Shown here: positions 1 to 64,000 of the stretch, one piece after another | How the letters are laid out: every line of letters begins with the position of its first letter | How positions within the stretch are numbered: position 1 is the first letter of the stretch | DNA from: Escherichia coli | GTDB taxonomy: Bacteria > Pseudomonadota > Gammaproteobacteria > Enterobacterales > Enterobacteriaceae | Reading direction: 5' to 3' (one strand) | DNA: 64,000 bases | Assembly: GCF_036507355.1 (NCBI RefSeq) | Contig: NZ_AP027878.1 | Program-made: the position numbers and the translations under genes | Notes under the pieces: model-generated | Database searches by the model: none | What the model saw: only the letters and a program-made list of their open reading frames with translations | What the model was told of the DNA's origin: nothing

Positions 1-10413: not shown

Positions 10414-10498
10414 AAGAATTACACTTCATGTAATTTATTTCCCTTTAATTTCGTATTATCAGGGTGCTCTCTGGCACCCCTTTTTATTCTAGTAAAAA

Positions 10499-11461
10499 TT
10501 AATCACTTTCCACCTCTTCCGTGGTGTTTTCTTGCAGCTCTGCCAATGCAGTACGACACAGGTTCCTGGCATTGGCTATAGCCACACTTTTGACTTCATC
10601 CGTCATCGTGCAGGTAATGTACTGATCGAGTTCTTCAGCTCGGATGATGCTTTTCCCAATCATAAACTCTATTTGCCAGAGCAGATCGGCATCCATCGTC
10701 AGTATTTCAGCCGGGCCTTCTGGGCCTGCGGGGAAGCAAACATAAGACTGTTTGCCCAGGCCGATAACTCGACAACTTGCTTCAAGAATTGCGCGCTTGA
10801 GGTCTGACTTTGTAACGGAAACAGGTTGATTTTCACCAGTGATTACGCCGTTGACATGGAAGTGGAAGGGCATGTAGCTTGAAATTCGCTCTACTTTCCA
10901 TACGCCAGCAAGCGATCCTTCATGCAGCACAATGGGGGTAACCGCGAGTTTCATCTCACCATATAACTGCTGGCAGATAGCTGGATTGCTGAATACATCC
11001 AAAGGTTCACACTCAAACAGCGGCGCAATCTGCATGAGGTCCATCATGGTCATACCAGGGGTACGAGCAGTAATGAATCTGCGCATTCCAGTATCCATTG
11101 TGCGCCAGATAGCTACACCATGCTTTTTGCTCACTTCTTCAGTAAAGCCAAGGTGGCACATGATGGTTTTTTCGATAGCCAGATCGGAGATAGAAACCTT
11201 TTCGCCTGGCACTCCATCATTATTGATGGTCACTTCGACACTCTGGCCATTACGTAGGCGGTATTGAATGGTTTTAGTATTTTGTGCTGTCATAGTCTTT
11301 TCTCTGCTTAAAAACTGATGTATTGCGCCTTCAGGTGGGTCAGGAATGTTTTCCCACCAGCGAAAGCAATATCTCGGGGTGTTCTTTTCGTGAAAAGCGC
11401 GTGCCATTGCCAACTTTGGCGTTTGTTTGCGAGTTCGTGCTTTTGTCGGCGTCTGGACCAC
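10499..11461 (-). CDS. isaB: IsaB, hypothetical protein
   Basis: 320-aa ORF with GTG start at 11461; an ATG at 11293 (MTAQNTK...) is an alternative start. Confidence 0.45.
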   Translation of the reverse strand: MVQTPTKARTRKQTPKLAMARAFHEKNTPRYCFRWWENIPDPPEGAIHQFLSREKTMTAQNTKTIQYRLRNGQSVEVTINNDGVPGEKVSISDLAIEKTIMCHLGFTEEVSKKHGVAIWRTMDTGMRRFITARTPGMTMMDLMQIAPLFECEPLDVFSNPAICQQLYGEMKLAVTPIVLHEGSLAGVWKVERISSYMPFHFHVNGVITGENQPVSVTKSDLKRAILEASCRVIGLGKQSYVCFPAGPEGPAEILTMDADLLWQIEFMIGKSIIRAEELDQYITCTMTDEVKSVAIANARNLCRTALAELQENTTEEVESD

Positions 11462-11490
11462 CGCTTTTCTTTCAGTCGTTTTTTACACAT

Positions 11491-11979
11491 TCAAAACGGA
11501 ATATCGTCGTCAAAGTCCATTGGGGGTTCGTTATTAGCGTTGCTCTGAGGTTTACCGCCACCACTGTATTGCTGGTGGTTTTGAGGTTGGTTTGATTGCC
11601 CCCAGCCATTTGAGGACTGTGAATCGTCACGGCGAGCGCCGATCATTTGCATGGTGCCGCCCTGGCTGACGATAATTTCCGTCGTGTAACGTTCTACACC
11701 GGCGTCATCTGTCCACTTACGGGTTTTAAGTTTCCCTTCGATGTAGACCTGAGAACCTTTTCGTAAATACTCACTCGCAATTTCAGCAAGTTTTCCGAAC
11801 AAAACGACTTTATGCCATTCTGTTTGCTCTTTCTGTTGGCCCGTTTGCTTGTCGCGCCATGATTCATTCGTTGCGATGCTGAGTCTTCCGACCGCGCCGC
11901 CATTTGGTATATACCTGATCTCCGGGTCTTGCCCCAGGGTACCAATCAGGATGACTTTGTTTACACCGCGTTGTGCCAC
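11491..11979 (-). CDS. ssb: Single-stranded DNA-binding protein
   Basis: 162 aa; [18 protein letters not shown]... OB-fold and acidic C-terminal tail DFDDDIPF. Confidence 0.9.
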
Positions 11980-11998
11980 TTATCTTACCTAATAAAAT

Positions 11999-12015
11999 AA
12001 ATTAATTAGAGCAAT
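11999..12015. promoter_or_regulatory. C1 repressor operator upstream of ssb
   Basis: AAATTAATTAGAGCAAT, one mismatch to reverse complement of P1 operator consensus ATTGCTCTAATAAATTT. Confidence 0.6.
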
Positions 12016-12147
12016 AATGTATATCTTTGAAACGTAGCTAACAAGTGATTTGCATTATCCTGTGTCTTCTAAAGGGATCGAGTCAGTCGGTATTGGCTGT
12101 GAATGGGTGTTTGTCCTGGAGCGTAAAAATTCGCTTATGAGGTCTTT

Positions 12148-12705
12148 ATGAAGGGAAAAACAGCCGCAGGAGGCGGTGCAATTTGCGCTATCGCGGTGAT
12201 GATTACCATCGTAATGGGTAATGGCAATGTGCGAACCAACCAGGCGGGGCTTGAGCTGATTGGTAACGCTGAAGGTTGCCGACGTGATCCATACATGTGC
12301 CCGGCGGGGGTATGGACTGACGGGATCGGTAATACACACGGGGTAACGCCGGGTGTGCGAAAAACCGACCAGCAAATCGCCGCTGATTGGGAAAAGAATA
12401 TCCTGATCGCTGAACGCTGTATTAATCAGCACTTCCGGGGCAAAGACATGCCCGATAATGCCTTCAGCGCAATGACAAGCGCGGCATTCAATATGGGATG
12501 CAATAGCTTACGGACCTACTACAGCAAAGCGCGAGGCATGCGAGTCGAAACGTCCATCCACAAGTGGGCGCAGAAAGGGGAATGGGTGAATATGTGTAAC
12601 CATCTCCCTGATTTCGTGAACAGTAACGGCGTGCCCCTGCGAGGTTTAAAGATTCGCCGTGAAAAAGAACGCCAGCTTTGCCTGACGGGACTGGTCAATG
12701 AATAA
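12148..12705 (+). CDS. lyz: SAR endolysin (T4-lysozyme-like with N-terminal signal-arrest-release domain)
   Basis: 185 aa; hydrophobic N-terminus AICAIAVMITIVMG then lysozyme-like fold; matches P1 Lyz. Confidence 0.9.
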   Translation: MKGKTAAGGGAICAIAVMITIVMGNGNVRTNQAGLELIGNAEGCRRDPYMCPAGVWTDGIGNTHGVTPGVRKTDQQIAADWEKNILIAERCINQHFRGKDMPDNAFSAMTSAAFNMGCNSLRTYYSKARGMRVETSIHKWAQKGEWVNMCNHLPDFVNSNGVPLRGLKIRREKERQLCLTGLVNE

Positions 12706-12952
12706 ACTCCGGCAGCTCCGCCGACTTTCGACAATGAAGTTATCGCTGGCGGCGATAGTTTTCGACTCGATTTTCATGGCGGTATATGTGCTCAATGAGA
12801 CGTGGCCACTGGAACCGCTATTGTATGCAGGGCTTCGGCTGTGCCTGACATTTTTGAGCATGGCTGCAAGATTGATGCAGCAGAAAGAAACCGCTTCAGA
12901 TTGTCCACGCCGCGCGGTGCGCAAATATATGGCACGCAGGCGAAGGCGATAA
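12698..12952 (+). CDS. Small membrane protein overlapping lyz stop (possible lysis accessory)
   Basis: 84-aa ORF begins in ATGAATAA overlapping lyz stop, two hydrophobic segments, followed by a terminator. Confidence 0.35.
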   Translation: MNKLRQLRRLSTMKLSLAAIVFDSIFMAVYVLNETWPLEPLLYAGLRLCLTFLSMAARLMQQKETASDCPRRAVRKYMARRRRR

Positions 12953-12965
12953 TAGTTAACGAGAA

Positions 12966-12991
12966 CCCCGGCAGCTGCCGGGGTTATTTTT
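12966..12991. terminator. Intrinsic terminator between lyz region and pro
   Basis: CCCCGGCAGCTGCCGGGG palindromic stem followed by TTATTTTT. Confidence 0.65.
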
Positions 12992-12996
12992 GGTGG

Positions 12997-15727
<2,731 letters not shown>

Positions 15728-15793
15728 TTAATTAGAATAATTCACATCGTGTTTGAACGGAATTTAACACTAGTCACTTGTTAAGGATTACCA

Positions 15794-18700
15794 ATGAACA
15801 AGCTATCTATGGGGGTGTTTCGCTGTTCAAGTGTCAGCGAAATATTGAAATACATTAGGGCAATAACATCTCACCGAGCGCCGATTAAATACGGCGTGGA
15901 AAAGGTGGAAGGCAAAAGCTATGACCGACTGCGCCGGGAGGCGAATCAGAAGGCGATAGATTTGCTTAATTCGCTGGTGGACGGCGCGACACTGACAGAT
16001 GAACAGCGCCAGATCCTGGCTGGGTACACCGGTGAAGGCGGCATTGGCGGGTCCGTCTCCGAATATTACACACCAAAGCCGATCGCTGAAGGTGTCTGGG
16101 AGATCATGAAGCTCTACGGCGCGGACGTAGGTAACACTCTGGAACCATCGGCGGGCACCGGCGTTTTTAATGAGACAAAACCGGTTGGTACGGTGATGAC
16201 TGCGACTGAGATCAGCAGTGTTTCCGGTCGTATAAACCAGCTGTTACACCCGGAAGACAGCGTACAGATTTCCCCGTTCGAACAGCTGGCTGTAAGCACG
16301 CCTAACGATTCATTCGACCATGTTGTGGGTAACGTTCCGTTCGGTGGTCGTGATAACACACGCAACATCGATAAGCCTTACGCAGAAGAAACGGACATGG
16401 GTTCTTACTTCATGCTCCGCATGCTGGACAAGATAAAGCCAGGCGGATTCATGTGCGTGATTGTGCCGCCGTCCATTGTTTCAGGTTCAAACATGAAGCG
16501 GTTACGCCTGCGCCTATCACGGAAAGCTGAATTTCTTGGTGCTCACCGCTTGCCTACCGGTACTTTTGACGCAAACGGGACCAGTACAGTCGTTGATGTG
16601 GTGCTGATGCGCAAACATCCGGCAGAGATGGCTGAGAAAATCCCCCTGGTGGATGAAAGCACTCTTGAATCGGCAAATGTGCTTTGGCCAACGTTTATTT
16701 CTGGCAAGTGGTTTGAAAAGGACGGTCGCCGGTTTGTTCATGGCACCCAGGAGAAGGGATTCCAGGGGCGTATTGAGGTTCGTGCCGACGGGCAGATTGA
16801 TAACCAGGCTCTTAAAGCGAAGCTGATTCATCGTTTCGAAAGTCGTATCGACTGGTCTTTGCTCAATATGGCTGAACCGTCACCGACCGCAGACGTTGTT
16901 GATGAAGGGGAAATGCGCCTGATTAATGGCGTATGGCAAAAATATGCTGGTGGTCGCTGGATTGAATCTGATGCAGGGAAGGAGCTGAAGATTGATGTTG
17001 CCAGTTATGGCGCGGACAGCTGGGAGGCTCTTCAGCGTAACCTGACTACAACAGAAGGCCGTCTCGGTATGACATTTACCCAGATGGCAAATGTCCGCGA
17101 TAAGTACACCACATCAATCAGCGACGATATGGTGCAGCTGGTGGACTGGATTAACAGCCAGCCTGAAAAATACCGTGAACGCTTGTATCGCGGGGCGATG
17201 ATTGGCCGGATGTTAATTGAATATCAGGACATGAAGGCCGCCGGGCATAGTGCTGAACAAATCGAACAGCAGCGCCTTTCTCTGGTATCCCGTTTGCAGG
17301 CAGAGATTGACCGTTTTGGTAACCCCGGTCGCGGTCCGATAGCGAAATTATCGGGGAGCGGTGCGCGCGCCTGGTTTGCTTTCCGTGGTGCAATTAAGCT
17401 GGATGGCACTATTTCTGACGAGCTGACAGGAAAACTGGTTACGCATGATTCCAGCGCCAGTTATGACTCCACCAGCTATCAGGACACCCTGCGTTATCTC
17501 TACAGTGATCTCACTCGCGATCCAATCCAGCTCGATGATTTCCGCCTTGCGTTTACCGGCGAACTGCCAGCCAGTGATGACGAGTTGCTTAATTTATTGG
17601 CCAGCACCCCTGGCATTGCGGTTTCACCGTATGGCGGGATTGTTCCGTTCGCCCGCGCCACCAGCGGCGACATTAACGAGATAGTGGCACCAAAACAGGA
17701 ATTCCTTGCCACACTCCCCGACGGTCCAGTAAAGAACAACGTCCTTAATCAGTTGGCAGCGATCGAAGAGAAGCGCATCAAGACGCCAGCAGAGAATATC
17801 CGCTTTAAGCTCAATAGCCGTTGGTTCGACCGTTCCGTCATTCTGGAATTTTTGCAGGAAAACGGCTATCCGGATCTGCGCTATGTGCAGTCAGTGCAGC
17901 TGGAAGGCGACGAAATGGTTTCTGACACCTATCACGGTGGTGATGGTCTGTTCGTCGGGCACCGATACGGTGTCGTCCAGCGCAAGGATAAAGAAACAGG
18001 CGAGATCCGCTACGAGTGGGATCGTAAATCAGGTGAAAACGCGACCGGGTTCCCGGCACAGCTGGAAAAGTATCTCAATGGTGCGCGTATCGGTGGCAAA
18101 GATAGCGCGACGGCGAACGGCTACCGCGAGCAGATGGCACTGCTTGAGGACCAGTTCAATAAGTGGATCAAGACGCACGATCGCTACGATGAACTGGTTG
18201 CCAAATACAACGATGTGTTCAATAGCAATATCCCGTATGAACACTCTGGCGATCCGCTTGGGTTGAAGGGATTAAGCGGTAAGCGCCAGCCATTTGATTA
18301 CCAGAATAGCGAAGTGCGCCGACTGTCCGAAGATGGGCGCGGCATCCTGGGCTTCGGCACTGGGCTGGGTAAAACTACGACCGCGCTGGCGCTTGAGGCG
18401 TTCAACTATGAGAACGGTCGCTCCACCCGTACTGCGTATGTAGTGCCTAAATCAGTGCTGGAAAATTGGTATTACGAAGCTAAAGAATTCCTGAGTGAAG
18501 AGGCATTCAGTAACTACTTGTTCGTCGGTCTTGATGTGCTGATGGATGGCGATCAGATTCGCCAGGTGCCGGTGCTCGATGAGAACGGTAAACCTGTTCT
18601 TGGTACTGATGGCACTCCAGTTATGCGCGATGCTCTTAAGCTGGCAGATGAAGCCACTATCACGGCGCGGATGAATGCGATCCCGCACTCAAATTACCGT

Positions 18701-21700
18701 GCAGTCGTGTTTACCAAAGAACAATACGCCCGCATTCCGCTACGTGATGACACCGTAGATGAGCATGCACAAGACATGCTTTATGACTTCGTTGCTGCCG
18801 GACGTGTGGCCAGCGCAATGGATTCCGATTCCCATCGCAAAGAGGCCGCGCGTCGCCGGGTATTGTCGGAGTATTCAGATACCGGCACCGAAAAAGCAGA
18901 GAAGTATCCGTACTTTGAGGATATGGGCTTCGATAGTGTGATCGCCGACGAAGGCCACAACTACCGCAATAGCTATAAAAATGGTCGCGAAGCGTCACAG
19001 CTAGCCTATCTGCCCACCAGCGCGGTAGCGCAATCGGCGCGAGATATGGCAATTAAAAACGCGTACCTGATGAAAAAGAATGGTGGGCGCGGGCCGGTTC
19101 TCCTGACTGCAACGCCAGTCGTTAACACCCCGATCGATGCATACAACATGCTTTCTCATGTTCTGCCGAAGGAATACTGGCAGAACATGGGGATCTACGG
19201 TCCTGATGACTTCGTTAAATTCTTCGGCAAGACCAGGCTGGAAACGGTACAGAAAATTAGCGGTGAAGTTGAAGAAAAAATGGCGCTGGTGGGCTTTGAA
19301 AACCTTGATGCGCTGCGCGGTATATTCCATCGCTGGGTAACGCTTAAAACGGCGGAAGACGTTAAGGATACCGTGGAGATCCCGGAGCTGGACGAACACC
19401 AGCAGGATGCACCACTTACTGAAGAACAACTGGCGGCGTATGAAGAATTGCGTCAGCAGGCGGAAGCGGCGGCCAAAGCCAACAATGGCGTAACGACCTC
19501 GGTCAATGAAGACGGCGTGATTGAGCACGAGAAAGCCCGTCCGATCTTCTCAATAATCAGGGATATGGACCGCGTATGTACTGACATGGACCTGTACTAT
19601 CGCCGGATCACCTATCGTTTCCTGCCGGAGTACGCCGATGCGGTGCAGCAGCTGGCGGACAGTTTGCCTAAACAAGCCACCAGCGAAGACGACGACAGTG
19701 ATGATTCAATCACGCAGCAATCGCAATACTCCCTGATAGATAAGGGCGAGTTTATTCAGTTGCAGGTTCCGGAAGCGTTCGAGCAGGAAGTGAATAAGCG
19801 CCTGGCCAGGTTTGGCATTGACGAACAGACCGTAACTCACCCCGTTACGCCCAAATACGCGAAGCTGATTGCCACGCTGAAGGAGTTTTTCCCGGAAGGT
19901 AAGCAAATCATCTTCACCGATGAAAAAACGCAGCACCAGAAGCTCAAGCGCATTATCTGCAATGCTCTTAACCTTGAACCTTCAAAGGTGGGGATACTGA
20001 ATGCTCAGACGGTTGCCGAGGCAGGTAAAACCGGTAAGAAACTGAAAGCGGTTAAACCGCCGAAAGAGTTACCGGATGAACCAACAGATGCACAGATAGC
20101 GAAATACAACGAGCAAATGGCTCTGTATGACGCCTATATCGCGCAGCAAAATGAAATGTCGTTGGGCGGTCTGGAAAAGATTGCAGCCGACTTCCAGGAG
20201 GGCCGGACTCCGATCATCATCTGCAACAAAAAGGCAGAGGTGGGTATCAACCTGCATCGAGGAACGACTGACATCCATCATCTGACGTTGCCATGGACTC
20301 CAGCCAGTATTGCGCAACGAAACGGTCGCGGTGCCCGAGTTGGCTCCAACCGTGCAAGCGTTCGCGTTCACTACTACTGCGGCAAGGGGTCTTTCGATGA
20401 ATACCGACTGAAGACGCTGAAGCGTAAAGCAGGCTGGATCTCCGATATCCTCCGTTCAGATAAGTCAGAAATGGAGAACGCCGACGCCAACGATATGATC
20501 GAAATGCAGATGTATACCGCGAAGGATGACGGCGAACGTCTGGCAATGATGCAGGTTCAAATGGATAAGGCGAAAGCTGCGAAACGCGCTCGCCAGAAAG
20601 AACAGGCTACTATCGACCTTCAGAACTACATCAAGGCGCAGCACGCAGCTGGTGAGGATGTGGAGGTACTTACCGCTGAATTGGAGCGAAGCAAAGCGGA
20701 ACTTGAAAAGACCACCGCCGACGTCGCCAAATTCAAACAGGCGGTAATGGCCAAAGCAGCTGATAACGCAGACTGGAAAGCCCGCTGGGGTAGCGTCCAT
20801 CACACAGACCGTATGTTGTTAGCACAGTATCGCGCGTCGTTGAAAAGCGCCATTCAGCGCAAGGCTAATATCTCTCAGGCCATCTCCCGCTATGAGAAAT
20901 TATTGAACCGTACTCAGAAGGCCGCGACGGATATCAAACGCCTGCGCCCGCTGGTGGAGGATGCAATAAATAAAGGCATTCTGGATGTTGATCCTGATCT
21001 GGTTAACCATGCGAATGAGTTCCTTGTTATCGGCGATCGCTCATGGCGTGTAGGCCAATACTATGATTGTGCCGGTGATATCGTTCGCATTAAGTCGCTG
21101 GACTTCGACAGCCAGCGCGCAGACGTGGAGATCATCTTTACCTTCAAAGGCACCAAATCGGGTAACTGGGATGTGAAGACGCTGGATAAACAGGTTGATG
21201 TAACTCCCGATGAAGATGCTGTTATGCAGAAAATCAGTGGTGGCGTCTCCATCGCCGGGATTAACGACATCGTTTCCTGTGACGATTTCTACCGTTTCCA
21301 GCAGCGCGGCATGATCAAAATCACTGACTCATACGGCGTTCAGACTACAGAGTCAGGCTATAGCATTGATTTTGTTGGTACCTATACGGACCCACTGAAG
21401 CATGCGGTTTACCCGGATCGCCGTGACGGCGCGCTGAAGTCGTCAATTGCAAAATGGGTGCTTGGTATGATGTCGGAAGGGAATAACCGCCAGATCCGTT
21501 CGGCAGAAGCATTCCTGGTTGAACTGTTTGGCTCCAATTATGGCGATGTAATCGCATCATACGGAGATACGCTATCCCCTGAAGCACTTCAGGAGAAAAT
21601 AGCGGATGCGATCGCCAGAATGCCGGAGAAAACAAGCCAGGGGGCTACTCGTAACGGGGATTCTGAACTTGAAGTCACCAATGCCATTTTCGGTACCAAT

Positions 21701-22561
21701 GAGTTCCGGGCGTCAGATTATGAGATCACCACAGCACAGTTTGGCACCATTGGCATTTACAGCAATAAAGCCGAGATCAAGCAGGCAATGGACGCAGCAA
21801 GCGCGCGCATCGCAGCAGAACGGGAAGCCAATCTGAATCATGCAGTCGCCGCGCTGACTCAATCGTGGGTAACAGCAATCAGGGAGGCCGCCACCACAGG
21901 GAAAATCACACCTGCAATAGCGGATGTCGTAAACGACGGCTCTAAATTTATGGATGCCTATCAAATGGATGCGGTGAAGTTGCCATCAGCCTATGGTCAA
22001 CTCAGCTATCGCATGACCTACAACCTGGTATCAATGTTTTCCGACCTTGCCATCCTTGGGCTGGTGGATCTTAACGAGGTTACGCCGGAATTGCTCAGCA
22101 TGCGCAAGAATCATGTGGAGATATTGCAGAGAATTAACACGGTTCTTGCCGGGCGCACCGATGAAGAGAAACAGGCCGACGCTGATCGGATAAACCTGGC
22201 CCTTGGCAACATCACGGAGGAAGAGATTGCCGCCAGAAACGAGAAACAAGAAGAGTTATCATCAATACAGGGTGATGCCACCAGCATAGCTCAGTCTCTT
22301 GGTCTGAATTATCGCGTATCCACCGCCGACCTGAAGATGATGTACGCACCAAAATTCGCCGCTGGCGAGGTATTTGGGCTTCAGGAAGCCTCAGGCATGA
22401 AAGGCGTTCTTTTCCGTGCGAAAGACGCAATCAAGGCGAAATTCGGCGCTCGCTGGCTGCCAGCGAAGGCGAAGAACAGCGATTTCCCGGGTAACTGGTG
22501 GATTATCGAGACAAAACACAACGTGGCGGACGTTCTGGCCGTCATCCAACAATACGCATAA
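15794..22561 (+). CDS. darB: DarB, giant anti-restriction protein (N6-adenine methyltransferase plus DExH helicase)
   Basis: 2255 aa; NVPFGG MTase-like motif, GFGTGLGKTTTA Walker A, VIADEGHNYRN DExH box; length equals P1 DarB. Confidence 0.85.
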   Translation: MNKLSMGVFRCSSVSEILKYIRAITSHRAPIKYGVEKVEGKSYDRLRREANQKAIDLLNSLVDGATLTDEQRQILAGYTGEGGIGGSVSEYYTPKPIAEGVWEIMKLYGADVGNTLEPSAGTGVFNETKPVGTVMTATEISSVSGRINQLLHPEDSVQISPFEQLAVSTPNDSFDHVVGNVPFGGRDNTRNIDKPYAEETDMGSYFMLRMLDKIKPGGFMCVIVPPSIVSGSNMKRLRLRLSRKAEFLGAHRLPTGTFDANGTSTVVDVVLMRKHPAEMAEKIPLVDESTLESANVLWPTFISGKWFEKDGRRFVHGTQEKGFQGRIEVRADGQIDNQALKAKLIHRFESRIDWSLLNMAEPSPTADVVDEGEMRLINGVWQKYAGGRWIESDAGKELKIDVASYGADSWEALQRNLTTTEGRLGMTFTQMANVRDKYTTSISDDMVQLVDWINSQPEKYRERLYRGAMIGRMLIEYQDMKAAGHSAEQIEQQRLSLVSRLQAEIDRFGNPGRGPIAKLSGSGARAWFAFRGAIKLDGTISDELTGKLVTHDSSASYDSTSYQDTLRYLYSDLTRDPIQLDDFRLAFTGELPASDDELLNLLASTPGIAVSPYGGIVPFARATSGDINEIVAPKQEFLATLPDGPVKNNVLNQLAAIEEKRIKTPAENIRFKLNSRWFDRSVILEFLQENGYPDLRYVQSVQLEGDEMVSDTYHGGDGLFVGHRYGVVQRKDKETGEIRYEWDRKSGENATGFPAQLEKYLNGARIGGKDSATANGYREQMALLEDQFNKWIKTHDRYDELVAKYNDVFNSNIPYEHSGDPLGLKGLSGKRQPFDYQNSEVRRLSEDGRGILGFGTGLGKTTTALALEAFNYENGRSTRTAYVVPKSVLENWYYEAKEFLSEEAFSNYLFVGLDVLMDGDQIRQVPVLDENGKPVLGTDGTPVMRDALKLADEATITARMNAIPHSNYRAVVFTKEQYARIPLRDDTVDEHAQDMLYDFVAAGRVASAMDSDSHRKEAARRRVLSEYSDTGTEKAEKYPYFEDMGFDSVIADEGHNYRNSYKNGREASQLAYLPTSAVAQSARDMAIKNAYLMKKNGGRGPVLLTATPVVNTPIDAYNMLSHVLPKEYWQNMGIYGPDDFVKFFGKTRLETVQKISGEVEEKMALVGFENLDALRGIFHRWVTLKTAEDVKDTVEIPELDEHQQDAPLTEEQLAAYEELRQQAEAAAKANNGVTTSVNEDGVIEHEKARPIFSIIRDMDRVCTDMDLYYRRITYRFLPEYADAVQQLADSLPKQATSEDDDSDDSITQQSQYSLIDKGEFIQLQVPEAFEQEVNKRLARFGIDEQTVTHPVTPKYAKLIATLKEFFPEGKQIIFTDEKTQHQKLKRIICNALNLEPSKVGILNAQTVAEAGKTGKKLKAVKPPKELPDEPTDAQIAKYNEQMALYDAYIAQQNEMSLGGLEKIAADFQEGRTPIIICNKKAEVGINLHRGTTDIHHLTLPWTPASIAQRNGRGARVGSNRASVRVHYYCGKGSFDEYRLKTLKRKAGWISDILRSDKSEMENADANDMIEMQMYTAKDDGERLAMMQVQMDKAKAAKRARQKEQATIDLQNYIKAQHAAGEDVEVLTAELERSKAELEKTTADVAKFKQAVMAKAADNADWKARWGSVHHTDRMLLAQYRASLKSAIQRKANISQAISRYEKLLNRTQKAATDIKRLRPLVEDAINKGILDVDPDLVNHANEFLVIGDRSWRVGQYYDCAGDIVRIKSLDFDSQRADVEIIFTFKGTKSGNWDVKTLDKQVDVTPDEDAVMQKISGGVSIAGINDIVSCDDFYRFQQRGMIKITDSYGVQTTESGYSIDFVGTYTDPLKHAVYPDRRDGALKSSIAKWVLGMMSEGNNRQIRSAEAFLVELFGSNYGDVIASYGDTLSPEALQEKIADAIARMPEKTSQGATRNGDSELEVTNAIFGTNEFRASDYEITTAQFGTIGIYSNKAEIKQAMDAASARIAAEREANLNHAVAALTQSWVTAIREAATTGKITPAIADVVNDGSKFMDAYQMDAVKLPSAYGQLSYRMTYNLVSMFSDLAILGLVDLNEVTPELLSMRKNHVEILQRINTVLAGRTDEEKQADADRINLALGNITEEEIAARNEKQEELSSIQGDATSIAQSLGLNYRVSTADLKMMYAPKFAAGEVFGLQEASGMKGVLFRAKDAIKAKFGARWLPAKAKNSDFPGNWWIIETKHNVADVLAVIQQYA

Positions 22562-22594
22562 CAGGAGCGCCCGGTTCGCCGGGCGTCGCATAAT

Positions 22595-23035
22595 ATGGCC
22601 ACACTATCTGATACAATAAAACCGAATAAAACATATCTTGAGGCGGTACTCCGTACAGCGTTGTTAGGAAAGACAGAAGACGAATACGTTGATTTCTTCC
22701 TGTCAGGGCTACGCGGGCGATTACTGAAAAATCCCCGCCTGTACCGCAGCTATGGTCCATACTGGCCGGAAATTAAAAAATTATTACTGGAGCGCGGTTA
22801 TGGTAATTTCGGTCGTCTCGTTGACCGTGACGTTCGCAAAATTTACCGTTATGACCGCCCGGCGCTGACACTCATAGCCGCGACGCTCTACAGCCAGGAG
22901 CGTTTTGATAATGGTCAGATATACTCAGCCTGGCATTTACTGCCAGTGCCTGAAGAGGTTGACGACCAGGACTATGAGTTTGAGTCTTACGATTTGGAAG
23001 TTGAAGCCTTAGCACAGGCTGGAGAGAAAACTTGA
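22595..23035 (+). CDS. ulx: Ulx (upstream of lxc), hypothetical
   Basis: 146-aa ORF between darB and lxc. Confidence 0.45.
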   Translation: MATLSDTIKPNKTYLEAVLRTALLGKTEDEYVDFFLSGLRGRLLKNPRLYRSYGPYWPEIKKLLLERGYGNFGRLVDRDVRKIYRYDRPALTLIAATLYSQERFDNGQIYSAWHLLPVPEEVDDQDYEFESYDLEVEALAQAGEKT

Positions 23036-23280
23036 AAAAGCGATACTACACAGTAAAGCATGGGACGCTACGAGCATTACAAGAGTTTGCTGACAAGCAT
23101 AACGTTGAGGTGCGCAGGGAAGGGGGAAGTAAAGCTCTGCGCATGTACCGTCCGGACGGGAAATGGCGGACGGTCGTCGATTTCAAAACAAACAGTGTTC
23201 CCCAGGGCGTCCGTGACCGGGCATTCGAAGAATGGGAGCAGATCATCATAGATAATGCATTGCTTCTCAATGCGGATTAA
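23032..23280 (+). CDS. lxc: Lxc, small modulator of C1 repression
   Basis: 82-aa ORF overlapping ulx stop; size and position match P1 lxc. Confidence 0.55.
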   Translation: MKKRYYTVKHGTLRALQEFADKHNVEVRREGGSKALRMYRPDGKWRTVVDFKTNSVPQGVRDRAFEEWEQIIIDNALLLNAD

Positions 23281-23431
23281 ACTTCCCCAAATTATGGCTG
23301 TTTGCTCACCGAGCATCGCTCAAAGAAGCACGATTCTTCAAACATATAGATAGTGATAGTGCCACAACTTCTGGCTCTAACGGGCTGGGGAGGCGGCGCT
23401 TTGTTGCTAAATGATCTGGTTTAAAATGGAT

Positions 23432-25372
23432 ATGAAAAAAGAAACGATTTTTTCCGAAGTAGAAACGGCTAACAGCAAGCAACTGGCTGTGTTGAAAGCT
23501 AATTTCCCACAGTGTTTTGATAAAAACGGAGCCTTCATTCAAGAAAAATTGCTTGAGATTATTAGAGCATCGGAGGTTGAACTCTCTAAAGAATCATACA
23601 GTTTAAACTGGCTGGGTAAATCTTATGCCCGTTTGTTGGCCAATCTACCACCGAAAACGTTGTTGGCAGAAGATAAAACACATAACCAACAAGAAGAGAA
23701 CAAGAACAGTCAAAACCTGTTAATCAAAGGGGATAACCTCGAAGTATTGAAGCATATGGTTAATGCTTATGCTGAAAAGGTGAATATGATTTACATTGAC
23801 CCACCATACAATACGGGTAAAGATGGATTCGTCTATAACGATGATCGCAAGTTTACACCAGAACAGCTTTCTGAACTGGCAGGTATCGAGCTTGATGAGG
23901 CTAACCGCATACTTGAATTTACCACCAAGGGTTCAAGCAGTCATAGTGCATGGCTGACATTCATTTATCCTCGTCTTTATATTGCACGTGAACTTTTAAA
24001 AGAGGATGGAGTAATATTCATCTCCATAGACGATAACGAAGATAAACAGTTGGGATTATTATGCGACGAAGTATTTGGGCAAGGTAATTTTGTTGCAAAA
24101 CTCCCTACAATCATGAATCTCAAAGGCAATCATGATAACTTTGGCTTTTCAGATACGCATGAATATATATATGTATACGCTAAAAACAAAGATGTTTGTA
24201 GTTTGGGGCAATTCGATATTGATGAAAGTGAAGTTGAAAAAGAGTGGGATGAAGATGAATATGGGCTATTTAAAAGAGCTGATACATTAAAGCGTACTGG
24301 CCAAGATGCTTCTAGAAAATCAAGACCAAAAGGTTGGTTTCCGGTATTCATCAATTCAGAAAATAAGGTTTATGTAACAGATGATGATAAACCTCTTAAC
24401 GAAGATGACTATGTACTTTACCCAGTAAGCCCTACGGGTGAAGAGCTTTCATGGTCGTGGGGAAAGAAAAAAATAAATGATGAGTTTTATAATCTAATAG
24501 TAATAGATATAAAAGATGGTAAAAATATCTATAAAAAACAGCGGCCTGCTCTTGGAGAGCTACCAACTAAAAAGCCAAAATCAATTTGGTATAAACCTGA
24601 ATATAGTACAAGCACGGCGACAACTGAGCTTAAAAATCTTTTAGGTGCAAAATTATTTGAAGGACCAAAACCTGTTCCTCTTATAACCGATCTTGTAAAA
24701 ATAGGAACAAAAAAGGATTCATTAGTTCTTGACTTTTTTGCTGGCTCTGGTACGACAGCAGAAGCTGTTGCATATTTAAATGAAAAAGATTCAGGCTGTA
24801 GGAATTTTATATGCATACAAAAAGATGAAGTTATAAATAAAACAAAGAATGCCTATTCTCTTGGCTATAGATCTATTTTTGAAATAACAAAAAAAAGGAT
24901 ACAGGAGGTATTTAAAAAAAGCACAACCACAAGTGATAATGCGGCTAAAATAGGTTTCAAAGTGATTCATACTATTGATGACTTTAGAGCAAAAGTTGAG
25001 TCTGAACTTACGCTCACTAATCATACATTCTTTGATGATGCGGTATTAACGCCTGAACAGTATGATGCCCTATTGACTACATGGTGTGTATATGATGGTA
25101 GCTTGTTAACAACACCTATTGAAGATGTTGATCTTAGTGGCTATACAGCACACTTTTGCAATGGCCGTCTGTATTTGATTGCACCTAATTTTACTAGCGA
25201 AGCATTGAAAGCGTTGCTCCAAAAGCTGGATTCAGATGAAGATTTTGCCCCAAACAAAGTCGTGTTTTATGGTTGTAACTTTGAAAGTGCAAAACAAAGG
25301 GAGCTTAATGAGGCGCTAAAAAGTTATGCTAACAAAAAATCTATTGAGTTAGATTTAGTGGTAAGGAACTAA
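23432..25372 (+). CDS. mod: Type III restriction-modification methyltransferase Mod (EcoP1I-like)
   Basis: 646 aa from MKKETIF...; IYIDPPYNTG motif IV; AT-rich; directly precedes res. Track ORF starts 23411. Confidence 0.85.
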   Translation: MKKETIFSEVETANSKQLAVLKANFPQCFDKNGAFIQEKLLEIIRASEVELSKESYSLNWLGKSYARLLANLPPKTLLAEDKTHNQQEENKNSQNLLIKGDNLEVLKHMVNAYAEKVNMIYIDPPYNTGKDGFVYNDDRKFTPEQLSELAGIELDEANRILEFTTKGSSSHSAWLTFIYPRLYIARELLKEDGVIFISIDDNEDKQLGLLCDEVFGQGNFVAKLPTIMNLKGNHDNFGFSDTHEYIYVYAKNKDVCSLGQFDIDESEVEKEWDEDEYGLFKRADTLKRTGQDASRKSRPKGWFPVFINSENKVYVTDDDKPLNEDDYVLYPVSPTGEELSWSWGKKKINDEFYNLIVIDIKDGKNIYKKQRPALGELPTKKPKSIWYKPEYSTSTATTELKNLLGAKLFEGPKPVPLITDLVKIGTKKDSLVLDFFAGSGTTAEAVAYLNEKDSGCRNFICIQKDEVINKTKNAYSLGYRSIFEITKKRIQEVFKKSTTTSDNAAKIGFKVIHTIDDFRAKVESELTLTNHTFFDDAVLTPEQYDALLTTWCVYDGSLLTTPIEDVDLSGYTAHFCNGRLYLIAPNFTSEALKALLQKLDSDEDFAPNKVVFYGCNFESAKQRELNEALKSYANKKSIELDLVVRN

Positions 25373-25374
25373 TC

Positions 25375-28287
25375 ATGTCAAAAGGGTTCACATTCGAAAA
25401 GAACTTACCGCATCAGAAAGCAGGTGTCGATGCGGTGATGAACGTTTTTGTTTCCGCGACATCTCATCAGGAGGATAATGTTTCTATTCGCCTGTTAGTT
25501 AATCCAGAATTACGGCTTACTGAACAGCAATACTATAAAAATATAAAAAAAGTTCAGGAACTCAATGGTATTGAACATGTAAAAAATAATTACGATGCTA
25601 GAAGCAACGTAATTGATGTTTCTATGGAGACAGGTACAGGTAAAACGTATACCTACACTAAAACAATTTTTGATCTGAACAAATCATTTGGCATTAATAA
25701 GTTTATCATTATTGTTCCTACTCTATCGATCAAAGCTGGAACAGTGAACTTTTTGAAAAGCGATGCGTTAAAAGAACACTTTAGAGATGATTATGAGCGT
25801 GAAATAAAGACTTACGTTGTTGAAAGTCAGAAAAATGCCGGTAAAAGCACAAAATCGTATATGCCTCAAGCTATACATGATTTTGTTGAAGCTAGTAATT
25901 TCAATAAGAAATATATACACGTTCTTGTTATTAACACGGGAATGATTCACTCTAAGAATTTAAATTCCACTTATGATGTTGGCTTGCTTGACAATCATTT
26001 TGATTCTCCCTTTTCAGCTCTTGGTGCGGTAAAACCATTCATTATCATTGATGAACCACATAAATTTCCTACTGGTAAAAAGACATGGGAAAATATAGAG
26101 AAGTTTAATGCTCAATATATTATCCGCTACGGTGCGACCTTTAGTGAAGGCTATAAGAATTTAGTTTATCGACTTACAGCTGTGGATGCATTTAATGAAG
26201 ACCTTGTTAAAGGTATTGATGCGTACATTGAGGATATTGTTGGTGATGGTGACGCCAACCTAAAGTTCATTAAATCTGATGGGGAAGAAGTTACATTTGA
26301 GCTAAATGAAAATAACAAGAAAACTTTATTTAAGTTAACAAAAGGTGAATCTCTATCTAAGACACATAGTGCTATTCACGATTTAACTCTTGATGCCTTA
26401 GGCAAGAATACAGTAGTGTTGAGTAATGGTATTGAGCTAAAAATTGGTTGCTCAATAAACCCCTATTCTTACGATCAGACACTTGCTGACAGCATGATGA
26501 GGAAAGCTATCAAAGAACACTTTAAGTTAGAAAAAGAGTTTCTGACACAAAGGCCACGCATAAAGCCTCTTACTCTTTTCTTTATTGATGATATTGAAGG
26601 TTATCGTGACGGTAATAATATTGCCGGAAGTTTGAAAGCTAAGTTCGAAGAATATGTTTTGGCAGAAGCTAATGAACTGTTAAAAATAGAAAAAGATGAG
26701 TTTTATAGTAACTATCTTGAAAAAACAGTTAAAGATATATCTTCCGTTCATGGCGGTTATTTTTCAAAAGATAACAGTGATAAGGATGATAAAATCGAGA
26801 AGGAAATCAACGAAATCCTTCATGACAAAGAGCTTTTGCTGTCTTTAGATAATCCACGTCGTTTCATTTTCTCCAAATGGACGTTGCGTGAGGGATGGGA
26901 TAATCCTAATGTCTTTCAGATCTGTAAGCTCCGTTCGAGCGGTAGTACCACATCCAAGCTTCAAGAGGTAGGGCGCGGTTTGCGTCTTCCTGTGAATGAA
27001 TACATGTGTCGAGTGAAAGACCGCAATTTTACCCTTAAATATTATGTCGATTTTACAGAAAAGGATTTTGTTGACTCACTTGTTAAAGAGGTCAATGAGA
27101 GTTCTTTCAAAGAAAGGGTTCCAAGTAAGTTTACTCAAGAGCTTAAGGAACAAATCAGGGCTCAGTATCCTGAGCTTTCATCCAGAGCACTAATGAATGA
27201 ACTTTTCAATGATGAAATCATTGATGACAATGATAATTTCAAAGATTCAGATGCCTACAGCCGCTTAAAATCCAAATATCCAGCAGCATTCCCTATAGGA
27301 GTGAAACCAGGTAAAATCAAAAAAGCTACTGATGGAAAAAGACGCACTAAAATGCGTGTTGGTAAGTTCAGTGAGCTGAAAGAACTATGGGAATTAATCA
27401 ATCAAAAAGCGGTGATTGAGTACAAAATAAACAGTGAAAATGAGTTTTTATCCATTTTCAAGTCATTCATGCTCGAAGAAACAGAACGATTTACCAAATC
27501 AGGCGTTCATACTCGCATTGATAAAATTTACATCCACAATGATATGGCAATGTCGAAAAGCATTGTTAGTGATGACGATGACTTTGCTAAGCTAAACACA
27601 ATGAGTTATCGAGAGTTTCTCGATAACTTATCACAGACTATTTTTGTTAAACACGATACTTTACATAAAGTTTTTTGTGATATAAAAGACACTATTAATA
27701 TCACTGAATACCTGAATATTCAAACAATCAGAAAAATTAAATCTGGTTTTAGTAAGTATTTGTTGAACAATTCGTTTAATAAATTCAGCCTCGGATATAA
27801 TTTGATTTCGGGTTCAATTCATCCCACAAAGTTCACAAATGCTGATGGTAAGCCTCTAGACGAGGTATTATCAAGTGATCTTGGTGTATTACAGGATAAT
27901 TCAAAAGCACCATTAGATACTTATCTTTTTGAAGAAGTTTTTTATGATTCAGAGCTTGAAAGGCGTAATATAACAGATAGAGAGATCCAGTCTGTTGTTG
28001 TTTTTTCAAAGATACCGAAGAATTCTATTAAGATCCCGGTAGCTGGTGGATACACTTACTCACCCGATTTTGCTTATGTTGTAAAAACAGCAGAAGGTGA
28101 TTATCTTAACTTTATCATTGAAACAAAAAACGTAGATAGTAAGGATAGTTTACGGCTTGAAGAAAAAAAGAAAATTGAACATGCCCAGGCGCTTTTCAAT
28201 CAAATAAGTCAGTCTGTTAAAGTTGAATTCAAAACGCAGTTTGCTAATGATGATATTTATCAGTTAATCAAGAGCGCATTACCATAA
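25375..28287 (+). CDS. res: Type III restriction endonuclease Res (EcoP1I-like)
   Basis: 970 aa; METGTGKTYTY Walker A, IIIDEPHKF DEPH box. Confidence 0.85.
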   Translation: MSKGFTFEKNLPHQKAGVDAVMNVFVSATSHQEDNVSIRLLVNPELRLTEQQYYKNIKKVQELNGIEHVKNNYDARSNVIDVSMETGTGKTYTYTKTIFDLNKSFGINKFIIIVPTLSIKAGTVNFLKSDALKEHFRDDYEREIKTYVVESQKNAGKSTKSYMPQAIHDFVEASNFNKKYIHVLVINTGMIHSKNLNSTYDVGLLDNHFDSPFSALGAVKPFIIIDEPHKFPTGKKTWENIEKFNAQYIIRYGATFSEGYKNLVYRLTAVDAFNEDLVKGIDAYIEDIVGDGDANLKFIKSDGEEVTFELNENNKKTLFKLTKGESLSKTHSAIHDLTLDALGKNTVVLSNGIELKIGCSINPYSYDQTLADSMMRKAIKEHFKLEKEFLTQRPRIKPLTLFFIDDIEGYRDGNNIAGSLKAKFEEYVLAEANELLKIEKDEFYSNYLEKTVKDISSVHGGYFSKDNSDKDDKIEKEINEILHDKELLLSLDNPRRFIFSKWTLREGWDNPNVFQICKLRSSGSTTSKLQEVGRGLRLPVNEYMCRVKDRNFTLKYYVDFTEKDFVDSLVKEVNESSFKERVPSKFTQELKEQIRAQYPELSSRALMNELFNDEIIDDNDNFKDSDAYSRLKSKYPAAFPIGVKPGKIKKATDGKRRTKMRVGKFSELKELWELINQKAVIEYKINSENEFLSIFKSFMLEETERFTKSGVHTRIDKIYIHNDMAMSKSIVSDDDDFAKLNTMSYREFLDNLSQTIFVKHDTLHKVFCDIKDTINITEYLNIQTIRKIKSGFSKYLLNNSFNKFSLGYNLISGSIHPTKFTNADGKPLDEVLSSDLGVLQDNSKAPLDTYLFEEVFYDSELERRNITDREIQSVVVFSKIPKNSIKIPVAGGYTYSPDFAYVVKTAEGDYLNFIIETKNVDSKDSLRLEEKKKIEHAQALFNQISQSVKVEFKTQFANDDIYQLIKSALP

Positions 28288-28296
28288 TTCCAGTTT

Positions 28297-28321
28297 AAAA
28301 GGAGGTGAAAACCTCCTTTTT
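28297..28321. terminator. Intrinsic terminator after res
   Basis: AAAAGGAGGT-GAAA-ACCTCCTTTT hairpin with T run. Confidence 0.7.
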
Positions 28322-28362
28322 ATGACATCCAACACGACCTGAAAGAAGTGGCGCTCAGGTCG

Positions 28363-29004
28363 TTAAAAATAGTTTCCCTTTCCAGTTAAGATTCCATGTG
28401 GAACGCTTTTTTCCGCAAGTCTCTGTGTGCCGCGAATTATGTTAATCAGTGGGCTTAGTAACGATGGTTCCTGGCGTGGCTCAACTTCTCCAGCCATTGC
28501 CCTGATGTAGTCGGAGTTTGCAACGTTGTTGTATTCCGTTGCGAAGCAGCATAACAACGTCAGAACGTGCTCTGTCGTTATTTCGCTCCAGTTGATGTTG
28601 AAAAATTCATCGCCTTTTTTGTCATGTTCGGAATCGAAGATGCTTTGGTGGAGGATGTATTTGCCGGATTCCTTGCGCGGTAACTTGATCGCTTTCTGGC
28701 GTTCTAATTCCTTGTAAATCTGCATTGCTTCAATCAGTACCGGTCTACCGTTCATGAAGGGATCACGCAACCTTACACGCTGGCCAACTCGTCCAGTAAT
28801 AAAGCTGTTTTCCTCTTCCACCAGCACGATAAAACCCTTTTCCTCTTTTTCTCGCAATTCGCGCAGCAGCTGGAGTTCCATATCGCGGCGGCGTTCAGGG
28901 TAGCTGGTCCGCTCAGCCATTATCAGCTCGTTATTGATCCATGCAGCAGTCATTGACGCCGGTTTGCCGACGCTCATCGAAACAACGCATATTTTCTTAT
29001 CCAT
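28363..29004 (-). CDS. mat: Mat-like protein (particle maturation), hypothetical
   Basis: 213 aa from ATG 29004 (MDKKICVV...) with AGGGGG RBS; track ORF extends to 29151. Confidence 0.45.
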   Translation of the reverse strand: MDKKICVVSMSVGKPASMTAAWINNELIMAERTSYPERRRDMELQLLRELREKEEKGFIVLVEEENSFITGRVGQRVRLRDPFMNGRPVLIEAMQIYKELERQKAIKLPRKESGKYILHQSIFDSEHDKKGDEFFNINWSEITTEHVLTLLCCFATEYNNVANSDYIRAMAGEVEPRQEPSLLSPLINIIRGTQRLAEKSVPHGILTGKGNYF

Positions 29005-29193
29005 AGCGCCCCCTACAAAAAAGAAAAGCCACCAGCGGCGGCTTAGCAATACAACTGAAGGTAGCGCCCGGTACTCAGACTGTGCCGTCCATGGAATATT
29101 TGAAAAGGGATCCATCCGTACCGGGCGTGTGATGATTCTGACTGAAGTCACTTGTCAGTTGTCAATCATTTATCATTAAAAATAATATATTTA

Positions 29194-29754
29194 TTAGTGC
29201 ATGATGTTTGCCATCTCATAGGCGTCAGCCAGTAACTCCATCTCTGACTTGTTCAGCAAGGTGAATTCTTTCTTGCCTCCAACCACACCATCGGCATGAA
29301 CAGGGACCAGCCATGGGTATTTTTCTCTTACTTCAGCCGGAGCTGCATGCTGGTGGTGCCATCTACAAAGTGGCAATTGCTTTTTATGACAACCCGGCGC
29401 GGTACGACCGGCGATATGGTGCAGAGACACCTCATTAGATATTACTCCATGCATATAGCAGGCAATGCAGGGGAGAGCGCCAAGAGCATTGGCGATGCGC
29501 CGTTCCTCCGCCGTTGGTGTTCTCCCCTTCAAGCCACGAGATTTTATTTTTACCGCGCTTTTCCGCGTTTTGCTGGCTGGTGGGCGCTCTTTCTGTTTAG
29601 CGATACGGCGGTCGAGAGTATCCCGCATTTTCTGATATTGAGATTCTCGCCAGACCGGATCAGCCAACTTCTCCCGTTGCCGAGCGATCGCTCGTTCTCT
29701 GGCTGCCTTCTGCCACTTGCGGCACTGTTCAATTTTTTGTTCGATTGTTTTCAT
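29194..29754 (-). CDS. ref: Ref, HNH endonuclease (recombination enhancement function)
   Basis: 186 aa from MKTIEQKIEQ...; C-terminal CIACYMHG...HHIAGR...CRWHHQ HNH motif. Confidence 0.8.
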   Translation of the reverse strand: MKTIEQKIEQCRKWQKAARERAIARQREKLADPVWRESQYQKMRDTLDRRIAKQKERPPASKTRKSAVKIKSRGLKGRTPTAEERRIANALGALPCIACYMHGVISNEVSLHHIAGRTAPGCHKKQLPLCRWHHQHAAPAEVREKYPWLVPVHADGVVGGKKEFTLLNKSEMELLADAYEMANIMH

Positions 29755-29852
29755 ATGGCAAAAAAAAGGCGGCCTAATGGCCGCCAATGATGTCAAGGAG
29801 TGAAGTAATGGCAACGTCTTCGTAGTTGACAAAAACTGCGGCTCAATTATAG

Positions 29853-29869
29853 CAATCAATTAGAGCAAT
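29853..29869. promoter_or_regulatory. C1 operator-like site upstream of ref
   Basis: CAATCAATTAGAGCAAT (3 mismatches to consensus) with a second partial copy just upstream. Confidence 0.45.
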
Positions 29870-29975
29870 GATAGATATTTTGTTTATCGCGAATCACATT
29901 TTTTCACTTCAGTACCTGTGTGCTATACTCCTTCTTGATTGATTGGATGCGGAATACAAACCCGCTCTTTTGTGC

Positions 29976-30004
29976 AGCCTGGCTCCTTGCCAGGCTTTTT
30001 TTTA
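29976..30004 (+). terminator. Plus-strand intrinsic terminator abutting cra stop
   Basis: AGCCTGGC-TCCTT-GCCAGGCT followed by eight T on the plus strand only. Confidence 0.55.
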
Positions 30005-30313
30005 TTTCATCATGGAAGCTGTTAACGCTTTGGACCTTGCTGAACTGATTGAAAGGACATTGTTAACCTTACCCAAGAGTTCGCCAAACTCAGACATCAC
30101 TTTAGCAAAACCGCGCCGTGCTTCTTCCTCGGTGGCATTCATCACGAAATGTTCAGCACTACGCATACTTTTGACAGGAAACGCAACGGATATTGAGTCA
30201 ATATCAGGCATTCTATCGCTCAGCTTTACAGTGACAATGACGGCTGGCGACTGAATATTAGTGCTTACAGACAGCACTACATATTTTCCGTCGATGTTGA
30301 AATCCTTTCTCAT
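30002..30313 (-). CDS. cra: Cra (cre-associated function)
   Basis: 103-aa ORF between ref and cre with GGTGA RBS; position as in P1. Confidence 0.55.
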   Translation of the reverse strand: MRKDFNIDGKYVVLSVSTNIQSPAVIVTVKLSDRMPDIDSISVAFPVKSMRSAEHFVMNATEEEARRGFAKVMSEFGELLGKVNNVLSISSARSKALTASMMK

Positions 30314-30363
30314 ATGTCACCATAAATATCAAATAATTATAGCAATCATTTACGCGTTAATGG

Positions 30364-31395
30364 CTAATCGCCATCTTCCAGCAGGCGCACCATTGCCCCT
30401 GTTTCACTATCCAGGTTACGGATATAGTTCATGACAATATTTACATTGGTCCAGCCACCAGCTTGCATGATCTCCGGTATTGAAACTCCAGCGCGGGCCA
30501 TATCTCGCGCGGCTCCGACACGGGCACTGTGTCCAGACCAGGCCAGGTATCTCTGACCAGAGTCATCCTTAGCGCCGTAAATCAATCGATGAGTTGCTTC
30601 AAAAATCCCTTCCAGGGCGCGAGTTGATAGCTGGCTGGTGGCAGATGGCGCGGCAACACCATTTTTTCTGACCCGGCAAAACAGGTAGTTATTCGGATCA
30701 TCAGCTACACCAGAGACGGAAATCCATCGCTCGACCAGTTTAGTTACCCCCAGGCTAAGTGCCTTCTCTACACCTGCGGTGCTAACCAGCGTTTTCGTTC
30801 TGCCAATATGGATTAACATTCTCCCACCGTCAGTACGTGAGATATCTTTAACCCTGATCCTGGCAATTTCGGCTATACGTAACAGGGTGTTATAAGCAAT
30901 CCCCAGAAATGCCAGATTACGTATATCCTGGCAGCGATCGCTATTTTCCATGAGTGAACGAACCTGGTCGAAATCAGTGCGTTCGAACGCTAGAGCCTGT
31001 TTTGCACGTTCACCGGCATCAACGTTTTCTTTTCGGATCCGCCGCATAACCAGTGAAACAGCATTGCTGTCACTTGGTCGTGGCAGCCCGGACCGACGAT
31101 GAAGCATGTTTAGCTGGCCCAAATGTTGCTGGATAGTTTTTACTGCCAGACCGCGCGCCTGAAGATATAGAAGATAATCGCGAACATCTTCAGGTTCTGC
31201 GGGAAACCATTTCCGGTTATTCAACTTGCACCATGCCGCCCACGACCGGCAAACGGACAGAAGCATTTTCCAGGTATGCTCAGAAAACGCCTGGCGATCC
31301 CTGAACATGTCCATCAGGTTCTTGCGAACCTCATCACTCGTTGCATCGACCGGTAATGCAGGCAAATTTTGGTGTACGGTCAGTAAATTGGACAT
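30364..31395 (-). CDS. cre: Cre tyrosine site-specific recombinase
   Basis: 343 aa MSNLLTVHQNLPALPVDATSDEVRKNLMDMFRDRQAFSEHTWKMLLSVCRSWAAWCKLNNRKWFPAEPEDVRDYLLYLQARGLAVKTIQQHLGQLNMLHRRSGLPRPSDSNAVSLVMRRIRKENVDAGERAKQALAFERTDFDQVRSLMENSDRCQDIRNLAFLGIAYNTLLRIAEIARIRVKDISRTDGGRMLIHIGRTKTLVSTAGVEKALSLGVTKLVERWISVSGVADDPNNYLFCRVRKNGVAAPSATSQLSTRALEGIFEATHRLIYGAKDDSGQRYLAWSGHSARVGAARDMARAGVSIPEIMQAGGWTNVNIVMNYIRNLDSETGAMVRLLEDGD, recognised as P1 Cre. Confidence 0.95.
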   Translation of the reverse strand: MSNLLTVHQNLPALPVDATSDEVRKNLMDMFRDRQAFSEHTWKMLLSVCRSWAAWCKLNNRKWFPAEPEDVRDYLLYLQARGLAVKTIQQHLGQLNMLHRRSGLPRPSDSNAVSLVMRRIRKENVDAGERAKQALAFERTDFDQVRSLMENSDRCQDIRNLAFLGIAYNTLLRIAEIARIRVKDISRTDGGRMLIHIGRTKTLVSTAGVEKALSLGVTKLVERWISVSGVADDPNNYLFCRVRKNGVAAPSATSQLSTRALEGIFEATHRLIYGAKDDSGQRYLAWSGHSARVGAARDMARAGVSIPEIMQAGGWTNVNIVMNYIRNLDSETGAMVRLLEDGD

Positions 31396-31402
31396 TTAAC
31401 AC

Positions 31403-31624
31403 TCAGATAATGGTTTTAAGTAAAGTGTACAGGATCGGCTCTGCCTTTACCTGTTTATGGTTCTCGTCATAGAAACGCCAGCGACCGCGCGTGCGTTCTA
31501 TTTTCTCTTCACCGCGCGATAATGACAGTTGGCAACTATCACGATCAAACCCTTTTGCCCGCCAGTAACCACGGTTTTTCTCAAGCTCAAGATGAGTGGA
31601 CACTTTAGCAGTTGAATATCCCAT
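31403..31624 (-). CDS. Small ORF in the loxP-cre leader (73 aa), hypothetical
   Basis: GAGGTG RBS 4 nt before ATG; ends 8 bp before cre start; preceded by the recurrent motif. Confidence 0.3.
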   Translation of the reverse strand: MGYSTAKVSTHLELEKNRGYWRAKGFDRDSCQLSLSRGEEKIERTRGRWRFYDENHKQVKAEPILYTLLKTII

Positions 31625-31813
31625 TTTTCACCTCTGATTGATTGGTGGTGCTAAGTGCGCTACGCGAAATCTGTAGGACTAACACCGCCAATTTTTCACA
31701 GATTTTACGTAGCGCAACCTTGATCAAATGATCAAGTGGTCACTATTTGACCTGCTAAGGTATTGAACTGTATGGATTTACAGGTAAATTGATCATATTC
31801 AATAACCCTTAAT

Positions 31814-31847
31814 ATAACTTCGTATAATGTATGCTATACGAAGTTAT
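31814..31847. other. loxP: loxP recombination site
   Basis: Exact ATAACTTCGTATA-ATGTATGC-TATACGAAGTTAT. Confidence 0.97.
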
Positions 31848-31880
31848 TAGGTCTGAAGAGGAGTTTACGTCCAGCTGCGC

Positions 31881-31897
31881 ATAAAAATCAAGAATTA
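31881..31897. promoter_or_regulatory. C1 operator (immC array)
   Basis: AGAATTATTAGAGCAAT, 2 mismatches to reverse-complement consensus. Confidence 0.6.
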
Positions 31898-31973
31898 TTA
31901 GAGCAATAAATTTTGAGAGAAAAATCCAACTCCACCAGCCAAAAACTGGATTGTTTTTCATAGTTGTTTGACA

Positions 31974-31990
31974 ATTGCTCTAATAAATTA
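31974..31990. promoter_or_regulatory. C1 operator overlapping a TTGACA -35 element
   Basis: ATTGCTCTAATAAATTA, one mismatch; TTGACA at 31969-31974. Confidence 0.65.
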
Positions 31991-32228
31991 TAGTTTTGCC
32001 GCCGTTTCGTAATACGACTTTGGATTCACTATTTAATGTGTCTTCAGCGTTGTAGAGCGGCTCAGAAGGAAATGAGCAAACAGGGAAACCTTATACAACG
32101 GCATTACAGCTATGCATTGCTCATCTTACACACAGCGCAATGTTGTTAGATTACCCCAGCATGGATCATGGGTGAAACAGTAGGTCAGAGCTTCAGGCTC
32201 TGTGTTGTCAATACAGTGAGGCATAATT

Positions 32229-32438
32229 ATGGCTTTCATTCCACCAACCATCGACGACGTTAGACATTGCTCTAACGCTTTATCTGTAGACCCCGCCGAA
32301 ACCGACGCTGCCCGCGCCATTGCTGAACACTACTCAAAGATATCCAATCAGGAGTACCGCATCACCCAAGACGACCTGGATGATCTCACTGACACAATCG
32401 AATATCTCATGGCCACTAACCAGCCAGACTCACAATAA
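32229..32438 (+). CDS. coi: Coi, C1 inactivator
   Basis: 69-aa ORF directly upstream of c1 as in P1. Confidence 0.75.
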   Translation: MAFIPPTIDDVRHCSNALSVDPAETDAARAIAEHYSKISNQEYRITQDDLDDLTDTIEYLMATNQPDSQ

Positions 32439-32548
32439 ATGCACTAATAAATCTATTATTTTCGTTGGATCCTTCTATAATGGTGGCCAACAACTCCCAG
32501 TGTAATCCGCTGTGAGTTGTTGGCCATGTCAATTCTGGAGGAGGATCA

Positions 32549-33400
32549 ATGATAAATTATGTCTACGGCGAACAACTGTACCAGGAGTTCGTCAGCTTCA
32601 GGGATCTCTTTCTAAAAAAAGCTGTTGCACGCGCCCAACATGTTGATGCCGCCAGCGACGGTCGCCCTGTTCGCCCGGTTGTCGTTCTGCCGTTCAAAGA
32701 AACGGACAGCATTCAGGCTGAAATTGATAAATGGACATTAATGGCGCGGGAACTGGAGCAGTACCCAGATCTCAATATCCCAAAGACTATTTTATATCCT
32801 GTACCTAACATCCTTCGCGGTGTGCGTAAGGTTACGACTTATCAGACAGAAGCAGTGAACAGCGTCAATATGACCGCTGGCCGCATTATTCATCTGATTG
32901 ATAAGGACATTCGCATCCAAAAAAGCGCGGGGATCAATGAGCACAGTGCGAAATACATAGAGAACCTGGAAGCAACAAAAGAGCTAATGAAGCAGTACCC
33001 GGAGGATGAAAAATTCCGTATGCGCGTACACGGCTTTAGCGAAACAATGCTGCGCGTCCATTACATTTCCAGTAGCCCTAACTACAATGATGGCAAATCA
33101 GTTAGTTACCATGTGCCGCTATGTGGCGTGTTTATCTGCGATGAAACTCTCCGAGATGGAATCATCATCAACGGTGAATTTGAGAAAGCAAAATTTAGCC
33201 TTTATGACTCTATAGAACCGATCATCTGCGACCGCTGGCCGCAGGCAAAAATATATCGCCTGGCAGATATTGAAAATGTAAAAAAACAAATTGCCATCAC
33301 TCGCGAAGAGAAAAAGGTCAAATCAGCCGCATCAGTTACGCGCAGCCGCAAAACTAAGAAGGGGCAGCCAGTAAACGACAACCCCGAAAGCGCGCAATAG
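32549..33400 (+). CDS. c1: C1 repressor of lytic functions
   Basis: 283 aa beginning MINYVYGEQLYQEFVSFRDLFLKK, recognised as P1 C1. Confidence 0.95.
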   Translation: MINYVYGEQLYQEFVSFRDLFLKKAVARAQHVDAASDGRPVRPVVVLPFKETDSIQAEIDKWTLMARELEQYPDLNIPKTILYPVPNILRGVRKVTTYQTEAVNSVNMTAGRIIHLIDKDIRIQKSAGINEHSAKYIENLEATKELMKQYPEDEKFRMRVHGFSETMLRVHYISSSPNYNDGKSVSYHVPLCGVFICDETLRDGIIINGEFEKAKFSLYDSIEPIICDRWPQAKIYRLADIENVKKQIAITREEKKVKSAASVTRSRKTKKGQPVNDNPESAQ

Positions 33401-33424
33401 TTTCCATCCGGCATGGTTAATGAG

Positions 33425-34909
33425 TTATTCATTAAGCCATGCCAGAGCTTCATCAACCTGCGCTTCGTCTTCGACGCTAAGCACTTCATCTTGGGGAACA
33501 TAGTTCGCCAACATAGCGAAACAATATGTATCCCAATGGTCCGGTGAGTGCAGGTTGAGTTTTTTCTTCATATCTTCCTTTGACATCACCTTCCATTGAC
33601 CTGCGGAATTTATCCCTACCGGTATCTTTGATGCTTCCTCTATAGTCGCAGCCCCCTTATCAAGCCTCATACGCCCTGATTTTACAGCTTCTGCCGCCTG
33701 AATATTCGCGAAAGCGCGCATATCGAAATAAAGGCTTTTATCTTCACGGCTGTGCATCTTTTTACCCCAGCGGATACGCTGGACGGTAATGCCATAGCGT
33801 TCGTACATTAGATCAGCCGTCGATTTCCCCAAGCCATCGCCATCAATAGCTATGGTTATGTTCGGGAACCGTTCTGGGTTACATTCTGCGAAAATCTTGG
33901 CGGCTAACTGCGTTTCTGTAACGTCTGTGTATTCCAGCATACGATAGTTGATTACACGGCGTTTATTTCGCTGGCCGGACACCATCATGATATTAATAAC
34001 GGACTTATCTCGTCCTGTGCCACCAGCAACGTCAACACATGCAACCCAGCCCCATCCTTTGGCAATCTTGACCTTTCGCCGCGTCGCCCGCTCAACCTCA
34101 TCACGACCAAGAAGAAAGCCATCTTGAGATTTGGGAAATTCACCACGTACTTTGATCATGTACATGGGGTTATCACGACCGCCATACTCCGCAAGTTTTG
34201 CTCGTATAAATTTTGCATCTACAAGCGGAGATTCTTCACTATTCAGTATTATCGCAGTAAACAATCCATCAGGATTTCCCGGGCGAATAGCTAGTCTGTG
34301 GTGTGAATCGTAGAAATAGCCTGAAGGTCGCGTAGGCTGGGAAAGAAGCAGAATACGGTTATCCTTACCGGTCAGCGCACCTGTTATCACACTGAATGCT
34401 TTATCACTCACACCCGACGCTTCGTCGATGATATACAAGAGATGATCGGCGTGTTCACCAGCCAACGCCTCCTCATTTCCGGGGCGACAGGACTTTATCA
34501 ATATTGTCCAAACACCCTTGCCAGTCACCTCAAAAAAAGACGTTTCTGTAAGAATGAAATACTTCGACAACCACGGGAATCTGCTAACAGCAGTAGCCCA
34601 ATTGCTCTTTATGTATTTGAAAATACCATCAAGGACTTGCTGTCTTTTGTTAGCGACCAGAATGACGCGAGCGCCGGGGAAAAACATGATGAAGAGTATT
34701 GCAATGATACTCGTCATATCCGATTTACCAGTACCATGGCCGGAGGTCACACTTGTCCAACTGCCGTCCTGCTGCGTGGACTCAATGATCTCATCCTGCT
34801 GCCAGGTTGGTGTCTTCCCAAACAACACATCAGCGGCCGCAATCCAGTCATAACGATATAGCGCCACCAGCTCGCGCCAACGTGGGTCCGTTACGCAACT
34901 TCTGGCCAT
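33425..34909 (-). CDS. pacB: Terminase large subunit PacB
   Basis: 494 aa; GHGTGKSD Walker [11 protein letters not shown] Walker B-like; convergent with c1. Confidence 0.85.
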
Positions 34910-36102
34910 TAATCATCATCCCCGTACAGTTTGCGGGTAACTTCTTCGTCTTCCTCCTCGTCTTCGTCCAGATCCTGTTCAAGCCATGCTTCGTTTGATA
35001 TGCCTTCCGCATCGACATCACCATAACCACCTGTATCGACGATATCGGCAATTTCTTCTCTACGATGCTCAATCCACAATGCCGCATCAGCGCGGCGGCT
35101 GGCGGCCCGTTCTCGCGCGATTTTATCCAGATCTTCAAGTGATGGAGCGCCAGATGCTGTTTGGTTTTCCTCATCATCGGTATTGGTCTTAGGAGCACGC
35201 AGATCGGCTTTGATTTGCTCCAGCATCAGGGGCGGCACTTTTCCTCCATGCGCCTCGATGAATTCAGCCGCTTCCAGCACTGACCAGTTATTTTCACGCT
35301 TTCGTTCGTATGCCAGCTTAACAATGCCAGCTTGCCCCATAGATAAAGCGTGCTTTTCCGCCTCCCGGCTTTCTTTTCGATAGTTATTCCGGATGCTGTA
35401 AATGGTGTTGATCAGGCTGCTTATCTGCGCGGAACAGCTGTTTAGCATGCTCGCGATACGGTATTCAGGCGGAGTACCTTCATCATCGTCTTTTTGCTGA
35501 TCGCGCATTTCCTGCACTAGGCGAATACACGTATCCCTGGCGTTCTCCAGCATAAGGAGATGAGAAAGAGACTTTTCCAGAAGAGTGGTTTCCAGAACAT
35601 CGGCCCCGGACCGACGCAACATAGCGCGCGCGGCCTTCCGCGCTTCAACGTTATCTATCAGGTAATCGCCAGCTTCGAATTCAAAGCGTTCACCATCATC
35701 ATCCAGGGTGTCGCGTTCCAGGCGATCACGTAAGGTCCGGTGGGCGCGGGTGATCACGTCATGATCATCTGAACGATCATTTATGCGCTTATTTTGGCGC
35801 TTCGCATTCTCGACTGCGGCACTGACAACGGCATTAACTCTTTGTTTTTCCGCTATTTCAGCCGAAATGTGATCACCTGCATGTTGATCATTAGAGTGAT
35901 CAATGATCATGCTTTTTAGTGGCTTCCTGACTGGCTTATTTGGCTTGCGGCTGTCCGTAGTCCTGGTGTCTTCTTTGAAGGCACGGAGATAACGACGTGC
36001 GGTATTAGGGTTAAGATTAAACTCGGCGGCATACTGTGCGATGGTGTAACCACCATCTCGCGCCAGGCGAGCAAAATTCTTCTTGTGATCGTCCCAGGTC
36101 AC
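34909..36102 (-). CDS. pacA: Terminase small subunit / pac-recognition protein PacA
   Basis: 397 aa; contains the pac site within its coding sequence. Confidence 0.85.
35751..35909. other. pac: pac packaging site (clustered TGATCA elements with Dam GATC sites)
   Basis: TGATCA at 35751, 35762, 35870, 35885, 35897, 35904 and CGATCA at 35774; two clusters about 100 bp apart, span about 160 bp. Confidence 0.75.
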
Positions 36103-36187
36103 TTATGCTTCCTTTCGTAAAAACTCTTTTTGACGCGAGGGTAACGAAAGTCACATGTCAAAAGGCCCGGAACGGGCAAGCAATCAA

Positions 36188-36640
36188 TCAGATACGTGCG
36201 GATGTGGCATTACCGTAATGACGGTGCTGACGGGCCACCTTATTGAAAAGTTGACGCGCCATTACCCAAGGCTGGTGCTCCCGGCGTTCCTTTTCGTCCT
36301 GCGTCATATAGAGTTCGTTCTGGAGTTTTTCATCAAACCGGCGCGGAGCGCGGCTACGGCGAAAGAATTCAGGATTCAGAGAGTGGATCTGAAATCTACG
36401 TGGGCGTGTACTGTCATCTATCAAAACAGACGAATACTTAGACACAGCGATAGCCTTTAAGCGCAGATAAACATCGCGCTTATCGACATCCAGATGCGGG
36501 TATTCCTTTTCAAGAATTGCTGCGAGTTCTTTCGCTGATAGAAGAGATTTAGTGCGGATCATGTAATCCGCAATCTCGTACGATGTTATTCGTGAGTGAT
36601 TTATTTCCATGAAGTGGCGTCCCTGCCAGTTAAGTAACAT
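36188..36640 (-). CDS. lpa: Lpa, late promoter activator (gene 10)
   Basis: 150-aa ORF upstream of pacA with a C1 operator immediately 5'. Confidence 0.55.
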   Translation of the reverse strand: MLLNWQGRHFMEINHSRITSYEIADYMIRTKSLLSAKELAAILEKEYPHLDVDKRDVYLRLKAIAVSKYSSVLIDDSTRPRRFQIHSLNPEFFRRSRAPRRFDEKLQNELYMTQDEKERREHQPWVMARQLFNKVARQHRHYGNATSARI

Positions 36641-36710
36641 CCTGTCACCTACTGATTAGCCCATGTCAACTAATCAACGTGGAATATAATACCCTCGATT
36701 AAAGAAATGG

Positions 36711-36727
36711 CAATACATTAGAGCAAT
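36711..36727. promoter_or_regulatory. C1 operator-like site upstream of lpa
   Basis: CAATACATTAGAGCAAT, 3 mismatches. Confidence 0.45.
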
Positions 36728-36728
36728 T

Positions 36729-37772
36729 TTATCTAACACTCGACGAATGACTTGTGATAACGCCCACTCCAAGCGCGTAATCAAAGAACAATCGTTGATG
36801 CATCGCCAACCTACCGTGCGTCTTCTCCCAATTATCGCGGTCACGCTCAATATCACGCTGGCATGACTGGCACAGAGGAATTGCGTAAATGTCATGCGCG
36901 CATAATCGACTATGACGAACGATATAAGGCGTAATGTGAGCGCCAGCTCCCGCAGCTCCACACCCACAGCATGGACGGGAAGCAACAAAGTCCATGTACT
37001 CAGGTAATTTTAGCGATTGCAGTTTTGGTATTTTGAAATGCGCCATGCCAGGGTCGGAGTCAACATCCACAGGGCATACTTTTGCACGCATCGGCGCGGC
37101 GCGTTCTTCCATCATCTGAACATATGCTGTAGCGCGATCGTCATACGGGCGAATATCCGCCTCTTTCAGAGGTCCGCTATCCTGCGGAGTAGCCTTCATC
37201 TTATTTATTGATATGCGGCAGACTTCTTCCGGCATCAGGTGCATCATGTTGCGCATGAAAGCCCACCAGCACAGCTCCTGAATACTTAAATCATGGCTAT
37301 TTGAAAGGCCCATTTCCTGACGGGCGACATCCAGTATCCAGTTAACGCGATTATTGTGCAGCGTTTCTTTCAGCTCATTAAAACCACGCATCCGGTAATG
37401 GTTATCGTGATGCCAGCACAACAACACCGCGCTATTGTCTCGTTCAGCGTGGACAATATGGTTGTCACACCAACTACGATCTGCGGCCTGGCATTGACCC
37501 TCTTTCCTACGCAACCACGCCACCAGCGCGTCAATTCCACCAATACGGCGAAACAGTTCATCGCTGTTAAAAAACGGCTGCAACGCCTCATTTGTTGCCA
37601 TGGTTTGCTCGGTAACAACGAGGCCGTCTTCCATGTGCTCGATTAACTCACGCGGCACCGGCTCCATAATAAATTTACGGCCAGCCTCCACCAGCTTTCT
37701 GACCTCCTGATCCACTTTGAACGTGGCGAGGCCAAGCTCTTTCTGTACAAAGGGAGTAATTACGGCTTTCAC
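36729..37772 (-). CDS. Hypothetical Cys/His-rich protein, second gene after doc (pdc-like)
   Basis: 347-aa ORF; C-terminal [12 protein letters not shown]...[15 protein letters not shown] cluster suggests metal binding. Confidence 0.45.
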
Positions 37773-37799
37773 ATCACACCTTTAATCACTGATTGGGCT

Positions 37800-38000
37800 T
37801 TATCTGCTGCCCGGCATTCTCTGTTTAAGCACAACCATTTCCTGACGGCATAACACAGCAATAGCGGTCCTGACTCCAATTTGCTTACCAACCAGGTATT
37901 GCTTTACCTTGCGGCGACTCACGCCATCAAGAAGCATCTTTAACGCTTCACGGGACAATTTGTTGTATTTGCGTGCCATTAATCTACTCCGCAGAACCAT
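37800..38000 (-). CDS. Small hypothetical protein immediately after doc
   Basis: 66-aa basic ORF overlapping doc stop. Confidence 0.3.
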
Positions 38001-38364
38001 ACAATCTACGTAACGTGTCGGCGACAGAAGATACAGATATCTCGCCAGTCGCAGCGCCTACAGTAAGGTCTGCCAGTTCAGGTGAATCAAATACCTGCAC
38101 CCCGTTACGGCGTAGAAATAGCAGCGCACTGTTTAGCGCGGTACGCTTATTGGCATCATTGAATATATGCCCTCTCGCTGTAGCCACCAGGTAGGTGGCG
38201 GAGACTTCGAAAAGGTCGGTGATCTCTTCGTAGGCAACTCTGGCCTGAACTCTCCCGATAATGGCCTCTGCCCTACCCGGATCAGACATTCCCGGCAGGC
38301 CGCCGTAGCGGCTTATATTCGCATCATGAAGCGCAATAAGTTCTTCCGGTGATATATGCCTCAT
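37984..38364 (-). CDS. doc: Doc toxin (Fic-family kinase, death on curing)
   Basis: 126 aa [25 protein letters not shown]... with Fic-like [11 protein letters not shown] motif. Confidence 0.9.
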
Positions 38365-38585
38365 TATCGGTTAACCAGTTCCTTGTTGGTGGAGTCCAGG
38401 GTGTCAAACAGGGATGCAAATTCAGCATCCAGCGCCGCTTTTTTGTAGGCTTCGAAAGTAGCCTTGCTGACAATTACTGCTGGCTCACGGCCTCTGCGGG
38501 TGATTTCAACCTCTTCCCCGGCTTCAACATTGTTGAGCACTTCAGAAAGGTTGCCACGCGCGGTACGGAAGTTAATGGATTGCAT
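38364..38585 (-). CDS. phd: Phd antitoxin
   Basis: 73 aa [73 protein letters not shown]; stop overlaps doc start. Confidence 0.9.
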
Positions 38586-38657
38586 AAACACCTCGTGTAC
38601 TCGTTATGTGTACACAATTATAAACTTCACAGGCATAAAGCACCAGCACTTTGCAGC

Positions 38658-39047
38658 TTAAATAACCGGACAATCATCAAATTCCCCACTTCGGGCATCA
38701 TTGATGACATGAGTGATCACACCAAAAACAGCATTACTGCCCGTGTATCCATCGTCATCTACTGGTAACGCCTCTTTCTTCCCGGTGCTTAAATCCTCCA
38801 GGTGCTGGCGCGGATACTTCCTGTATCTCTTTATGCGATATTCACCCTCCATAGCGCACACAAGCAGAGAACCATCAACCGGAGTAAGCGAGGAATCAAC
38901 CACCAGCAAAGCACCCTGCAATATTCCCTCACGGTGATGGCTATCAGCTGCCCGCATGAAGTAGGTTGCTGATGGATGCCTGATTAGTTGCTGATCAAGA
39001 GAAATTCGGCTTTCAACATAATCCGCCGCAGGAGAAGGGAAGCCCAT
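38658..39047 (-). CDS. humD: HumD, UmuD-like S24 peptidase
   Basis: 129 aa, UmuD' homology (…GDSM-like core, LexA/UmuD fold); SOS box just upstream. Confidence 0.8.
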   Translation of the reverse strand: MGFPSPAADYVESRISLDQQLIRHPSATYFMRAADSHHREGILQGALLVVDSSLTPVDGSLLVCAMEGEYRIKRYRKYPRQHLEDLSTGKKEALPVDDDGYTGSNAVFGVITHVINDARSGEFDDCPVI

Positions 39048-39067
39048 AGCGTTTTCACCTCAATAAT

Positions 39068-39087
39068 ACTGTTCATTTATACAGTAT
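39068..39087. promoter_or_regulatory. LexA (SOS) box between divergent humD and lxr
   Basis: TACTGTTCATTTATACAGTA fits CTGT-N8-ACAG. Confidence 0.75.
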
Positions 39088-39220
39088 ACATTAAAGAGAC
39101 ACCTTTGGTGCAAACGCGTTATGGAGCTTAACCCCTCTGATGACTTTGTGCGCTTTGCTACTATTCATCACCGCTGGATCAGCGTAACCTCGTAACTAAT
39201 CAATTAATAAGGAATTAGCC

Positions 39221-39793
39221 ATGCCTGCCCGCATTCCTCTCGATCCTGCATTGCCCAAAAATTTTGACTGCACTCCTAACGAGAAACGCTCCAAAGCCCA
39301 TCTGGACGCCTGGTGGGACCACCCCTATGGAGTTACAGAACCTGACGGGAAAATTGTTGTTTATTGTCTGAACGGTGGCGCGTGGGACCGTCCATCCGTG
39401 CTTGGTTTTGTAGATAACTATGATGAAGCCTGTGAACTTGCCGAAAAACAGCAAGCTAGATGGGTCAAAACACGGTCTAAACCGTCATTCATGTTTTCAA
39501 TAGAACCGCCATTTATACTGGCAAGGATGCCGCAGCGACCGGATCATCAACAAGAAATTGTTGCTGAATTTTCCTCAAGGGATGAGATGAATCTCTTCTC
39601 ATTAAAGCAGGAAGAAAGGGATCGCGTCGAAGTGTCTCCAACTCTCGACCACAACCGGATGAACCTGGCCCAACTCGCCTGGTACAGCAAAGAATTAGAG
39701 ATGTCTATTGCCCGACTTGAAAACGAAAAAGCCGCTATCCAAGCCCAGCATGAAGCTGTCATTGCCAGGATACGAGAAGTTCAAAACGGTTAA
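39221..39793 (+). CDS. lxr: Lxr (LexA-regulated), hypothetical
   Basis: 190-aa ORF divergent from humD across the SOS box. Confidence 0.5.
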   Translation: MPARIPLDPALPKNFDCTPNEKRSKAHLDAWWDHPYGVTEPDGKIVVYCLNGGAWDRPSVLGFVDNYDEACELAEKQQARWVKTRSKPSFMFSIEPPFILARMPQRPDHQQEIVAEFSSRDEMNLFSLKQEERDRVEVSPTLDHNRMNLAQLAWYSKELEMSIARLENEKAAIQAQHEAVIARIREVQNG

Positions 39794-39799
39794 CTACCG

Positions 39800-40063
39800 C
39801 TATTTCTTTACGGCATCATCTTTCTGATATGCCGGATCGCTCCCTTTTGGCAACTGGAGGCTTAACTGCCGGTAGTGCCGTAGCCGTTCCATGAAATAGG
39901 TGCGCAGATTCTCTGGTTGCTCGCGGGCTACCTGTTCAGCTATGACAGGTATGTTCAATCGCTCTTTGTACGCCACACCGCTGGCAGCCAGATCAACGTT
40001 AACCTTATCCCGTTCTTCCTGACTTTTAGCTGCAATATTCCAATCGTACATATCAAATCCCAT
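39800..40063 (-). CDS. hot: Hot, homologue of DNA polymerase III theta subunit
   Basis: 87 aa; [36 protein letters not shown] matches HolE theta. Confidence 0.85.
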
Positions 40064-40500
40064 CCAGAATAATTGAGTAACGACTATTATTTAACCAGCA
40101 AAGTAACTTTTAATTTTTTTTCTTCTCCCATTGATTTTTGTGCACAGCTTATCTGCCTTGCCGTGCGCAGAATCAACTTTTTTCTTCCTGATTTATCCAC
40201 AAAGTTATGCACTTGCAAGAGGGCCATTTTCTAAATATTGTGATGCTTCACAAATGAAATGAATTTTGATTAATGAAGATAAGGAGAAAATTTGAGATGC
40301 AATCATGACGTTAATAGATAGGGTCTGCATTACAGACCCCACCCGCATCAAGGAATTAGCCGTTCCCTGATGTTGTTCCGAAAACATGTGCCGTAAGCTC
40401 ACGTTAACGACTTTCTTTCACCGAATCCAACTATATAAGGGTTGGGTTTCTACGTCAACGTGAGCAAGTGCTCCTTTACATTTGACAAGGAACCACCTTA

Positions 40501-40638
40501 ATGACTGCTTTTTTTCAGTTCCTGAGTGCATTTTTAGATGCGCCTGTTATTAGCCAGATTCTGGCTATTATCCTCATCATCGTTTTGATTTTGCTTTTAA
40601 GGTCAGTAAAAAATGGAATTATGCACTGGCTTACTTAA
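40501..40638 (+). CDS. Small hydrophobic peptide (45 aa), hypothetical membrane peptide
   Basis: AAGGAACCACC RBS then ATG; MTAFFQFLSAFLDAPVISQILAIILIIVLILLLRSVKNGIMHWLT; followed by a 19-bp perfect palindrome. Confidence 0.3.
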   Translation: MTAFFQFLSAFLDAPVISQILAIILIIVLILLLRSVKNGIMHWLT

Positions 40639-40713
40639 TGTTTCAGTGAAACATTAAAATCTCCTTGATGTGGAAACAATAATTTTCTGTATGTGCTGGT
40701 GGGTACCTGTAGT

Positions 40714-41076
40714 TCAGCTTTCGTTGGCATTTAACTTCGTCTTTGCTTTCTCCACCAGCAACTTCCAGATGCCTATTTCATTAGCAGCCGCCTTGATGGC
40801 GGCATAAAAAGCATCTTGCTGATCGTAACGCTGAATCTGTTTTTTCAGTTTTGCCTCCACCAATTTAATTTCATTACGTGCTTTCTGAAGCCGCAGCGCC
40901 GCCCGGTTACGTCTGTTCTTGTATAGCGCGTTAATCTCTGACAATTGCTTTAATTTACCAGCCTGACTGCGGATTATCGCCTCTCTGACTTCTGCCGTGC
41001 GTCTCATCTGATCTCTTAAGAGTTCACCGTTTTCGATAATTCTTTCAAGGTGTTTGATGTGATCTGCAACTCTCAT
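40714..41076 (-). CDS. Hypothetical coiled-coil protein
   Basis: 120-aa ORF, last gene of a minus-strand operon. Confidence 0.45.
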   Translation of the reverse strand: MRVADHIKHLERIIENGELLRDQMRRTAEVREAIIRSQAGKLKQLSEINALYKNRRNRAALRLQKARNEIKLVEAKLKKQIQRYDQQDAFYAAIKAAANEIGIWKLLVEKAKTKLNANES

Positions 41077-41408
41077 ACTTCACCCTCGCTTGTATCGCCA
41101 GCATCCACCAACGGCAATAAAGCCATGGCCATCTTATGAACCAACAGAGCATCGATAATGCCAAGCGTATGCCCCGGCTTAATGTTTAATGCCGCCTCAA
41201 GGTGACACCTTTCTAGGTCACTTTTCTCGGCTTGTTTATGATGATCTGGCGTAATAACGTCGCCCAAAACACGGCTAATTCTTTCTCGTAATTGCTGGGT
41301 GCCAGCACACTTGACCGCTGTATCGTGGAGGCGGTTAACCAGTTCGCGATAAACATGCGGCTTAATTCGGATACGTTCACCGGGGACGCCCTTTCCTTTC
41401 GCTGGCAC
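41073..41408 (-). CDS. Hypothetical protein; overlaps upstream ORF by about 195 bp in another frame
   Basis: 111-aa ORF with protein-like composition. Confidence 0.3.
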   Translation of the reverse strand: MPAKGKGVPGERIRIKPHVYRELVNRLHDTAVKCAGTQQLRERISRVLGDVITPDHHKQAEKSDLERCHLEAALNIKPGHTLGIIDALLVHKMAMALLPLVDAGDTSEGEV

Positions 41409-42142
41409 CGAACTATCCGGAATGTCCGGATAGTTGCCAGCCTCGTAACCCAGGGATTAGCACTCCAGCTTTCTTCGCCGTAGATGGATTCCCACAGGCG
41501 CTGGAACGCAACCTTGGCCATTGCGAAATCCCCCTTGGGAGTAAGGAATGTTCCCGGGTGATCAGGAAGCAAACTTCCAGCAGGCGGAACGCCCTCATCC
41601 CTTGCATCGCATTCGCTGATATCGTTCAACCGTTCAACGCGCACGTTGGTAATTTCCAACAGAATGCGTGATGCCCATCGCGGCATGTGAATTGATGGAC
41701 GCCACCCACCATCAAACTTTTCATTCACAGTGTGAGGTTTCCAGTCGGCATCATCGGGTATCGACCATAAGCCGTAATCACCAGGTTTTTGCTCGCAACT
41801 GGCCCGATAAATCCTTGCTGCGTTCTTCTCATCGCCACGACAAAGGTTGTCGTTCCAGTCCACACTGCAACCATCCTCATTGCCTAATATCGCCCATGTT
41901 TCACGAACCCAAATTCGATCGCCGACGATACCAAATGGGCAATTGAAAACACTGCTTACACCATCAGCCCCGTACCACTGAAAACCTGCACCAATTTTTC
42001 TAACCATCACTGGTGCTTCTGGACCAACTTCCGCAGGCTGATTTTTCATTATCCGCCGCGTCTGCGTTTTCCTTCCTTCGAGGATGGCCCGGACCATCTC
42101 ATCGTTGAAAATCATGCCGCGCTCTTTCACTTCGCCTTTCAT
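41213..42142 (-). CDS. ASCH-like domain protein (C-terminal third uncertain)
   Basis: 309-aa ORF; N-terminus FNDEMVRAILEGRKTQTRR and ...NPWV resemble ASCH/PUA-like proteins; tail beyond NPWV overlaps next ORF. Confidence 0.45.
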   Translation of the reverse strand: MKGEVKERGMIFNDEMVRAILEGRKTQTRRIMKNQPAEVGPEAPVMVRKIGAGFQWYGADGVSSVFNCPFGIVGDRIWVRETWAILGNEDGCSVDWNDNLCRGDEKNAARIYRASCEQKPGDYGLWSIPDDADWKPHTVNEKFDGGWRPSIHMPRWASRILLEITNVRVERLNDISECDARDEGVPPAGSLLPDHPGTFLTPKGDFAMAKVAFQRLWESIYGEESWSANPWVTRLATIRTFRIVRCQRKERASPVNVSELSRMFIANWLTASTIQRSSVLAPSNYEKELAVFWATLLRQIIINKPRKVT

Positions 42143-42151
42143 GCATCCCCC

Positions 42152-42238
42152 TTACCCATGCGCGACGATGCCGCCAAAAGTGATAGAGAACAGCCAGAAA
42201 TAGATCGCGGCCATAATGATTTTGAATGCCGTGTTCAT
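42152..42238 (-). CDS. Tiny hydrophobic peptide (28 aa) translationally coupled to the ASCH-like gene
   Basis: CAGGAG RBS, MNTAFKIIMAAIYFWLFSITFGGIVAHG; its stop is followed by a GGGGGA Shine-Dalgarno that serves the ASCH-like start. Confidence 0.3.
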   Translation of the reverse strand: MNTAFKIIMAAIYFWLFSITFGGIVAHG

Positions 42239-42320
42239 ATTTTCAGCTCCTGTGATTGATTGGAAACATGCCGCGCCTTGCGGCATGTTTTTATTTTCAC
42301 TTTCTCTGTTTTAAAAATCA

Positions 42321-42337
42321 AGATTTATTAGAGCAAT
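42321..42337. promoter_or_regulatory. C1 operator upstream of the ASCH operon
   Basis: AGATTTATTAGAGCAAT, one mismatch. Confidence 0.65.
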
Positions 42338-42843
42338 TATTGTTGATGAAGAAGCGCATTTTCATACTCCCTGACCATTAACGTAAGCACGCCGTGCCTC
42401 CTGAAAACACGCGCCACTTCAATCTTATCTTCCAGCGCGAACGCGATTTTACTTAGACCAATTTTCTTAAGGAGATCAATCTTTGCTGGGCCGTCATTTC
42501 TGTCATCTGTGGCAGGACGCATAGATAGCAAAGGCTCAGCCCCGTTTGTTACGTACTTCCGCAGCCAGGCTCGTGTTTTATCCCTTGCGATCTCACAGCG
42601 CCCGGTTACAAACCAGACCGTGTAAACGTTAAATAACTGGCGCACCATATCAATAACTGGAGTGATGGGAGTATCGGTGTCACAGGCGAGATTAAACTCG
42701 TTCCAGTCCTTTGTTAATGCACCTTTACCTGGTGGCGGAAGCAAATGCAGTCTGTCTTCAGTTGCCTCTGATATTGTTCCATCAATATCGACTATGACGA
42801 TATACGGACGTTCCTGGTGTGCGTGTTTATTGAAAATACTCAA
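42337..42843 (-). CDS. HAD-superfamily phosphatase-like protein
   Basis: 168 aa; IVDIDGT motif I near N-terminus. Confidence 0.55.
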   Translation of the reverse strand: MSIFNKHAHQERPYIVIVDIDGTISEATEDRLHLLPPPGKGALTKDWNEFNLACDTDTPITPVIDMVRQLFNVYTVWFVTGRCEIARDKTRAWLRKYVTNGAEPLLSMRPATDDRNDGPAKIDLLKKIGLSKIAFALEDKIEVARVFRRHGVLTLMVREYENALLHQQ

Positions 42844-42916
42844 ATGCCCTCCTCATTGGACGAAAAAAATGCTGGTGGGACGCACTCCACCAGCATTAAA
42901 AGTGACACTGTAACTA

Positions 42917-55809: not shown

Positions 55810-55972
55810 CACTGATCCTTAGAAGCTGTTTTTAATATCGGCCATACCAATGTTACAGCTACTGCTACCAACGCCCCGTCGGATAAAACCGACAGGATTG
55901 TGCTGGTGAAATCCACCAGCACAGATAGCACGAGAAAAACCAAAGCCAGAATTAGACGTGCTTTTATAACCA

Positions 55973-56398
55973 TCAGATATACTGTTCCAGTGGTAATTGA
56001 AGAGCCTGGGCAATTTTCTTCAATTGCTCCTGCTCTTCTGCCCCAATGCCATCCTGGTCAGCAATATCAATGCATAGGCACAGAACATCTACCGCATCAT
56101 TAGTTCCAGACACGTCAGCCAGTTCACGTAAAGCCTGGGCATTCGCTCGGCGCGGCGAGGCTTCATATTGAGCGCGAATATTGGCGCTCATCTGGGCAAT
56201 TTCACCGGAGAACGGCGCAAAGGCAGGAAGTGCTGCAATGGTTTTTTCCAATACTGCAATTTCTTTCGCATCGCAGGTGCCGTCAGAGTATGCAATGGAA
56301 TATGCGCCCCAGACAGTCGCTTCCACCGCATCACGGTTTTCCATCTTCTTGACTCCGCCAGCCGCTTTGCGGAATTTCTTTTTGAGAATGCCGAGCAT
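55973..56398 (-). CDS. tciA: TerB-like protein (TciA-like, tellurite resistance family)
   Basis: 141 aa; two DG-containing TerB-type repeats (YSDGTCDAKEIAVLEK..., IADQDGIGAEEQEQLKK...), GAGG RBS. Confidence 0.6.
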   Translation of the reverse strand: MLGILKKKFRKAAGGVKKMENRDAVEATVWGAYSIAYSDGTCDAKEIAVLEKTIAALPAFAPFSGEIAQMSANIRAQYEASPRRANAQALRELADVSGTNDAVDVLCLCIDIADQDGIGAEEQEQLKKIAQALQLPLEQYI

Positions 56399-57044
56399 TT
56401 ATTAACCTCATTACTGGTTGGGAAATAAGGTTGCGGTGCCGGGTGCTTCCCGGTGTCCTTTAGCTGGTTATCCACCGTGGACGGGGAAATAAGGAGAAAT
56501 AATGGACAGATATAACCATTTCCCCGCGTGCGCTTAGCCGCATTCACCGCAACGGAAAGAGCATTCCTGGTGGACCTGTAGATTGGGATATGAACCCGTT
56601 ACAGGAGAATGCTCTTACCTGTTACGTGCTCCGTTTCGTGGAGCTAACGGCGGGTGATCGGGCCGCACCAGACTGGACTTATTTCAGCGTTATGCTCATG
56701 CCAGAGAATCAAACTGTGATGGTCGGTGCTGAACTCCGACACAGGGTTGTAGCAAGCCCCGCAAAGCGCGCACTACTGTAGTTGCGGCACATCAGCCTGT
56801 GCATTCACCACAATGTTGAGAACACTGGTTGTCACGCTGCAACGCAACATTTATTCGTAGATTGGGATATGACCCCGTTACGCCAGTGTTCTCAACGTTG
56901 TAGTGCCGGTTACGGTTCCGGCCAGGCCTCTTCCTCAACGGGGTGTTCTCCATACGGACTACCGTTTATTGGTCGTTCCTGCGGTTTATGTTGTGAAGCC
57001 AGATGCTTATCTTCTGGTTGCTTCAAAGAGCTGCACTTCATCAC

Positions 57045-57128
57045 AACGGTAAGGGTACTTCGTAGGGATTCGAACCCTCTGCCAAGCTCGGCGATCTCCG
57101 ACGTCGCAAAATACCCTTACCTGTTGTG
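57045..57128 (-). ncRNA. tRNA-like structured element (T-arm-like AGGG-TTCGAAT-CCCT inside a long inverted repeat), not a canonical tRNA
   Basis: Minus strand has GGTTCGAATCC T-loop motif but no matching acceptor or anticodon arms; flanked by 17-bp inverted repeat CACAACAGGTAAGGGTA/TACCCTTACCGTTGTG. Confidence 0.35.
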
Positions 57129-57129
57129 C

Positions 57130-57205
57130 TGGTGCCGATTAACGGACTCGAACCGCTGACATCCTGCTTACAAGGCAGGCGCTCTACCAACTGAGCTAAA
57201 CCGGC
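57130..57205 (-). tRNA. tRNA-Thr (anticodon UGU)
   Basis: Minus strand GCCGGTTTAGCTCAGTTGGTAGAGCGCCTGCCTTGTAAGCAGGATGTCAGCGGTTCGAGTCCGTTAATCGGCACCA. Confidence 0.85.
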
Positions 57206-57207
57206 AT

Positions 57208-57283
57208 TGGCGATGGTGGATGGATTTGAACCATCGACCCGTTGATTAACAGTCAACCGCTCTAACCGCTGAGCTACACCATC
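57208..57283 (-). tRNA. tRNA-Asn (anticodon GUU)
   Basis: Minus strand ...GCTCAGCGGTTAGAGCGGTTGACTGTTAATCAAC...GGTTCAAATCC...CCA; two nt from tRNA-Thr. Confidence 0.85.
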
Positions 57284-57748
57284 ACTTGCCGGGTACGTCT
57301 CCGGCGAGGGCTTCCACCTCCGTATGCTTTTCGGCGCACCGCGCCCTGGCTGCAATTCGGTAACAGGGGATGCACAACCCTGGCTTCCAGCGTGATTAGC
57401 GCCTTCAGCATGACGGGATATACCCGTAAATTCGTGGAACTGTACCCAAAGTGCTGTTAAGCACCGCTGTTACGCTGAAAAGAAAACGCAACAGGAAAGG
57501 ACGCTGACCAACAGATGGCCCCTTCTCGTTCATCTGGTTAATCACACCAGCGCCCTTACCTGTTGTGCCTCCCCGTTCCCTAATACACAGACGGGGACAC
57601 TCTGCGGTCGATTTTTTGACGGGGGACGACTCATACCCCGTGGCATCTGGCTTCTTAGGCCGCTACCATCATCAGATCATCGTTTGCATTTACTTTAATG
57701 GTCAGTTTCTAAACCGCCGCAAAGTCGCTAACCATGACGAAAACCCTG

Positions 57749-57774
57749 AAAAAAACGCCCACCCGAAGATGGGC
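57749..57774 (-). terminator. Strong intrinsic terminator in the ban/tRNA operon leader
   Basis: Minus strand GCCCAUC-UUCG-GGUGGGC then seven U; about 160-180 nt downstream of the operator-overlapped promoter. Confidence 0.6.
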
Positions 57775-57937
57775 AAACTGGAAGCTCGTAACGCACTTCG
57801 GCGTTGCCACTTAGGCGCATGGTCAACCTGGCAACTCGGTGGTTTGTCTGGGAGGACTAGGCCCAGCCATGCTTACCGCCGCGCCTGTCGCGGCTAACAG
57901 CTAAATCGCTCTATAAATCACGATTCATTGAGGCGAT

Positions 57938-57965
57938 ATTACACTAATAAATTTATTAGAGCAAT
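57938..57965. promoter_or_regulatory. Bipartite C1 operator overlapping the promoter of the tRNA/ban operon
   Basis: Perfect AAATTTATTAGAGCAAT (57949-57965) overlapping a second inverted copy (57938-57954); minus-strand -35 TTGCTC and -10 TAATAT with 17-bp spacer. Confidence 0.8.
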
Positions 57966-60220
57966 ATACCCAAAACGTCATGAGCTACACCTCGAGTGTC
58001 CCCCTTACAAGACACAGAACGTCTGGCAAAAAGAGGTTCCACTCTGAAGCCACTGTCATGATAAAGCTCTCTGATGTTTGGCGCGCCACTGTTAGTAATG
58101 AGAACCTTTGCACCTCGACGATGAGCATCCGTCAACAGAGACACCAGGCGTTTTTGCTCTTCAAACTTAAAGTCATGACCGGAATAGTTCGTGAATCCCT
58201 CTGTATTTGGAAGCGGTTCATACGGCGGATCGCAAAAGATGACATCTCCTTCTCCGGCAGCTTCAATCACCGCTGCAAAATCACCGCATACAAACTCAGA
58301 CCGCCCTTCCGCACCGAGGAAGGCTTCCATCTCCTGTAATGGGAAATACGGAGTTTTATACTTCCCGTAACCGACATTGAACTCACCGGCCTGGTTGTAA
58401 CGCGTCAATCCGTTAAAACAATGTCGGTTCAGGAACAAAAACGCCGCTGCGCGATGTAAATCATCATAGACTTGTTTGTTAAACGCATTCCGTACTGCCA
58501 GGTATCCTTCCTGTGTGTTGTAGTCCTGGAAGAAACGATGCGCCAGTGTGATAAGTGAATGCGCCTCGCGTTGCAGAGTCTTGTAAAAGTTAATCAGGTC
58601 AGCATTCACATCATTTAGCAGATTTTCCTGGTATCCGGCATTCGTGAAGACAGCTCCGCCACCGACAAAAGGTTCGATCAGGCGCTTCCCTTCTGGCAAA
58701 TAGCGAAAGATTTGTTCCAGAACACCAAATTTTCCACCAGCCCATTTGAATATGGACCGTTCGAATTCTGCCGCTGGTTTAACTTTTCGCTCTTTTGTTT
58801 CACTTCCTTCTTTCTGCCGACATACGGCCTTAGTAATCCGATCGCCAATCCAGCGCATTACTGGTATTGCCATACTATTGCCGATCGCTTTGTAACGCGG
58901 TCCGTCAGCTGCAAGCATCGCGGCCTCTTCTTCGCTTAAATCTGGATAGTGATTGCGAAGATATGCCAGTTCATCTGAATTAACTTTTTTACGCTTTTCC
59001 GTCGGGATCAACGTATGCCCATCAGGAAAACCTTGCAGCCTTTCACATTCGACAGGGGTAAGACGGCGGACAGCTACTTCTGCGTTTCTTACTTCATAGC
59101 AAACAGCTGTTGGATTTTTAGCCATTAGAGATGGTGAAGTATTCTTAGTTGCAGCATGTTGTGTACCGCTCATACGCTCAGGAAAAGCCAATGTAACAAG
59201 ATGCTCATGGCTTTCTTGCTCACGTGCCCGCAATGTACCATGCCCTTCTGACCAAAAACCTGCTCCTGTGCTGCTAAAAACGGCAAGGTCAGTGGCATCT
59301 TTAAAATCTCTTGCCTTTACTGTCGATGCGGTTTCATCGTCAATATATTCCCCAAATGCTGCCATCCTGAAAGCGTTTACGGCTTTCGTCGATTTCATAC
59401 TGGGTGGCATGTCAGCGTGTAGGCATGGATTTAGGCTTTCGCCACTGATTGCAGCGCCATTTGCAATAATGGCGGAAGCGATTTCCTTCTTTTTTCGCCT
59501 CGGCGCAATATTCCGGCGCACGCCTTCGAACTCAAAAAGTACCGTTGCGGGATCGAGGTCTGTTCGAGCACTTGCGACAACAAACACGCGTCGGCGTCGT
59601 TGTGCCACTCCGAAGTATTGGGCATCAAGGATTCTCCAGGCCACCTTTCGCTGCGGTCCATAAATACAACCACACTGCGGCCACTTTGGAGCATGGCAAC
59701 CGGTTTTGCCATCCCACCGCCAGAACGCGTTACTTTTTCCTGATTCAGGTCGATCACCTGGTTCAAATGGCGCATCTTCTCCAGCCAATCCGGCAAGGAA
59801 ACATCCGAAGGCGTTATCTGCCGATGACAGGACTCCTGGGACATTTTCCCAGACGATAACTGTCGGTTTGAGGAAGGACTCAGACCGTTTGTCGTCAATT
59901 GCATTTGCAAGCTCCACATACTTCAAAGTTAGCGCGCCGCGTTCATCATCAAGCCCACCACGTAAGCCCGCGATACTGAATGCCTGACAAGGCGTACCCC
60001 CGACGAGCACATCAGGGGATTCGATTTCCCCAGCCAGGACTTTTTTGGCAAGTTTTGTCATGTCGCCAAGGTTGGCGACATGGGGCCAGCGGTGCGCAAG
60101 AACGGCAGATGGAAAAGACTCGATTTCAGCAAACCACACCGGACGCATACCCAACGGTTCCCAGGCAATACTCGCGGCTTCAATTCCACTGCAAACAGAT
60201 CCATAGCACAGCTCTTTCAC
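57956..60220 (-). CDS. dmt: Dmt, bifunctional DNA methyltransferase (C5-cytosine N-terminal, Dam-like N6-adenine C-terminal)
   Basis: 754 aa; GTPCQAFS and VWENVPGV (C5-MTase), FCDPPYEPL (DPPY motif). Confidence 0.85.
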
Positions 60221-61122
60221 TGCTTAGCCTCTCCACCAAGGGCATTTACCAGAGCATCAACCAGGCACGAAATTTCACTGGTCAACAGGAAGAAATCTGC
60301 GTCCAGTCGCTGCGCAACATCTTCACTATCAATATCAGAGTTCTGCTCAAGCAATTCATCCGCAAATTTGACGCTGGTAAGGCTGAAGTTATGGTCCAGT
60401 GTAAATTTAATGCGGTTCTGCCAGTCGAGTGCCAACTTAGTAACGAGCTTGCCAGCTTCCAGGTGTGTGGAAATTTCATCGCTTCCCAAATCCTGCTTTT
60501 TCACCCGGGCAATACCGCCATCCTCAAGCACTGCCTTAAGTTCTGCCGCATCCCCCATTTGAAATCCCTGTGGAGCACTACCATCACGTACCCAGTCGGT
60601 CAGCGTTAATTCAATGGGATTTTCAACACTCAGGGGAACAACAGGAAGAGAACCCAGAGACTTACGCATAAGCGCGAGCATATCCTCTGCCTGCCGCGCG
60701 CTGGCATTGATATAGATACGTTTAGTTGAACCGTCGTAGATCGCCTGGATAACAGAAAACTTTGAAAAAGCCCGTGGCAGAAGAGAATGCAGAACTTCGT
60801 CTTTCAGGGAGTCCTTCTCTGTTTTCTTCAGTTTACGCGCTTGTTCTTGCTCAAGTTTTTCAATTTTTTCTTGAATAGCTCGCTGGATAACCGGCGGGGG
60901 AAGAATTTTTGTTTCGCGCTTTGCTTCAACAAGGATAAAACCATTTCCATGCATAGCGATAACTTCGGAATTATCACCAAATGGAGATACAAAACCGAAC
61001 TTGGCCATATCCTGACTACCGCATGGCGTGAAAAGGATCATTTTCTTTTTATCTTCTAAGTCGGTCAGATCCGCCTCACGAGAAAGTTTATAAATAGTAA
61101 TGTTTTTCCAGTGCTTAAACAT
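60217..61122 (-). CDS. hrdC: HrdC, RdgC homologue (recombination-associated DNA-binding protein)
   Basis: 301 aa from [15 protein letters not shown]; strong similarity to E. coli RdgC (...[15 protein letters not shown]..., ...[22 protein letters not shown]...). Confidence 0.8.
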
Positions 61123-61471
61123 GTTGTAACCCTTGAATATCAACCACAGAAAGCTCGTCTTTGTAGAAAAAGGCCAGGTTGTGGCACCCCCTCGTTTGAG
61201 CGTATGAGCTGGGACCAATTTCGTTCTTCCAGACAAATGGCTTCAAATCCGTACGGCGAAGCATAAAAACGCGATTTGTTCCGCTCTGATTCCCAATGAG
61301 GCAAAAGCCTTCTTTCACCTTGATAGCCTGCAAGTTGTCGAGTTCACCGCTGGTTACACGGCTATCGAACTCTTTGCGGCTTATTAGCTCCATCTGCATC
61401 TGACGACTCCAAACAAATGCCCATTGAAGGGCGATGGCTGAATGGTACCGAAAATACGACATAAAAAACAA
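61115..61471 (-). CDS. uhr: Uhr (upstream of hrdC), hypothetical; true start probably internal
   Basis: 118-aa ORF; N-terminus overlaps a C1 operator. Confidence 0.4.
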
Positions 61472-61487
61472 TATTTATTAGAGCAAT
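61471..61487. promoter_or_regulatory. C1 operator upstream of uhr-hrdC-dmt
   Basis: ATATTTATTAGAGCAAT, one mismatch. Confidence 0.65.
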
Positions 61488-61568
61488 TTTGCAATAGTTG
61501 AACTCCGTGTAGACCACAAACAACCTGAGTTAAAATAACGAAAATCAGAGCAAATAATTGGTGATGAC

Positions 61569-61853
61569 GTGGCAAGTATTGCAACAAAAGACAGCATTTG
61601 TTCGGGGCACGGAGGATTCCCATCCAGGCCTCCTGTAGAGAGTGAACCACTACTTAAAGTCAACGGAGTCGAAGTGTTAGTTGATGGTAAGCAATATGCA
61701 CAGCATACCGATGGAAACAGTACGCACGGTGGGCAAGCTATATCAACCAGGGCATGGTTTACCGTCAATGGTAAAGGGATCGTATGCGTTGGTGACCCTG
61801 TTTCATGCGGATCTACCGTAGCGTCCGGAGACGGCCTGGTTCAGGTAAGTTAG
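61569..61853 (+). CDS. Hypothetical small protein
   Basis: 94-aa ORF divergent from uhr. Confidence 0.35.
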   Translation: MASIATKDSICSGHGGFPSRPPVESEPLLKVNGVEVLVDGKQYAQHTDGNSTHGGQAISTRAWFTVNGKGIVCVGDPVSCGSTVASGDGLVQVS

Positions 61854-62650
61854 GAGATATCATGCTGGAAAAAGACTACCAGTTATCCGCATATAAAAAA
61901 TTGGCCGCCGCCGGTGGGATGAAAACACCTGGTGCCATAACATCGGCACGAAACAGTGCTAACACGGCAAAACAGCTTGCAGAAGAATTGATCGGATTAA
62001 TTTTGGATACAATTGTCTATCCCGACACTATTACCAGCTATGTTTCAACGATCAGAACAACCACAACCGGCTTAACGAACATTGGAGAACTGGCAACTAA
62101 GCACGCGGACCTGTTGGCTGGTTATGCAGATCTGTCAATGCTGCTTCAACTCGATATTGGTTGGGATGTTTACTGCCGTGCTAATGAGCGAGAAGTATCA
62201 GAACTGCCGATCTCTATTGCCATTGGTGATGTGACTATTACTAAATCGCTTGAGGACGCTGTAAACGCGCTTAATACATCAAGTTTAGTCGCTGCTATGG
62301 GGGAGATTAACCAGACCCTTAACACTGGCTCAGGAAGCTCGTCAGGCTCTGGTTCAGGCGGCGGCACTGCCACTCCCCCACCAGCACTAACAGAAGAGCA
62401 AATTGAATCTCTGAAAGTAGCAACTGAACAGTTTGAGGTTGTTTTCAACCAGACAACAGCGCCCACAACTGCGTTACAACAGCAGTATGAACGAGCGAAT
62501 GAAAGCGCCAACGTAGCCATAACTGCTTATAACCATGCTATCGGTACCGCGCTTGCGGAAGCATCAGCAAATAAGGCCAGCACAGCCAGCGCAGTTGCCG
62601 CTTTGGTTCCTGATTCTGTTCTTGATGAATTAAACAAAGCGGCACAGTAA
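61805..62650 (+). CDS. Hypothetical protein with a Ser/Gly linker (SGSSSGSGSGGG)
   Basis: 281-aa ORF. Confidence 0.45.
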   Translation: MRIYRSVRRRPGSGKLGDIMLEKDYQLSAYKKLAAAGGMKTPGAITSARNSANTAKQLAEELIGLILDTIVYPDTITSYVSTIRTTTTGLTNIGELATKHADLLAGYADLSMLLQLDIGWDVYCRANEREVSELPISIAIGDVTITKSLEDAVNALNTSSLVAAMGEINQTLNTGSGSSSGSGSGGGTATPPPALTEEQIESLKVATEQFEVVFNQTTAPTTALQQQYERANESANVAITAYNHAIGTALAEASANKASTASAVAALVPDSVLDELNKAAQ

Positions 62651-62662
62651 CAAAGGACTTCA

Positions 62663-63112
62663 TTGATAATTTTTCTTCAGGAGGAAGACATGTCATTCTT
62701 TTCTACGTTAAAAACAGCTTTGTCTTTGAAGGAGAAACTTGCTGCTACTGGTGTTCTTGTTCTGATTTGCGCACTTGTTGGTGCTGGGTTTGCATGGGAA
62801 CGTCATCAGCTAAAGCAAGCCATGGAGAAAATTGGCAGTCTTGATCAGGCTGTTAAGGAACGTGATAAGTCAATAATGGATCTTAACCAGGCCATTGAGA
62901 CGATGAACAAAGCAGAGCAACATTTTCACAGCCAGGAAGTGAAAAATGAATCAGAACAAGCCAAGTATGCTGACAGGCAAATGGAACGAAAAGCTGAAGT
63001 TCAGAAACAACTGGTTGCGGCGGGTAATGTTCGCCAGCGTATTCCTGCTGACACTCAGCGGTTGCTCCGGGAGTCGATCAGCGAATTTAACGCCGACGCC
63101 GACAAAGGTTAA
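62663..63112 (+). CDS. Membrane-anchored coiled-coil protein, i-spanin (Rz)-like
   Basis: 149 aa; N-terminal TM segment VLVLICALVGAGFAW, coiled coil, C-terminal RIPADTQRLLRES resembling Rz C-termini. Confidence 0.45.
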   Translation: MIIFLQEEDMSFFSTLKTALSLKEKLAATGVLVLICALVGAGFAWERHQLKQAMEKIGSLDQAVKERDKSIMDLNQAIETMNKAEQHFHSQEVKNESEQAKYADRQMERKAEVQKQLVAAGNVRQRIPADTQRLLRESISEFNADADKG

Positions 63113-63278
63113 CCACCCTGCCCCCAAAAGTGCATTTATGTGCAGGATGCCAGAATTTAGCAGTGAATATTTTGATGATCTGCCAGCCTATATCCTTGAT
63201 ACAGAAACGATGCTGAAGGGGATTAACAGGAAGAATCGCAACGTTAATGATTACAACCGCGCTATCAGCGGTAACTAA
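63027..63278 (+). CDS. Lipoprotein, o-spanin (Rz1)-like, overlapping the 3' end of the preceding gene
   Basis: From internal ATG: MFASVFLLTLSGC lipobox then Pro-rich LTPTPTKVNHPAP; track ORF begins 62946. Confidence 0.4.
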   Translation: MFASVFLLTLSGCSGSRSANLTPTPTKVNHPAPKSAFMCRMPEFSSEYFDDLPAYILDTETMLKGINRKNRNVNDYNRAISGN

Positions 63279-63289
63279 AAGGGATTTTT

Positions 63290-63682
63290 ATGTCTGATAA
63301 AGTAACAGTAAAGCAAACTATCAACAAAGCGACTTCAATCTACAAAATTGAGCACATCACTGTTGGCAAGCCAGGATCTGAACAATACCGTCATGCTTTC
63401 GAGCTTGCCGATCAGCTTGGTTTAAAACACCCGGATTGCATCGAGCATGTATTTCCGACCTATGCTGATGAGCAATGTACTCATGTTCTTACCGAAGAGG
63501 ATTTTTTCAGCACTGAAGAACGAGAAGGCGTTGATCGCTGCATTGGTGTGATTTGTTCTTCGGTAAGTGATGAGTTATTCCCTAATGTGCCTGAATATGG
63601 TGGTATTGGATACCAATTCCTGTACGAGGGCGATGAGCTTAAATGCTATGAACATGGTCTTCTCATCGAAAGCGTAGAATAA
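63290..63682 (+). CDS. Hypothetical protein just upstream of oriR
   Basis: 130-aa ORF. Confidence 0.45.
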   Translation: MSDKVTVKQTINKATSIYKIEHITVGKPGSEQYRHAFELADQLGLKHPDCIEHVFPTYADEQCTHVLTEEDFFSTEEREGVDRCIGVICSSVSDELFPNVPEYGGIGYQFLYEGDELKCYEHGLLIESVE

Positions 63683-63723
63683 TACGACTGCCTTCCAACC
63701 GGCTACGTTGGCCGGTTTTTCAC

Positions 63724-63742
63724 TTATCCACATTATCCACTG
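63724..63742. promoter_or_regulatory. Tandem DnaA boxes of plasmid origin oriR
   Basis: TTATCCACA and TTATCCACT. Confidence 0.7.
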
Positions 63743-63744
63743 GA

Positions 63745-63802
63745 TAGATCCAATAATCAGGTCCATACAGATCCCAATTAGATCCATATAGATCCCTGAT
63801 CG
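63745..63802. repeat. GATC-containing heptamer repeats of oriR (Dam methylation sites)
   Basis: Five GATC sites at about 11-bp spacing: AGATCC, AGATCC, AGATCC, AGATCC, TGATCG. Confidence 0.7.
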
Positions 63803-63840
63803 TTGCAGGCCGTGCCACGTCTGGCTTAGAAGTGTATCGC

Positions 63841-63945
63841 GATGTGTGCTGGAGGGAAAACGATGTGTGCTGGAGGGATAAAAATGTGTGCTGACGGGTT
63901 GCTAATGTGTGCTGGCGGGATATAGGATGTGTGCTGACGGGAAAG
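63841..63945. repeat. incC: Five 21-bp-spaced iterons (RepA-binding incC repeats of oriR)
   Basis: GATGTGTGCTGGAGGGAAAAC and four close variants in direct tandem; repA would lie beyond the window edge. Confidence 0.8.
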
Positions 63946-64000
63946 CCTGGGTAGTTATCACCACTTATAAAAACTATCCACACAATTCGGAAAAAGTAAT

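What the first reader, a model, noticed from the sequence alone, without database searches (positions are those of the whole stretch)
12698..12991. Unannotated-looking membrane ORF overlapping the endolysin stop
An 84-aa ORF with two hydrophobic segments starts in ATGAATAA overlapping the lyz stop and is followed by a clean terminator, consistent with a co-transcribed lysis accessory protein located with the endolysin rather than with lydA/lydB.
Basis: seen in the sequence. Interest (0 to 1): 0.35.

Follow-up and report, generated by a model that had tools for sequence, protein, structure and literature searches.

The report
Phage P1 pinholin gene lydD

Summary
An 84-aa ORF (12698-12952, +) starts in ATGAATAA across the lyz stop. 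It has two hydrophobic helices and ends 12 nt before a strong hairpin plus T-run (12964-12991).

It is not unannotated. This stretch is 100% identical to phage P1, where the ORF is lydD (AAQ13988.1, "putative holin"). Bednarek et al. 2022 (PMC9025707) showed that LydD speeds up lysis by the SAR-endolysin Lyz, kills cells when expressed alone, and cannot support the cytoplasmic lambda R endolysin. That makes it a pinholin, accessory to LydA in liquid culture.

My own checks agree:
- Substitutions in relatives with 75-83% identical LydD fall mainly on lydD codon position 3.
- The 84-aa length is kept.
- In all ten relatives with an intact or recognisable upstream gene, the homologue sits directly 3' of a SAR-type lysozyme.

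Three small additions came out of the work:
- LydD is a diverged, sub-threshold relative of Pfam DUF7940, an "unknown function" family whose members lie in the same position.
- The family has an invariant Asp in TM1 and a conserved Arg/Thr/Ser/Arg stripe on TM2.
- The overlapping lydE ORF is probably not a gene.

Verdict: real, correctly interpreted, already known, low interest.

The parts
12043..12061 (+). LPlyz, the P1 late promoter of the lyz operon (-22 box and -10)
   Evidence: Transferred from the annotation of AF234172 (L001 1544-1562, offset +10499). The sequence is 100% identical here. Not tested independently.
12148..12705 (+). lyz, the SAR-endolysin Lyz (185 aa)
   Evidence: Annotated as lyz. 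Pfam Phage_lysozyme 2e-22 and PHROG 7 endolysin 7e-69. The N-terminus MKGKTAAGGGAICAIAVMITIVMG is a Gly/Ala-rich hydrophobic SAR-type segment.
12698..12705 (+). ATGAATAA, the 8-nt overlap of the lydD start with the lyz stop (a translational-coupling layout)
   Evidence: Read directly from the sequence. In 9 of the 10 relatives examined the start overlaps the stop by 1-17 nt; in the tenth (L014) the genes abut with a 2-nt gap.
12698..12952 (+). lydD, the LydD pinholin (84 aa). TM1 is about aa 14-32 (nt 12737-12793), TM2 about aa 40-60 (nt 12815-12877), and the basic C-terminal helix aa 69-83.
   Evidence: 100% identical to P1 lydD, AAQ13988.1. PHROG 21930 'holin' 9e-59. Hydropathy and the AF2 model. 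Purifying selection. Experimental pinholin assignment in PMC9025707.
12964..12991 (+). Intrinsic terminator of the lyz-lydD operon: hairpin 12964-12985 and T-run 12987-12991, lying between the convergent lydD and pro genes
   Evidence: Terminator scan and RNA fold at -19.4 kcal/mol, z = -3.2. It is specific to the P1 group and absent from the diverged P1-like relatives.
12802..13017 (+). lydE, an annotated 71-aa GTG-start ORF ('putative antiholin') that overlaps lydD, the terminator and the end of pro. Probably not a functional gene.
   Evidence: Annotated in P1. No Pfam, PHROG or NCBIfam hit. In-frame stops in all 6 diverged relatives, and S:N of 8:37 in the lydE frame against 27:18 in the lydD frame. 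The terminator hairpin lies inside the ORF. No lysis phenotype (PMC9025707) and non-essential in a CRISPRi screen (PMC10695390).
1509..1772 (+). A lydC-like holin allele (87 aa), functionally linked but physically unlinked
   Evidence: 81% nt identity to P1 lydC. P1 LydC acts as a holin (PMC9025707).
1847..2176 (+). lydA, the main canonical holin of P1, about 10.5 kb from lydD
   Evidence: Exact match to P1 lydA.
2173..2616 (+). lydB, the antiholin that antagonises LydA
   Evidence: 99.1% identical to P1 lydB.
12997..14016 (-). pro (head processing), the convergent neighbour. It is context only and not part of the lysis unit.
   Evidence: Annotation of AF234172.

Best explanation
The ORF is lydD, the second gene of the phage P1 late lyz operon, and it encodes the pinholin LydD.

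Proposed mechanism:
1. Late in infection the LPlyz promoter drives one lyz-lydD transcript, which ends at the hairpin and T-run at 12964-12991.
2. The overlap of the lydD start with the lyz stop (ATGAATAA), together with a weak GGGA Shine-Dalgarno 7 nt upstream, couples lydD translation to that of lyz.
3. LydD inserts into the inner membrane as a two-helix hairpin with both basic termini in the cytoplasm.
4. LydD accumulates, then forms small lesions that collapse the membrane potential.
5. Depolarisation releases the membrane-tethered SAR domain of Lyz, and Lyz refolds to its active form in the periplasm and degrades the wall.
6. The LydD lesions are too small to pass a folded cytoplasmic endolysin.
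7. LydD works alongside the canonical holins LydA and LydC. It is accessory in shaken liquid culture of E. coli and sufficient with Lyz on plates.

Shown (by the literature or here): gene identity; two TM helices; co-location with lyz; faster lysis with Lyz; cell killing by LydD alone; no cooperation with lambda R; delayed lysis of lydD mutants.

Inferred: transcript structure and translational coupling; N-in/C-in topology; depolarisation as the trigger; oligomeric pore; and my suggestion that the conserved TM2 stripe R47/T51/S54/R58 and the TM1 residue D23 line the channel or pair within the membrane.
For: - Identity: 100% nt identity to P1 across 12000-13100, with lydD annotated at exactly these coordinates.
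- Family: PHROG 21930 'holin', 9e-59.
- Membrane architecture: two hydrophobic segments with basic termini and AF2 helices 3-32, 40-66 and 69-83.
- Experiments in PMC9025707: a lyz+lydD plasmid lyses faster than lyz alone; lydE makes no difference; the lydA lydD double mutant forms no plaques while lydA lydC does; lydD mutants lyse late; LydD does not support lambda R but lowers CFU; cell-shape changes match the pinholin/SAR pattern and switch when lydC and lydD are inactivated.
- Selection: substitutions concentrate on codon position 3, and the lydD frame is favoured over the lydE frame in the overlap.
- Synteny: every one of ten homologues with an intact or recognisable upstream gene lies directly 3' of a Phage_lysozyme gene. 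The nine with a complete N-terminus show a SAR-type N-terminus. These include Aeromonas Popoffvirus phages and uncultivated phages, where spanin-like genes follow.
- Conserved residues: D23 invariant; R47, T51 and R58 at 90% or more, all on one face of TM2.
Against: - Pore size and depolarisation by LydD have not been measured directly. The pinholin assignment rests on genetics and cell morphology.
- In liquid culture a P1 lydA lydC mutant does not lyse E. coli even though lydD is intact, so LydD is not sufficient in every condition.
- A CRISPRi screen scored lydD as non-essential.
- LydD lacks features of the phage 21 pinholin paradigm. It has four basic residues ahead of TM1 and no glycine zipper in TM2, so the molecular pathway may differ.
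- The AF2 model has only moderate confidence (pLDDT 71, pTM 0.38).
Confidence: 0.9

Rival explanations
1. LydD works like a releasin. It would interact directly with the SAR domain or the short basic cytoplasmic tail of Lyz and help it leave the membrane, rather than acting through general depolarisation by pinholes.
For: - Phage Mu releases its SAR endolysin with a dedicated membrane protein, gp25, instead of a holin (PMC9239132).
- LydD-family genes are strictly adjacent to SAR lysozymes.
- Lyz has basic residues (K2, K4) ahead of its SAR helix.
- LydD's conserved intramembrane Asp and Arg could mediate helix-helix contacts.
- Pore formation has never been shown directly.
Against: - LydD expressed alone reduces CFU, which fits membrane damage.
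- It has no DUF2730 match and has two TM helices, unlike the single-TMD gp25.
- The family pairs with two different SAR-lysozyme N-terminal types: the P1-like kind, and the vB_AsaM-56 / L012 kind. That argues against a specific partner interface.
Confidence: 0.06
2. LydD is an antiholin or timing regulator of LydA/LydC rather than a pore former. Some database records label the locus 'antiholin'.
For: - 'Antiholin' or 'putative antiholin' labels appear on several P1-like records.
- LydD's contribution depends on the other P1 lysis proteins and on growth conditions.
- Its strongly basic N-terminus resembles the change that turns the phage 21 pinholin into its antiholin form.
Against: - LydD with Lyz alone, with no other P1 protein, speeds up lysis.
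- Loss of lydD delays lysis rather than advancing it.
- lydA lydD mutants make no plaques.
- LydD alone is lethal.
- The 'antiholin' labels most likely belong to the overlapping lydE ORF.
Confidence: 0.02
3. LydD is a canonical large-hole holin that is redundant with LydA.
For: - It is annotated 'putative holin' or 'holin' in P1 records and in PHROG 21930.
- It has a class II-like layout of two TMDs with a basic C-terminus.
Against: P1 carrying lambda R in place of lyz does not lyse when only LydD is available. Co-expressing R and lydD from two plasmids also gives no lysis.
Confidence: 0.015
4. The ORF is a chance open frame with no product.
For: - About 22 ORFs of this length arise in shuffles of the window.
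- The Shine-Dalgarno is weak.
- Several pipelines do not call the gene.
Against: - Codon-position bias in substitutions, p about 1e-5 or less.
- Conserved length and conserved position.
- Homologues down to 23-45% identity.
- Mutant phenotypes.
Confidence: 0.005

Closest known systems
LydD of phage P1/P7 (AAQ13988.1; Lobocka et al. 2004 annotation; Bednarek et al. 2022, PMC9025707)
   Same: Identical sequence, coordinates and context: the second gene of the late lyz operon, with its start overlapping the lyz stop.
   Different: Nothing differs in this gene. The surrounding window is a P1-like variant, only 98.4% identical to P1 over 1205-25000 and carrying a different lydC allele.
S21 68, the pinholin of lambdoid phage 21 (the prototype pinholin)
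   Same: The functional class is the same: a small two-TMD protein with a basic C-terminus, encoded beside a SAR endolysin, that supports SAR endolysins but not cytoplasmic ones.
   Different: - No detectable sequence similarity.
- The gene order is endolysin then pinholin, not holin first.
- LydD has four basic residues ahead of TM1, where S21 68 has one. That makes exit of TM1 from the membrane, the key S21 step, unlikely.
- TM2 has no glycine zipper.
- LydD has conserved intramembrane D23 and R47.
Pfam DUF7940 (PF25612), a family of unknown function
   Same: - Homologues of LydD in Aeromonas phages and in uncultivated phages score 42-44 bits, or carry the precomputed DUF7940 label.
- They share LydD's two-helix layout, its conserved residues and its position 3' of a SAR lysozyme.
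   Different: - P1 LydD itself scores 22.8 bits, below the 27-bit cutoff.
- It carries an extra basic C-terminal tail of about 20 aa that most other members lack.
- The P1-group locus has no spanin genes downstream, whereas the non-P1 members do.
LydA and LydC of P1 (class II-type canonical holins)
   Same: Same phage and same process. They are also small two-TMD proteins with charged C-termini, and all cooperate with Lyz.
   Different: They are unrelated in sequence to LydD. They are encoded about 10.5 kb away at 1509-2176. They support the cytoplasmic lambda R endolysin, which LydD does not.
Mu gp25 releasin (DUF2730; PMC9239132)
   Same: It is a small membrane protein that promotes release of a SAR endolysin.
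   Different: gp25 has a single N-terminal TMD with a cytoplasmic domain and is not lethal in the way a holin is. LydD has two TMDs, no DUF2730 match, and kills cells when expressed alone.

Membership tests
P1 lydD (gene identity) | Sequence identity and the same position as the annotated lydD CDS of phage P1 | tested here: met
   100% identity over 1101 nt to AF234172, AF234173 and NC_005856. The lydD CDS maps to window 12698-12952.
Pinholin (functional class) | A small inner-membrane protein with TM helices and a charged cytoplasmic C-terminus | tested here: met
   Two hydrophobic segments, a C-terminal net charge of +8, and AF2 helices 3-32 and 40-66. These are predictions only.
Pinholin (functional class) | Encoded in the same lysis cassette as a SAR endolysin | tested here: met
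   It overlaps the stop of lyz, a SAR-type lysozyme. The same layout is found in all ten relatives examined whose upstream gene is intact or recognisable.
Pinholin (functional class) | Supports lysis by a SAR endolysin but not by a cytoplasmic (canonical) endolysin | not testable with these tools
   Shown by experiment for this exact protein in PMC9025707, through the lyz-to-lambda-R replacement and the two-plasmid test.
Pinholin (functional class) | Forms nanometre-scale lesions that depolarise the membrane | not testable with these tools
   Not measured directly in the literature I read either. Only a drop in CFU and changes in cell morphology were reported.
S21 68-type pinholin (phage 21 S family) | Sequence homology to S21 | tested here: not met
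LydD hits no Pfam holin family.
S21 68-type pinholin (phage 21 S family) | A SAR-like TMD1 that can leave the membrane, with few N-terminal positive charges, and a glycine zipper in TMD2 | tested here: not met
   Four basic residues lie in the 12 aa ahead of TM1. TM2 (LLYAGLRLCLTFLSMAARLM) has no Gly-zipper. Bednarek et al. made the same point. Whether TM1 actually exits the membrane cannot be tested here.
Pfam DUF7940 (PF25612) | Score at or above the gathering threshold of 27 bits | tested here: not met
   P1 LydD scores 22.8 bits, E = 1.4e-4, aligned over 57 of the 63 profile positions. JK004 LydD scores 21.1 bits.
Pfam DUF7940 (PF25612) | Homology to bona fide members | tested here: met
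   - A LydD-seeded profile retrieves proteins that carry the DUF7940 label, at E from 3e-23 to 1e-15.
- tblastn finds Aeromonas phage members at 2e-4, and they score 42-44 bits against DUF7940.
- They share D23, Y43, R47, T51 and R58.
PHROG 21930 (holin) | Significant full-length profile match | tested here: met
   E = 9.3e-59 over 1-84 of 84 positions.
Class II holin topology (two TMDs, N-in/C-in) | Two TMDs with both termini in the cytoplasm | tested here: inconclusive
   The positive-inside rule fits: N-terminus +4, C-terminus +8, and an acidic loop (E34, E39). No experimental topology data exist, and no dedicated TM predictor was available.
Releasin (Mu gp25, DUF2730) | DUF2730 homology, with a single N-terminal TMD and a cytoplasmic domain | tested here: not met
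   No DUF2730 hit, and two hydrophobic helices.

The most novel reading that the evidence does not exclude
LydD and its relatives in Pfam DUF7940 form a second, independently evolved class of pinholin, always encoded directly 3' of a SAR lysozyme, that works differently from the phage 21 paradigm. In this reading the strongly basic N-terminus keeps TM1 in the membrane. The channel, or the triggering switch, would depend on the invariant intramembrane Asp of TM1 (D23) and the conserved Arg/Thr/Ser/Arg stripe of TM2 (R47, T51, S54, R58). Bednarek et al. already noted that the mechanism may differ from S21. The links to DUF7940 and to these conserved residues are, as far as I could find, new (no paper mentions DUF7940).
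Probability: 0.35. Interest if true: 0.4.

Novelty: already known. Interest (0 to 1): 0.1.

Why it matters
For the genome scan this is a correct rediscovery. Reading the sequence alone recovered a real lysis gene that automated pipelines often miss or mislabel. Of 40 sampled P1-like plasmid records, 27 list only the lysozyme under the match, although PLSDB's gene table is incomplete.

The biology is already published: P1 pairs its SAR endolysin with an adjacent pinholin and also has unlinked canonical holins.

1. The experimentally characterised LydD gives a likely function to Pfam DUF7940, and to the "hypothetical" genes found 3' of SAR lysozymes in Aeromonas and uncultivated phages.
2. A short list of conserved charged and polar intramembrane residues is now available for mutagenesis.
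3. There is evidence that lydE should be dropped from annotations or marked as doubtful.

Tried and rejected
The retry returned only close P1-like relatives, because the word index limits its reach. The distant relatives came from tblastn against phage records and from the profile search of 1.8 billion representatives.
- The Lobocka et al. 2004 P1 genome paper is not in the library under the PMC id I recalled from memory. The original annotation is therefore cited through the GenBank record and through Bednarek et al.
- NCBIfam has no model for LydD or lydE.
- A profile search of PDB sequences gave 0 hits at E <= 10.
- A Foldseek search of the AF2 model against BFVD gave nothing below E = 6, which is expected for a simple helical hairpin. 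I ran no further fold searches.
- No paper mentions DUF7940.
- I considered a lambda-S-like dual-start motif (Met1 and Met13) that would give an antiholin and a holin from one gene. I rejected it because position 13 is M, L, I or V across the family, and the N-terminal extension ahead of it is itself conserved, (I/V)xNW(R/K)xxx(K/R). That pattern supports Met1 (12698) as the start.
- I considered lydE as an antipinholin and rejected it as probably non-coding.
- I could not measure the D23-R47 distance, because the model coordinates are not exposed to the Python sandbox. I argued only from residue depth and helical-wheel angles.
Full report
**1. The observation**

- lyz occupies 12148-12705 on the + strand and ends GTC AAT GAA TAA.
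- An ATG at 12698 opens an 84-aa ORF (12698-12952) in a different frame. The octamer ATGAATAA (12698-12705) therefore contains both the start of the small ORF and the stop of lyz.
- The product is MNKLRQLRRLSTMKLSLAAIVFDSIFMAVYVLNETWPLEPLLYAGLRLCLTFLSMAARLMQQKETASDCPRRAVRKYMARRRRR.
- Kyte-Doolittle windows of 17 residues give two hydrophobic segments, about aa 14-33 (peak 2.10) and aa 38-60 (peak 1.63).
- These are flanked by a basic N-terminus (+4), an acidic loop and a very basic C-terminus (+8).
- An AlphaFold2 model built on an 18-sequence family alignment (mean pLDDT 71, pTM 0.38) gives helices 3-32, 40-66 and 69-83.
- Twelve nucleotides after the stop there is a 9-bp hairpin with 7 G-C pairs (12964-12985), followed by T5 (12987-12991). 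It folds at -19.4 kcal/mol, z = -3.2 against shuffles.
- The finding's end coordinate, 12991, is the end of the T-run, not of the ORF.

An ORF of this length is not in itself beyond chance. Mononucleotide shuffles of the window contain about 22 ATG-ORFs of 84 aa or more.

**2. What it is**

Window 12000-13100 is 100% identical to phage P1 (AF234172, AF234173, NC_005856) on the reverse strand of those records. The ORF coincides exactly with the annotated CDS lydD (AAQ13988.1, "putative holin").

The annotation around it reads:
- upstream: the late promoter LPlyz (window 12043-12061) and lyz;
- overlapping its 3' half: lydE (12802-13017, "putative antiholin");
- convergent on the other strand: pro (12997-14016) and prt.

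So "unannotated-looking" is wrong for the reference genome. Annotation elsewhere is uneven, though. Several phage records omit the gene (for example OP279344 and vB_EcoM-Ro157c2YLVW). Among 40 sampled P1-like plasmids the features under the match are:

| Label under the match | Records |
|---|---|
| lysozyme only | 27 |
| hypothetical protein | 7 |
| holin | 3 |
| antiholin | 3 |

PLSDB's gene table is incomplete, so this count is a rough guide.

The window as a whole is a P1-like variant rather than the reference.
- Positions 1205-25000 are 98.4% identical to P1, and positions 1-1204 do not match.
- lydA (1847-2176, exact) and lydB (2173-2616, 99.1%) lie about 10.5 kb from lydD.
- The lydC-like allele (1509-1772) is only 81% identical to P1 lydC.

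**3. Published function**

Bednarek et al. 2022 (PMC9025707) studied exactly this gene. [quoted passage not shown] It has two predicted TM helices and a C-terminus with five arginines. Its start overlaps the end of lyz, and its 3' part overlaps lydE.

Their experiments show:
- A plasmid carrying lyz-lydD lyses faster and more completely than one with lyz alone. lydE makes no difference.
- P1 lydA and P1 lydA lydC mutants form plaques, but P1 lydA lydD does not.
- lydD mutants lyse late in liquid culture of E. coli and, for the insertion mutant, of Enterobacter cloacae.
- When lyz is replaced by the cytoplasmic lambda R endolysin, LydD contributes nothing.
- R plus lydD expressed from two plasmids gives no lysis, although lydD expression lowers CFU.
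- Wild-type P1 lysis follows the pinholin/SAR morphological pattern and switches to the canonical pattern in a lydC lydD mutant.

[quoted passage not shown] A CRISPRi screen scored both lydD and lydE as non-essential and lyz as essential (PMC10695390), which fits an accessory role.

(a) Selection.
- Diverged P1-like elements encode LydD at 75-83% identity. These are Cronobacter phage JK004 and Salmonella, Klebsiella and faecal contigs (L003, L005-L009).
- The protein is always 84 aa, its start always overlaps the lyz stop, and ssb always lies upstream. The downstream gene differs: a ProQ-like gene on the opposite strand replaces pro.
- Substitutions against P1, by lydD codon position, are 16/11/42, 19/11/42 and 21/12/48, with chi-square p from 2e-6 to 2e-5.

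(b) Family.
- PHROG 21930 "holin" matches at 9e-59.
- Pfam gives only a sub-threshold match to DUF7940: 22.8 bits against a cutoff of 27, but aligned across 57 of 63 profile positions.
- tblastn finds 70-aa homologues at 35-36% identity in Aeromonas Popoffvirus phages. These are true DUF7940 members at 42-44 bits.
- A profile search of 1.84 billion representative proteins finds only 18 clusters at E <= 1e-3, so the family is small.

(c) Synteny.
- I examined eleven further contexts. In ten of them the gene lies immediately 3' of a lysozyme gene. For nine of these the upstream gene has a Phage_lysozyme match (my scans or the precomputed labels). The upstream gene of L014 is truncated, has no Pfam result and is only recognisably Lyz-like by sequence.
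- The nine upstream lysozymes with a complete N-terminus begin with a few basic residues followed by a Gly/Ala/Ser/Thr-rich hydrophobic stretch, which is the SAR type.
- In nine of the ten the start overlaps the stop by 1-17 nt. In L014 the genes abut with a 2-nt gap.
- Outside the P1 group, spanin-like genes follow (Rz-like, DUF2514, DUF2570).
- The one context that could not be judged (L015) is cut off upstream and has a GTA_holin_3TM gene downstream.

(d) Conserved residues.
- D23 (TM1) and A57 are invariant. L15, A19, Y43, R47, L50, T51 and R58 are 90% conserved or more.
- R47, T51, S54 and R58 sit at 0, 40, 340 and 20 degrees on a helical wheel, forming a single polar stripe on TM2.
- D23 and R47 are 9 and 7 residues from the periplasmic ends of their helices, so they lie at similar depth. 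That they form an ion pair or line a channel is my inference and is not shown.
- The N-terminal extension ahead of residue 13 is conserved across the family, while position 13 itself varies (M/L/I/V). This supports 12698 as the true start and argues against a dual-start holin/antiholin arrangement.
- The basic C-terminal tail (aa 63-84) is present in the P1-like group and missing from most other members.

**5. How it most likely works**

1. LPlyz drives a late lyz-lydD transcript that ends at the terminator at 12964-12991.
2. The start/stop overlap, plus a weak GGGA 7 nt upstream, couples LydD synthesis to that of Lyz. Relatives carry a stronger GGAGG at the same place.
3. LydD inserts as an N-in/C-in hairpin, as the positive-inside rule suggests.
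4. It accumulates and then forms small lesions that dissipate the membrane potential.
5. Depolarisation releases the SAR anchor of Lyz, which becomes active in the periplasm. This part rests on established knowledge of P1 Lyz, summarised.

Shown: the genetic and physiological behaviour described in section 3. Inferred: the transcript structure, translational coupling, topology, oligomerisation, and which residues line the pore.

LydD is a pinholin by function but not a member of the phage 21 S family.
- It has four basic residues ahead of TM1, where S21 68 has one.
- It has no glycine zipper in TM2.

Bednarek et al. already noted that the pinhole-formation pathway may differ.

**6. Rivals**

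- A releasin-like mechanism, as in Mu gp25 (PMC9239132), is the only rival with some life, because pore formation has not been measured. It is disfavoured because LydD alone is lethal, because LydD has no DUF2730 match and a two-TMD architecture, and because the family pairs with two different SAR N-terminal types.
- The antiholin and canonical-holin readings are contradicted by the published phenotypes.
- A chance ORF is excluded by the conservation.

**7. lydE**

The overlapping 71-aa GTG-start ORF (12802-13017) is probably not a gene.
- It has no family match in Pfam, PHROG or NCBIfam.
- Its frame carries stop codons in all six diverged relatives.
- Substitutions in the overlap are 8 synonymous to 37 non-synonymous in its frame, against 27:18 in the lydD frame (Fisher p = 8e-5).
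- The terminator hairpin lies inside it, so terminated transcripts would lack its stop codon.
- Removing it has no lysis phenotype, and it is non-essential.

**8. Verdict**

The feature is the already known and experimentally characterised P1 gene lydD. Novelty is "already known" and interest is low.

The by-products are useful annotation notes rather than discoveries: the link between LydD and DUF7940, strict synteny with SAR lysozymes across a small family, conserved intramembrane Asp and Arg residues, and doubt about lydE.

Noticed in passing
window 12802-13017 (+): The annotated lydE ORF ('putative antiholin') looks non-coding. It has in-frame stops in all six diverged relatives. Substitutions are mostly non-synonymous in its frame (8 S to 37 N, against 27:18 in the lydD frame). 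It has no family hit. The lyz-operon terminator hairpin sits inside it, and its end overlaps the pro stop.
   Followed up: yes
L002 2489-2701, L004 1989-2201, L010-L013 and L016 (LydD homologues): P1 LydD is a diverged, sub-threshold relative of Pfam DUF7940 ('unknown function'). The family is small, with 18 clusters at 50% identity among 1.84 billion proteins. Wherever the upstream gene is intact, the member lies directly 3' of a SAR-type lysozyme, usually with spanin-like genes after it. No paper in the library mentions DUF7940.
   Followed up: yes
window 12764-12766 (D23), 12836-12838 (R47), 12848-12850 (T51), 12857-12859 (S54), 12869-12871 (R58): TM1 has an invariant intramembrane Asp, and TM2 has a conserved Arg/Thr/Ser/Arg stripe on one helical face. 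The phage 21 pinholin has no such feature. These residues may form an ion pair or line the channel.
   Followed up: partly
window 1-1204 and 492-1073 (+): The first 1.2 kb of the window does not match P1. A 193-aa ORF whose sequence looks like a Cin/Gin-family DNA invertase (judged by eye, no family search run) lies on the + strand, the same strand as lydC/lydA. In the P1 reference, cin is divergent from lydC. So the window is a P1-like variant (98.4% identical over 1205-25000) and not the reference genome.
   Followed up: no
window 1509-1772 (+): The lydC-like gene is a different allele from P1: 87 aa against 93 aa, and 81% nt identity over 217 nt. lydA next to it is 100% identical and lydB 99.1%. 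This fits the published remark that LydC is the one lysis protein that differs between P1 and P7.
   Followed up: partly
L003 2233-2766, L005/L007/L009 2733-3263, L010 2764-3315 (- strand): In diverged P1-like elements the gene convergent with lydD is a ProQ-family gene followed by a RepL-like gene, not pro/prt. In most of these elements it overlaps the lydD 3' end by 23 nt with no terminator hairpin between them; in L010 there is a 14-nt gap. So the 'clean terminator' is specific to the P1 group.
   Followed up: partly
plasmid and phage records: Annotation of this locus is inconsistent across P1-like records. lydD is variously missing, 'hypothetical protein', 'holin' or 'antiholin'. RefSeq records NC_042128, NC_050152, NC_031129 and NC_050153 name the neighbouring pro/proB gene 'tail fiber protein', which looks like a mis-annotation.
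   Followed up: no
L011 1651-1980 (+), L012 1366-1944 (+), L016 2-340 (+): In some non-P1 members of the family an additional small or medium ORF with no Pfam hit lies immediately upstream of the SAR lysozyme. It could be a second holin or another lysis component. I did not examine it.
   Followed up: no

What the first reader, a model, noticed from the sequence alone, without database searches (positions are those of the whole stretch)
15794..28287. Adjacent anti-restriction (DarB) and type III restriction-modification genes form a defence/counter-defence island
The 2255-aa methyltransferase-helicase DarB is followed by ulx, lxc and an AT-rich EcoP1I-like mod-res pair. The AT-richness of mod-res relative to darB points to separate acquisition. 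The Mod target-recognition region determines specificity and cannot be assigned from sequence alone.
Basis: partly seen in the sequence, partly recalled or inferred. Interest (0 to 1): 0.3.

Follow-up and report, generated by a model that had tools for sequence, protein, structure and literature searches.

The report
Phage P1 darB and EcoP1I genes
This stretch is the long-known darB-ulx-lxc-mod-res region of a P1-type phage-plasmid, carrying an intact copy of the classic EcoP1I restriction system, so it is real but ordinary.

Summary
Window 15794-28287 runs from the darB start codon to the res stop codon, with darB (2255 aa), ulx, lxc, mod and res all on the + strand. GC drops from 0.52 in darB to 0.35-0.36 in mod-res.

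The window is a natural P1-like phage-plasmid. Its mod-res segment is not merely "EcoP1I-like". It is 100% identical in nucleotide sequence to the original EcoP1I operon record (X06287), and it lacks the IS5 that disrupts mod in the reference P1 genome. The specificity can therefore be assigned by identity: EcoP1I, site AGACC from the literature.

"Separate acquisition" is supported. The 5.1-kb AT-rich cassette fills the gap between the stop codons of lxc and mat. That gap is empty in some relatives and holds at least 13 other AT-rich cargos in others. This variable region and the foreign origin of res-mod are already published.

I found no evidence that DarB and EcoP1I work together. About 95% of P1-like elements that match this region lack this cassette. 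The Dar proteins are documented against type I systems and BREX, not type III.

Novelty: already known. Interest: low.

The parts
15794..22561 (+). darB: 2255-aa virion-packaged anti-restriction protein, with an N6-adenine methyltransferase domain at aa 145-291, an SNF2/ResIII helicase N-domain at about aa 833-911 and Helicase_C at aa 1455-1517
   Evidence: ORF; Pfam; phrog_1685 matched full length and phrog_10089 'DarB-like antirestriction'. There are 21 aa differences from P1 DarB (94 synonymous against 21 non-synonymous codon differences) and the N-terminal 40 aa are identical. P1 and P7 annotation.
22595..23035 (+). ulx: 146-aa Dar component that aids DarB localisation into the capsid
   Evidence: phrog_1629 'Ulx-like anti-restriction', E 4.5e-66; 2 aa differences from P1 Ulx; role taken from the table in PMC9024508.
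23032..23280 (+). lxc (bof): 82-aa modulator of the C1 repressor. It is neither a defence nor an anti-defence gene. Its stop codon is the left edge of the variable slot.
   Evidence: 100% aa identity to P1 Lxc; annotation; homology to all slot classes ends at this stop codon.
23281..28362 (.). AT-rich EcoP1I cassette occupying the lxc-mat intergenic slot (GC 0.357 measured over 23288-28407). Nucleotide homology to relatives without the cassette resumes at 28363-28408, inside the diverged 3' end of mat.
   Evidence: Junction mapping against RCS47, SJ46 and OP279344; GC; slot survey; no flanking terminal repeats.
23255..23381 (+). mod promoter region: P2mod at 23255-23283, which straddles the lxc stop codon and the left junction, and P1mod at 23353-23381. 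Coordinates are transferred from the P1 annotation.
   Evidence: P1 annotation mapped onto the window through the gap-free alignment. The window has no differences from P1 at 23012-28452. Promoter activity was not tested here.
23432..25372 (+). mod: EcoP1I modification and recognition subunit, 646 aa (alternative in-frame starts at 23411 and 23426). DPPY at aa 123 and FAGSG at aa 436.
   Evidence: 100% identical to the X06287 mod product and one aa different from P7 Mod; Pfam N6_N4_Mtase 1.1e-43 and T3RM_EcoP15I_C 3.8e-34; PADLOC MTase_III 6.3e-253; motifs.
24197..24613 (+). Core of the Mod central variable (target-recognition) region, aa 256-394. Divergence from EcoP15I-type Mod begins at about aa 215 and strong identity resumes at about aa 515.
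   Evidence: phmmer against EcoP15I Mod (4zcf_A) aligns only aa 1-255 and 395-646. BLASTP against an EcoP15I-type Mod from the same slot (L026) shows conserved ends and a divergent centre, 59% identity overall. Four-way alignment.
24180..24183 (.). Site where IS5 interrupts mod in the reference P1 genome (mod749::IS5). It is uninterrupted here.
   Evidence: The alignment to NC_005856 breaks exactly here. IS5 and its 4-bp target duplication are annotated.
24879..25273 (+). res promoters inside the 3' part of mod: P3res 24879-24905, P2res 24912-24940 and P1res 25245-25273. Coordinates are transferred from the P1 annotation.
   Evidence: annotation mapped through the identical sequence. The consensus scan also finds a promoter-like site at 24911/24912-24940, but that scan as a whole is at the chance level.
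25375..28287 (+). res: EcoP1I restriction subunit, 970 aa. Helicase motifs TGTGKT (aa 86) and DEPH (aa 226); C-terminal PD...ExK nuclease motif from aa 897.
   Evidence: 0 aa differences from P1 Res; full-length match to EcoP15I Res 4zcf_C; Pfam ResIII 4.4e-18 and RE_endonuc 4.1e-25; PADLOC REase_III, 1682.9 bits.
28297..28321 (+). Hairpin followed by T (AAAAGGAGGT-GAAA-ACCTCCTTTT-T) 10 nt after the res stop codon. Probably the intrinsic terminator of the cassette.
   Evidence: Read directly from the sequence. The consensus scanner did not call it. Function is inferred.
28363..29115 (-). mat: conserved right flank of the slot, convergent with lxc and res. Its last ~15 codons diverge between slot classes.
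   Evidence: Annotation; phrog_1837; junction alignment.
2594..8488 (+). hdf-darA-ddrA-ddrB: the other four genes of the Dar anti-restriction system, about 7.3 kb from darB.
   Evidence: ORFs of 203, 639, 121 and 995 aa are collinear with P1 hdf, darA, ddrA and ddrB. The six-protein composition of Dar is from PMC12707154 and PMC9024508.

Best explanation
The interval is the canonical darB-ulx-lxc-mod-res segment of a P1-type (Punavirus) phage-plasmid. It holds three functionally separate modules that happen to be neighbours.

(1) darB and ulx belong to the six-protein Dar system. DarB has an N-terminal capsid-targeting signal and is packaged into virions (about 40 copies), with Ulx, DdrB, DarA and Hdf helping. 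The Dar proteins are believed to enter the new host with the DNA and act only in cis on the packaged DNA. DarB protects it against type I restriction by EcoB and EcoK.

(2) lxc modulates the C1 repressor.

(3) mod-res is the EcoP1I type III restriction-modification system, intact here. Mod recognises AGACC and N6-methylates an adenine on one strand. Mod plus Res, using ATP, cuts unmethylated incoming DNA about 25-27 bp from a site when two sites lie in inverse orientation. This protects the lysogen from other phages and probably helps keep the plasmid.

The EcoP1I genes are a 5.1-kb AT-rich cassette sitting between the stop codons of the convergent conserved genes lxc and mat. In related elements this position holds many alternative AT-rich cargos. 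The cassette has no transposon-like ends, so it is most likely exchanged by homologous recombination in the conserved flanks.

Shown here: gene identity and integrity, catalytic motifs, cassette boundaries, slot polymorphism and the mosaic pattern. Taken from the literature or my own knowledge: all biochemical activities, the AGACC site, the timing of expression and Dar packaging.
For: Identity: 99.0% to P1 and 98.8% to P7 over 12,494 nt, and 100.0% to X06287 over mod-res. There are no nucleotide differences from P1 at 23012-28452, and IS5 is absent.

Integrity: full-length ORFs; DPPY and FAGSG in Mod; TGTGKT, DEPH and PD..ExK in Res; Pfam, PADLOC and PDB matches.

DarB: the N-terminal 40 aa are identical to P1, and substitutions are mostly synonymous (94 against 21). 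The capsid-targeting signal lies in the first 30 aa according to PMC9024508. Ulx matches phrog_1629. The remaining Dar genes are present.

Cassette: GC 0.357 against 0.52 in darB. Homology to RCS47, SJ46 and OP279344 stops at 23276-23287 and resumes at 28363-28495, depending on the relative.

Slot survey: 73 IMG/VR P1-like loci fall into 15 slot classes. One is empty (8 loci), one is EcoP1I (4), one is EcoP15I-type (4), and the rest are other cargos. All 14 non-empty classes have GC 0.32-0.43.

Mobility between replicons: cassettes about 85% identical, with the same Mod centre (91% aa identity), occur on unrelated 40-45 kb plasmids of Klebsiella, Citrobacter, Enterobacter, Salmonella, Serratia, Raoultella and E. 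coli.

Exchange by recombination: the window alternates between blocks with 0-5 and blocks with 10-30 differences per kb from P1. The cassette lies inside a near-identical block running from 23012 to about 37000, whereas darB lies in a block about 1.7% diverged. No flanking repeats were found.

Prior literature: RD-1 (res-mod) is described as a low-G+C hot-spot, and res-mod as a recent acquisition (PMC6906374).
Against: Nothing in the sequence contradicts this reading. The limits are as follows. No activity was measured. The mod start codon is ambiguous (23411, 23426 or 23432). The promoters are transferred from the P1 annotation, and the generic promoter/terminator scan is at the chance level. 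Homologous recombination as the exchange route is inferred from the mosaic pattern and the lack of terminal repeats, not demonstrated.
Confidence: 0.93

Rival explanations
1. One reading: darB-ulx and mod-res form one co-selected, functionally coupled defence/counter-defence island, for example with DarB shielding the phage from its own or related type III enzymes, or with the genes co-regulated.
For: All five genes are adjacent and co-oriented. Both modules deal with restriction. The arrangement recurs in P1, P7, phi456 and vB_EcoM-813R1, in 42 plasmid records and in 37 complete E. coli genomes.
Against: Only 42 of 750 plasmid records that match the darB-to-res query cover at least 80% of it, as do only 37 of the 741 E. 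coli genomes with a match. In the IMG/VR survey the slot next to lxc, with darB and ulx upstream in nearly every locus, holds EcoP1I in 4 of 73 loci and unrelated cargos or nothing in most others. Plasmid pE2855-2 carries a type III system in the slot with no room for darB or ulx. lxc, which has its own three annotated promoters, separates the two modules, and mod and res have their own annotated promoters. Dar is documented against type I systems and BREX only. darB and the cassette lie in different recombination blocks.
Confidence: 0.06
2. The mod-res cassette is kept mainly as a selfish addiction module that stabilises the plasmid prophage by post-segregational killing, rather than as anti-phage defence for the lysogen.
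For: The element is a low-copy plasmid prophage; the par and rep genes lie in the same window. PMC6906374 lists res-mod among P1 plasmid addiction systems. PMC10879196 notes that R-M systems spread as poison-antidote elements. The window has 33 AGACC sites on the + strand and 31 on the - strand, so sites in inverse orientation are present and unmethylated DNA of this element would be a substrate.
Against: This is not exclusive of defence. EcoP1I is the textbook example of restriction of incoming phage (my knowledge). The alternative cargos in the same slot include several that match defence or defence-candidate models: SIR2-like, RelA/SpoT (PDC-S33), PIN (PDC-S34), DUF2971 (PDC-S31) and JukA. 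That points to selection for anti-phage function at this position.
Confidence: 0.25
3. The mod-res pair is inactive: a decayed or specificity-altered remnant, as in the reference P1 genome where IS5 disrupts mod.
For: The commonly used reference P1 (mod749::IS5) does carry a disrupted mod. Some plasmid copies are interrupted by insertion sequences (H102, H120 and H157).
Against: Both ORFs here are full length and there is no IS. The nucleotide sequence is 100% identical to the original EcoP1I operon record X06287. All the catalytic motifs checked are present.
Confidence: 0.02

Closest known systems
Bacteriophage P1 genome, res-mod-lxc-ulx-darB segment (NC_005856 / AF234172, positions 3544-17236; genome paper by Lobocka et al. 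2004, cited from my knowledge)
   Same: Same genes, order, orientation and sizes. Res and Lxc are 100% identical. The mod-res DNA is identical apart from the IS5. The N-terminal 40 aa of DarB are identical.
   Different: mod is uninterrupted here, whereas the reference carries mod749::IS5. The darB-prt-pro block is about 1.5-1.7% diverged (21 aa changes in DarB, 2 in Ulx). The window is a mosaic relative to P1. At its left end it has a Hin-type invertase module instead of Cin.
EcoP1I type III R-M operon (GenBank X06287; paper by Huembelin et al. 1988, cited from my knowledge)
   Same: 100.0% nucleotide identity over 5,041 nt and 100% Mod identity (one search hit H19; one search hit H22).
   Different: None detected.
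EcoP15I (PDB 4ZCF; p15B-type allele)
   Same: Res aligns over its full length at high identity (2008 bits). Mod aa 1-255 and 395-646 are highly conserved, with the same domain layout and C-terminal domain. An EcoP15I-type allele occupies the same lxc-mat slot in 4 of 73 surveyed P1-like loci.
   Different: The central region of Mod is unrelated, with the core at aa 256-394 and weaker similarity across about 215-515. The recognition sequence therefore differs: CAGCAG for EcoP15I against AGACC for EcoP1I (both from my knowledge).
Phage P7 EcoP7 mod-res and darB (AF503408)
   Same: Collinear at 98.8% identity. Mod differs by a single residue.
   Different: Ten nucleotide differences across mod-res (one in mod, nine in res). 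P7 carries Tn3 just beyond mat.
RD-1 variable region of P1-like plasmids (Venturini et al. 2019, PMC6906374)
   Same: Same locus (P1 3,469-9,749), described there as a low-G+C hot-spot where res-mod is replaced by other ORFs. My survey reproduces this.
   Different: That paper compared three elements. Here 73 loci were sorted into 15 classes and the cargos annotated.
Defence hotspots of P2-like phages and P4-like satellites (Rousset et al. 2022, PMC9122126)
   Same: The concept is the same: a fixed position between conserved phage genes holding interchangeable, AT-rich cargos that match anti-phage or candidate defence models.
   Different: A different phage family and different flanking genes. 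The analogy is mine and membership was not tested; the paper appeared only as a search hit and I did not read it.

Membership tests
Type III restriction-modification system (EcoP1I/EcoP15I family) | Mod is a beta-class N6-adenine methyltransferase: motif IV (DPPY) comes before motif I (FxGxG), with the target-recognition region between them | tested here: met
   DPPY at aa 123 and FAGSG at aa 436. The variable centre lies between them. Pfam N6_N4_Mtase and T3RM_EcoP15I_C.
Type III restriction-modification system (EcoP1I/EcoP15I family) | Res combines an SF2 helicase-like ATPase with a C-terminal PD-(D/E)xK endonuclease domain | tested here: met
   TGTGKT at aa 86, DEPH at aa 226 and PD..ExK from aa 897. 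Pfam ResIII and RE_endonuc. Full-length match to 4zcf_C.
Type III restriction-modification system (EcoP1I/EcoP15I family) | mod lies immediately upstream of res in the same orientation | tested here: met
   mod ends at 25372 and res starts at 25375.
Type III restriction-modification system (EcoP1I/EcoP15I family) | Sequence identity to the EcoP1I operon record, which is what allows the specificity to be assigned | tested here: met
   100.0% to X06287 over 5,041 nt. Mod 100% identical. No differences from P1 at 23012-28452.
Type III restriction-modification system (EcoP1I/EcoP15I family) | Hemimethylation of AGACC, and ATP-dependent cleavage 25-27 bp away that needs two inversely oriented unmethylated sites | not testable with these tools
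   This is biochemistry. The only sequence observation is that the window contains 33 + strand and 31 - strand AGACC sites.
P1 Dar (defence against restriction) system | A DarB-type giant protein with methyltransferase and helicase domains | tested here: met
   2255 aa; N6_Mtase, SNF2-rel_dom/ResIII and Helicase_C; phrog_1685 matched full length; 21 of 2255 aa differ from P1 DarB.
P1 Dar (defence against restriction) system | An N-terminal capsid-targeting sequence (first 30 aa) that directs DarB into virions | tested here: met
   The first 40 aa are identical to P1 DarB. The signal is defined experimentally in PMC9024508. Packaging itself was not tested.
P1 Dar (defence against restriction) system | The partner genes ulx, hdf, darA, ddrA and ddrB are present | tested here: met
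   ulx at 22595-23035. hdf, darA, ddrA and ddrB at 2594-8488, with the P1 sizes and collinear alignment.
P1 Dar (defence against restriction) system | Protection of the packaged DNA, in cis, against type I restriction | not testable with these tools
   This needs efficiency-of-plating assays.
   42 of 750 plasmid records, 37 of 741 E. coli genomes and 4 of 73 IMG/VR loci carry the P1-type cassette. The darB/ulx probes matched in nearly all of the 80 surveyed loci. One plasmid has a type III system in the slot and no room for darB.
   The P1 annotation places separate sigma-70 promoters before darB, lxc (three), mod (two) and res (three). No transcript data are available, and the consensus scan is uninformative.
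Phage-encoded defence hotspot (variable cargo between conserved flanks) | The same insertion point between conserved genes holds many unrelated cargos, including known defence genes | tested here: met
   There are 15 slot classes between the lxc and mat stop codons. Cargos match SIR2/ThsA-like, PDC-S31, PDC-S33 (RelA_SpoT), PDC-S34 (PIN), JukA and type III R-M models.

The most novel reading that the evidence does not exclude
The gap between the lxc and mat stop codons is a general cargo hotspot of P1-type phage-plasmids, and EcoP1I is only one of at least 14 interchangeable AT-rich cargos found there. Several cargos match no known defence model: a YaaC-like protein paired with a nucleoside-deoxyribosyltransferase-like protein, an EAL-domain protein paired with a 170-aa protein, GNAT acetyltransferases of 201-202 aa, and a 132-aa protein with a lipoprotein-like N-terminus. 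These could be undescribed anti-phage systems that are swapped by homologous recombination in the flanks. This concerns relatives of the window, not the window itself. The hot-spot is already published as RD-1.
Probability: 0.4. Interest if true: 0.4.

Novelty: already known. Interest (0 to 1): 0.08.

Why it matters
For this window it matters little. It re-identifies one of the oldest known restriction systems (EcoP1I) and the P1 Dar anti-restriction genes in their textbook arrangement. The practical value is modest: this P1-like element has an intact EcoP1I, unlike the reference P1 genome, so its lysogens should methylate AGACC and restrict incoming DNA. The side survey is a compact reminder that the position next to lxc is a swap site for defence genes in P1-type phage-plasmids, and it may be a place to look for new single-gene defence systems.

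Tried and rejected
(1) Avoidance of the EcoP1I site in the phage's own genome. There are 64 AGACC sites, against 81.9 +/- 8.5 in dinucleotide-preserving shuffles and about 119 expected from base composition. However, a third-order Markov expectation gives 60.5 (observed/expected 1.06, rank 357 of 512 pentamers). There is no specific avoidance, so I dropped the idea.

(2) Transposon-like ends of the cassette. The repeat finder on 23000-28700 gave only short, low-identity AT-rich matches, with nothing at the junctions. Inspection of the junctions across 15 slot classes showed no shared motif beyond the flanking genes.

(3) Generic promoter and terminator scan of 15500-29300. It found 22 promoter-like sites against 23.1 expected, and 17 terminator-like sites against 13.9 expected. 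This is uninformative, so I relied on the P1 annotation instead.

(4) Literature. The P1 genome paper (tried as PMC523184), Piya et al. 2017 (PMC6011833) and Gilcrease & Casjens 2018 are not in the held library. Statements that rest on them are marked as my own knowledge or are cited second-hand.

(5) Exact source. No phage, plasmid or complete E. coli genome record matches the region exactly. The best is 99.3-99.4% (NZ_CP037905).

(6) Two paper searches failed because terms were too short.

(7) I did not use structure prediction or the large protein database searches. The 100% and ~99% identities to characterised proteins made them unnecessary.
Full report
**Observation.** The ORF list shows five co-oriented ORFs on the + strand:

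| Gene | Coordinates | Length |
|---|---|---|
| darB | 15794-22561 | 2255 aa |
| ulx | 22595-23035 | 146 aa |
| lxc | 23032-23280 | 82 aa |
| mod | 23411-25372 | 653 aa from the longest start |
| res | 25375-28287 | 970 aa |

The mod start annotated in P7, and the first residue of the EcoP15I Mod chain in the PDB, correspond to 23432, which gives 646 aa. GC is 0.51-0.53 over darB and falls to 0.34-0.37 over mod-res. By gene, GC is 0.520, 0.360 and 0.347, and third-position GC is 0.575 against 0.29-0.31.

**What the window is.** Megablast of the interval finds phage P1 at 99.0% and P7 at 98.8% over all 12,494 nt. It also finds the original P1 mod/res record X06287 at 100.0% over 5,041 nt. The whole window is collinear with P1 in reverse orientation. 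Window 1205-31830 corresponds to P1 31836-1, and window 31831-64000 to P1 94800-62632. The window therefore comes from a P1-type phage-plasmid, with cre, c1, pac, phd-doc and repA all present.

The P1 and P7 records annotate this stretch as darB, ulx (olxA in P7), lxc, mod and res, followed by mat on the opposite strand. No database record is identical. The best is 99.3-99.4%, an E. coli pig isolate plasmid.

**The R-M genes.**
- Between window 23012 and 28452 there is not one nucleotide difference from reference P1. The only exception is that the 1.2-kb IS5 splitting mod in the reference (P1 mod749::IS5) is absent.
- Res is 100% identical to P1 Res. Mod is 100% identical to the X06287 product and differs from P7 Mod at one residue.
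- Mod keeps DPPY (aa 123) and FAGSG (aa 436). Res keeps TGTGKT, DEPH and a C-terminal PD...ExK motif.
- Pfam gives N6_N4_Mtase and T3RM_EcoP15I_C for Mod, and ResIII and RE_endonuc for Res. PADLOC gives MTase_III (6.3e-253) and REase_III (1683 bits).
- Against solved structures, Res matches EcoP15I Res over its full length. Mod matches EcoP15I Mod only at aa 1-255 and 395-646. This is the classic picture of conserved ends around an allele-specific target-recognition centre.
- An EcoP15I-type Mod from the same genomic slot in another P1-like contig shows the same pattern, at 59% overall identity.

The central region is the EcoP1I type, complete and unmutated. Because it is identical to the characterised enzyme, the specificity can be assigned by identity: AGACC, from my knowledge of the EcoP1I literature.

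**The anti-restriction genes.**
- DarB has an N6-adenine methyltransferase domain (aa 145-291), an SNF2/ResIII helicase N-domain (about aa 833-911) and Helicase_C (aa 1455-1517).
- It differs from P1 DarB at 21 of 2255 residues, with 94 synonymous against 21 non-synonymous codon changes. This indicates purifying selection.
- The first 40 residues are identical. That span includes the 30-residue capsid-targeting signal defined experimentally (PMC9024508).
- Ulx matches the "Ulx-like anti-restriction" PHROG at 4.5e-66.
- According to the literature, Dar is a six-protein virion-packaged system (DarA, DarB, Ulx, DdrA, DdrB, Hdf). It acts in cis on the packaged DNA and protects against type I systems and BREX. 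DarB is assigned to EcoK/EcoB, and Ulx to DarB localisation.
- The other four genes are in the window at 2594-8488, about 7.3 kb from darB. Lysis, ssb, IS1, protease and portal genes lie in between.

**Separate acquisition.**
- *Boundaries.* Compared with P1 relatives that lack the system (RCS47, SJ46, OP279344), homology stops within a few bases of the lxc stop codon (23276-23287). It resumes at 28363-28495 depending on the relative, at or just inside the 3' end of mat.
- *Alternative contents.* In RCS47 lxc and mat are directly adjacent. SJ46 has a RelA/SpoT gene there, and OP279344 has two hypothetical genes.
- *Survey.* I fetched 80 P1-like contigs from IMG/VR using Lxc as the query. Of these, 73 contain both flanks, and their slots fall into 15 sequence classes.

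| Slot class | Loci | Best family match |
|---|---|---|
| Empty (74-84 nt) | 8 | none |
| EcoP1I | 4 | type III R-M |
| EcoP15I-type | 4 | type III R-M |
| SIR2-like, 338 aa and 435 aa forms | 11 and 1 | PADLOC PDC-S25 / ThsA-like |
| DUF2971 protein | 9 | PDC-S31 |
| RelA/SpoT proteins, two variants | 6 and 3 | PDC-S33, E 7.7e-87 |
| PIN protein | 6 | PDC-S34 |
| GNAT acetyltransferases, two variants | 5 and 4 | Pfam only |
| JukA + HTH + antirepressor module | 4 | JukA |
| EAL-domain protein + 170-aa protein | 3 | Pfam EAL only |
| YaaC-like + deoxyribosyltransferase-like pair | 3 | Pfam only |
| 132-aa protein with a lipoprotein-like N-terminus | 2 | none |

- *Composition.* Every non-empty class is AT-rich (GC 0.32-0.43).
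- *Junctions.* Most classes have their own hairpin immediately after the lxc stop codon. No terminal repeats flank the EcoP1I cassette.
- *Mosaic.* The window alternates between blocks that are nearly identical to P1 and blocks that are 1-3% diverged. The cassette lies in a near-identical block (23012 to about 37000), while darB, prt and pro lie in a block about 1.7% diverged. Exchange by homologous recombination in the conserved flanks is the simplest reading, but it is an inference.
- *Other replicons.* Related cassettes about 85% identical, with the same Mod centre (91% aa identity), also sit on unrelated 40-45 kb plasmids of Klebsiella, Citrobacter, Enterobacter, Salmonella, Serratia, Raoultella and E. 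coli. The module clearly moves between replicons.

**Is it an "island"?** Adjacency is real, but I found nothing that makes the two modules a functional unit.
- lxc, a modulator of the C1 repressor with three annotated promoters of its own, sits between them. mod and res also have their own annotated promoters.
- Of 750 plasmid records that match the darB-to-res query, only 42 cover at least 80% of it. The figure is 37 of the 741 complete E. coli genomes with a match, and 4 of 73 IMG/VR loci carry the P1-type cassette.
- One P1-like plasmid (pE2855-2) carries a third Mod allele in the slot, with no room for darB or ulx between pro and lxc.
- Dar is documented against type I and BREX, not type III.
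- I therefore rate the coupled-island reading at about 0.06. A role for res-mod in plasmid addiction, in addition to defence, remains plausible (PMC6906374; PMC10879196).

**Comparison with what is known.** Venturini et al. 2019 explicitly describe P1 3,469-9,749 (res-mod) as RD-1, a low-G+C hot-spot where res-mod is replaced by other ORFs. Citing the P1 genome paper, they call res-mod a previously recognised recent acquisition. A 2025 preprint reports that the Dar system is present in every P1/D6 sequence it screened. It also reports that P1-like elements variably carry type III R-M, CapRel, dGTPase and PrrC. My slot survey refines these reports but does not overturn them.

**Verdict.** Novelty is "already known" and interest is 0.08. 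The most novel reading still open is that the unannotated cargos in the lxc-mat slot of related elements are new defence genes. I give that a probability of about 0.4 and moderate interest. It concerns relatives of the window rather than the window itself.

Noticed in passing
L010-L089 (IMG/VR P1-like contigs), the slot between the lxc and mat stop codons; equivalent to window 23281-28362: The slot holds 15 sequence classes in 73 loci. They are: empty, EcoP1I, EcoP15I-type, SIR2-like (two forms), DUF2971/PDC-S31, RelA_SpoT/PDC-S33 (two variants), PIN/PDC-S34, GNAT (two variants), JukA+HTH+ANT, EAL protein + 170-aa protein, YaaC-like + deoxyribosyltransferase-like pair, and a 132-aa protein with a lipoprotein-like N-terminus. 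All non-empty classes have GC 0.32-0.43.
   Followed up: partly
L008 (Klebsiella pneumoniae plasmid NZ_CP021954, 42.8 kb), 6019-10880: A type III R-M about 86% identical in DNA to EcoP1I, with a Mod that is 91% identical including the central recognition region. It sits on an unrelated 40-45 kb plasmid family next to type 4 pilin, H-NS, Dam methylase and ankyrin-repeat genes. One search found 44 plasmid records in this 80-90% identity band, across Klebsiella, Citrobacter, Enterobacter, Salmonella, Serratia, Raoultella and E. coli.
   Followed up: partly
L009 (E. coli pE2855-2, NZ_AP018798), 4153-9050: A third Mod allele (63% identical, with a different centre from both the EcoP1I and EcoP15I types) occupies the same slot. 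Only about 2 kb separates pro from lxc, so darB and ulx appear to be missing. The PLSDB gene table omits pseudogenes, so this needs checking.
   Followed up: partly
window 1-64000: Mosaic identity to reference P1. Blocks with 0-5 differences per kb (about 6-13 kb, 23-37 kb and 46-60 kb) alternate with blocks at 10-55 per kb (2-6 kb covering the darA operon, 13-23 kb covering pro-prt-darB-ulx, about 39 kb, 42-46 kb and 61-64 kb near repA/upfA).
   Followed up: partly
window 1-2000 (ORF 492-1073 +): The left end does not align to P1 before position 1205, and the lydC region is only about 85% identical. The best matches (vB_EcoM-673R5 and vB_EcoM-813R1) annotate Hin1/Hin2 invertases here, so this element has a different tail-fibre inversion module from P1 Cin.
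   Followed up: partly
window 23255-23283: The annotated P2mod promoter straddles the lxc stop codon and the left cassette junction. Its -35 box lies in conserved lxc sequence, and its -10 box spans the stop codon and the first cassette bases. It is a hybrid promoter created at the junction.
   Followed up: no
window-wide; sites listed: AGACC occurs 33 times on the + strand and 31 times on the - strand. This is fewer than in dinucleotide shuffles (64 against 81.9 +/- 8.5) but as expected under a third-order Markov model (60.5). There is no specific avoidance. Three sites lie inside the cassette, all on the + strand.
   Followed up: yes
L003 (Salmonella phage SJ46), 9016-15768: darB is annotated as two ORFs (9016-13497 and 13678-15768) rather than one 6.8-kb gene. 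This suggests a disrupted or mis-sequenced darB in SJ46.
   Followed up: no
window 23411-23434: mod has three in-frame candidate start codons (23411, 23426 and 23432). P7 is annotated from the equivalent of 23432. The RefSeq annotations of the related plasmids L008 and L009 use the equivalent of 23426 (MDMKKE...). None has an obvious strong Shine-Dalgarno sequence at ideal spacing.
   Followed up: no

What the first reader, a model, noticed from the sequence alone, without database searches (positions are those of the whole stretch)
29921..30004. Possible short plus-strand RNA antisense to the cra-ref junction
An extended -10 (TGCTATACT, 29921-29929) is followed at the predicted start by the recurrent motif and, about 40 nt later, by a strong plus-strand-only terminator (8-bp GC-rich stem plus eight T) abutting the cra stop. 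This would give a transcript of about 70 nt antisense to the minus-strand mRNA just upstream of the C1 operator controlling ref.
Basis: seen in the sequence. Interest (0 to 1): 0.45.

Follow-up and report, generated by a model that had tools for sequence, protein, structure and literature searches.

The report
Unannotated small regulatory RNA in phage P1
Between the c8 and ref genes of bacteriophage P1 lies what looks like a real, previously unannotated gene for a 67-nucleotide regulatory RNA whose first ten bases match conserved sites in front of several other phage genes, so a classic model phage may have a second RNA regulator nobody has described.

Summary
The window is phage P1, reverse-complemented. 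The described elements are there: extended −10 TGCTATACT (29921-29929) and an 8-bp hairpin (29976-29996) followed by a T tract. The T tract occurs on the + strand only. The neighbouring gene is c8 in GenBank, not cra.

On one sequence these signals are weak. Comparison makes them convincing. In 62 distinct P1-like sequences the TATACT hexamer, the first nine transcribed bases and the hairpin stems never vary, while the −35 region and the 7-nt discriminator do. Two distant clades, Cronobacter phage JK004 and Salmonella arizonae plasmids (C8 protein about 50% identical), keep the same module on the same strand. Both stems differ there but still pair, with compensatory changes.

The predicted RNA is 29937-30003, 67 nt, and starts with GAUUGAUUGG. 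Its complement, CCAATCAATC, recurs far above chance on the gene-sense strand next to start codons. In P1 the sites are the cra-cre leader, an unannotated small membrane-peptide ORF before pmgT, and pmgS. All three sites are kept in all three clades while their flanks diverge.

The best reading is a constitutive, seed-pairing, trans-acting sRNA that is also antisense to c8 read-through. Transcription itself is untested. I found no Rfam family and no paper describing it.

The parts
29901..29906 (+). Weak −35-like hexamer TTTTCA, 17 nt upstream of the −10
   Evidence: Listed by the pattern scan. It is not conserved: 4 of its 6 columns vary among 62 P1-like sequences, JK004 and the arizonae clade have no −35 there, and a Tn21-type insertion in L059/L114 removes it. 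This fits an extended −10 promoter that does not need a −35.
29921..29929 (+). Extended −10 promoter element TG-C-TATACT
   Evidence: TATACT is invariant in 62 of 62 distinct P1-like sequences and TG is kept in 60 of 62. The JK004 and S. arizonae clades have TGATATACT at the same 7-nt distance from GATTGATTGG, although their upstream sequence is unrelated.
29930..29936 (+). 7-nt discriminator between the −10 and the predicted start site (CCTTCTT)
   Evidence: Five of its 7 columns vary within P1-like sequences. The other clades have CATTCGC or CATCCGC. This variability argues against a conserved minus-strand Shine-Dalgarno (AAGGAG) reading.
29937..30003 (+). Predicted 67-nt sRNA. The start site at G29937 is inferred from promoter geometry and the 3' end from the T tract
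   Evidence: The covariance model gives one strong match per genome: window 94.6 bits, JK004 69.1 bits, arizonae plasmid 55.6 bits, and everything else below 18 bits. All clades predict the same fold. Rfam has no match above threshold.
29937..29946 (+). 5'-terminal seed GAUUGAUUGG
   Evidence: Nucleotides 1-9 are invariant in all 62 P1-like sequences and nt 10 varies in 3 of them. The seed is identical in all three clades. Nucleotides 1-7 or 1-8 are predicted single-stranded.
29945..29968 (+). Stem-loop 1 (G9·U32, G10-C31, A11-U30, U12 bulged, GCGG/CCGC)
   Evidence: The three clades have a different sequence but the same position and shape. Compensatory pairs include CG/UA/GC and GC/AU/CG.
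29976..30003 (+). Intrinsic terminator: 8-bp stem, 5-nt loop, then 7 U
   Evidence: Found by the pattern scan. The stem is invariant within P1-like sequences while loop positions vary. Across clades pair 5 switches from U-A to C-G and pair 6 from G-C to G·U. The G·U would be A·C on the other strand. All clades have the T tract on this strand only.
31636..31645 (-). Candidate target site CCAAUCAAUC in the cra-cre operon leader, 11 nt before the cra ATG
   Evidence: Exact complement of the seed. The orthologous leaders of JK004 and the arizonae plasmid keep 10 of 10 bases, while their flanks are identical at only 2 of 40 and 3 of 40 columns.
42254..42263 (-). Candidate target site CCAAUCAAUC, 2 nt before the SD and 15 nt before the ATG of the small ORF ahead of pmgT
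   Evidence: Found. Across clades 9 of 10 motif bases are kept against 2 of 40 and 10 of 40 flank columns. It lies downstream of the C1 operator OpmgT/Op88.
42152..42238 (-). Unannotated small hydrophobic ORF (28 aa, MNTAFKIIMAAIYFWLFSITFGGIVAHG), putative target gene
   Evidence: JK004 (53 aa) and the arizonae plasmid (46 aa) have homologous N-termini. GenBank does not annotate it.
44150..44159 (-). Candidate target site CCAAUCAAUC at nt +21 to +30 of pmgS (codons 7-10)
   Evidence: Found. All 10 bases are kept in all three clades, including at codon positions where the encoded residue changes (N/S-Q-S-I).
30002..30313 (-). c8 (context). It has no sense-strand terminator, so read-through RNA would be fully complementary to the sRNA
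   Evidence: Annotation and terminator scan.
29846..29874 (-). P2ref promoter with C1 operator Oref (context), divergent from the sRNA promoter
   Evidence: GenBank annotation. The operator ends 32 bp upstream of the −35-like hexamer, so C1 control of the sRNA promoter is not expected (inference).

Best explanation
Window 29937-30003 (+) is an independent gene for a 67-nt small regulatory RNA of P1-like phage-plasmids.

Inferred from sequence and comparison, not shown by experiment:
- RNA polymerase starts at G29937, 7 nt after a conserved extended −10 (TGnTATACT). No C1 operator overlaps this promoter, so the RNA should also be made in lysogens.
- Transcription stops at the hairpin and U tract that abut the c8 stop codon.
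- The RNA has a single-stranded 5' end (GAUUGAUUGG), one variable stem-loop, a short linker and the terminator.

Proposed mechanism (inferred): the 5' end acts as a seed. It pairs with CCAAUCAAUC sites in or next to the ribosome-binding regions of several phage mRNAs. In P1 these are the cra-cre leader, a small membrane-peptide ORF ahead of pmgT, and pmgS. JK004 has further sites, including ref. Pairing would lower translation and/or mRNA stability. This would set a threshold on leaky or early expression of these mostly C1-controlled operons.

The RNA is also perfectly complementary to c8 read-through transcripts. It can therefore act in cis on them or be titrated by them.
For: 1. Promoter signature. 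In 62 distinct P1-like sequences TATACT is invariant and TG is kept in 60 of 62. The −35 region varies at 4 of 6 columns and the discriminator at 5 of 7. The next nine bases never vary.

2. Distant clades. JK004 and the S. arizonae plasmids, with C8 about 50% identical, keep the order TGATATACT, 7 nt, GATTGATTGG, stem-loop, GUGC, 8-bp stem, T tract. It lies on the strand opposite c8, in unrelated surroundings.

3. Structure. All variants predict the same fold. RNAalifold finds 12 pairs, 4 of them with compensatory double changes. A structural alignment finds 6 such pairs.

4. Strand. Of 256 pair cells, 242 are canonical on this strand and 223 on the other. The T tract is on this strand only.

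5. Constraint. Diversity across 29930-29996 is as low as at c8 second codon positions (0.012-0.025 against 0.010). The adjacent spacer at 29846-29900 has about 0.078 and c8 third positions 0.125.

6. Targets.
- The exact 10-mer complement occurs 5, 6 and 4 times in P1, JK004 and the arizonae plasmid. Dinucleotide shuffles give about 0.25 per genome, with a maximum of 2.
- All but one of these copies lie on the gene-sense strand near an SD or ATG.
- Three orthologous sites are islands of identity in diverged flanks.
- The conserved complementarity ends exactly at the predicted +1.

7. Copy number. The covariance model finds one strong copy per genome.
Against: - No transcript data exist. The only P1 RNA-seq paper I could read used an unstranded kit. 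The two key P1 papers, Lobocka 2004 and Windle 1988, are not held, so an earlier transcript map cannot be excluded.
- Only three independent clades exist, so each covarying pair rests on two or three events.
- The seed is only 10 nt. A hybridisation-energy scan ranks the three sites 3rd, 4th and 12th of about 16,000 windows, so energy alone does not single them out.
- The motif copy inside the sRNA gene is complementary to the other copies by construction. A protein that reads the motif on mRNA would give the same recurrence.
- Several target leaders have a sense-strand hairpin just 5' of the motif, as the sense strand of the sRNA locus does.
- One E. albertii plasmid has seed G10→U with no change in its cra-leader site.
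- The ref site exists only in JK004.
- The region is dispensable for plaque formation (PMC10695390).
Confidence: 0.6

Rival explanations
1. The RNA is real but acts only in cis. It pairs with c8 read-through transcripts that run toward Oref/ref, or its transcription collides with theirs. This would uncouple ref from cre/c8 transcription. The recurrence of the motif elsewhere would have a different cause.
For: c8 has no sense-strand terminator, so read-through RNA would be fully complementary. ref is harmful to lysogens and is guarded by several layers: C1, H-NS and an attenuator (PMC4713147; attenuator). In JK004 and the arizonae plasmid the RNA lies antisense to the 5' UTR of the next gene.
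Against: The downstream partner is not conserved. It is ref in P1, a convergent KilAC antirepressor gene in L002-L004, and gene_57 in JK004. A cis-antisense RNA needs no particular sequence, yet the 5' ten bases are the most conserved part. Their complement is conserved at three unlinked loci.
Confidence: 0.15
2. There is no functional sRNA. CCAAUCAAUC is a sense-strand mRNA leader element read by a protein, for example a RegA-like translational repressor or a nuclease. The c8-ref spacer would simply hold one more copy, preceded by hairpins as in other leaders. The antisense promoter and terminator resemblances would be fortuitous.
For: Several leaders show the order hairpin, motif, SD, ATG on the sense strand: P1 42263, JK004 70427 and 64816, arizonae 35227. 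In JK004 and the arizonae plasmid a gene starts 40-45 nt after the motif copy at the sRNA locus.
Against: This model does not explain an invariant TGnTATACT exactly 7 nt from the motif in three clades, since no other motif copy has it. It does not explain a T tract conserved only on the antisense strand. It does not explain G·U pairs that become A·C on the sense strand, including one fixed in two clades. In P1 no ORF follows the motif, yet the block stays under strong constraint.
Confidence: 0.12
3. The hairpin and T tract form only a + strand terminator or insulator. It would stop transcription entering from the ref side: the convergent KilAC gene in some relatives, or antisense transcripts such as one from the promoter-like site at 29159-29186. 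No dedicated short RNA would be made.
For: In L002-L004 a + strand gene ends near 29762, and the next + strand terminator is this one. A promoter-like site matching 10 of 12 positions abuts Omat on the + strand.
Against: A terminator alone does not explain the conservation of the −10, the seed and stem-loop 1 upstream of it. It also does not explain the module's presence in JK004 and the arizonae plasmid, where no convergent gene precedes it.
Confidence: 0.08
4. The promoter-like and terminator-like patterns coincide by chance in an AT-rich spacer.
For: Counts in the single sequence are not above shuffled expectation.
Against: The module is conserved and covaries across three clades, there is one strong covariance-model hit per genome, and the motif is enriched.
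Confidence: 0.03

Closest known systems
C4 antisense RNA of P1/P7 immI (Rfam C4 family; annotated misc_RNA in AF234172)
   Same: It is a phage-P1-encoded RNA of about 77 nt. It represses translation by pairing short sequence blocks with sites next to a ribosome-binding site (a2/b2 before icd-ant), and so backs up C1 immunity.
   Different: C4 is cut out of the very transcript it regulates and acts on one operon through two loop elements (established knowledge; sites annotated). The RNA here has its own promoter and terminator, uses a 5'-terminal seed, and has candidate sites in at least three operons. It shows no match to the Rfam C4 model or to any other family.
Enterobacterial 5'-seed, terminator-ended trans-acting sRNAs (OmrA/OmrB, RybB type)
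   Same: The architecture matches: a conserved single-stranded 5' end, a variable stem-loop, and an intrinsic terminator with a long U tail. Several targets would be hit at or near the ribosome-binding site. OmrA nt 10-18 (AUUGAUUGG) equal nt 2-10 of this RNA.
   Different: It has no covariance-model similarity to OmrA-B. It is phage-borne, its candidate targets are phage genes, and Hfq dependence is unknown. The 9-nt identity with OmrA could be coincidence.
Prophage-encoded regulatory sRNAs (DicF; svsR of NC-SV, PMC12803456; EHEC prophage sRNAs, listed)
   Same: These are small RNAs carried by temperate phages that act by base pairing.
   Different: They come from lambdoid or defective prophages and mostly target host genes. 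This one is in a plasmid-prophage of the P1 type, and its conserved sites are in the phage's own operons.
Trans-encoded type I antitoxin sRNAs (IstR-1/tisB, OhsC/shoB type)
   Same: Two candidate targets are small hydrophobic peptides: the 28-aa ORF before pmgT, and JK004 gene_104.
   Different: Toxicity of these peptides is untested. Other candidate targets (cra-cre, pmgS) are not toxins, and the complementarity is only 10 nt.
PaskilA antisense RNA of P1 (annotated in AF234172)
   Same: It is a P1 antisense transcript from a σ70 promoter inside another transcription unit.
   Different: That RNA is a cis-antisense to the kilA 5' region. No seed or regulon has been described for it.

Membership tests
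Trans-acting seed-pairing sRNA (bacterial or phage, terminator-ended) | Own promoter giving a defined 5' end | tested here: met
   Shown at sequence level only. The extended −10 is invariant within P1-like sequences and across three clades, at a fixed 7-nt distance from the conserved 5' block. The start site is not mapped.
Trans-acting seed-pairing sRNA (bacterial or phage, terminator-ended) | Intrinsic terminator on the RNA strand | tested here: met
   An 8-bp stem with a T tract on this strand only, in all clades. Covariation and G·U pairs support it.
Trans-acting seed-pairing sRNA (bacterial or phage, terminator-ended) | Conserved, accessible seed | tested here: met
   GAUUGAUUGG is identical in all three clades. 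Nucleotides 1-7 or 1-8 are unpaired in every predicted fold.
Trans-acting seed-pairing sRNA (bacterial or phage, terminator-ended) | Conserved complementary sites in unlinked mRNAs at translation-initiation regions | tested here: met
   There are 4-6 exact sites per genome against about 0.25 expected. Three orthologous sites are kept while their flanks diverge.
Trans-acting seed-pairing sRNA (bacterial or phage, terminator-ended) | The RNA is expressed and changes target expression, with or without Hfq or ProQ | not testable with these tools
   No stranded P1 transcriptome was available. Wet-lab work is needed.
cis-antisense RNA | An overlapping transcript exists on the opposite strand | tested here: inconclusive
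   c8 lacks a sense-strand terminator, so read-through is expected, but no transcript data exist.
C4 antisense RNA (Rfam) | Match to the family covariance model | tested here: not met
   cmscan of 28000-32000 at E≤10 lists no C4 hit.
OmrA-B (Rfam RF00079) | Match to the family covariance model | tested here: not met
   cmscan gives no OmrA-B hit at E≤10. Only a 9-nt identity is shared.
C1-controlled P1 promoter | A 17-bp C1 operator (consensus ATTGCTCTAATAAATTT, from memory) overlapping the promoter | tested here: not met
   By eye, 29919-29935 matches about 9 of 17 positions. The annotated Oref lies at 29853-29869, outside the promoter. No position weight matrix was run.
Small protein gene on the + strand | A conserved ORF with start codon and SD | tested here: not met
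   The only + strand ORFs (GTG 29920, TTG 29943) run through the terminator. RNA length differs between clades (67, 68 and 71 nt), which breaks any reading frame.

The most novel reading that the evidence does not exclude
The RNA is a second immunity-type regulator of P1-like phage-plasmids. It would be made constitutively and would hold down a conserved regulon: the cre operon, small membrane peptides that may be toxic, the pmgR/S and pmgT operons, and ref in some relatives. Read-through of the cre-c8 operon would carry the RNA's antisense and titrate it, closing a feedback loop. The RNA, rather than the adjacent ORF, might even account for the mapped c8 'establishment of lysogeny' phenotype.
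Probability: 0.25. Interest if true: 0.8.

Novelty: new member of a known kind. Interest (0 to 1): 0.62.

Why it matters
P1 has been a genetic workhorse for about 70 years through transduction, Cre-lox and PAC vectors. P1-like phage-plasmids are now common carriers of resistance genes in E. coli and Salmonella: about 700 PLSDB plasmids carry this locus.

The annotated genome lists only C4 and the kilA antisense RNA as RNA regulators. A conserved, unannotated sRNA with a conserved set of sites would add a post-transcriptional layer to the lysis-lysogeny circuitry. Those sites include the leader of the cre operon and operons under C1 control.

It would also give function-unknown genes (cra, pmgS, pmgT, a new small membrane peptide) a shared regulatory handle. 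It offers a compact, testable case of a phage sRNA regulon defined purely by comparative genomics.

Tried and rejected
- **Rfam.** cmscan gave only sub-threshold hits driven by the terminator, such as SorX at 22.6 bits.
- **Paralogous modules in the window.** blastn with word size 7 found nothing beyond the 10-12-mer motif.
- **Vestigial minus-strand ribosome-binding site (AAGGAG, complement of CTCCTT).** Rejected. Those bases vary within P1-like sequences and differ between clades, and no start codon follows.
- **Degenerate C1 operator at the −10.** Only about 9 of 17 positions match by eye, so rejected as an operator.
- **Coding + strand ORF.** Rejected.
- **Genome-contig scan.** The pattern GATTGATTGG-N15-40-GTGCAGCC was too loose.
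- **Metagenome scan with a stricter pattern.** It returned 12 loci, of which only 2 were real family members. A viral-contig scan added one arizonae-type variant.
- **Wider family search.** BLAST of the JK004 version found only 5 Salmonella plasmids and JK004 itself. The family appears limited to three clades.
- **Seed-target covariation.** An E. albertii plasmid with seed G10→U has an unchanged cra-leader site, which is uninformative.
- **ref as a conserved target.** Only JK004 has the site. P1 has an imperfect match at 7 of 8 positions after the ATG, and the arizonae plasmid has none.
- **Literature.** Lobocka 2004 and Windle 1988 are not held. Searches for the motif, for P1 sRNAs and for P1 transcriptomes found nothing relevant.
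- **Faulty Pfam query.** My scan of the small ORF used coordinates one base out of frame and should be ignored for that ORF.

Full report
**Identity of the region**

The window is bacteriophage P1, reverse-complemented. Positions 29700-30400 are 100% identical to AF234172/NC_005856, and record position = 31831 − window position in this region. On the minus strand GenBank annotates, in order:
- cra at 31403-31624
- cre at 30364-31395
- c8 at 30002-30313
- the C1 operator Oref and promoter P2ref at 29846-29874
- P1ref at 29787-29814
- ref at 29194-29754

The record annotates the known P1 RNAs, C4 and the kilA antisense promoter. It annotates nothing on the + strand of the c8-ref spacer.

**The observation**

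The described elements are present:
- TTTTCA at 29901-29906, then a 17-nt spacer
- TG-C-TATACT at 29921-29929
- an 8-bp stem with 6 G-C pairs at 29976-29996
- seven T at 29997-30003, or eight counting the T that closes the stem

On the minus strand the hairpin is followed by GCACAAAAGAG. It is therefore a + strand-only terminator, and c8 has no sense-strand terminator.

On one sequence these signals are weak. Promoter-like and terminator-like counts in the 3-kb region do not exceed shuffled expectation. The 71-nt fold has a z-score of −3.0. Rfam gives only sub-threshold hits.

**Conservation among close relatives**

The locus occurs in about 700 PLSDB plasmids and 20 phage records. I collected 80 IMG/VR loci through the C8 protein and several plasmid loci. 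This gave 62 distinct sequences spanning 29762-30313.

Mean minor-allele fraction by segment:

| Segment | Mean minor-allele fraction |
|---|---|
| 29930-29975 | 0.012 |
| Hairpin, 29976-29996 | 0.025 |
| c8 second codon positions | 0.010 |
| Adjacent spacer, 29846-29900 | about 0.078 |
| c8 third codon positions | 0.125 |

Column by column the pattern is that of a promoter followed by an RNA:
- The −35 region varies at 4 of 6 columns.
- TG is kept in 60 of 62 sequences.
- TATACT is invariant.
- The 7-nt discriminator varies at 5 of 7 columns.
- The next nine bases (GATTGATTG) never vary.
- The terminator stem never varies, while its loop does.

The block survives changes of neighbourhood:
- In E. 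albertii and E. coli plasmids ref is replaced by a convergent KilAC antirepressor gene.
- In L005 the ref side is replaced by transposon remnants.
- In L059/L114 a Tn21-type end is inserted at 29912/29913.

**Distant relatives**

tblastn with C8 found two distant groups with about 50% protein identity: Cronobacter phage JK004 and a Salmonella arizonae plasmid. On the strand opposite c8 both carry the same series of elements:
- TGATATACT
- 7 nt
- GATTGATTGG
- a stem-loop of unrelated sequence
- (A/G)UGUGC
- AGCCCGGC-GAAA-GCUGGGCU
- a T-rich tail

In these two groups a small hydrophobic ORF separates c8 from the module, and another gene starts about 45 nt beyond the −10. The gene context therefore differs while the module is kept.

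Further pattern scans and BLAST added only a few variants of these same three clades.

**Structure and strand**

All variants predict the same fold: 7-8 unpaired 5' nucleotides, stem-loop 1 whose base uses G9 and G10, a 6-7-nt linker, an 8-bp terminator and a U tail.
- RNAalifold on a MAFFT alignment predicts 12 pairs, 4 of them with compensatory double changes.
- A manual structural alignment gives 6 such pairs. Examples are CG/UA/GC and GC/AU/CG in stem-loop 1, and U-A against C-G in the terminator.
- Of 256 pair cells, 242 are canonical on this strand and 223 if read on the opposite strand. The difference comes from G·U pairs, one of them fixed in both distant clades.
- A covariance model finds one strong copy per genome, at 94.6, 69.1 and 55.6 bits. 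Everything else scores below 18 bits.
- No + strand ORF is compatible with the length differences between clades.

**The recurrent motif and candidate targets**

With a start site 7 nt after the −10, the RNA begins GAUUGAUUGG. Its complement, CCAATCAATC, occurs 5 times in the P1 window, 6 times in JK004 and 4 times in the arizonae plasmid. Dinucleotide shuffles give about 0.25 per genome, with a maximum of 2. All but one copy lie on the gene-sense strand.

Besides the copy inside the sRNA gene itself, the P1 sites are:
- 11 nt before the cra ATG
- 2 nt before the SD of an unannotated 28-aa hydrophobic ORF, between the C1 operator OpmgT and pmgT
- codons 7-10 of pmgS

The orthologous sites are kept in all three clades while their flanks diverge:

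| Site | 5' flank identical | Motif identical | 3' flank identical |
|---|---|---|---|
| cre-operon leader | 2/40 | 10/10 | 3/40 |
| Small ORF before pmgT | 2/40 | 9/10 | 10/40 |
| pmgS | 21/40 | 10/10 | 18/40 |

JK004 has further sites. One lies directly before the ATG of its ref homolog, identified by Pfam RecA_dep_nuc. Another precedes a 52-aa protein with a predicted membrane segment.

The conserved complementarity stops exactly at the predicted +1. The base after the motif is always a purine but is otherwise free. A hybridisation-energy scan ranks the three P1 sites 3rd, 4th and 12th of about 16,000 windows.

**Interpretation**

The simplest account is an independently transcribed, terminator-ended sRNA that uses its 5' end as a seed on several phage mRNAs. 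Its promoter is divergent from P2ref and lies outside Oref, so it is probably active in lysogens. This is an inference.

Pairing next to ribosome-binding sites suggests repression. That would give a threshold against leaky expression of C1-controlled operons and of the cre operon.

c8 read-through RNA would be perfectly complementary to the sRNA, so a cis-antisense effect or titration of the sRNA is also likely.

The main rival is a protein-read leader motif with no sRNA. It fits the hairpin-motif-SD arrangement of several leaders. It cannot explain the fixed extended −10, the antisense-only T tract or the strand-specific G·U pairs.

**Limits**

- Nothing here shows transcription.
- The one P1 RNA-seq paper I could read is unstranded.
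- Lobocka 2004 and Windle 1988 could not be read.
- Covariation rests on three clades.
- One isolate has a seed-edge change with no target change.
- The region is dispensable for plaque formation.
- Literature searches found no description of this RNA or motif.

**Comparison with known systems**

The RNA works like the enterobacterial 5'-seed sRNAs of the OmrA/B and RybB type, and in role like P1's own C4 RNA. It matches no Rfam model. It differs from C4 in having its own promoter and sites in several operons. It shares nine bases (AUUGAUUGG) with the OmrA 5' region, which may be coincidence.

**Verdict**

I rate it a new member of a known kind. The predicted regulon is specific enough to test directly.

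Noticed in passing
At least one other record (JL22) labels the c8 ORF 'cra', so the names are used inconsistently in databases.
   Followed up: yes
window 42152-42238 (−): An unannotated 28-aa hydrophobic ORF (MNTAFKIIMAAIYFWLFSITFGGIVAHG) lies between the C1 operator OpmgT/Op88 and pmgT. JK004 and the S. arizonae plasmid have homologous N-termini, and a 5' hairpin and the CCAATCAATC motif precede it.
   Followed up: partly
window 29760-29874 (−); L002-L004: The P2ref-Oref-leader-attenuator cassette (terminator 29785-29768 plus T8, directly before the ref ATG) is retained in P1-like plasmids where ref itself is replaced by a convergent KilAC antirepressor gene. It could therefore produce a C1-controlled RNA of about 80 nt in its own right. 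Rfam gives only a sub-threshold hit.
   Followed up: partly
window 29159-29203 (+): A + strand promoter-like site, TTGTCA-16-AATAAT, matches 10 of 12 positions and ends exactly where the + oriented C1 operator Omat begins. A transcript from it would be C1-controlled, antisense to all of ref, and would end at the same terminator near 30003.
   Followed up: no
window 30335-30352: This is a second copy of AATTATAGCAATCA (repeat D1). On the minus strand it reads GATTGCTATAATTATTTG, which is a perfect extended −10 and looks like a C1 operator (about 13 of 17 by eye). It lies about 20 nt upstream of the c8 ATG. GenBank places Pc8 elsewhere, at 30406-30437.
   Followed up: no
L059/L114, at the position equivalent to window 29912/29913: A Tn21/Tn1721-type terminal inverted repeat (…CCGTTTTCTGAGACGACCCC) is inserted between the −35-like hexamer and the −10 of the sRNA promoter. 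The extended −10 and the RNA remain intact.
   Followed up: partly
L328 503-590 (E. coli K-12 omrA) against window 29938-29946: OmrA nt 10-18 (AUUGAUUGG) are identical to nt 2-10 of the predicted RNA. The cra leader would also offer 11 contiguous pairs to OmrA. This may be coincidence, since there is no covariance-model similarity.
   Followed up: partly
L310 42392-42401 (JK004) against window 29755-29790: All three clades place an attenuator-like terminator directly before ref. Only JK004 puts CCAATCAATC between the T tract and the ATG. P1 has an imperfect match at codons 2-4.
   Followed up: yes
window 1-130 and 41430-44631: The window is not the AF234172 isolate. It is 99.06% identical over pmgQ-pmgT, and its first ~130 bases are not collinear with record 31700-31830, which is the cin region.
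   Followed up: no
L329 2168-2177 (E. albertii plas2): This isolate's RNA has GAUUGAUUGU (G10→U, which also breaks the G10-C31 pair), while its cra-leader site is unchanged.
   Followed up: yes

What the first reader, a model, noticed from the sequence alone, without database searches (positions are those of the whole stretch)
31403..31847. The loxP-cre leader carries a small ORF, a 17-bp inverted repeat and clustered Dam sites
Between loxP and cre there is a 73-aa ORF with a strong RBS (GAGGTGAAAAATG) ending 8 bp before cre. Upstream lie a 17-bp imperfect inverted repeat with a 23-bp spacer (31657-31674 and 31698-31715) and two GATC sites within TGATCAAATGATCA (31721-31735). Methylation-sensitive control of cre transcription is known for P1; the leader ORF and the inverted repeat are extra candidate regulatory elements.
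Basis: partly seen in the sequence, partly recalled or inferred. Interest (0 to 1): 0.4.

Follow-up and report, generated by a model that had tools for sequence, protein, structure and literature searches.

The report
Phage P1 cre gene control region
This is the long-known control region of the phage P1 cre recombinase gene (the small ORF is the annotated gene cra, and the GATC pair is the known Dam-sensitive promoter), but the inverted repeat is a copy of a conserved element of unknown function found next to Cre-type recombinase genes in many bacteria.

Summary
The window is phage P1 itself: it is 100% identical to AF234172. All three observations are real.

- **The 73-aa ORF (31403-31624, minus strand)** is cra, called ORF1 in the 1986 record and annotated since then. 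It is a genuine protein gene: dN/dS is 0.06-0.34 and homologues reach down to 32% identity. It usually sits 7-8 nt upstream of a Cre homologue. Its function is still unknown.
- **The two GATC sites** are the annotated Dam sites 2 and 3, in the -35 region of promoter pR1 (P3cre). Their clustering is not statistically unusual, but the pair is kept in every P1-like lineage examined.
- **The inverted repeat** (arms 31656-31674 and 31698-31716, 17/19 complementary) is not annotated. Its upstream arm contains the pR1 -10 hexamer.

The same element recurs widely, with arms of about CGCTACG-YR-AAWWYTG and a nearly fixed core length of 53 nt:
- in all P1-like lineages;
- in more than 1000 Klebsiella conjugative plasmids;
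- in 97 stretches of DNA from representative genomes of other Gammaproteobacteria.

About 40% of those copies lie beside tyrosine recombinase genes, typically in the order lox-like site, repeat, recombinase.

The two arms vary independently with no compensatory changes, so a protein-binding DNA element fits better than an RNA hairpin. The binding factor is unknown.

Verdict: the finding as written is already known. The repeat family is a modestly interesting new lead.

The parts
31814..31847 (.). loxP (13-bp arms, 8-bp spacer)
   Evidence: Perfect 13-nt inverted repeat with 8 nt between the arms. Annotated as lox in AF234172 and X03453.
31791..31794 (.). Dam site 1 (GATC)
   Evidence: Annotated in AF234172 at positions 37-40. 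Present in the sequence.
31763..31790 (+). Promoter P2coi, reading away from cre across loxP towards coi and c1
   Evidence: AF234172 annotation at 41-68 on the complementary strand. Mapping: window position = 31831 minus P1 position.
31766..31785 (.). LexA box (CTGTAAATCCATACAG core) between the -35 and -10 of P2coi
   Evidence: Annotated as protein_bind LexA in P1 and P7. A box of the CTGT-N8-ACAG type is kept in all P1-like lineages; the L010 lineage has CTGG in the first half.
31722..31733 (.). Dam sites 3 and 2 (two GATC, 8 nt apart) in the -35 region of pR1
   Evidence: AF234172 positions 98-101 and 106-109. Two GATC just upstream of the repeat are kept in L004, L007, L010 and L013 despite sequence divergence.
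31702..31727 (-). Promoter P3cre = pR1 (-35 TTGATC at 31722-31727, -10 TAAAAT at 31702-31707)
   Evidence: AF234172 positions 104-129 and X03453 positions 155-180. The -10 lies inside the upstream arm of the repeat.
31656..31716 (.). 61-bp inverted-repeat element: arms 31656-31674 and 31698-31716, centre 31675-31697
   Evidence: Same arms and same spacing in all P1-like lineages, in Klebsiella plasmids and in 97 stretches of DNA from other Gammaproteobacteria.
31635..31645 (-). Conserved CCAATCAATCA motif between the repeat and the ribosome-binding site
   Evidence: Kept (CCAATCAATCA or CCAATCATYC) in P1, L004, L007, L010 and L013 although the downstream gene differs. Function not examined.
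31629..31634 (-). Shine-Dalgarno GAGGTG of cra
   Evidence: Sequence. Annotated as a putative rRNA-binding site in X03453.
31403..31624 (-). cra (ORF1, Upf0.2), 73 aa, function unknown
   Evidence: Matches phrog_804 at E = 1e-34. Purifying selection. Homologues listed.
31519..31548 (-). Promoter P2cre = pR2, inside cra
   Evidence: AF234172 annotation at 283-312. Not re-tested here.
31407..31431 (-). Promoter P1cre = pR3, inside the 3' end of cra
   Evidence: AF234172 annotation at 400-424. Not re-tested here.
30364..31395 (-). cre, 343 aa

Best explanation
The region is the documented regulatory region of the P1 cre gene.

1. **cra.** The 73-aa ORF is a real, conserved small protein gene. It is transcribed with cre from pR1 and ends 7 nt before the cre start, so the two are probably co-expressed. 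Its biochemical role is unknown.
2. **GATC pair.** It sits in the -35 region of pR1. Full Dam methylation lowers pR1 activity. This is established knowledge (Sternberg et al. 1986), recalled from memory; here only the GenBank annotation could be checked.
3. **Inverted repeat.** It is one copy of a sequence-conserved 53-61-bp element that accompanies Cre-type and other tyrosine recombinase genes in Gammaproteobacteria. The two arms keep their sequence but vary independently of each other, and their spacing is nearly fixed. I infer that it acts as double-stranded DNA: two half-sites for a protein, plus a conserved asymmetric centre. In P1 the upstream arm covers the pR1 -10, and the predicted start site lies between the arms. 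Occupancy would therefore gate transcription into cra-cre.

**Shown here:** identity with P1, gene status of cra, conservation and distribution of the repeat, and absence of covariation.
**Inferred:** DNA-level protein binding and repression of pR1.
**Unknown:** the binding factor.
For: **Identity and annotation.** 100% identity to AF234172. Features as annotated.

**cra.**
- Substitutions by codon position are, for example, 17/13/43, and dN/dS is 0.06-0.34.
- The cra-to-cre gap of 7-8 nt is kept where Cre is 80% identical.
- It is also kept where Cre is 64% and Cra only 39% identical.

**Repeat.**
- It has the same arms and the same 43-nt distance between GCTACG and CGTAGCGCA in five P1-like lineages, in Klebsiella plasmids and in L103.
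- 97 stretches of DNA from representative genomes carry it.
- The core is 53 nt in 121 of 139 distinct copies.
- 40 of 99 copies lie within 600 nt of a tyrosine recombinase gene from three families.
- In 15 of 21 Pantoea-type modules the order is lox-like palindrome, then 63-146 nt, then the repeat, then about 35-45 nt, then the start codon.

**No covariation between arms.** Watson-Crick counts equal the shuffled expectation at the variable positions: p = 0.77, 0.33, 0.80 and 0.97, with only position 9 at p = 0.015. A.A or T.T mismatches occur in 40% of copies at position 9.

**Overlap with the promoter.** The pR1 -10 lies in the upstream arm.

**Independence from Cra.** The repeat occurs without cra (L103, Klebsiella plasmids, Pantoea), so it does not depend on Cra.
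Against: - No binding protein is identified, and no known operator consensus that I could recall fits the arms.
- A centre-to-centre distance of 42 bp is unusual for a simple dimeric repressor.
- The element folds into a very stable hairpin as RNA. The leader has z = -3.85.
- In Pantoea-type modules, promoter-like sequences lie upstream of the repeat (read by eye), so there the repeat would be transcribed.
- Many copies lie 23-27 nt after a stop codon, a position typical of RNA 3' hairpins.
- The orientation of the asymmetric centre relative to the neighbouring gene differs between lineages: P1, Alteromonas and Buttiauxella are opposite to Pantoea.
- The copies were found with a sequence pattern, so the conservation of the pattern positions is partly by construction.
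- I could not read Sternberg 1986 or Lobocka 2004, so the repeat may be mentioned there.
Confidence: 0.55

Rival explanations
1. The repeat works as an RNA hairpin in the 5' leader or in an intercistronic position. It would be a target for RNase III or another RNA-binding protein and would set mRNA stability or translation of the downstream recombinase.
For: - Predicted stem of about 18 bp. The leader has an MFE of -43.9 kcal/mol and z = -3.85.
- Promoter-like sequences with GATC pairs lie 80-130 nt upstream of the repeat in Pantoea-type modules (read by eye).
- Copies lie 23-27 nt after stop codons of SLT and VF530-like genes.
- A subset of copies has an inner stem in the centre, for example CAGGG/CCCTG.
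Against: - There are no compensatory changes. The arms vary independently, and A.A or T.T mismatches are common.
- The arm sequence itself is conserved across hosts in which the neighbouring recombinases are only 22-44% identical to Cre.
- The annotated pR1 -10 is inside the upstream arm, so the pR1 transcript would lack that arm. A transcript starting there folds no better than shuffles (z = -0.81).
- The orientation relative to the gene is not fixed.
- The centre folds only weakly (mean z = -0.84).
- No Rfam family matches.
Confidence: 0.2
2. The repeat is a recombination-related or mobile DNA element. It could be an accessory or secondary site used by tyrosine recombinases, or a REPIN/MITE-like unit whose two arms are recognition sequences of a transposase-like enzyme.
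For: - The arms are independent copies of one motif.
- Copies adjoin three different tyrosine recombinase families.
- 17 of 102 loci hold more than one copy within a few kb.
- Variable cargo genes sit directly after the leader in P1 relatives.
- The element occurs on phage-plasmids, on conjugative plasmids and next to an IS.
Against: - There is one copy per replicon in E. coli: the median is 1 per genome, and 723 of 735 places are on plasmids. That is not a dispersed repeat.
- The position between the lox-like site and the recombinase gene is kept across deep divergence, which suggests vertical inheritance under selection.
- The arm sequence stays the same while the lox-like sites differ, so it is not read by the site-specific surface of each recombinase.
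- No target-site duplication was seen by eye.
- The integron attC consensus does not fit.
Confidence: 0.15
3. The 73-aa ORF is only a regulatory leader ORF. On this reading, the act of its translation controls cre through coupling or attenuation, and its product does not matter.
For: - It has a strong Shine-Dalgarno sequence, and its stop lies 7 nt before the cre ATG.
- The annotated pR2 and pR3 promoters and the cre ribosome-binding site lie inside it.
Against: - The amino-acid sequence is under purifying selection, with invariant motifs such as GYWRAKGF kept down to 32% identity.
- Homologues exist with no recombinase downstream.
- In relatives, a 356-aa gene precedes cra and overlaps its start (ATGA).
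Confidence: 0.08

Closest known systems
P1 cre regulatory region as described by Sternberg et al. 1986 (X03453) and annotated in the P1 genome (AF234172, Lobocka et al. 2004)
   Same: It is the same DNA. The ORF1/cra gene, promoters pR1-pR3 (P3cre-P1cre), the Dam sites in and near the -35 of pR1, the LexA box and P2coi are all annotated.
   Different: Neither record annotates the 19-nt inverted repeat. The 1986 sequence carries an error in the downstream arm (CGTACCAC instead of CGTAGCGCAC), which shortens the apparent repeat.
Palindromic operators that overlap a promoter (repressor-operator control)
   Same: Two inverted half-sites conserved in sequence, one of them covering the -10 hexamer, with the predicted start site between the arms.
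   Different: The half-sites are 19 bp long and 42 bp apart centre to centre, with a conserved asymmetric centre. No cognate protein is known. The element also occurs after stop codons and far from obvious promoters.
Accessory sequences of plasmid dimer-resolution sites (cer/psi with ArgR, PepA, ArcA)
   Same: A conserved protein-type site lies roughly 60-150 bp to one side of a tyrosine recombinase core site, on plasmids.
   Different: Cre-loxP is known to need no accessory factor (established knowledge). The arms do not match the ARG box. About 60% of copies have no recombinase nearby.
REP/REPIN elements and integron attC sites (folded inverted repeats recognised by HUH or tyrosine enzymes)
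   Same: Imperfect inverted repeats of 50-60 nt with conserved ends, a variable centre and a recurrent mismatch in the stem.
   Different: It is low copy, usually one per replicon. The outer ends do not fit RYYYAAC/GTTRRRY. No RAYT or integron integrase was found beside it. The position is syntenic across deep divergence.
Frpo single-stranded-DNA promoters of plasmid leading regions
   Same: The Klebsiella plasmid copies lie near psiA in the leading region, and the element carries a -10-like hexamer in a stem.
   Different: Frpo needs both the -35 and the -10 inside a long stem (PMC11541004). Here the arms are 19 nt and hold only the -10. P1 DNA enters as a duplex (established knowledge).

Membership tests
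P1 cre regulatory region (X03453 / AF234172) | Sequence identity with the published locus, with loxP, ORF1/cra and cre in that order | tested here: met
   100% identity over the part of the query held in AF234172, and 99.7% to X03453. Feature tables. ORFs.
Cra protein family (phrog_804; Cra/Upf0.2) | Significant full-length profile match, and conservation as a protein | tested here: met
   phrog_804 at E = 1e-34 over residues 3-73. 45 homologues. 16 representatives at E <= 1e-3. dN/dS 0.06-0.34. No Pfam, NCBIfam or PADLOC family.
Dam-regulated promoter | GATC inside a promoter hexamer | tested here: met
   GATC at 31722-31725 lies within the annotated -35 TTGATC of P3cre. A second GATC lies 8 nt upstream.
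Dam-regulated promoter | Promoter activity changes with methylation state | not testable with these tools
   Reported by Sternberg et al. 1986 (recalled from memory; the paper is not held). Here only the annotation 'Dam methylation site within the regulatory region of cre' could be checked.
Structured RNA (conserved hairpin) | Base pairs maintained by compensatory changes | tested here: not met
   Watson-Crick counts at the variable positions equal the shuffled expectation (p = 0.33-0.97; position 9 p = 0.015). 40% of copies have A.A or T.T at position 9. No Rfam hit.
Intrinsic terminator | G+C-rich stem followed by a T run | tested here: not met
   The scan found no terminator-like site at the repeat on either strand. 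The flanks are ACTTAGC and ACCTTGA.
Frpo / ssDNA promoter | -35 and -10 both inside the stem of a long hairpin | tested here: not met
   The arms are 19 nt and contain only the -10. The annotated -35 lies outside the repeat. Definition from PMC11541004.
Integron attC | Outer boxes RYYYAAC ... GTTRRRY, and an integron integrase nearby | tested here: not met
   The outer ends are (T)GCGCTACG ... CGTAGCGCA. The neighbouring recombinases are Cre-like. The consensus was compared by eye from memory.
REP / REPIN | Many dispersed copies per genome | tested here: not met
   Median of 1 place per E. coli genome, highest 2, and 723 of 735 places on plasmids. One place per plasmid record in the rows listed.
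LexA (SOS) box | CTGT-N8-ACAG | tested here: met
   CTGTAAATCCATACAG lies within 31766-31785. It is annotated in P1 and P7 and kept in relatives. Binding was not tested.
Regulatory leader peptide | The peptide sequence is free to vary; only its translation matters | tested here: not met
   Strong purifying selection and invariant motifs.

The most novel reading that the evidence does not exclude
The 61-bp inverted repeat is a previously undescribed, deeply conserved cis-element of Cre-type recombinase modules (lox-like site, then repeat, then recombinase). It has spread across Gammaproteobacteria and is also used at other loci. It would be read by a conserved, still unidentified factor that couples expression or action of these recombinases to host state. 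If so, native Cre-lox has a control layer that four decades of work on the minimal system overlooked.
Probability: 0.3. Interest if true: 0.65.

Novelty: already known. Interest (0 to 1): 0.33.

Why it matters
As written, the finding restates the annotated P1 cre regulatory region, so it adds nothing new about the ORF or the Dam sites. Its value is in confirming that cra is a real gene that still has no function.

The part worth following is the repeat. Cre-lox is the most widely used recombinase system, yet its native control is little studied. A sequence-conserved element sits between the lox-like site and the recombinase gene. It is kept between P1 and Pantoea-type modules whose recombinases are only 38-44% identical to Cre. 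It is also present beside two more distant recombinase families that lack a detected lox-like site. That pattern would point to a shared regulator or accessory factor.

It could also help to locate native target sites and promoters of new Cre-type recombinases. Published searches looked only for 13-15-bp palindromes with an 8-bp gap (PMC10250229).

Tried and rejected
**Function of Cra**
- No Pfam, NCBIfam or PADLOC family matches.
- The two AlphaFold models have low to moderate confidence (pLDDT 68.8 and 65.4) and disagree at the N-terminus.
- Foldseek against the PDB gave nothing; the best E-value was 0.63.
- 'Cra binds the repeat' was rejected as a necessary link, because the repeat occurs widely without cra.

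**Identity of the repeat**
- No Rfam family matches P1, the Klebsiella plasmid or 12 other loci.
- It is not an intrinsic terminator.
- The simple sigma-70 scan found no consensus promoter in 31300-32300. The annotated promoters are therefore weak matches to the consensus.
- I first thought the outer flanks covaried (for example GGCATCG/CGATGCC). Permutation showed they do not.
- An inner hairpin in the centre is present only in a subset (mean z = -0.84).
- A second pairing in P1, between the repeat centre and the downstream segment CTTAGCACCACCAA, is not kept in relatives.

**Known binding sites compared by eye, from memory.** None fits in spacing or in the key bases:
- sigma-54 -24/-12. Only the commonest P1-like variant, TGGCAG-N5-GTGCT, fits the spacing; the others are off by one.
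- sigma-32, sigma-E (TCTGA) and the RfaH ops site.
- ArgR, CRP, PurR, DnaA, IHF and Lrp.
- XerC/D arms, P1 ParB box A, Tn3 terminal repeats and the E. coli Z1 REP.

**Literature**
- Sternberg 1986, Lobocka 2004 and Sauer & McDermott 2004 are not held.
- A full-text search for the arm sequences found only unrelated primers.

**Cargo genes.** The 356-aa and 68-aa genes of relatives match only PHROGs of unknown function.

Full report
**What the window is.** The 601 bases around the finding are 100% identical to phage P1 (AF234172, NC_005856) over the part those records hold. They are 96-99.8% identical to P7, SJ46, RCS47 and other P1-like phages. Window position equals 31831 minus the P1 position. 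On the minus strand lie cre (30364-31395) and the 73-aa ORF (31403-31624). loxP is at 31814-31847. The c1 and coi genes lie beyond loxP on the plus strand.

**Check of the observation.** All three features are present.
- *ORF.* It has GAGGTG 4 nt before its ATG, and it stops 7 nt (not 8) before the cre ATG.
- *Inverted repeat.* The arms are 19 nt (31656-31674 and 31698-31716), 17 of 19 complementary, 23 nt apart. The half-site is unique in the 64-kb window at up to three mismatches.
- *GATC sites.* They lie at 31722 and 31730. GATC is not over-represented in the window (272 against 261 +/- 16), and other close pairs exist. The clustering by itself is therefore weak evidence.

**What is already on record.** The P1 genome record annotates the following:
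- the ORF as cra ('putative cre associated function');
- three GATC as Dam methylation sites within the regulatory region of cre;
- promoter P3cre (= pR1), with its -35 at window 31722-31727 and its -10 at 31702-31707;
- P2cre (pR2) and P1cre (pR3), both inside cra;
- a LexA box (31766-31785) inside a divergent promoter, P2coi.

The 1986 record X03453 already lists ORF1 (aa 1-73), pR1-pR3 and both ribosome-binding sites. P7 calls the gene upf0.2. Later plasmid papers list it only as 'putative Cre-associated regulatory protein' (PMC5786510). From memory, Sternberg et al. (J Mol Biol 1986) showed that pR1 is several-fold more active without Dam methylation. I could not open that paper or the P1 genome paper. 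The ORF and the Dam sites are thus known. The inverted repeat is not annotated in any of these records.

**cra is a real gene.**
- Homologues at 59-68% identity occur in P1-like plasmids of Salmonella, Klebsiella, Cronobacter and others.
- An exhaustive profile search adds a few relatives at 32-39% identity, with invariant residues in a GYWRAKGF-like motif.
- Between lineages, third-codon-position changes dominate (for example 17/13/43), and dN/dS is 0.06-0.34.
- The gene sits 7-8 nt upstream of the Cre homologue where Cre is about 80% identical.
- The same holds in a metagenomic contig where Cre is 64% and Cra 39% identical.
- Some distant homologues have no recombinase downstream, for example next to umuDC and iterons.
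- No family with a known function matches. The structure models are of low to moderate confidence and have no fold match.

This rules out a mere leader peptide. It leaves the function open.

**The leader is a conserved module with variable cargo.** All P1-like lineages keep the same order:
1. the lox site;
2. a GATC;
3. the LexA box;
4. two GATC;
5. the inverted repeat;
6. a CCAATCA(A/T)TC motif;
7. a ribosome-binding site.

The first gene after the leader differs. It is cra in P1. It is a 356-aa gene in L007 and L066, and a 68-aa plus a 356-aa gene in L004 and L010-L013. In each of these the stop of the 356-aa gene overlaps the cra start. These cargo proteins match only PHROGs of unknown function.

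**The inverted repeat belongs to a large family.** The distance between GCTACG and CGTAGCGCA is 43 nt in the P1-like lineages, although the centre diverges. The element also turned up in the following places.
- *Klebsiella plasmids.* A distant DNA search found the same element in more than 1000 Klebsiella IncFIB/IncHI1B conjugative plasmids. The arms are again 19 nt and 23 nt apart. It lies near psiA, with no lox or cre.
- *An IMG/VR contig (L103).* It lies between a lox-like 13-8-13 site and a recombinase 36% identical to Cre, without cra and in the opposite orientation.
- *Representative genomes.* A pattern scan found 97 stretches of DNA in Pantoea, Erwinia, Rahnella, Mixta, Buttiauxella, Yersinia, Alteromonas, Shewanella, Pseudomonas and others.
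- *E. coli.* It is present in 730 of 5426 complete genomes, almost always once and on a plasmid.

The core is 53 nt in 121 of 139 distinct copies.

**Context of the copies.** 40 of 99 copies lie within 600 nt of a tyrosine recombinase gene from three families:
- Cre-like, 38-44% identical to Cre;
- a 400-aa Alteromonas type;
- a 251-aa Buttiauxella type.

In 15 of 21 Pantoea-type modules a lox-like palindrome lies 63-146 nt upstream of the repeat, and the recombinase starts about 35-45 nt after it. Other copies lie between a lytic transglycosylase gene and a cupin gene in Rahnella, or 23-25 nt after a VF530-like gene. 17 of 102 loci hold a second copy within a few kb.

**DNA site or hairpin?** As RNA, the P1 leader would fold very stably (z = -3.85). 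Three results argue against a base-paired function.
- Across 103 non-P1 copies, the arms vary independently. Watson-Crick counts at the variable positions equal the shuffled expectation (p = 0.33-0.97; one position at 0.015). A.A or T.T mismatches occur in 40% of copies at one position. The flanks that looked complementary at first are not.
- The arm sequence itself is conserved, while the neighbouring recombinases have diverged to 22-44% identity to Cre and the lox-like sites have changed.
- In P1 the annotated pR1 -10 lies in the upstream arm, so a pR1 transcript would lack that arm. Such a transcript folds no better than shuffles.

The centre carries an asymmetric conserved motif (CCCCTGC in most copies, CACCGCC in P1) and only a weak inner stem. 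I therefore favour a double-stranded DNA element with two half-sites and a central contact. In P1 it would overlap pR1 and could gate transcription into cra-cre.

This is an inference. No binding factor is identified, the spacing is unusual for a repressor, and many copies sit where RNA 3' hairpins usually sit. No Rfam family matches, and no open-access paper holds the arm sequence. Searches for Cre-type target sites looked only for 13-15-bp palindromes with an 8-bp gap (PMC10250229). That explains how the element could have been missed.

**Verdict.** The finding as written is confirmed but already known: the ORF is cra and the GATC pair is the Dam-sensitive pR1. The repeat is real, unannotated and a member of a widespread conserved element of unknown mechanism. 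Interest is low for the stated finding and moderate for the repeat family.

Noticed in passing
window 31403-31624 (cra) and its homologues: NCBI and RefSeq name many Cra homologues 'creatininase'. No creatininase family matches in Pfam or NCBIfam, so this looks like a mis-annotation. I suspect it was propagated from the gene symbol cra.
   Followed up: partly
window 31656-31674, compared with L002 (X03453): The 1986 sequence reads CGTACCAC where the genome records and the window read CGTAGCGCAC. This is the '2 gaps' noted in AF234172. The error lies in the downstream arm of the repeat and shortens the apparent palindrome.
   Followed up: yes
L004, L007, L010-L013, L066 (positions about 1190-2504 of each locus): P1-like plasmids of Salmonella, Klebsiella, Cronobacter and others carry a 356-aa gene (phrog_7674) between the conserved leader and cra. 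Most also carry a 68-aa gene (phrog_19934) there. The stop of the 356-aa gene overlaps the cra start. There is no Pfam or PADLOC match.
   Followed up: partly
L014-L016 (Klebsiella IncFIB/IncHI1B plasmids), locus positions about 3005-3075: The same repeat lies in a gene-poor stretch between a DUF1173 gene and a 200-aa gene next to psiA. A small conserved palindrome, AAAAGT(T/A)ACTTTT, lies 18-35 nt away. It resembles the arms of the lox-like site of L103.
   Followed up: partly
L103 positions about 310-345 and 445-1494: A new lox-like site (AAAGTAATATA-AGTGCCAT-TATATTACTTT) lies next to a recombinase 36% identical to Cre, on an IMG/VR phage contig.
   Followed up: partly
L138, L141, L145, L166, L206 (Alteromonas): Two copies of the element lie 0.85-1.1 kb apart in one orientation. 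In L138 they sit inside a stretch of about 2.4 kb with no ORF of 70 aa or more, upstream of a 400-aa tyrosine recombinase gene.
   Followed up: partly
window 31813-31856 (loxP), compared with JX564242 / NC_049809 and NZ_CP043029: The Lactococcus phage Q33 record matches loxP at 95.5% over 44 nt inside its portal gene. A Pseudobutyrivibrio plasmid record ends in a 34/34 match to loxP. These could be engineering or vector remnants.
   Followed up: no
window 31893-31912 and 31968-31992: Two sequences resembling the C1 operator (ATTGCTCTAATAAATT) lie on the far side of loxP, in the immC region upstream of coi and c1 (consensus recalled from memory).
   Followed up: no
L159, L158, L139, L219, L183 and similar Pantoea-type modules, 80-130 nt upstream of the repeat: Pairs of GATC, often as GGATCC-N5-7-GGATCC or TGATCAAATGATCA, lie next to -10-like TATCAT or TATGAT hexamers. 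A Dam-site cluster upstream of the recombinase therefore seems to be kept well beyond P1.
   Followed up: no

Follow-up and report, generated by a model that had tools for sequence, protein, structure and literature searches.

In the type I toxin-antitoxin pair ldrD/rdlD of E. coli (the Ldr/Fst type), a small single-helix membrane peptide with basic residues after its helix is encoded behind a long 5′ leader, and a cis-antisense RNA lies within that leader, tens of nucleotides upstream of the toxin reading frame: rdlD sits 49-112 nt upstream of ldrD and not over the toxin ribosome-binding site. Published descriptors of type I toxins comprise a length below 70 residues, a hydrophobic stretch in which at least 10 of 15 residues are I, V, L, F, C, M or A (PMC2887945), and a polar or aromatic C-terminus (PMC2887945; PMC8309996); many small hydrophobic proteins regulate membrane proteins instead of killing (PMC8309996). 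For the locus as a whole, isolation has been used as a criterion, with at least 400 nt upstream and at least 250 nt downstream free of genes (PMC2887945), and a minimum of folding energy has served to locate the antitoxin RNAs (Fozo et al. 2010, PMC2887945). For tisB, a ribosome-standby mechanism has been described (PMC8309996).

Based on our findings, we propose that the interval between the minus-strand genes hot and pmgV of phage P1 is a conserved unit with a type I toxin-antitoxin layout, in which a small membrane toxin would be paired with an antisense RNA; we put the probability of this reading at about 0.5. P1 is a reference phage and a workhorse of cloning and transduction whose annotation has stood since 2004, and P1-like phage-plasmids often carry resistance genes. 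The 64,000-nt stretch analysed here (the window) runs in reverse orientation and is either P1 itself or a P1-like plasmid nearly identical to it; such phage-plasmids were present in 215 of 5426 complete E. coli genomes, about 4%. The arrangement is similar to that of ldrD/rdlD: the predicted P1 peptide has a single membrane helix with basic residues after it, and the predicted cis-antisense RNA falls within a long 5′ leader, upstream of the peptide reading frame.

The conserved interval and its hydrophobic reading frame

Relatives were sought in phages, plasmids and E. coli genomes by tblastn and blastn, and by exact-pattern scans in viral contigs (two scans) and metagenome contigs (one scan). 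Three lineages were recovered (P1-type, P7-type and a divergent one), two of the three deep, and no wider lineage was found in these searches or in peptide and DNA scans of 100,044 species genomes; across phages, plasmids, genomes and metagenomes, the module is confined to P1/P7-like elements. The species genomes gave one true match, a 221-nt P7-like fragment in an Acinetobacter assembly, which is probably contamination. The lineages have differing downstream neighbours, namely pmgV in P1 and, in the others, either hypothetical genes or a gene for type I restriction-modification; their homology ends near 40705, and its limits are the limits of the module. In the P7 lineage hot has been lost, with IS903-flanked sequence in its place, and the module is retained at 96-97% identity. 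No paralogue of the module or of the peptide was found elsewhere in the window.

The reading frame and its ribosome-binding site are located as follows.

40501-40638, plus strand: 45-residue reading frame for a predicted single-pass membrane peptide, MTAFFQFLSAFLDAPVISQILAIILIIVLILLLRSVKNGIMHWLT; TAA stop at 40636-40638
40487-40491, plus strand: Shine-Dalgarno sequence of this frame, 9 nt from the ATG: AAGGA in P1, GAGGA in the divergent lineage

A sequence-only reading of this DNA had singled out the frame and its ribosome-binding site, both of which are present, and had described the frame as standing alone on the plus strand. This holds for the well-supported genes, hot and pmgV being on the minus strand; the P1 record has three more minus-strand genes here, upfO, upfN and upfM. 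The same reading had made conservation of the peptide a point to be checked. The frame is intact at 45 codons in the P1-type, P7-type and divergent lineages, with amino-acid identity down to 58-60% in the last, and its start, stop, length and Shine-Dalgarno sequence are kept in all lineages despite 23% nucleotide divergence and flanking indels. It is absent from P1 records, and both the RefSeq pipeline, in plasmids (WP_000123562.1), and the authors of phage JL22 (gp107) call it. No mention of it was found in the literature searched, to which the 2004 P1 genome paper did not belong.

The peptide has a mean Kyte-Doolittle hydropathy of 1.62, and its hydrophobicity is maintained in the divergent lineage. 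Its stretch ILAIILIIVLILLLR has 14 of 15 residues from the set I/V/L/F/C/M/A, as in short hydrophobic type I toxins, and its C-terminus is likewise polar and aromatic (RSVKNGIMHWLT in P1, KSVINRGVRWLI in the divergent lineage, with W43 and L44 invariant). The frame lies 438 nt from hot and 76 nt from the end of pmgV; the upstream distance thus agrees with the published isolation criterion if upfM, upfN and upfO are discounted, and the downstream distance falls short of it. The toxin-like layout that had been suggested for the frame is borne out by its retention in three lineages, by the avoidance of second-position changes and by a conserved, structured leader with an antisense promoter inside it. 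These observations support a real gene with the layout of a small membrane toxin, for which toxicity would be a candidate property.

Promoters, leader and predicted antisense RNA

The E. coli nrdAB promoter is regulated by DnaA, Fis and IciA. A copy of its upstream part precedes the reading frame in P1.

About 40116-40231, plus strand: nrdA-homologous regulatory segment, about 116 bp, compared directly with the chromosomal sequence preceding nrdA in E. coli
40193-40201, plus strand: DnaA box 1, TTATCCACA, a perfect match to the consensus, unchanged in every lineage and in nrdA of E. coli
40205-40213, plus strand: DnaA box 2, TTATGCACT, close to the consensus and directly adjoining the -35 hexamer, from the sequence and the nrdA comparison
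40213-40241, plus strand: predicted promoter, with -35 TTGCAA (40213-40218), a 17-bp spacer and -10 TATTGT (40236-40241)

A DnaA box had been reported before at 40191-40199, merely as lying near the frame. The box exists, 2 nt further on, and its description was incomplete: it is part of a promoter copied from host nrdA that faces the frame and was annotated in 1993, when GenBank M95666 labelled the segment 'nrdA-like promoter', firing toward the plus strand (NC_005856 annotates it too). By itself, a single perfect DnaA 9-mer is unremarkable, the window holding 2 against 0.61 expected and at least 2 appearing in 11 of 100 shuffles. The upstream region, both DnaA boxes and the -35 hexamer stand in the same order and spacing as in nrdAB, and this layout (two boxes upstream, an abutting TTGCAA, upstream nrdA homology) is kept in all lineages; between P1 and the divergent lineage, 40185-40231 differs by 15%. 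Unlike in E. coli, the homology ends just before the -10, the downstream elements of nrdA are missing and the transcribed region is unrelated. The -35 is common with nrdA, the -10 is TACTGT in the divergent lineage, and the match to consensus (8 of 12) equals that of nrdA itself (TTGCAA/17/TATCTT). The predicted nrdA-derived promoter points toward the 45-residue frame, and transcription would start near 40248. Since DnaA activates and represses nrdAB through these boxes (PMC8203912), the P1 promoter may, by analogy, be regulated by DnaA as well.

Downstream of this promoter lie the leader and the elements of the predicted antisense RNA.

40279-40465: conserved core of the leader, about 190 nt, the best-conserved part of the module
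40281-40308, plus strand: Shine-Dalgarno sequence AAGGAG (40281-40286) and mini-ORF ATG CAA TCA TGA (40297-40308)
40305-40370, plus strand: 21-codon leader ORF, whose ATG overlaps the TGA of the mini-ORF
40397-40465, plus strand: predicted mRNA structure, with outer stem GCUCACGUUAACG / CGUCAACGUGAGC around a hairpin at 40423-40449
40430-40458, minus strand: best sigma-70 promoter match, with -35 TTGACG (40458-40453), 17 bp and -10 TATAGT (40435-40430)
40312-40422, minus strand: predicted cis-antisense RNA, about 110 nt, both ends inferred, with a 12-nt single-stranded 5′ tail and three stem-loops
40321-40327 / 40333-40339: GC stem-loop GGGTCTG-CATTA-CAGACCC, followed by UAUCUAUU on the minus strand; proposed antisense terminator

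Between P1 and the divergent lineage, the leader core diverges by 9.6%, whereas the non-coding DNA on its flanks differs by 34-50% and the synonymous sites of hot by about 33%. A 19-mer of the Shine-Dalgarno and mini-ORF segment, AAGGAGAAAATTTGAGATG, is identical in every recovered locus; in the divergent lineage, the mini-ORF is a bare start-stop, ATG TAA. The leader ORF has 21 codons in all four variants, which cover all lineages, and its amino-acid sequence is unconserved. Because its dN/dS is about 1.0, the sequence of the leader peptide is not under selection, and at most the act of translation matters. In the predicted mRNA structure, the loop CUUUCUUUCACC (40411-40422) is left unpaired, and its complement is the 5′ tail of the predicted antisense RNA; the stems are invariant, so they offer no covariation to test.

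The minus-strand promoter matches 10 of 12 consensus positions, is the strongest in the surrounding 1 kb, and is already listed in the P1 record as a predicted 'PupfN'. Its 38 nt contain 2 differences between lineages, both in the spacer. The RNA predicted to arise from it has a minimum free energy (MFE) of -43.2 kcal/mol (z -5.09), the MFE structure making up 22% of the ensemble; among 110-nt windows on both strands of 39900-40900, its energy and z are the lowest (z about -5 to -6.5). All 35 pairs of its helices are canonical on the minus strand, 8 of them G-U, against 27 of 35 on the plus strand, where those 8 would be A-C mismatches. The GC stem-loop at 40321-40339, noticed before from the sequence, is confirmed; it would be the terminal stem of the antisense RNA, and one of its T-A pairs has become C-G, a compensatory change, in the divergent lineage (covariation at the locus amounts to 2 pairs). 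As a terminator, it has a poor U-tract (UAUCUAUU), and a terminator scan did not report it. The predicted RNA covers neither ribosome-binding site. Taking this together, we predict that the locus encodes an antisense small RNA.

From the observed sequence features and their conservation we infer the following scheme, which includes both transcripts, translation and toxicity of the peptide, and antisense control. An mRNA of about 400-450 nt would start near 40248 from the plus-strand promoter, whose upstream half (the two DnaA boxes and the -35 hexamer) would have been taken from host nrdA, and it would carry a structured, conserved leader of about 250 nt. At the start of this leader, a strong ribosome-binding site with a mini-ORF or start-stop would be coupled to the 21-codon leader ORF; the 45-residue single-pass membrane peptide would follow the leader, and after it a hairpin, formed by a palindrome, that overlaps the stop codon. 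Within the leader, the near-consensus sigma-70 promoter on the minus strand would give rise to a highly stable antisense transcript, about 110 nt in length and spanning about 40422 to 40312, whose single-stranded 5′ tail is complementary to the predicted open loop of the mRNA. Pairing over the leader ORF region would stop ribosomes from reaching the peptide ORF, or it would provoke cleavage of the duplex; either outcome would silence the peptide while the prophage is present. A further and rather doubtful extension of this scheme is that P1 has a second addiction or abortive-infection module, controlled by RNA and placed a few kb from phd-doc, in which the host-nrdA promoter would gate the toxin by the DnaA (replication-initiation) state.

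Alternative readings

Of the other explanations, the one that survives best, although we regard it as unlikely, is that the frame encodes a real small membrane protein which is not a toxin. It would be a moron-type accessory under the nrdA-like promoter, modulating either a membrane protein of the host or the entry of other phages; the minus-strand promoter and the structured RNA would then have another use, such as sigma-70 expression of hot in lysogens or a trans-acting RNA, and the conservation of the leader could serve such a purpose. This explanation shares all the coding evidence for the frame with the toxin model, and it is favored by the match of the peptide to no toxin family, by the many small hydrophobic proteins that regulate membrane proteins (PMC8309996) and by the fact that the predicted antisense RNA overlaps no ribosome-binding site. 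However, the module persists at 96-97% identity in the P7 lineage, where hot has been lost, so a role in expressing hot does not explain why the minus-strand promoter is conserved; it would also be unusual for an ordinary gene of a small protein to have a long conserved leader with a highly structured cis-antisense RNA inside.

It is also conceivable, with a lower likelihood, that no peptide is made and that the interval is purely regulatory DNA and RNA (the DnaA-box region, the minus-strand promoter and a small RNA), the frame being a T-rich by-product. The leader is indeed conserved far better than the frame, and each coding test is only marginal: the synonymous excess (p = 0.07, with few lineages) and the BLOSUM score test (p = 0.08) are individually weak, and a random ORF remains open at this divergence in 44% of cases by chance. 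Several natural alleles are broken in the 3′ third of the frame, and protein databases contain almost no copies: a word-indexed search of 5.8 billion proteins gave 2 matches to the peptide, both disrupted alleles, and an exhaustive HMMER search of 1.84 billion representatives gave 4, the same two plus two further disrupted alleles. Against this, the 14 differences between P1 and the divergent lineage in the membrane-spanning segment fall 7/1/6 by codon position and introduce no polar residue (simulation p about 0.04), and synonymous divergence of the frame (0.36) equals that of hot (0.33), with non-synonymous divergence about half as large (dN/dS 0.45). The constancy of start, stop, length and Shine-Dalgarno sequence across lineages speaks against it as well, as do the plasmid copies, at least 227 of 228 of which align across most of the peptide.

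The 3′ end of the putative mRNA bears on a further alternative.

40635-40657, plus strand: palindrome overlapping the stop codon, read as a 3′-terminal RNA hairpin
40663-40667, plus strand: CCUUG, a weak candidate anti-Shine-Dalgarno sequence in the 3′ untranslated region, from an RNAalifold consensus
40683-40688, plus strand: conserved run of U residues that may mark the 3′ end of the mRNA, UUUUCU in P1 and UUUUUU in the divergent lineage

The sequence-only reading had placed the palindrome AATGTTTCAGTGAAACATT at 40637-40655, overlapping the TAA, and had taken it for the binding site of a dimeric protein. The palindrome and its overlap are there, and its extent had been given too short, the perfect inverted repeat being 11+1+11 nt (40635-40657). 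It is not a chance event, since the window has 5 perfect inverted repeats with arms of 11 nt or more and no more than 3 nt between them, where first-order Markov simulations predict 0.16. Such an unusual 23-bp repeat, overlapping promoters predicted for upfM in the P1 record, might be an operator through which a dimeric regulator controls the peptide gene or its neighbours, but we consider this very improbable. The palindrome is single-copy, no other being found in the rest of the window or of the P1 genome; a 1-nt deletion breaks it in 30 of the 80 loci scored, and 42 of the 80 no longer have dyad symmetry. The divergent lineage lacks the symmetry at the DNA level and retains the RNA hairpin: one U-A pair has become C-G by compensatory change, and one G-C pair has become G-U, which pairs on the plus strand only; upfM, the supposed target of those promoters, is not conserved. 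The binding-site interpretation thus gives way, and the palindrome is read here as an RNA hairpin. Beyond it, CCUUG pairs with the Shine-Dalgarno sequence of the frame in the RNAalifold consensus of all 12 sequences, but partition-function folding of individual sequences does not make it the dominant partner, and the main partners differ by lineage; a hok-type fold-back of the 3′ sequence onto the Shine-Dalgarno sequence is a possibility. A canonical terminator stem was not found before the U-run at 40683-40688, and the locus has no clear mRNA terminator.

The P1 record puts upfO, upfN and upfM across this region, and two of these frames are located as follows.

40418-40531, minus strand: upfM, annotated P1 gene; a frameshift and two in-frame stops in the divergent lineage; not called by the RefSeq pipeline
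40205-40402, minus strand: upfN, annotated P1 gene; frameshifted in the P7 lineage, with several stops in the divergent one; not called by the RefSeq pipeline

That the GenBank annotation is right and the plus-strand frame is noise is the least credible alternative: NC_005856 lists the upf genes, P7 has annotated homologues of them, and upfM has its own PHROG family, apparently made of P1-like copies, but the frames of upfM and upfN are broken as listed, are passed over by the RefSeq pipeline and match no other family. It is probable that upfM and upfN are not genes, and that all three genes annotated in the hot-pmgV interval are spurious. In CRISPRi knockdown and deletion surveys, upfN and upfO were non-essential for lytic growth, with no phenotype noted, and upfM too was non-essential in the deletion survey (PMC10695390); this neither supports nor excludes a toxin-antitoxin role.

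Comparison with known systems

Our analysis corrects the P1 annotation: in place of three probably spurious genes, the conserved features between hot and pmgV are a probable gene for a small membrane peptide on the opposite strand and a predicted antisense RNA. If the module is a toxin-antitoxin system, as we favor, P1-like phage-plasmids would have an unrecognised RNA-based maintenance or defence function, and the peptide would be the first of a new family of type I toxins. That the promoter derives from host nrdA points to a possible link between the replication cycle of the cell and the expression of prophage genes.

The module matches no known type I family. The peptide gave nothing significant in Pfam, PHROGs, NCBIfam or PADLOC and no match in a profile search of the PDB, the LdrD structure included; the locus had no Rfam match at E up to 10, and no rdlD. 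Membership in the Ldr family had been raised by an APVI..ILA motif, and the peptide and LdrD have a local likeness (LDAPVISQILAIILI and LAAPVIAGILASMIV, 8 of 15 identical). Pfam Ldr_toxin (PF13940) did not match any of three peptide variants at E up to 10 (LdrD control, 6.5e-27), NCBIfam Fst did not match either of two at the same limit, and blastn against the K-12 ldrD/rdlD locus gave no significant alignment; we reject this assignment for want of a Pfam match and of nucleotide similarity. The P1 peptide is also longer than LdrD (45 residues against 35). Moreover, the Ldr/Fst signature is a tryptophan directly after the helix and then a cluster of charged residues (PMC2887945), whereas the P1 tryptophan lies 10 residues past the helix and is followed by LT or LI, with the basic residues preceding it.

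The killer-gene layout on a plasmid prophage, with a putative stable, structured mRNA and an upstream leader ORF, recalls hok/mok/sok of plasmid R1 and its relatives, as do the predicted single-stranded 5′ tail of the antisense RNA, which would target the leader, and the predicted hairpin at the mRNA 3′ end. Pairing of a 3′ sequence with the ribosome-binding site would be a further, possible likeness, which is not robust in single-sequence ensembles. In contrast to hok, the P1 locus has neither a Hok match in Pfam nor a match in Rfam. A gap of 130 nt separates the end of the leader ORF (40370) from the peptide ORF, which makes coupling by overlap, as between mok and hok, impossible. With no Hok peptide, no Sok RNA and no overlapping mok-type ORF, as judged from Pfam, Rfam and ORF positions, we do not assign the module to Hok/Sok.

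Within P1 itself, KilA is a different gene, with 266 residues, C1 control, another locus and no sequence relationship to the module, but according to the P1 annotation its arrangement is comparable: the 5′ region of this host-killing gene is covered by an antisense RNA from an internal sigma-70 promoter, PaskilA (P53as), a precedent within P1.

Finally, tisB/istR-1, zorO/orzO and dinQ/agrB have no sequence similarity with the P1 module. Their antitoxins are divergently transcribed and partly complementary, whereas the predicted P1 RNA is cis-encoded and fully complementary, and tisB and dinQ are under LexA, where the P1 promoter has DnaA boxes instead. What the module would have in common with these systems is an antisense target about 80-190 nt upstream of the toxin start codon. 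By analogy, such an upstream target fits a ribosome-standby or ribosome-loading mechanism, and the strong Shine-Dalgarno sequence with its start-stop or mini-ORF could be the site at which ribosomes are loaded.

A probable plus-strand gene between hot and pmgV

Over 1.1 kb surrounding the finding, the window matches Escherichia phage P1 (NC_005856, AF234172/3) at 99.8% identity and the E. coli plasmid NZ_CP063505 at 100%. The window runs in reverse relative to the P1 record, the record coordinate being 126630 minus the window coordinate. The following features are annotated in the P1 record (window coordinates):

39800-40063, minus strand: hot
40086-40109, minus strand: late promoter LPhot
40087-40227, minus strand: upfO, overlapping the LPhot promoter and the DnaA boxes
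40205-40402, minus strand: upfN
40418-40531, minus strand: upfM
minus strand: predicted promoters for upfN and upfM
40714-41076, minus strand: pmgV

The hydrophobic 45-aa ORF that the sequence-only reading had picked out is indeed present at 40501-40638 on the plus strand, with AAGGA 9 nt before its ATG. It has no annotation in any P1 or P7 record; the RefSeq pipeline calls it (WP_000123562.1) while calling none of upfM, upfN and upfO, and the authors of phage JL22 list it as gp107. We found three lineages of the module: P1-type (98.5-100% identity), P7-type (about 96-97% identity), and a divergent one (about 78% nucleotide and 58-60% peptide identity). In all three, the ORF is intact at 45 codons with the same aligned start and stop. 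The earlier suggestion of a toxin-like gene is plausible. A comparison of the P1 ORF with that of the divergent lineage shows 31 differences. Its synonymous divergence is 0.36, versus 0.33 for the neighboring real gene hot; its non-synonymous divergence is 0.19, and its dN/dS is 0.45, versus 0.11 for hot. The synonymous excess (p = 0.07) is weak alone, as is the openness of the frame, which would persist by chance in 44% of cases. Within the 18-residue hydrophobic segment, 14 differences are spread 7/1/6 over the codon positions with no polar residue gained (simulation p about 0.04), and all replacements are exchanges among I, L, V, F, and W. The codon tests are individually marginal because just two deep lineages can be compared. 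We conclude, with moderate confidence, that the ORF is probably genuine and encodes a single-pass membrane peptide. Independent natural alleles disrupted in its 3′ third also occur (recovered loci L010, 3001-3132, and L011, 3001-3150; proteins P0001 and P0002), showing an IS1 insertion at codon 36, a frame-shifting extra base, a frameshift at codon 38, and a junction that follows codon 31. These few alleles, arising by IS1, frameshifts, and rearrangement, could mean that a toxin is selected against or, equally, that the ORF is not constrained.

The opposing frames fare differently. In the divergent lineage, upfM has a frameshift and stops and upfN has several stops; the P7 lineage, too, has a frameshift in upfN. 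These two frames are not conserved, and upfO overlaps LPhot and the DnaA boxes; all three annotations probably need revising. In published P1 screens, CRISPRi scored upfN and upfO as non-essential for lytic growth, and deletion gave this result for all three upf genes (PMC10695390). Toxin-antitoxin modules are likewise dispensable for lytic growth, so the non-essentiality of the upf genes is uninformative here.

We found the module only in P1/P7-like elements of Escherichia, Salmonella, and Shigella. It occurs in 13 phage records, in about 250 plasmids, and in 215 of 5426 complete E. coli genomes, with plasmids carrying nearly all copies. Scanning viral, metagenome, and species-genome collections for exact patterns gave no further lineage, nor did a peptide scan. 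In the divergent lineage, hot still adjoins the module, and a restriction-modification gene or hypothetical genes lie downstream instead of pmgV; P7 keeps the module although IS903-flanked sequence replaces hot. Because homology between lineages ends at about 40705, the module behaves as a unit with boundaries of its own. Just 3′ of it, at 40695-40702 on the plus strand, is a perfect Chi site (GCTGGTGG), a position that reads GCTGGTGA in the divergent lineage. One non-enterobacterial assembly, of Acinetobacter idrijaensis, has a 221-nt contig (L091) with 94% identity to the P7-type module, most likely a contamination.

Promoter, leader, and predicted antisense RNA

The DnaA box noticed in the sequence-only reading exists, at 40193-40201, 2 nt from where it had been placed, and a second, near-consensus box lies at 40205-40213. 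A single perfect box is statistically unremarkable in the window; its setting is more telling. The segment at about 40116-40231 shares homology with the E. coli nrdA upstream region, in which the two boxes and the TTGCAA -35 hexamer are arranged alike, and the homology ends just before the -10 hexamer. The box is thus part of a captured nrdA promoter that had already been annotated: the older record M95666 has the extra features "nrdA-like promoter" and "dnaA box" on the window's plus strand. The predicted plus-strand promoter is modest (8/12 match, equal to nrdA itself). By analogy with nrdAB (PMC8203912), we speculate that expression could respond to how much DnaA is present and to its nucleotide state. 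The window's other perfect DnaA box (63724-63732) corresponds to the annotated DnaA site of oriR, the P1 plasmid origin (record position 62891-62908). In phage P7 (L005), where IS903 adjoins the nrdA-like promoter region and hot is absent, the sequence 5′ of the DnaA boxes (about 1400-1560, versus window 40116-40190) is nearer than that of P1 to the E. coli nrdA upstream sequence, which suggests repeated exchange of this promoter with the host chromosome.

The best-conserved stretch is not the ORF itself but 40279-40465 upstream of it, where the leader core diverges by 9.6%, versus 34-50% in flanking non-coding DNA. At the start of this core are a strong ribosome-binding site and an ATG (AAGGAGAAAATTTGAGATG), both invariant. 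The ATG begins a 3-codon ORF in P1, and the TGA of this short frame overlaps the start codon of a 21-codon ORF; the divergent lineage has a bare ATG-TAA instead, followed by the same 21-codon ORF. The latter keeps its length while its amino-acid sequence evolves neutrally. A 25-codon plus-strand ORF without a Shine-Dalgarno sequence (MCRKLTLTTFFHRIQLYKGWVSTST, 40386-40463) lies entirely inside the invariant core and is probably incidental.

The leader core also contains, on the minus strand, the strongest sigma-70 match in the surrounding 1 kb (TTGACG/17 bp/TATAGT, 40458-40430), predicted earlier by the P1 authors as "PupfN." The 110 nt after it (about 40422 down to 40312) are predicted to form a 12-nt free 5′ tail and three stem-loops, with an MFE of -43.2 kcal/mol, a z-score of -5.09, and the MFE structure making up 22% of the ensemble; the plus strand of the same interval gives -28.2 and -2.6. 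In a sliding-window scan of both strands over 39900-40900, this antisense interval ranks lowest of all by energy and by z-score. Of its 35 pairs, 8 are G-U; in plus-strand RNA, A-C mismatches would stand in their place. The GC stem-loop of the sequence-only reading was confirmed (40321-40327/40333-40339): it is the last stem of the predicted antisense fold, and in the divergent lineage one of its U-A pairs has become C-G, a compensatory change. The sequence after it, UAUCUAUU, would make a weak terminator tail. The 5′ tail is complementary to a stretch of plus-strand RNA for which an open loop is predicted. With just two deep lineages, only two pairs have covariation support.

The palindrome as a probable RNA hairpin

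The palindrome overlapping the TAA stop codon is longer than first described, at 11+1+11 nt (40635-40657). Five perfect inverted repeats of this kind occur in the window, versus 0.16 expected by simulation; the others, with 11-nt arms, are at 12964-12985, 27604-27628, 41411-41435 (AACTATCCGGAATGTCCGGATAGTT, inside pmgT, just upstream of the pmgU start), and 60059-60082. The palindrome had been taken for a likely protein-binding site, a reading we reject. No second copy occurs in the window or in the other 32 kb of P1. Among 80 loci scored, the repeat is perfect in 38 and has a 1-nt left-arm deletion in 30, while the 12 of the divergent lineage have TAATGTCGCG(C/A)TGAGATATTA, which is not a DNA palindrome. 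This version still folds into a hairpin at the same place: one U-A pair is replaced by C-G, a compensatory change, and one G-C pair by G-U, which only plus-strand RNA would tolerate. The single copy and the retained RNA pairing therefore favor a hairpin that ends the plus-strand transcript over a protein operator. The most plausible role of such a hairpin would be 3′-end protection or alternative folding. No U-run directly follows the hairpin, and a conserved one lies 26 nt on (40683-40688).

Proposed mechanism and relation to known systems

We propose that the whole region may be one plus-strand transcription unit enclosing an internal cis-antisense RNA gene. The unit would comprise, in order, the nrdA-type promoter with its DnaA boxes, a structured leader with a ribosome-loading mini-ORF and the leader ORF, the 45-aa membrane peptide, and the 3′ hairpin. 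The antisense RNA would pair across the leader ORF region, and this pairing may block the ribosome traffic that opens downstream structure or may trigger cleavage of the duplex. In the RNAalifold consensus, the Shine-Dalgarno sequence of the peptide pairs with CCUUG (40663-40667) in all sequences; single-sequence ensembles do not agree on this partner, so the pairing is a weak candidate.

Membership of the peptide in the Ldr, Fst, or Hok family was rejected, as it gave no match in profile tests that detect the positive control. The module matches neither rdlD nor any other Rfam family, and it has no nucleotide similarity to the ldrD locus; a local APVI..ILA resemblance to LdrD serves as a lead only. 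The finding corrects the P1 annotation. The module is a credible candidate, in a classic phage, for a new family of type I toxin-antitoxin-like systems; should it prove functional, the family would be new but the kind of system known. The predicted antisense RNA would lie 80-190 nt upstream of the start of the putative toxin, a position like that in ldrD/rdlD, and it also resembles the standby-site logic of tisB/istR-1 (PMC8309996).

What the first reader, a model, noticed from the sequence alone, without database searches (positions are those of the whole stretch)
41073..42337. ASCH-like gene with a 195-bp same-strand overlap to the next ORF, led by a translationally coupled 28-aa hydrophobic peptide
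The ASCH-like ORF continues about 65 codons past its expected NPWV end into sequence that overlaps, in another frame, a protein-like 111-aa ORF. This suggests a frameshift (programmed or mutational) or mis-set boundary. Upstream, a 28-aa hydrophobic peptide gene ends with TAA followed by GGGGGA and the ASCH ATG, a classic coupling arrangement, all under a near-perfect C1 operator.
Basis: seen in the sequence. Interest (0 to 1): 0.4.

Follow-up and report, generated by a model that had tools for sequence, protein, structure and literature searches.

The report
Deletion scar joining phage P1 pmgT/pmgU
The overlapping gene pair is the long-annotated pmgT/pmgU of phage P1, and it is the scar of a roughly 6.8-kb deletion that joined two truncated genes out of frame, not a programmed frameshift.

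Summary
On the minus strand a 309-codon ORF (41213-42142) overlaps a 111-codon ORF (41073-41408) by 196 nt. A 28-codon hydrophobic ORF (42152-42238) precedes it, and a 16/17 C1 operator sits at 42321-42337. The region is phage P1, where these are pmgT, pmgU and OpmgT/Op88, annotated with the same overlap.

Comparison explains the overlap. About 45,000 PmgT-family clusters end shortly after NPWVWV(I/V)EF, but P1 breaks after NPWV. PmgU relatives are normally 195-310 aa, and P1 keeps only their last ~125 codons. A close relative, pIDPH8234-2, is colinear on both sides (98.3% and 99.8%) and carries 6,756 bp between the two points that abut in P1 at 41446/41447. The joint is out of frame, so pmgT runs 77 codons through pmgU sequence.

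That tail frame shows no protein constraint (pN/pS 1.34, against 0.21 for the pmgU frame). No slippery heptamer is present. NCBI's PGAP annotates an identical plasmid as two truncated pseudogenes, and CRISPRi shows all three genes are dispensable.

The fold search supports the ASCH-like call. The small ORF looks like a separate conserved gene, and coupling to pmgT is untested. Ordinary and essentially known; low interest.

The parts
42321..42337 (-). C1 repressor operator OpmgT (former Op88). It overlaps the predicted promoters P1pmgT and P2pmgT (about 42293-42336).
   Evidence: 16/17 match to ATTGCTCTAATAAATTT. Annotated in NC_005856 (locus-to-window offset 38199).
42264..42290 (.). Perfect 11-bp inverted repeat with a 5-nt loop, between the promoter and the small ORF. 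It is terminator-like on the + strand (a T-run follows) and would form a 5'-proximal hairpin in the minus-strand transcript.
42152..42238 (-). 28-codon hydrophobic small ORF (MNTAFKIIMAAIYFWLFSITFGGIVAHG) with AGGAG 8 nt upstream. Its stop TAA is 9 nt before the pmgT ATG and in the same frame. It is not annotated in the P1 reference.
   Evidence: 100% conserved in 18 of 19 P1-like phage records. Intact in 81 of 82 IMG/VR copies. Retained where pmgT is replaced. Annotated 'membrane protein' in SJ46.
41447..42142 (-). Genuine part of pmgT: codons 1-232 of an ASCH-like protein. The last 10-14 conserved codons (WVIEF[KE]RIQ...) are missing.
41446..41448 (-). Deletion junction (...CCCTGGGTT|ACGAGGCTGG...) with 1-2 nt (T/TT) of microhomology. 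Relative to plasmid pIDPH8234-2, 6,756 bp are missing.
41213..41446 (-). Out-of-frame tail of pmgT: 77 codons plus the stop, read in the +1 frame of pmgU-derived sequence. It has no homologues as a protein.
   Evidence: pN/pS 1.34 in this frame. No counterpart in 59 aligned family members. Tail length varies (318 and 288 aa variants).
41073..41447 (-). 3' remnant of a pmgU-family gene (last 124 codons plus the stop). The annotated pmgU is the sub-ORF from GTG 41408.
   Evidence: 100% nucleotide identity to the 3' end of a 310-aa gene in pIDPH8234-2. phrog_21459 is covered only from position 38. Homologues are 195-310 aa. pN/pS 0.21.
41401..41441 (.). Extended palindrome GCTGGC-AACTATCCGGA-CAT-TCCGGATAGTT-CGGT-GCCAGC, which contains the GTG 'start' of pmgU. 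It is present in all pmgU-family genes at the domain boundary.
40714..41076 (-). pmgV. Its ATG overlaps the pmgU stop (ATGA), and a GAGG lies 8 nt upstream.
   Evidence: phrog_4403, full length.

Best explanation
The overlap is a recombination scar. In the ancestor of the classical P1 lineage, an illegitimate deletion of about 6.8 kb removed three things:
- the last 10-14 codons and the stop of pmgT (an ASCH-like gene);
- a block of variable Ea22-like, DUF551 and DUF4752 genes;
- the 5' portion of a pmgU-family gene.

The two broken ends were joined at 1-2 nt of microhomology, one nucleotide out of register.

**What follows from this (inferred, not shown)**
- Ribosomes that start at the pmgT ATG make 232 genuine residues. 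They then read 77 codons of pmgU-derived DNA in the wrong frame until a chance stop at 41213.
- The annotated 111-aa 'pmgU' is simply the longest ORF left in the correct frame of the 3' remnant. Its GTG has no real Shine-Dalgarno sequence and lies inside a strong hairpin, so independent translation is doubtful.
- The operon is transcribed from the C1-repressed Op88 promoter region. It begins with a separate, conserved 28-aa membrane-type small ORF placed 9 nt before pmgT.

**Status of each step**
- Shown: the deletion, both truncations, and the lack of coding constraint on the tail frame.
- Inferred: which products are actually made in P1.
For: 1. The window is colinear with pIDPH8234-2 on both sides of the junction: 43500-41448 at 98.3% and 41448-40603 at 99.8%. 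That relative carries 6,756 extra bp between the two points, and its gene order is pap - pmgT (246 aa) - variable genes - 310-aa pmgU - pmgV.
2. The junction sequences show pmgT ...CCCTGGGTT|TGGGTAATC and pmgU ...GGGTAGCTT|ACGAGGCTGG recombined to ...CCCTGGGTT|ACGAGGCTGG.
3. The PmgT family has 45,230 representative clusters, and 59 aligned members all end 8-20 aa after NPWVWV(I/V)EF. P1-like relatives are 192-195 or 241-246 aa. phrog_874 is covered only up to position 251 of 277.
4. PmgU homologues are 195-310 aa. Their sequence continues upstream of P1's GTG as YEAGNYPDIPDSS, exactly as in P1's open frame up to the junction.
5. Across 14 distinct alleles, pN/pS is 0.21 in the pmgU frame and 1.34 in the pmgT-tail frame.
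6. The P1-type junction is found in only 4 of 406 plasmid records and 6 of 408 E. coli genomes that carry this DNA, all 99.7-100% identical.
7. PGAP annotates an identical plasmid as two pseudogenes, one 'missing C-terminus' and one 'missing N-terminus'.
8. pmgT, pmgU and pmgV are non-essential in P1 by CRISPRi (PMC10695390). pmgT-humD is a hypervariable region among P1-like phage-plasmids (PMC9603915).
Against: - No expression data were available, so whether the chimeric PmgT or the PmgU remnant is made or functional is unknown.
- The exact 309-aa chimera is on record on 389 contigs, so the scar is at least tolerated in a successful lineage.
- Several independent deletions keep the same PmgU C-terminal module: P1, L043/P0150, and the in-frame SJ46-type fusion. 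This hints that the remnant may still be useful.
- AlphaFold places P1 residues 231-239 (WVTRLATIR) as the final beta-strand at high pLDDT, so PmgT may still fold. That confidence could be borrowed from the alignment.
Confidence: 0.9

Rival explanations
1. Programmed -1 ribosomal frameshifting. A fraction of ribosomes translating pmgT slip into the pmgU frame after the junction and make an ASCH::PmgU fusion. This would be analogous to the in-frame 392-aa fusion found in SJ46-type plasmids.
For: - pmgU lies in the -1 frame of pmgT, and that frame is open from 41456.
- A natural in-frame ASCH::PmgU fusion exists on 313 contigs.
- An A_AAG single-codon slip site is present at 41399-41396.
- A strong hairpin lies nearby.
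Against: - There is no X_XXY_YYZ heptamer anywhere in the permissive window.
- The hairpin lies upstream of the A_AAG site, not 5-9 nt downstream.
- The same A_AAG and hairpin occur in the in-frame 310-aa gene of pIDPH8234-2, so they were not shaped for shifting.
- The arrangement exists only in one near-clonal lineage.
- The deletion fully accounts for the frame relationship.
Confidence: 0.04
2. This is a functional overlapping pair. The truncated PmgU (111 aa) is translated on its own from GTG 41408. Ribosomes translating the pmgT tail might melt the hairpin that hides the start. PmgU would then act as a stand-alone C-terminal module and feed translation into pmgV through the ATGA overlap.
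For: - The C-terminal module is under purifying selection in relatives.
- The module is the unit swapped between different N-termini.
- An independent deletion (L043/P0150, 32 contigs) places the same module directly behind the small ORF, with an ATG overlapping that ORF's stop.
- The pmgU stop overlaps the pmgV start.
Against: - The GTG has at most a GGA upstream and sits inside a 17-bp stem.
- PGAP treats it as a pseudogene fragment.
- pmgU is dispensable.
- There is no post-deletion divergence with which to test selection.
- pmgV has its own GAGG Shine-Dalgarno sequence.
Confidence: 0.15
3. Sequencing or assembly error in the P1 reference created an apparent frameshift in one long gene.
For: The reference dates from 2004, and the two ORFs are one nucleotide out of register.
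Against: - The identical junction appears in independent complete plasmids from a crane, pig, calf and humans, and on hundreds of contigs.
- The two halves belong to unrelated gene families that lie 6.8 kb apart in relatives.
Confidence: 0.01

Closest known systems
pmgT/pmgU/pmgV of Escherichia phage P1 (NC_005856; P1_gp095-097) with operator OpmgT/Op88
   Same: Identical sequence and the same annotated 196-nt overlap, promoters and operator.
   Different: The reference annotation treats both as intact 'putative morphogenetic' genes and does not annotate the 28-codon ORF. The comparison here shows both are truncated remnants of a deletion, as PGAP's pseudogene calls on an identical plasmid also imply.
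SJ46-type 392-aa 'ASCH domain-containing protein' of P1-like plasmids (e.g. NZ_AP025206.2)
   Same: The same two gene families are joined at the very end of the ASCH gene (NPWVWVI|...), and the protein ends with the same PmgU C-terminal module.
   Different: It is an independent event that is in frame. It retains about 95 more residues of the pmgU-family gene and uses a shorter ASCH variant. It yields a genuine fusion protein found on 313 contigs.
Programmed -1 frameshift sites (E. coli dnaX A_AAA_AAG; lambda G/GT G_GGA_AAG)
   Same: Two same-strand ORFs with the downstream one in the -1 frame, and an A_AAG tetranucleotide is present.
   Different: There is no slippery heptamer, no downstream stimulatory structure, and no conservation of the two-frame layout. 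Knowledge of the dnaX and lambda G/GT sites is from memory, not tested here.
Mosaic Ea22-like/DUF551 gene blocks of lambdoid and P1-like phages
   Same: The deleted block and the N-terminal parts of pmgU-family genes belong to these highly recombinogenic modular families. The region is hypervariable among P1-like phage-plasmids.
   Different: P1 retains only the C-terminal module, without any N-terminal module.

Membership tests
ASCH domain (Pfam PF04266, PUA-like beta-barrel) | Significant match to the Pfam ASCH profile | tested here: inconclusive
   P1 PmgT itself has no hit at E<=0.1. 5 of 60 aligned homologues match, best E 1.2e-4. PGAP names close relatives 'ASCH domain-containing protein'.
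ASCH domain (Pfam PF04266, PUA-like beta-barrel) | ASCH-type fold | tested here: met
   The AF2 model has mean pLDDT 83.6. The top Foldseek PDB hits are all ASCH proteins: 3s9x (prob 1.00, E 8e-3, TMt 0.48), 1t62, YqfB 9kyf, ZmASCH 5guq and PH0355 2z0t (TMt 0.60). The scores are modest because of large insertions and the foreign tail.
PmgT family (phrog_874) | Complete C-terminus NPWVWV(I/V)EF(K/R)R followed by a stop within about 20 residues | tested here: not met
   P1 diverges after NPWV. The near-invariant W233 and F237 are absent and 77 unrelated residues follow.
PmgU family (phrog_21459) | Full-length protein of 195-310 aa with an N-terminal module | tested here: not met
   P1 PmgU covers profile positions 38-147 of 150. 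Homologues are 195-310 aa.
Programmed -1 ribosomal frameshift | Slippery heptamer X_XXY_YYZ in the upstream frame | tested here: not met
   None between 41456 and 41213. Only the single-codon sites A_AAG, C_CCG, A_AAC and A_AAA are present.
Programmed -1 ribosomal frameshift | Stimulatory structure 5-9 nt downstream of the slip site | tested here: not met
   The only strong hairpin (41401-41441) lies 5' of the A_AAG site.
Programmed -1 ribosomal frameshift | Two-frame arrangement conserved among diverged homologues | tested here: not met
   The junction occurs only in near-identical P1-lineage sequences. Relatives have separate genes or an in-frame fusion.
Dual-coding overlapping genes | Purifying selection in both frames of the overlap | tested here: not met
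   pN/pS is 0.21 in the pmgU frame and 1.34 in the pmgT-tail frame. The tail stop is lost or shifted in variants.
Deletion-generated gene remnants (pseudogene fragments) | Both flanks colinear with a relative that carries intervening DNA, and both ORFs truncated at the joint | tested here: met
   (6,756 bp). PGAP flags 'missing C-terminus' and 'missing N-terminus'.
C1-controlled P1 operator | Match to the asymmetric 17-bp consensus ATTGCTCTAATAAATTT overlapping a promoter | tested here: met
   16/17 match at 42321-42337. Annotated as OpmgT/Op88 overlapping P1pmgT and P2pmgT. C1 binding was not tested here.
Translationally coupled upstream small ORF | Stop of the upstream ORF within a few nucleotides of the downstream start, and downstream translation dependent on the upstream ORF | not testable with these tools
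   The proximity is met (TAA-9 nt-ATG with GGGGGA between), but dependence cannot be tested. The small ORF persists without pmgT in at least 19 of 83 IMG/VR loci and in many plasmids.
Small membrane protein gene | Conserved intact ORF with SD, a TM-length hydrophobic core, and coding constraint | tested here: inconclusive
   The SD and a roughly 21-residue hydrophobic core are seen in the sequence. 81 of 82 copies are intact. There are about 6 synonymous (including stop-preserving) against 7 non-synonymous distinct changes, which is too few to decide.

The most novel reading that the evidence does not exclude
The scar may not be inert. The PmgU C-terminal module could be a selectable unit that P1 still expresses, either by internal initiation once pmgT-translating ribosomes melt the palindrome, or by low-level A_AAG slippage. 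In addition, the conserved 41-nt palindrome at the module boundary, together with the TGGGTxTGGGT motif at the pmgT end, may act as hotspots that repeatedly generate new fusions in P1-like phage-plasmids. At least six independent junctions were seen at these two places.
Probability: 0.12. Interest if true: 0.35.

Novelty: already known. Interest (0 to 1): 0.12.

Why it matters
The main value is for annotation. In the reference genome of a classic model phage, 'PmgT' (309 aa) is a chimera with a 77-residue nonsense tail, and 'PmgU' (111 aa) is a fragment of a larger modular protein. Neither should be used as a family archetype or as an example of gene overlap or recoding.

The case also shows how a deletion in a hypervariable phage region can mimic a frameshift signal. 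It points to an unannotated, well-conserved 28-codon membrane-type ORF at the head of the Op88 operon.

Tried and rejected
- **Direct family scans.** Pfam and NCBIfam scans of PmgT, PmgU and the small ORF gave nothing significant. A PDB sequence search with the PmgT profile and with PmgU also gave nothing.
- **PmgU structure.** The prediction had pLDDT 49 and was unusable, so no fold search was run. Reading residues 11-50 (ERIRIK / helix / GT / helix) as a ribbon-helix-helix motif is therefore only my own reading of the sequence and remains untested.
- **Rfam.** The scan of 40500-42600 gave only a sub-threshold chance GcvB hit.
- **Selection after the deletion.** This could not be tested. All junction-bearing sequences are identical in the overlap, and the few protein variants are too sparse.
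- **Small-ORF searches.** A DNA pattern scan of IMG/VR was used instead. Its exact 23-nt seed biases against divergent copies.
- **84-bp IncF match.** It first looked like a mobile mini-module but is a relic cut by IS1 next to hsdR.
- **Literature.** The Lobocka 2004 P1 genome paper is not held. The P1 virion/assembly paper does not mention these genes. No Op88-specific paper was found.
- **Sequencing-error reading.** Rejected.
Full report
**What is there**

All the relevant genes lie on the minus strand of the window:
- a 168-codon ORF at 42337-42843;
- a 28-codon hydrophobic ORF at 42152-42238 (MNTAFKIIMAAIYFWLFSITFGGIVAHG), with AGGAG 8 nt before its ATG;
- a 309-codon ORF at 41213-42142;
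- a 111-codon GTG ORF at 41073-41408;
- a 120-codon ORF at 40714-41076.

The 309- and 111-codon ORFs overlap by 196 nt, and the second is in the -1 frame of the first. The small ORF ends TAA, followed by GGGGGATGC and then the ATG of the long ORF.

A 16/17 match to the C1 operator consensus lies at 42321-42337. Eight such sites occur in the window against none in shuffles.

**Identity**

The segment is phage P1. It is 99.2% identical over 2.2 kb and identical to NC_005856 from the pap stop to the end of pmgV. The P1 record annotates pap, pmgT (309 aa), pmgU (111 aa, same overlap), pmgV, the predicted promoters P1pmgT and P2pmgT, and the operator OpmgT (former Op88). The small ORF is not annotated there.

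**Why the ORFs overlap**

*The pmgT side*
- In other Punavirus genomes the pmgT homologue is 241-242 aa and ends NPWVWVIEF[KE]RIQ(E)*. Their nucleotide similarity to P1 stops exactly after NPWV, at window 41447/41448.
- Among 83 IMG/VR P1-like loci, about 45 have pmgT ending this way at 192-195 or 241-246 aa. Only two have the 309-aa P1 form.
- The family is very large: 45,230 representative clusters at E<=1e-3. In an alignment of 59 members that are 37-62% identical to P1, every protein ends 8-20 residues after NPWVWV(I/V)EF. P1 alone carries 77 further residues with no counterpart.

*The pmgU side*
- Phage D6 encodes a 360-aa protein whose last ~125 residues are PmgU, including AGNYPDIPDSS upstream of P1's GTG.
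- The common forms of PmgU relatives are 195-310 aa.
- phrog_21459 is matched by P1 PmgU only from profile position 38.

*The missing DNA*
- Plasmid pIDPH8234-2 has the order pap - pmgT (246 aa) - about 6 kb of Ea22-like, DUF4752 and DUF551 genes - a 310-aa pmgU-family gene - pmgV.
- A direct blastn shows window 43500-41448 colinear with it at 98.3% and window 41448-40603 at 99.8%. The relative carries 6,756 bp between the two blocks.
- At the nucleotide level, pmgT ...CCCTGGGTT|TGGGTAATC and pmgU ...GGGTAGCTT|ACGAGGCTGG have become ...CCCTGGGTT|ACGAGGCTGG in P1. The microhomology is 1-2 nt, and the joint is one nucleotide out of register.

The overlap is therefore the scar of an illegitimate deletion. 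pmgT lost its last 10-14 codons and its stop, and now reads pmgU-derived DNA in the wrong frame until a chance stop. 'pmgU' is the longest ORF left in the correct frame of a 3' remnant.

**Which frame is conserved**

I compared 14 distinct alleles of the 291-nt shared segment by Nei-Gojobori counts.

| Frame | pN/pS |
|---|---|
| pmgU frame | 0.21 |
| pmgT-tail frame | 1.34 |
| third frame | 4.5 |

- The tail frame has only one stop in all alleles, so its openness is an accident of the sequence and not something that evolved in P1.
- Variants of the P1-type chimera have tails of 318 aa (stop lost) or 288 aa, which again argues against constraint on the tail.

**Is it a programmed frameshift?**
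- pmgU is in the -1 frame, and that frame is open from 41456.
- No X_XXY_YYZ heptamer exists in the pmgT frame anywhere a shift could produce a fusion. Only single-codon sites are present, the best being A_AAG at 41399-41396.
- The one strong structure is a 41-nt palindrome at 41401-41441. Its 11-bp perfect core plus a 6-bp outer stem dominates the predicted fold.
- That palindrome lies upstream of the A_AAG site, not downstream. The same palindrome and A_AAG occur in the in-frame 310-aa gene of the relative.
- The arrangement occurs only in a near-clonal lineage: 4 of 406 plasmid records and 6 of 408 E. coli genomes with this DNA, all 99.7-100% identical.

I put programmed frameshifting at about 4%.

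**Is it an error?**

No. The same junction is in complete plasmids from a crane isolate of E. albertii and from human, pig and calf E. coli. The exact 309-aa product is on record on 389 contigs.

**How others read it**
- NCBI's PGAP annotates an identical plasmid (NZ_CP063505.1) with two pseudogenes that abut at the junction, one 'missing C-terminus' and one 'missing N-terminus'.
- A genome-wide CRISPRi study scores pmgT, pmgU and pmgV as non-essential, and cites a knockout study for the same result (PMC10695390).
- A survey of P1-like phage-plasmids lists pmgT-humD as one of eight hypervariable regions (PMC9603915).

**What the parts are**
- *PmgT.* It is ASCH-like. Pfam ASCH matches 5 of 60 homologues (best E 1.2e-4), though not P1 PmgT itself. 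An AlphaFold model built on the family alignment has mean pLDDT 83.6. Its best PDB matches are all ASCH proteins: 3s9x, 1t62, YqfB, ZmASCH and PH0355. The model places P1 residues 231-239 as the last strand at high confidence and leaves 245-252 disordered, followed by two lower-confidence helices. The strand confidence may be borrowed from the alignment, so whether the chimera folds remains open.
- *PmgU.* The C-terminal module has no recognisable family, and its model was unusable (pLDDT 49).
- *PmgV.* It is intact (phrog_4403, full length). Its ATG overlaps the pmgU stop.

**The small ORF**
- It is identical in 18 of 19 P1-like phage records and intact in 81 of 82 IMG/VR copies.
- It is kept where pmgT is replaced by other DNA: 19 of 83 IMG/VR loci and many plasmids, where similarity ends right after TAAGGGG.
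- Distinct substitutions outside the search seed number about 6 synonymous or stop-preserving against 7 non-synonymous. That leans toward constraint but is too few to decide.
- It is annotated 'membrane protein' in SJ46.

I read it as a separate small membrane-protein gene at the head of the Op88 transcript. Coupling to pmgT is plausible from the 9-nt spacing but untested.

**Most likely working picture**
- *Shown:* the Op88 operator and predicted promoters (annotation plus sequence), the deletion, both truncations, and the lack of constraint on the tail.
- *Inferred:* on loss of C1 repression the transcript yields the 28-aa protein, a chimeric PmgT (232 genuine plus 77 nonsense residues), little or no PmgU fragment (its GTG is buried in the palindrome with only a GGA upstream), and PmgV from its own GAGG.

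**Residual doubt**

Several independent rearrangements keep the same PmgU module:
- P1 itself;
- L043/P0150, where the module sits directly behind the small ORF with an ATG overlapping that ORF's stop;
- the in-frame 392-aa SJ46-type fusion, found on 313 contigs.

Several other independent junctions fall right after NPWVWV (P0392, P0397, P0399, L047). This may reflect selection for the module, recombination hotspots, or both. I could not separate these.

**Verdict**

It is a deletion scar in a hypervariable region of a well-known phage, already annotated as overlapping genes and already flagged by PGAP as truncated fragments.

Noticed in passing
window 41401-41441: A 41-nt palindrome (GCTGGC-AACTATCCGGA-CAT-TCCGGATAGTT-CGGT-GCCAGC) encodes AGNYPDIPDSSVPA at the module boundary of all pmgU-family genes. 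Four different joints fall within or near it: the P1 junction (6 nt upstream of its 5' end), the D6/P0140 N-terminal swap point (at the 5' edge), the P0406 swap point (NGNYPD), and the L043 deletion joint (inside the 3' arm). It may be a recombination hotspot or a protein-binding site.
   Followed up: partly
window 41447-41460 and relatives (P0392, P0397, P0399, L047, L011): At least five further independent fusions start right after NPWVWV at the 3' end of pmgT, each continuing into different downstream sequence. The tandem TGGGTxTGGGT there may be a preferred breakpoint.
   Followed up: partly
L043 (IMG/VR 2778261696_000004); protein P0150: An independent deletion joins the small ORF's stop directly to the PmgU C-terminal module (CATGGGTAG|TTCGGTGCC). 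This creates an ATG that overlaps the TAG stop, a textbook coupled start for a 115-aa PmgU. It is on record on 32 contigs.
   Followed up: partly
window 42140-42238: The small ORF is in the same frame as pmgT, separated only by TAA GGG GGA TGC. One database variant (P0395, 274 aa, 3 contigs) has TAA changed to GAA, giving a TM-helix::PmgT fusion.
   Followed up: no
window 42261-42303: A 15-bp hairpin followed by TTTTTATTTT on the + strand looks like an intrinsic terminator for transcription antisense to the pmgT operon. It sits between the Op88 promoters and the small ORF. On the minus strand it would be a 5'-proximal stem-loop of the pmgT mRNA.
   Followed up: no
L016 (NZ_CP025708.1 169018-169101) and about 280 other plasmid records: An 84-bp piece of the small ORF (98.8% identical) lies between an IS1 end and the 3' end of hsdR in IncF-type plasmids. 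The same downstream sequence (TAAGGGGAGTATATTAGCC...) follows the small ORF in 19 of 83 P1-like IMG/VR loci. The IncF copies are therefore relics of a P1-like element carrying a type I R-M locus at this position.
   Followed up: partly
proteins P0218 and P0225 (PmgU homologues): These two database proteins read an internal stretch in the pmgT-tail frame (SVLAPSNYEKELAVFWATLL... and ERASPVNVSALSRMFIANWL...) and then return to the PmgU frame. These are compensated double frameshifts or assembly errors.
   Followed up: no
window 41280-41378 (PmgU residues 11-50): The sequence ERIRIK-PHVYRELVNRLHDTAVKCA-GT-QQLRERISRVLGDVI has the strand/helix/G-T/helix pattern of a ribbon-helix-helix DNA-binding motif. 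Eight PHROG families share this stretch. There is no Pfam or PDB support, and the structure model was too poor to test it.
   Followed up: partly
window 11999, 31891, 31974, 48087, 57938, 57949, 61471: Seven further matches (0-2 mismatches) to the C1 operator consensus, including an overlapping divergent pair at 57938-57965. This is consistent with the known dispersed P1 operators.
   Followed up: no
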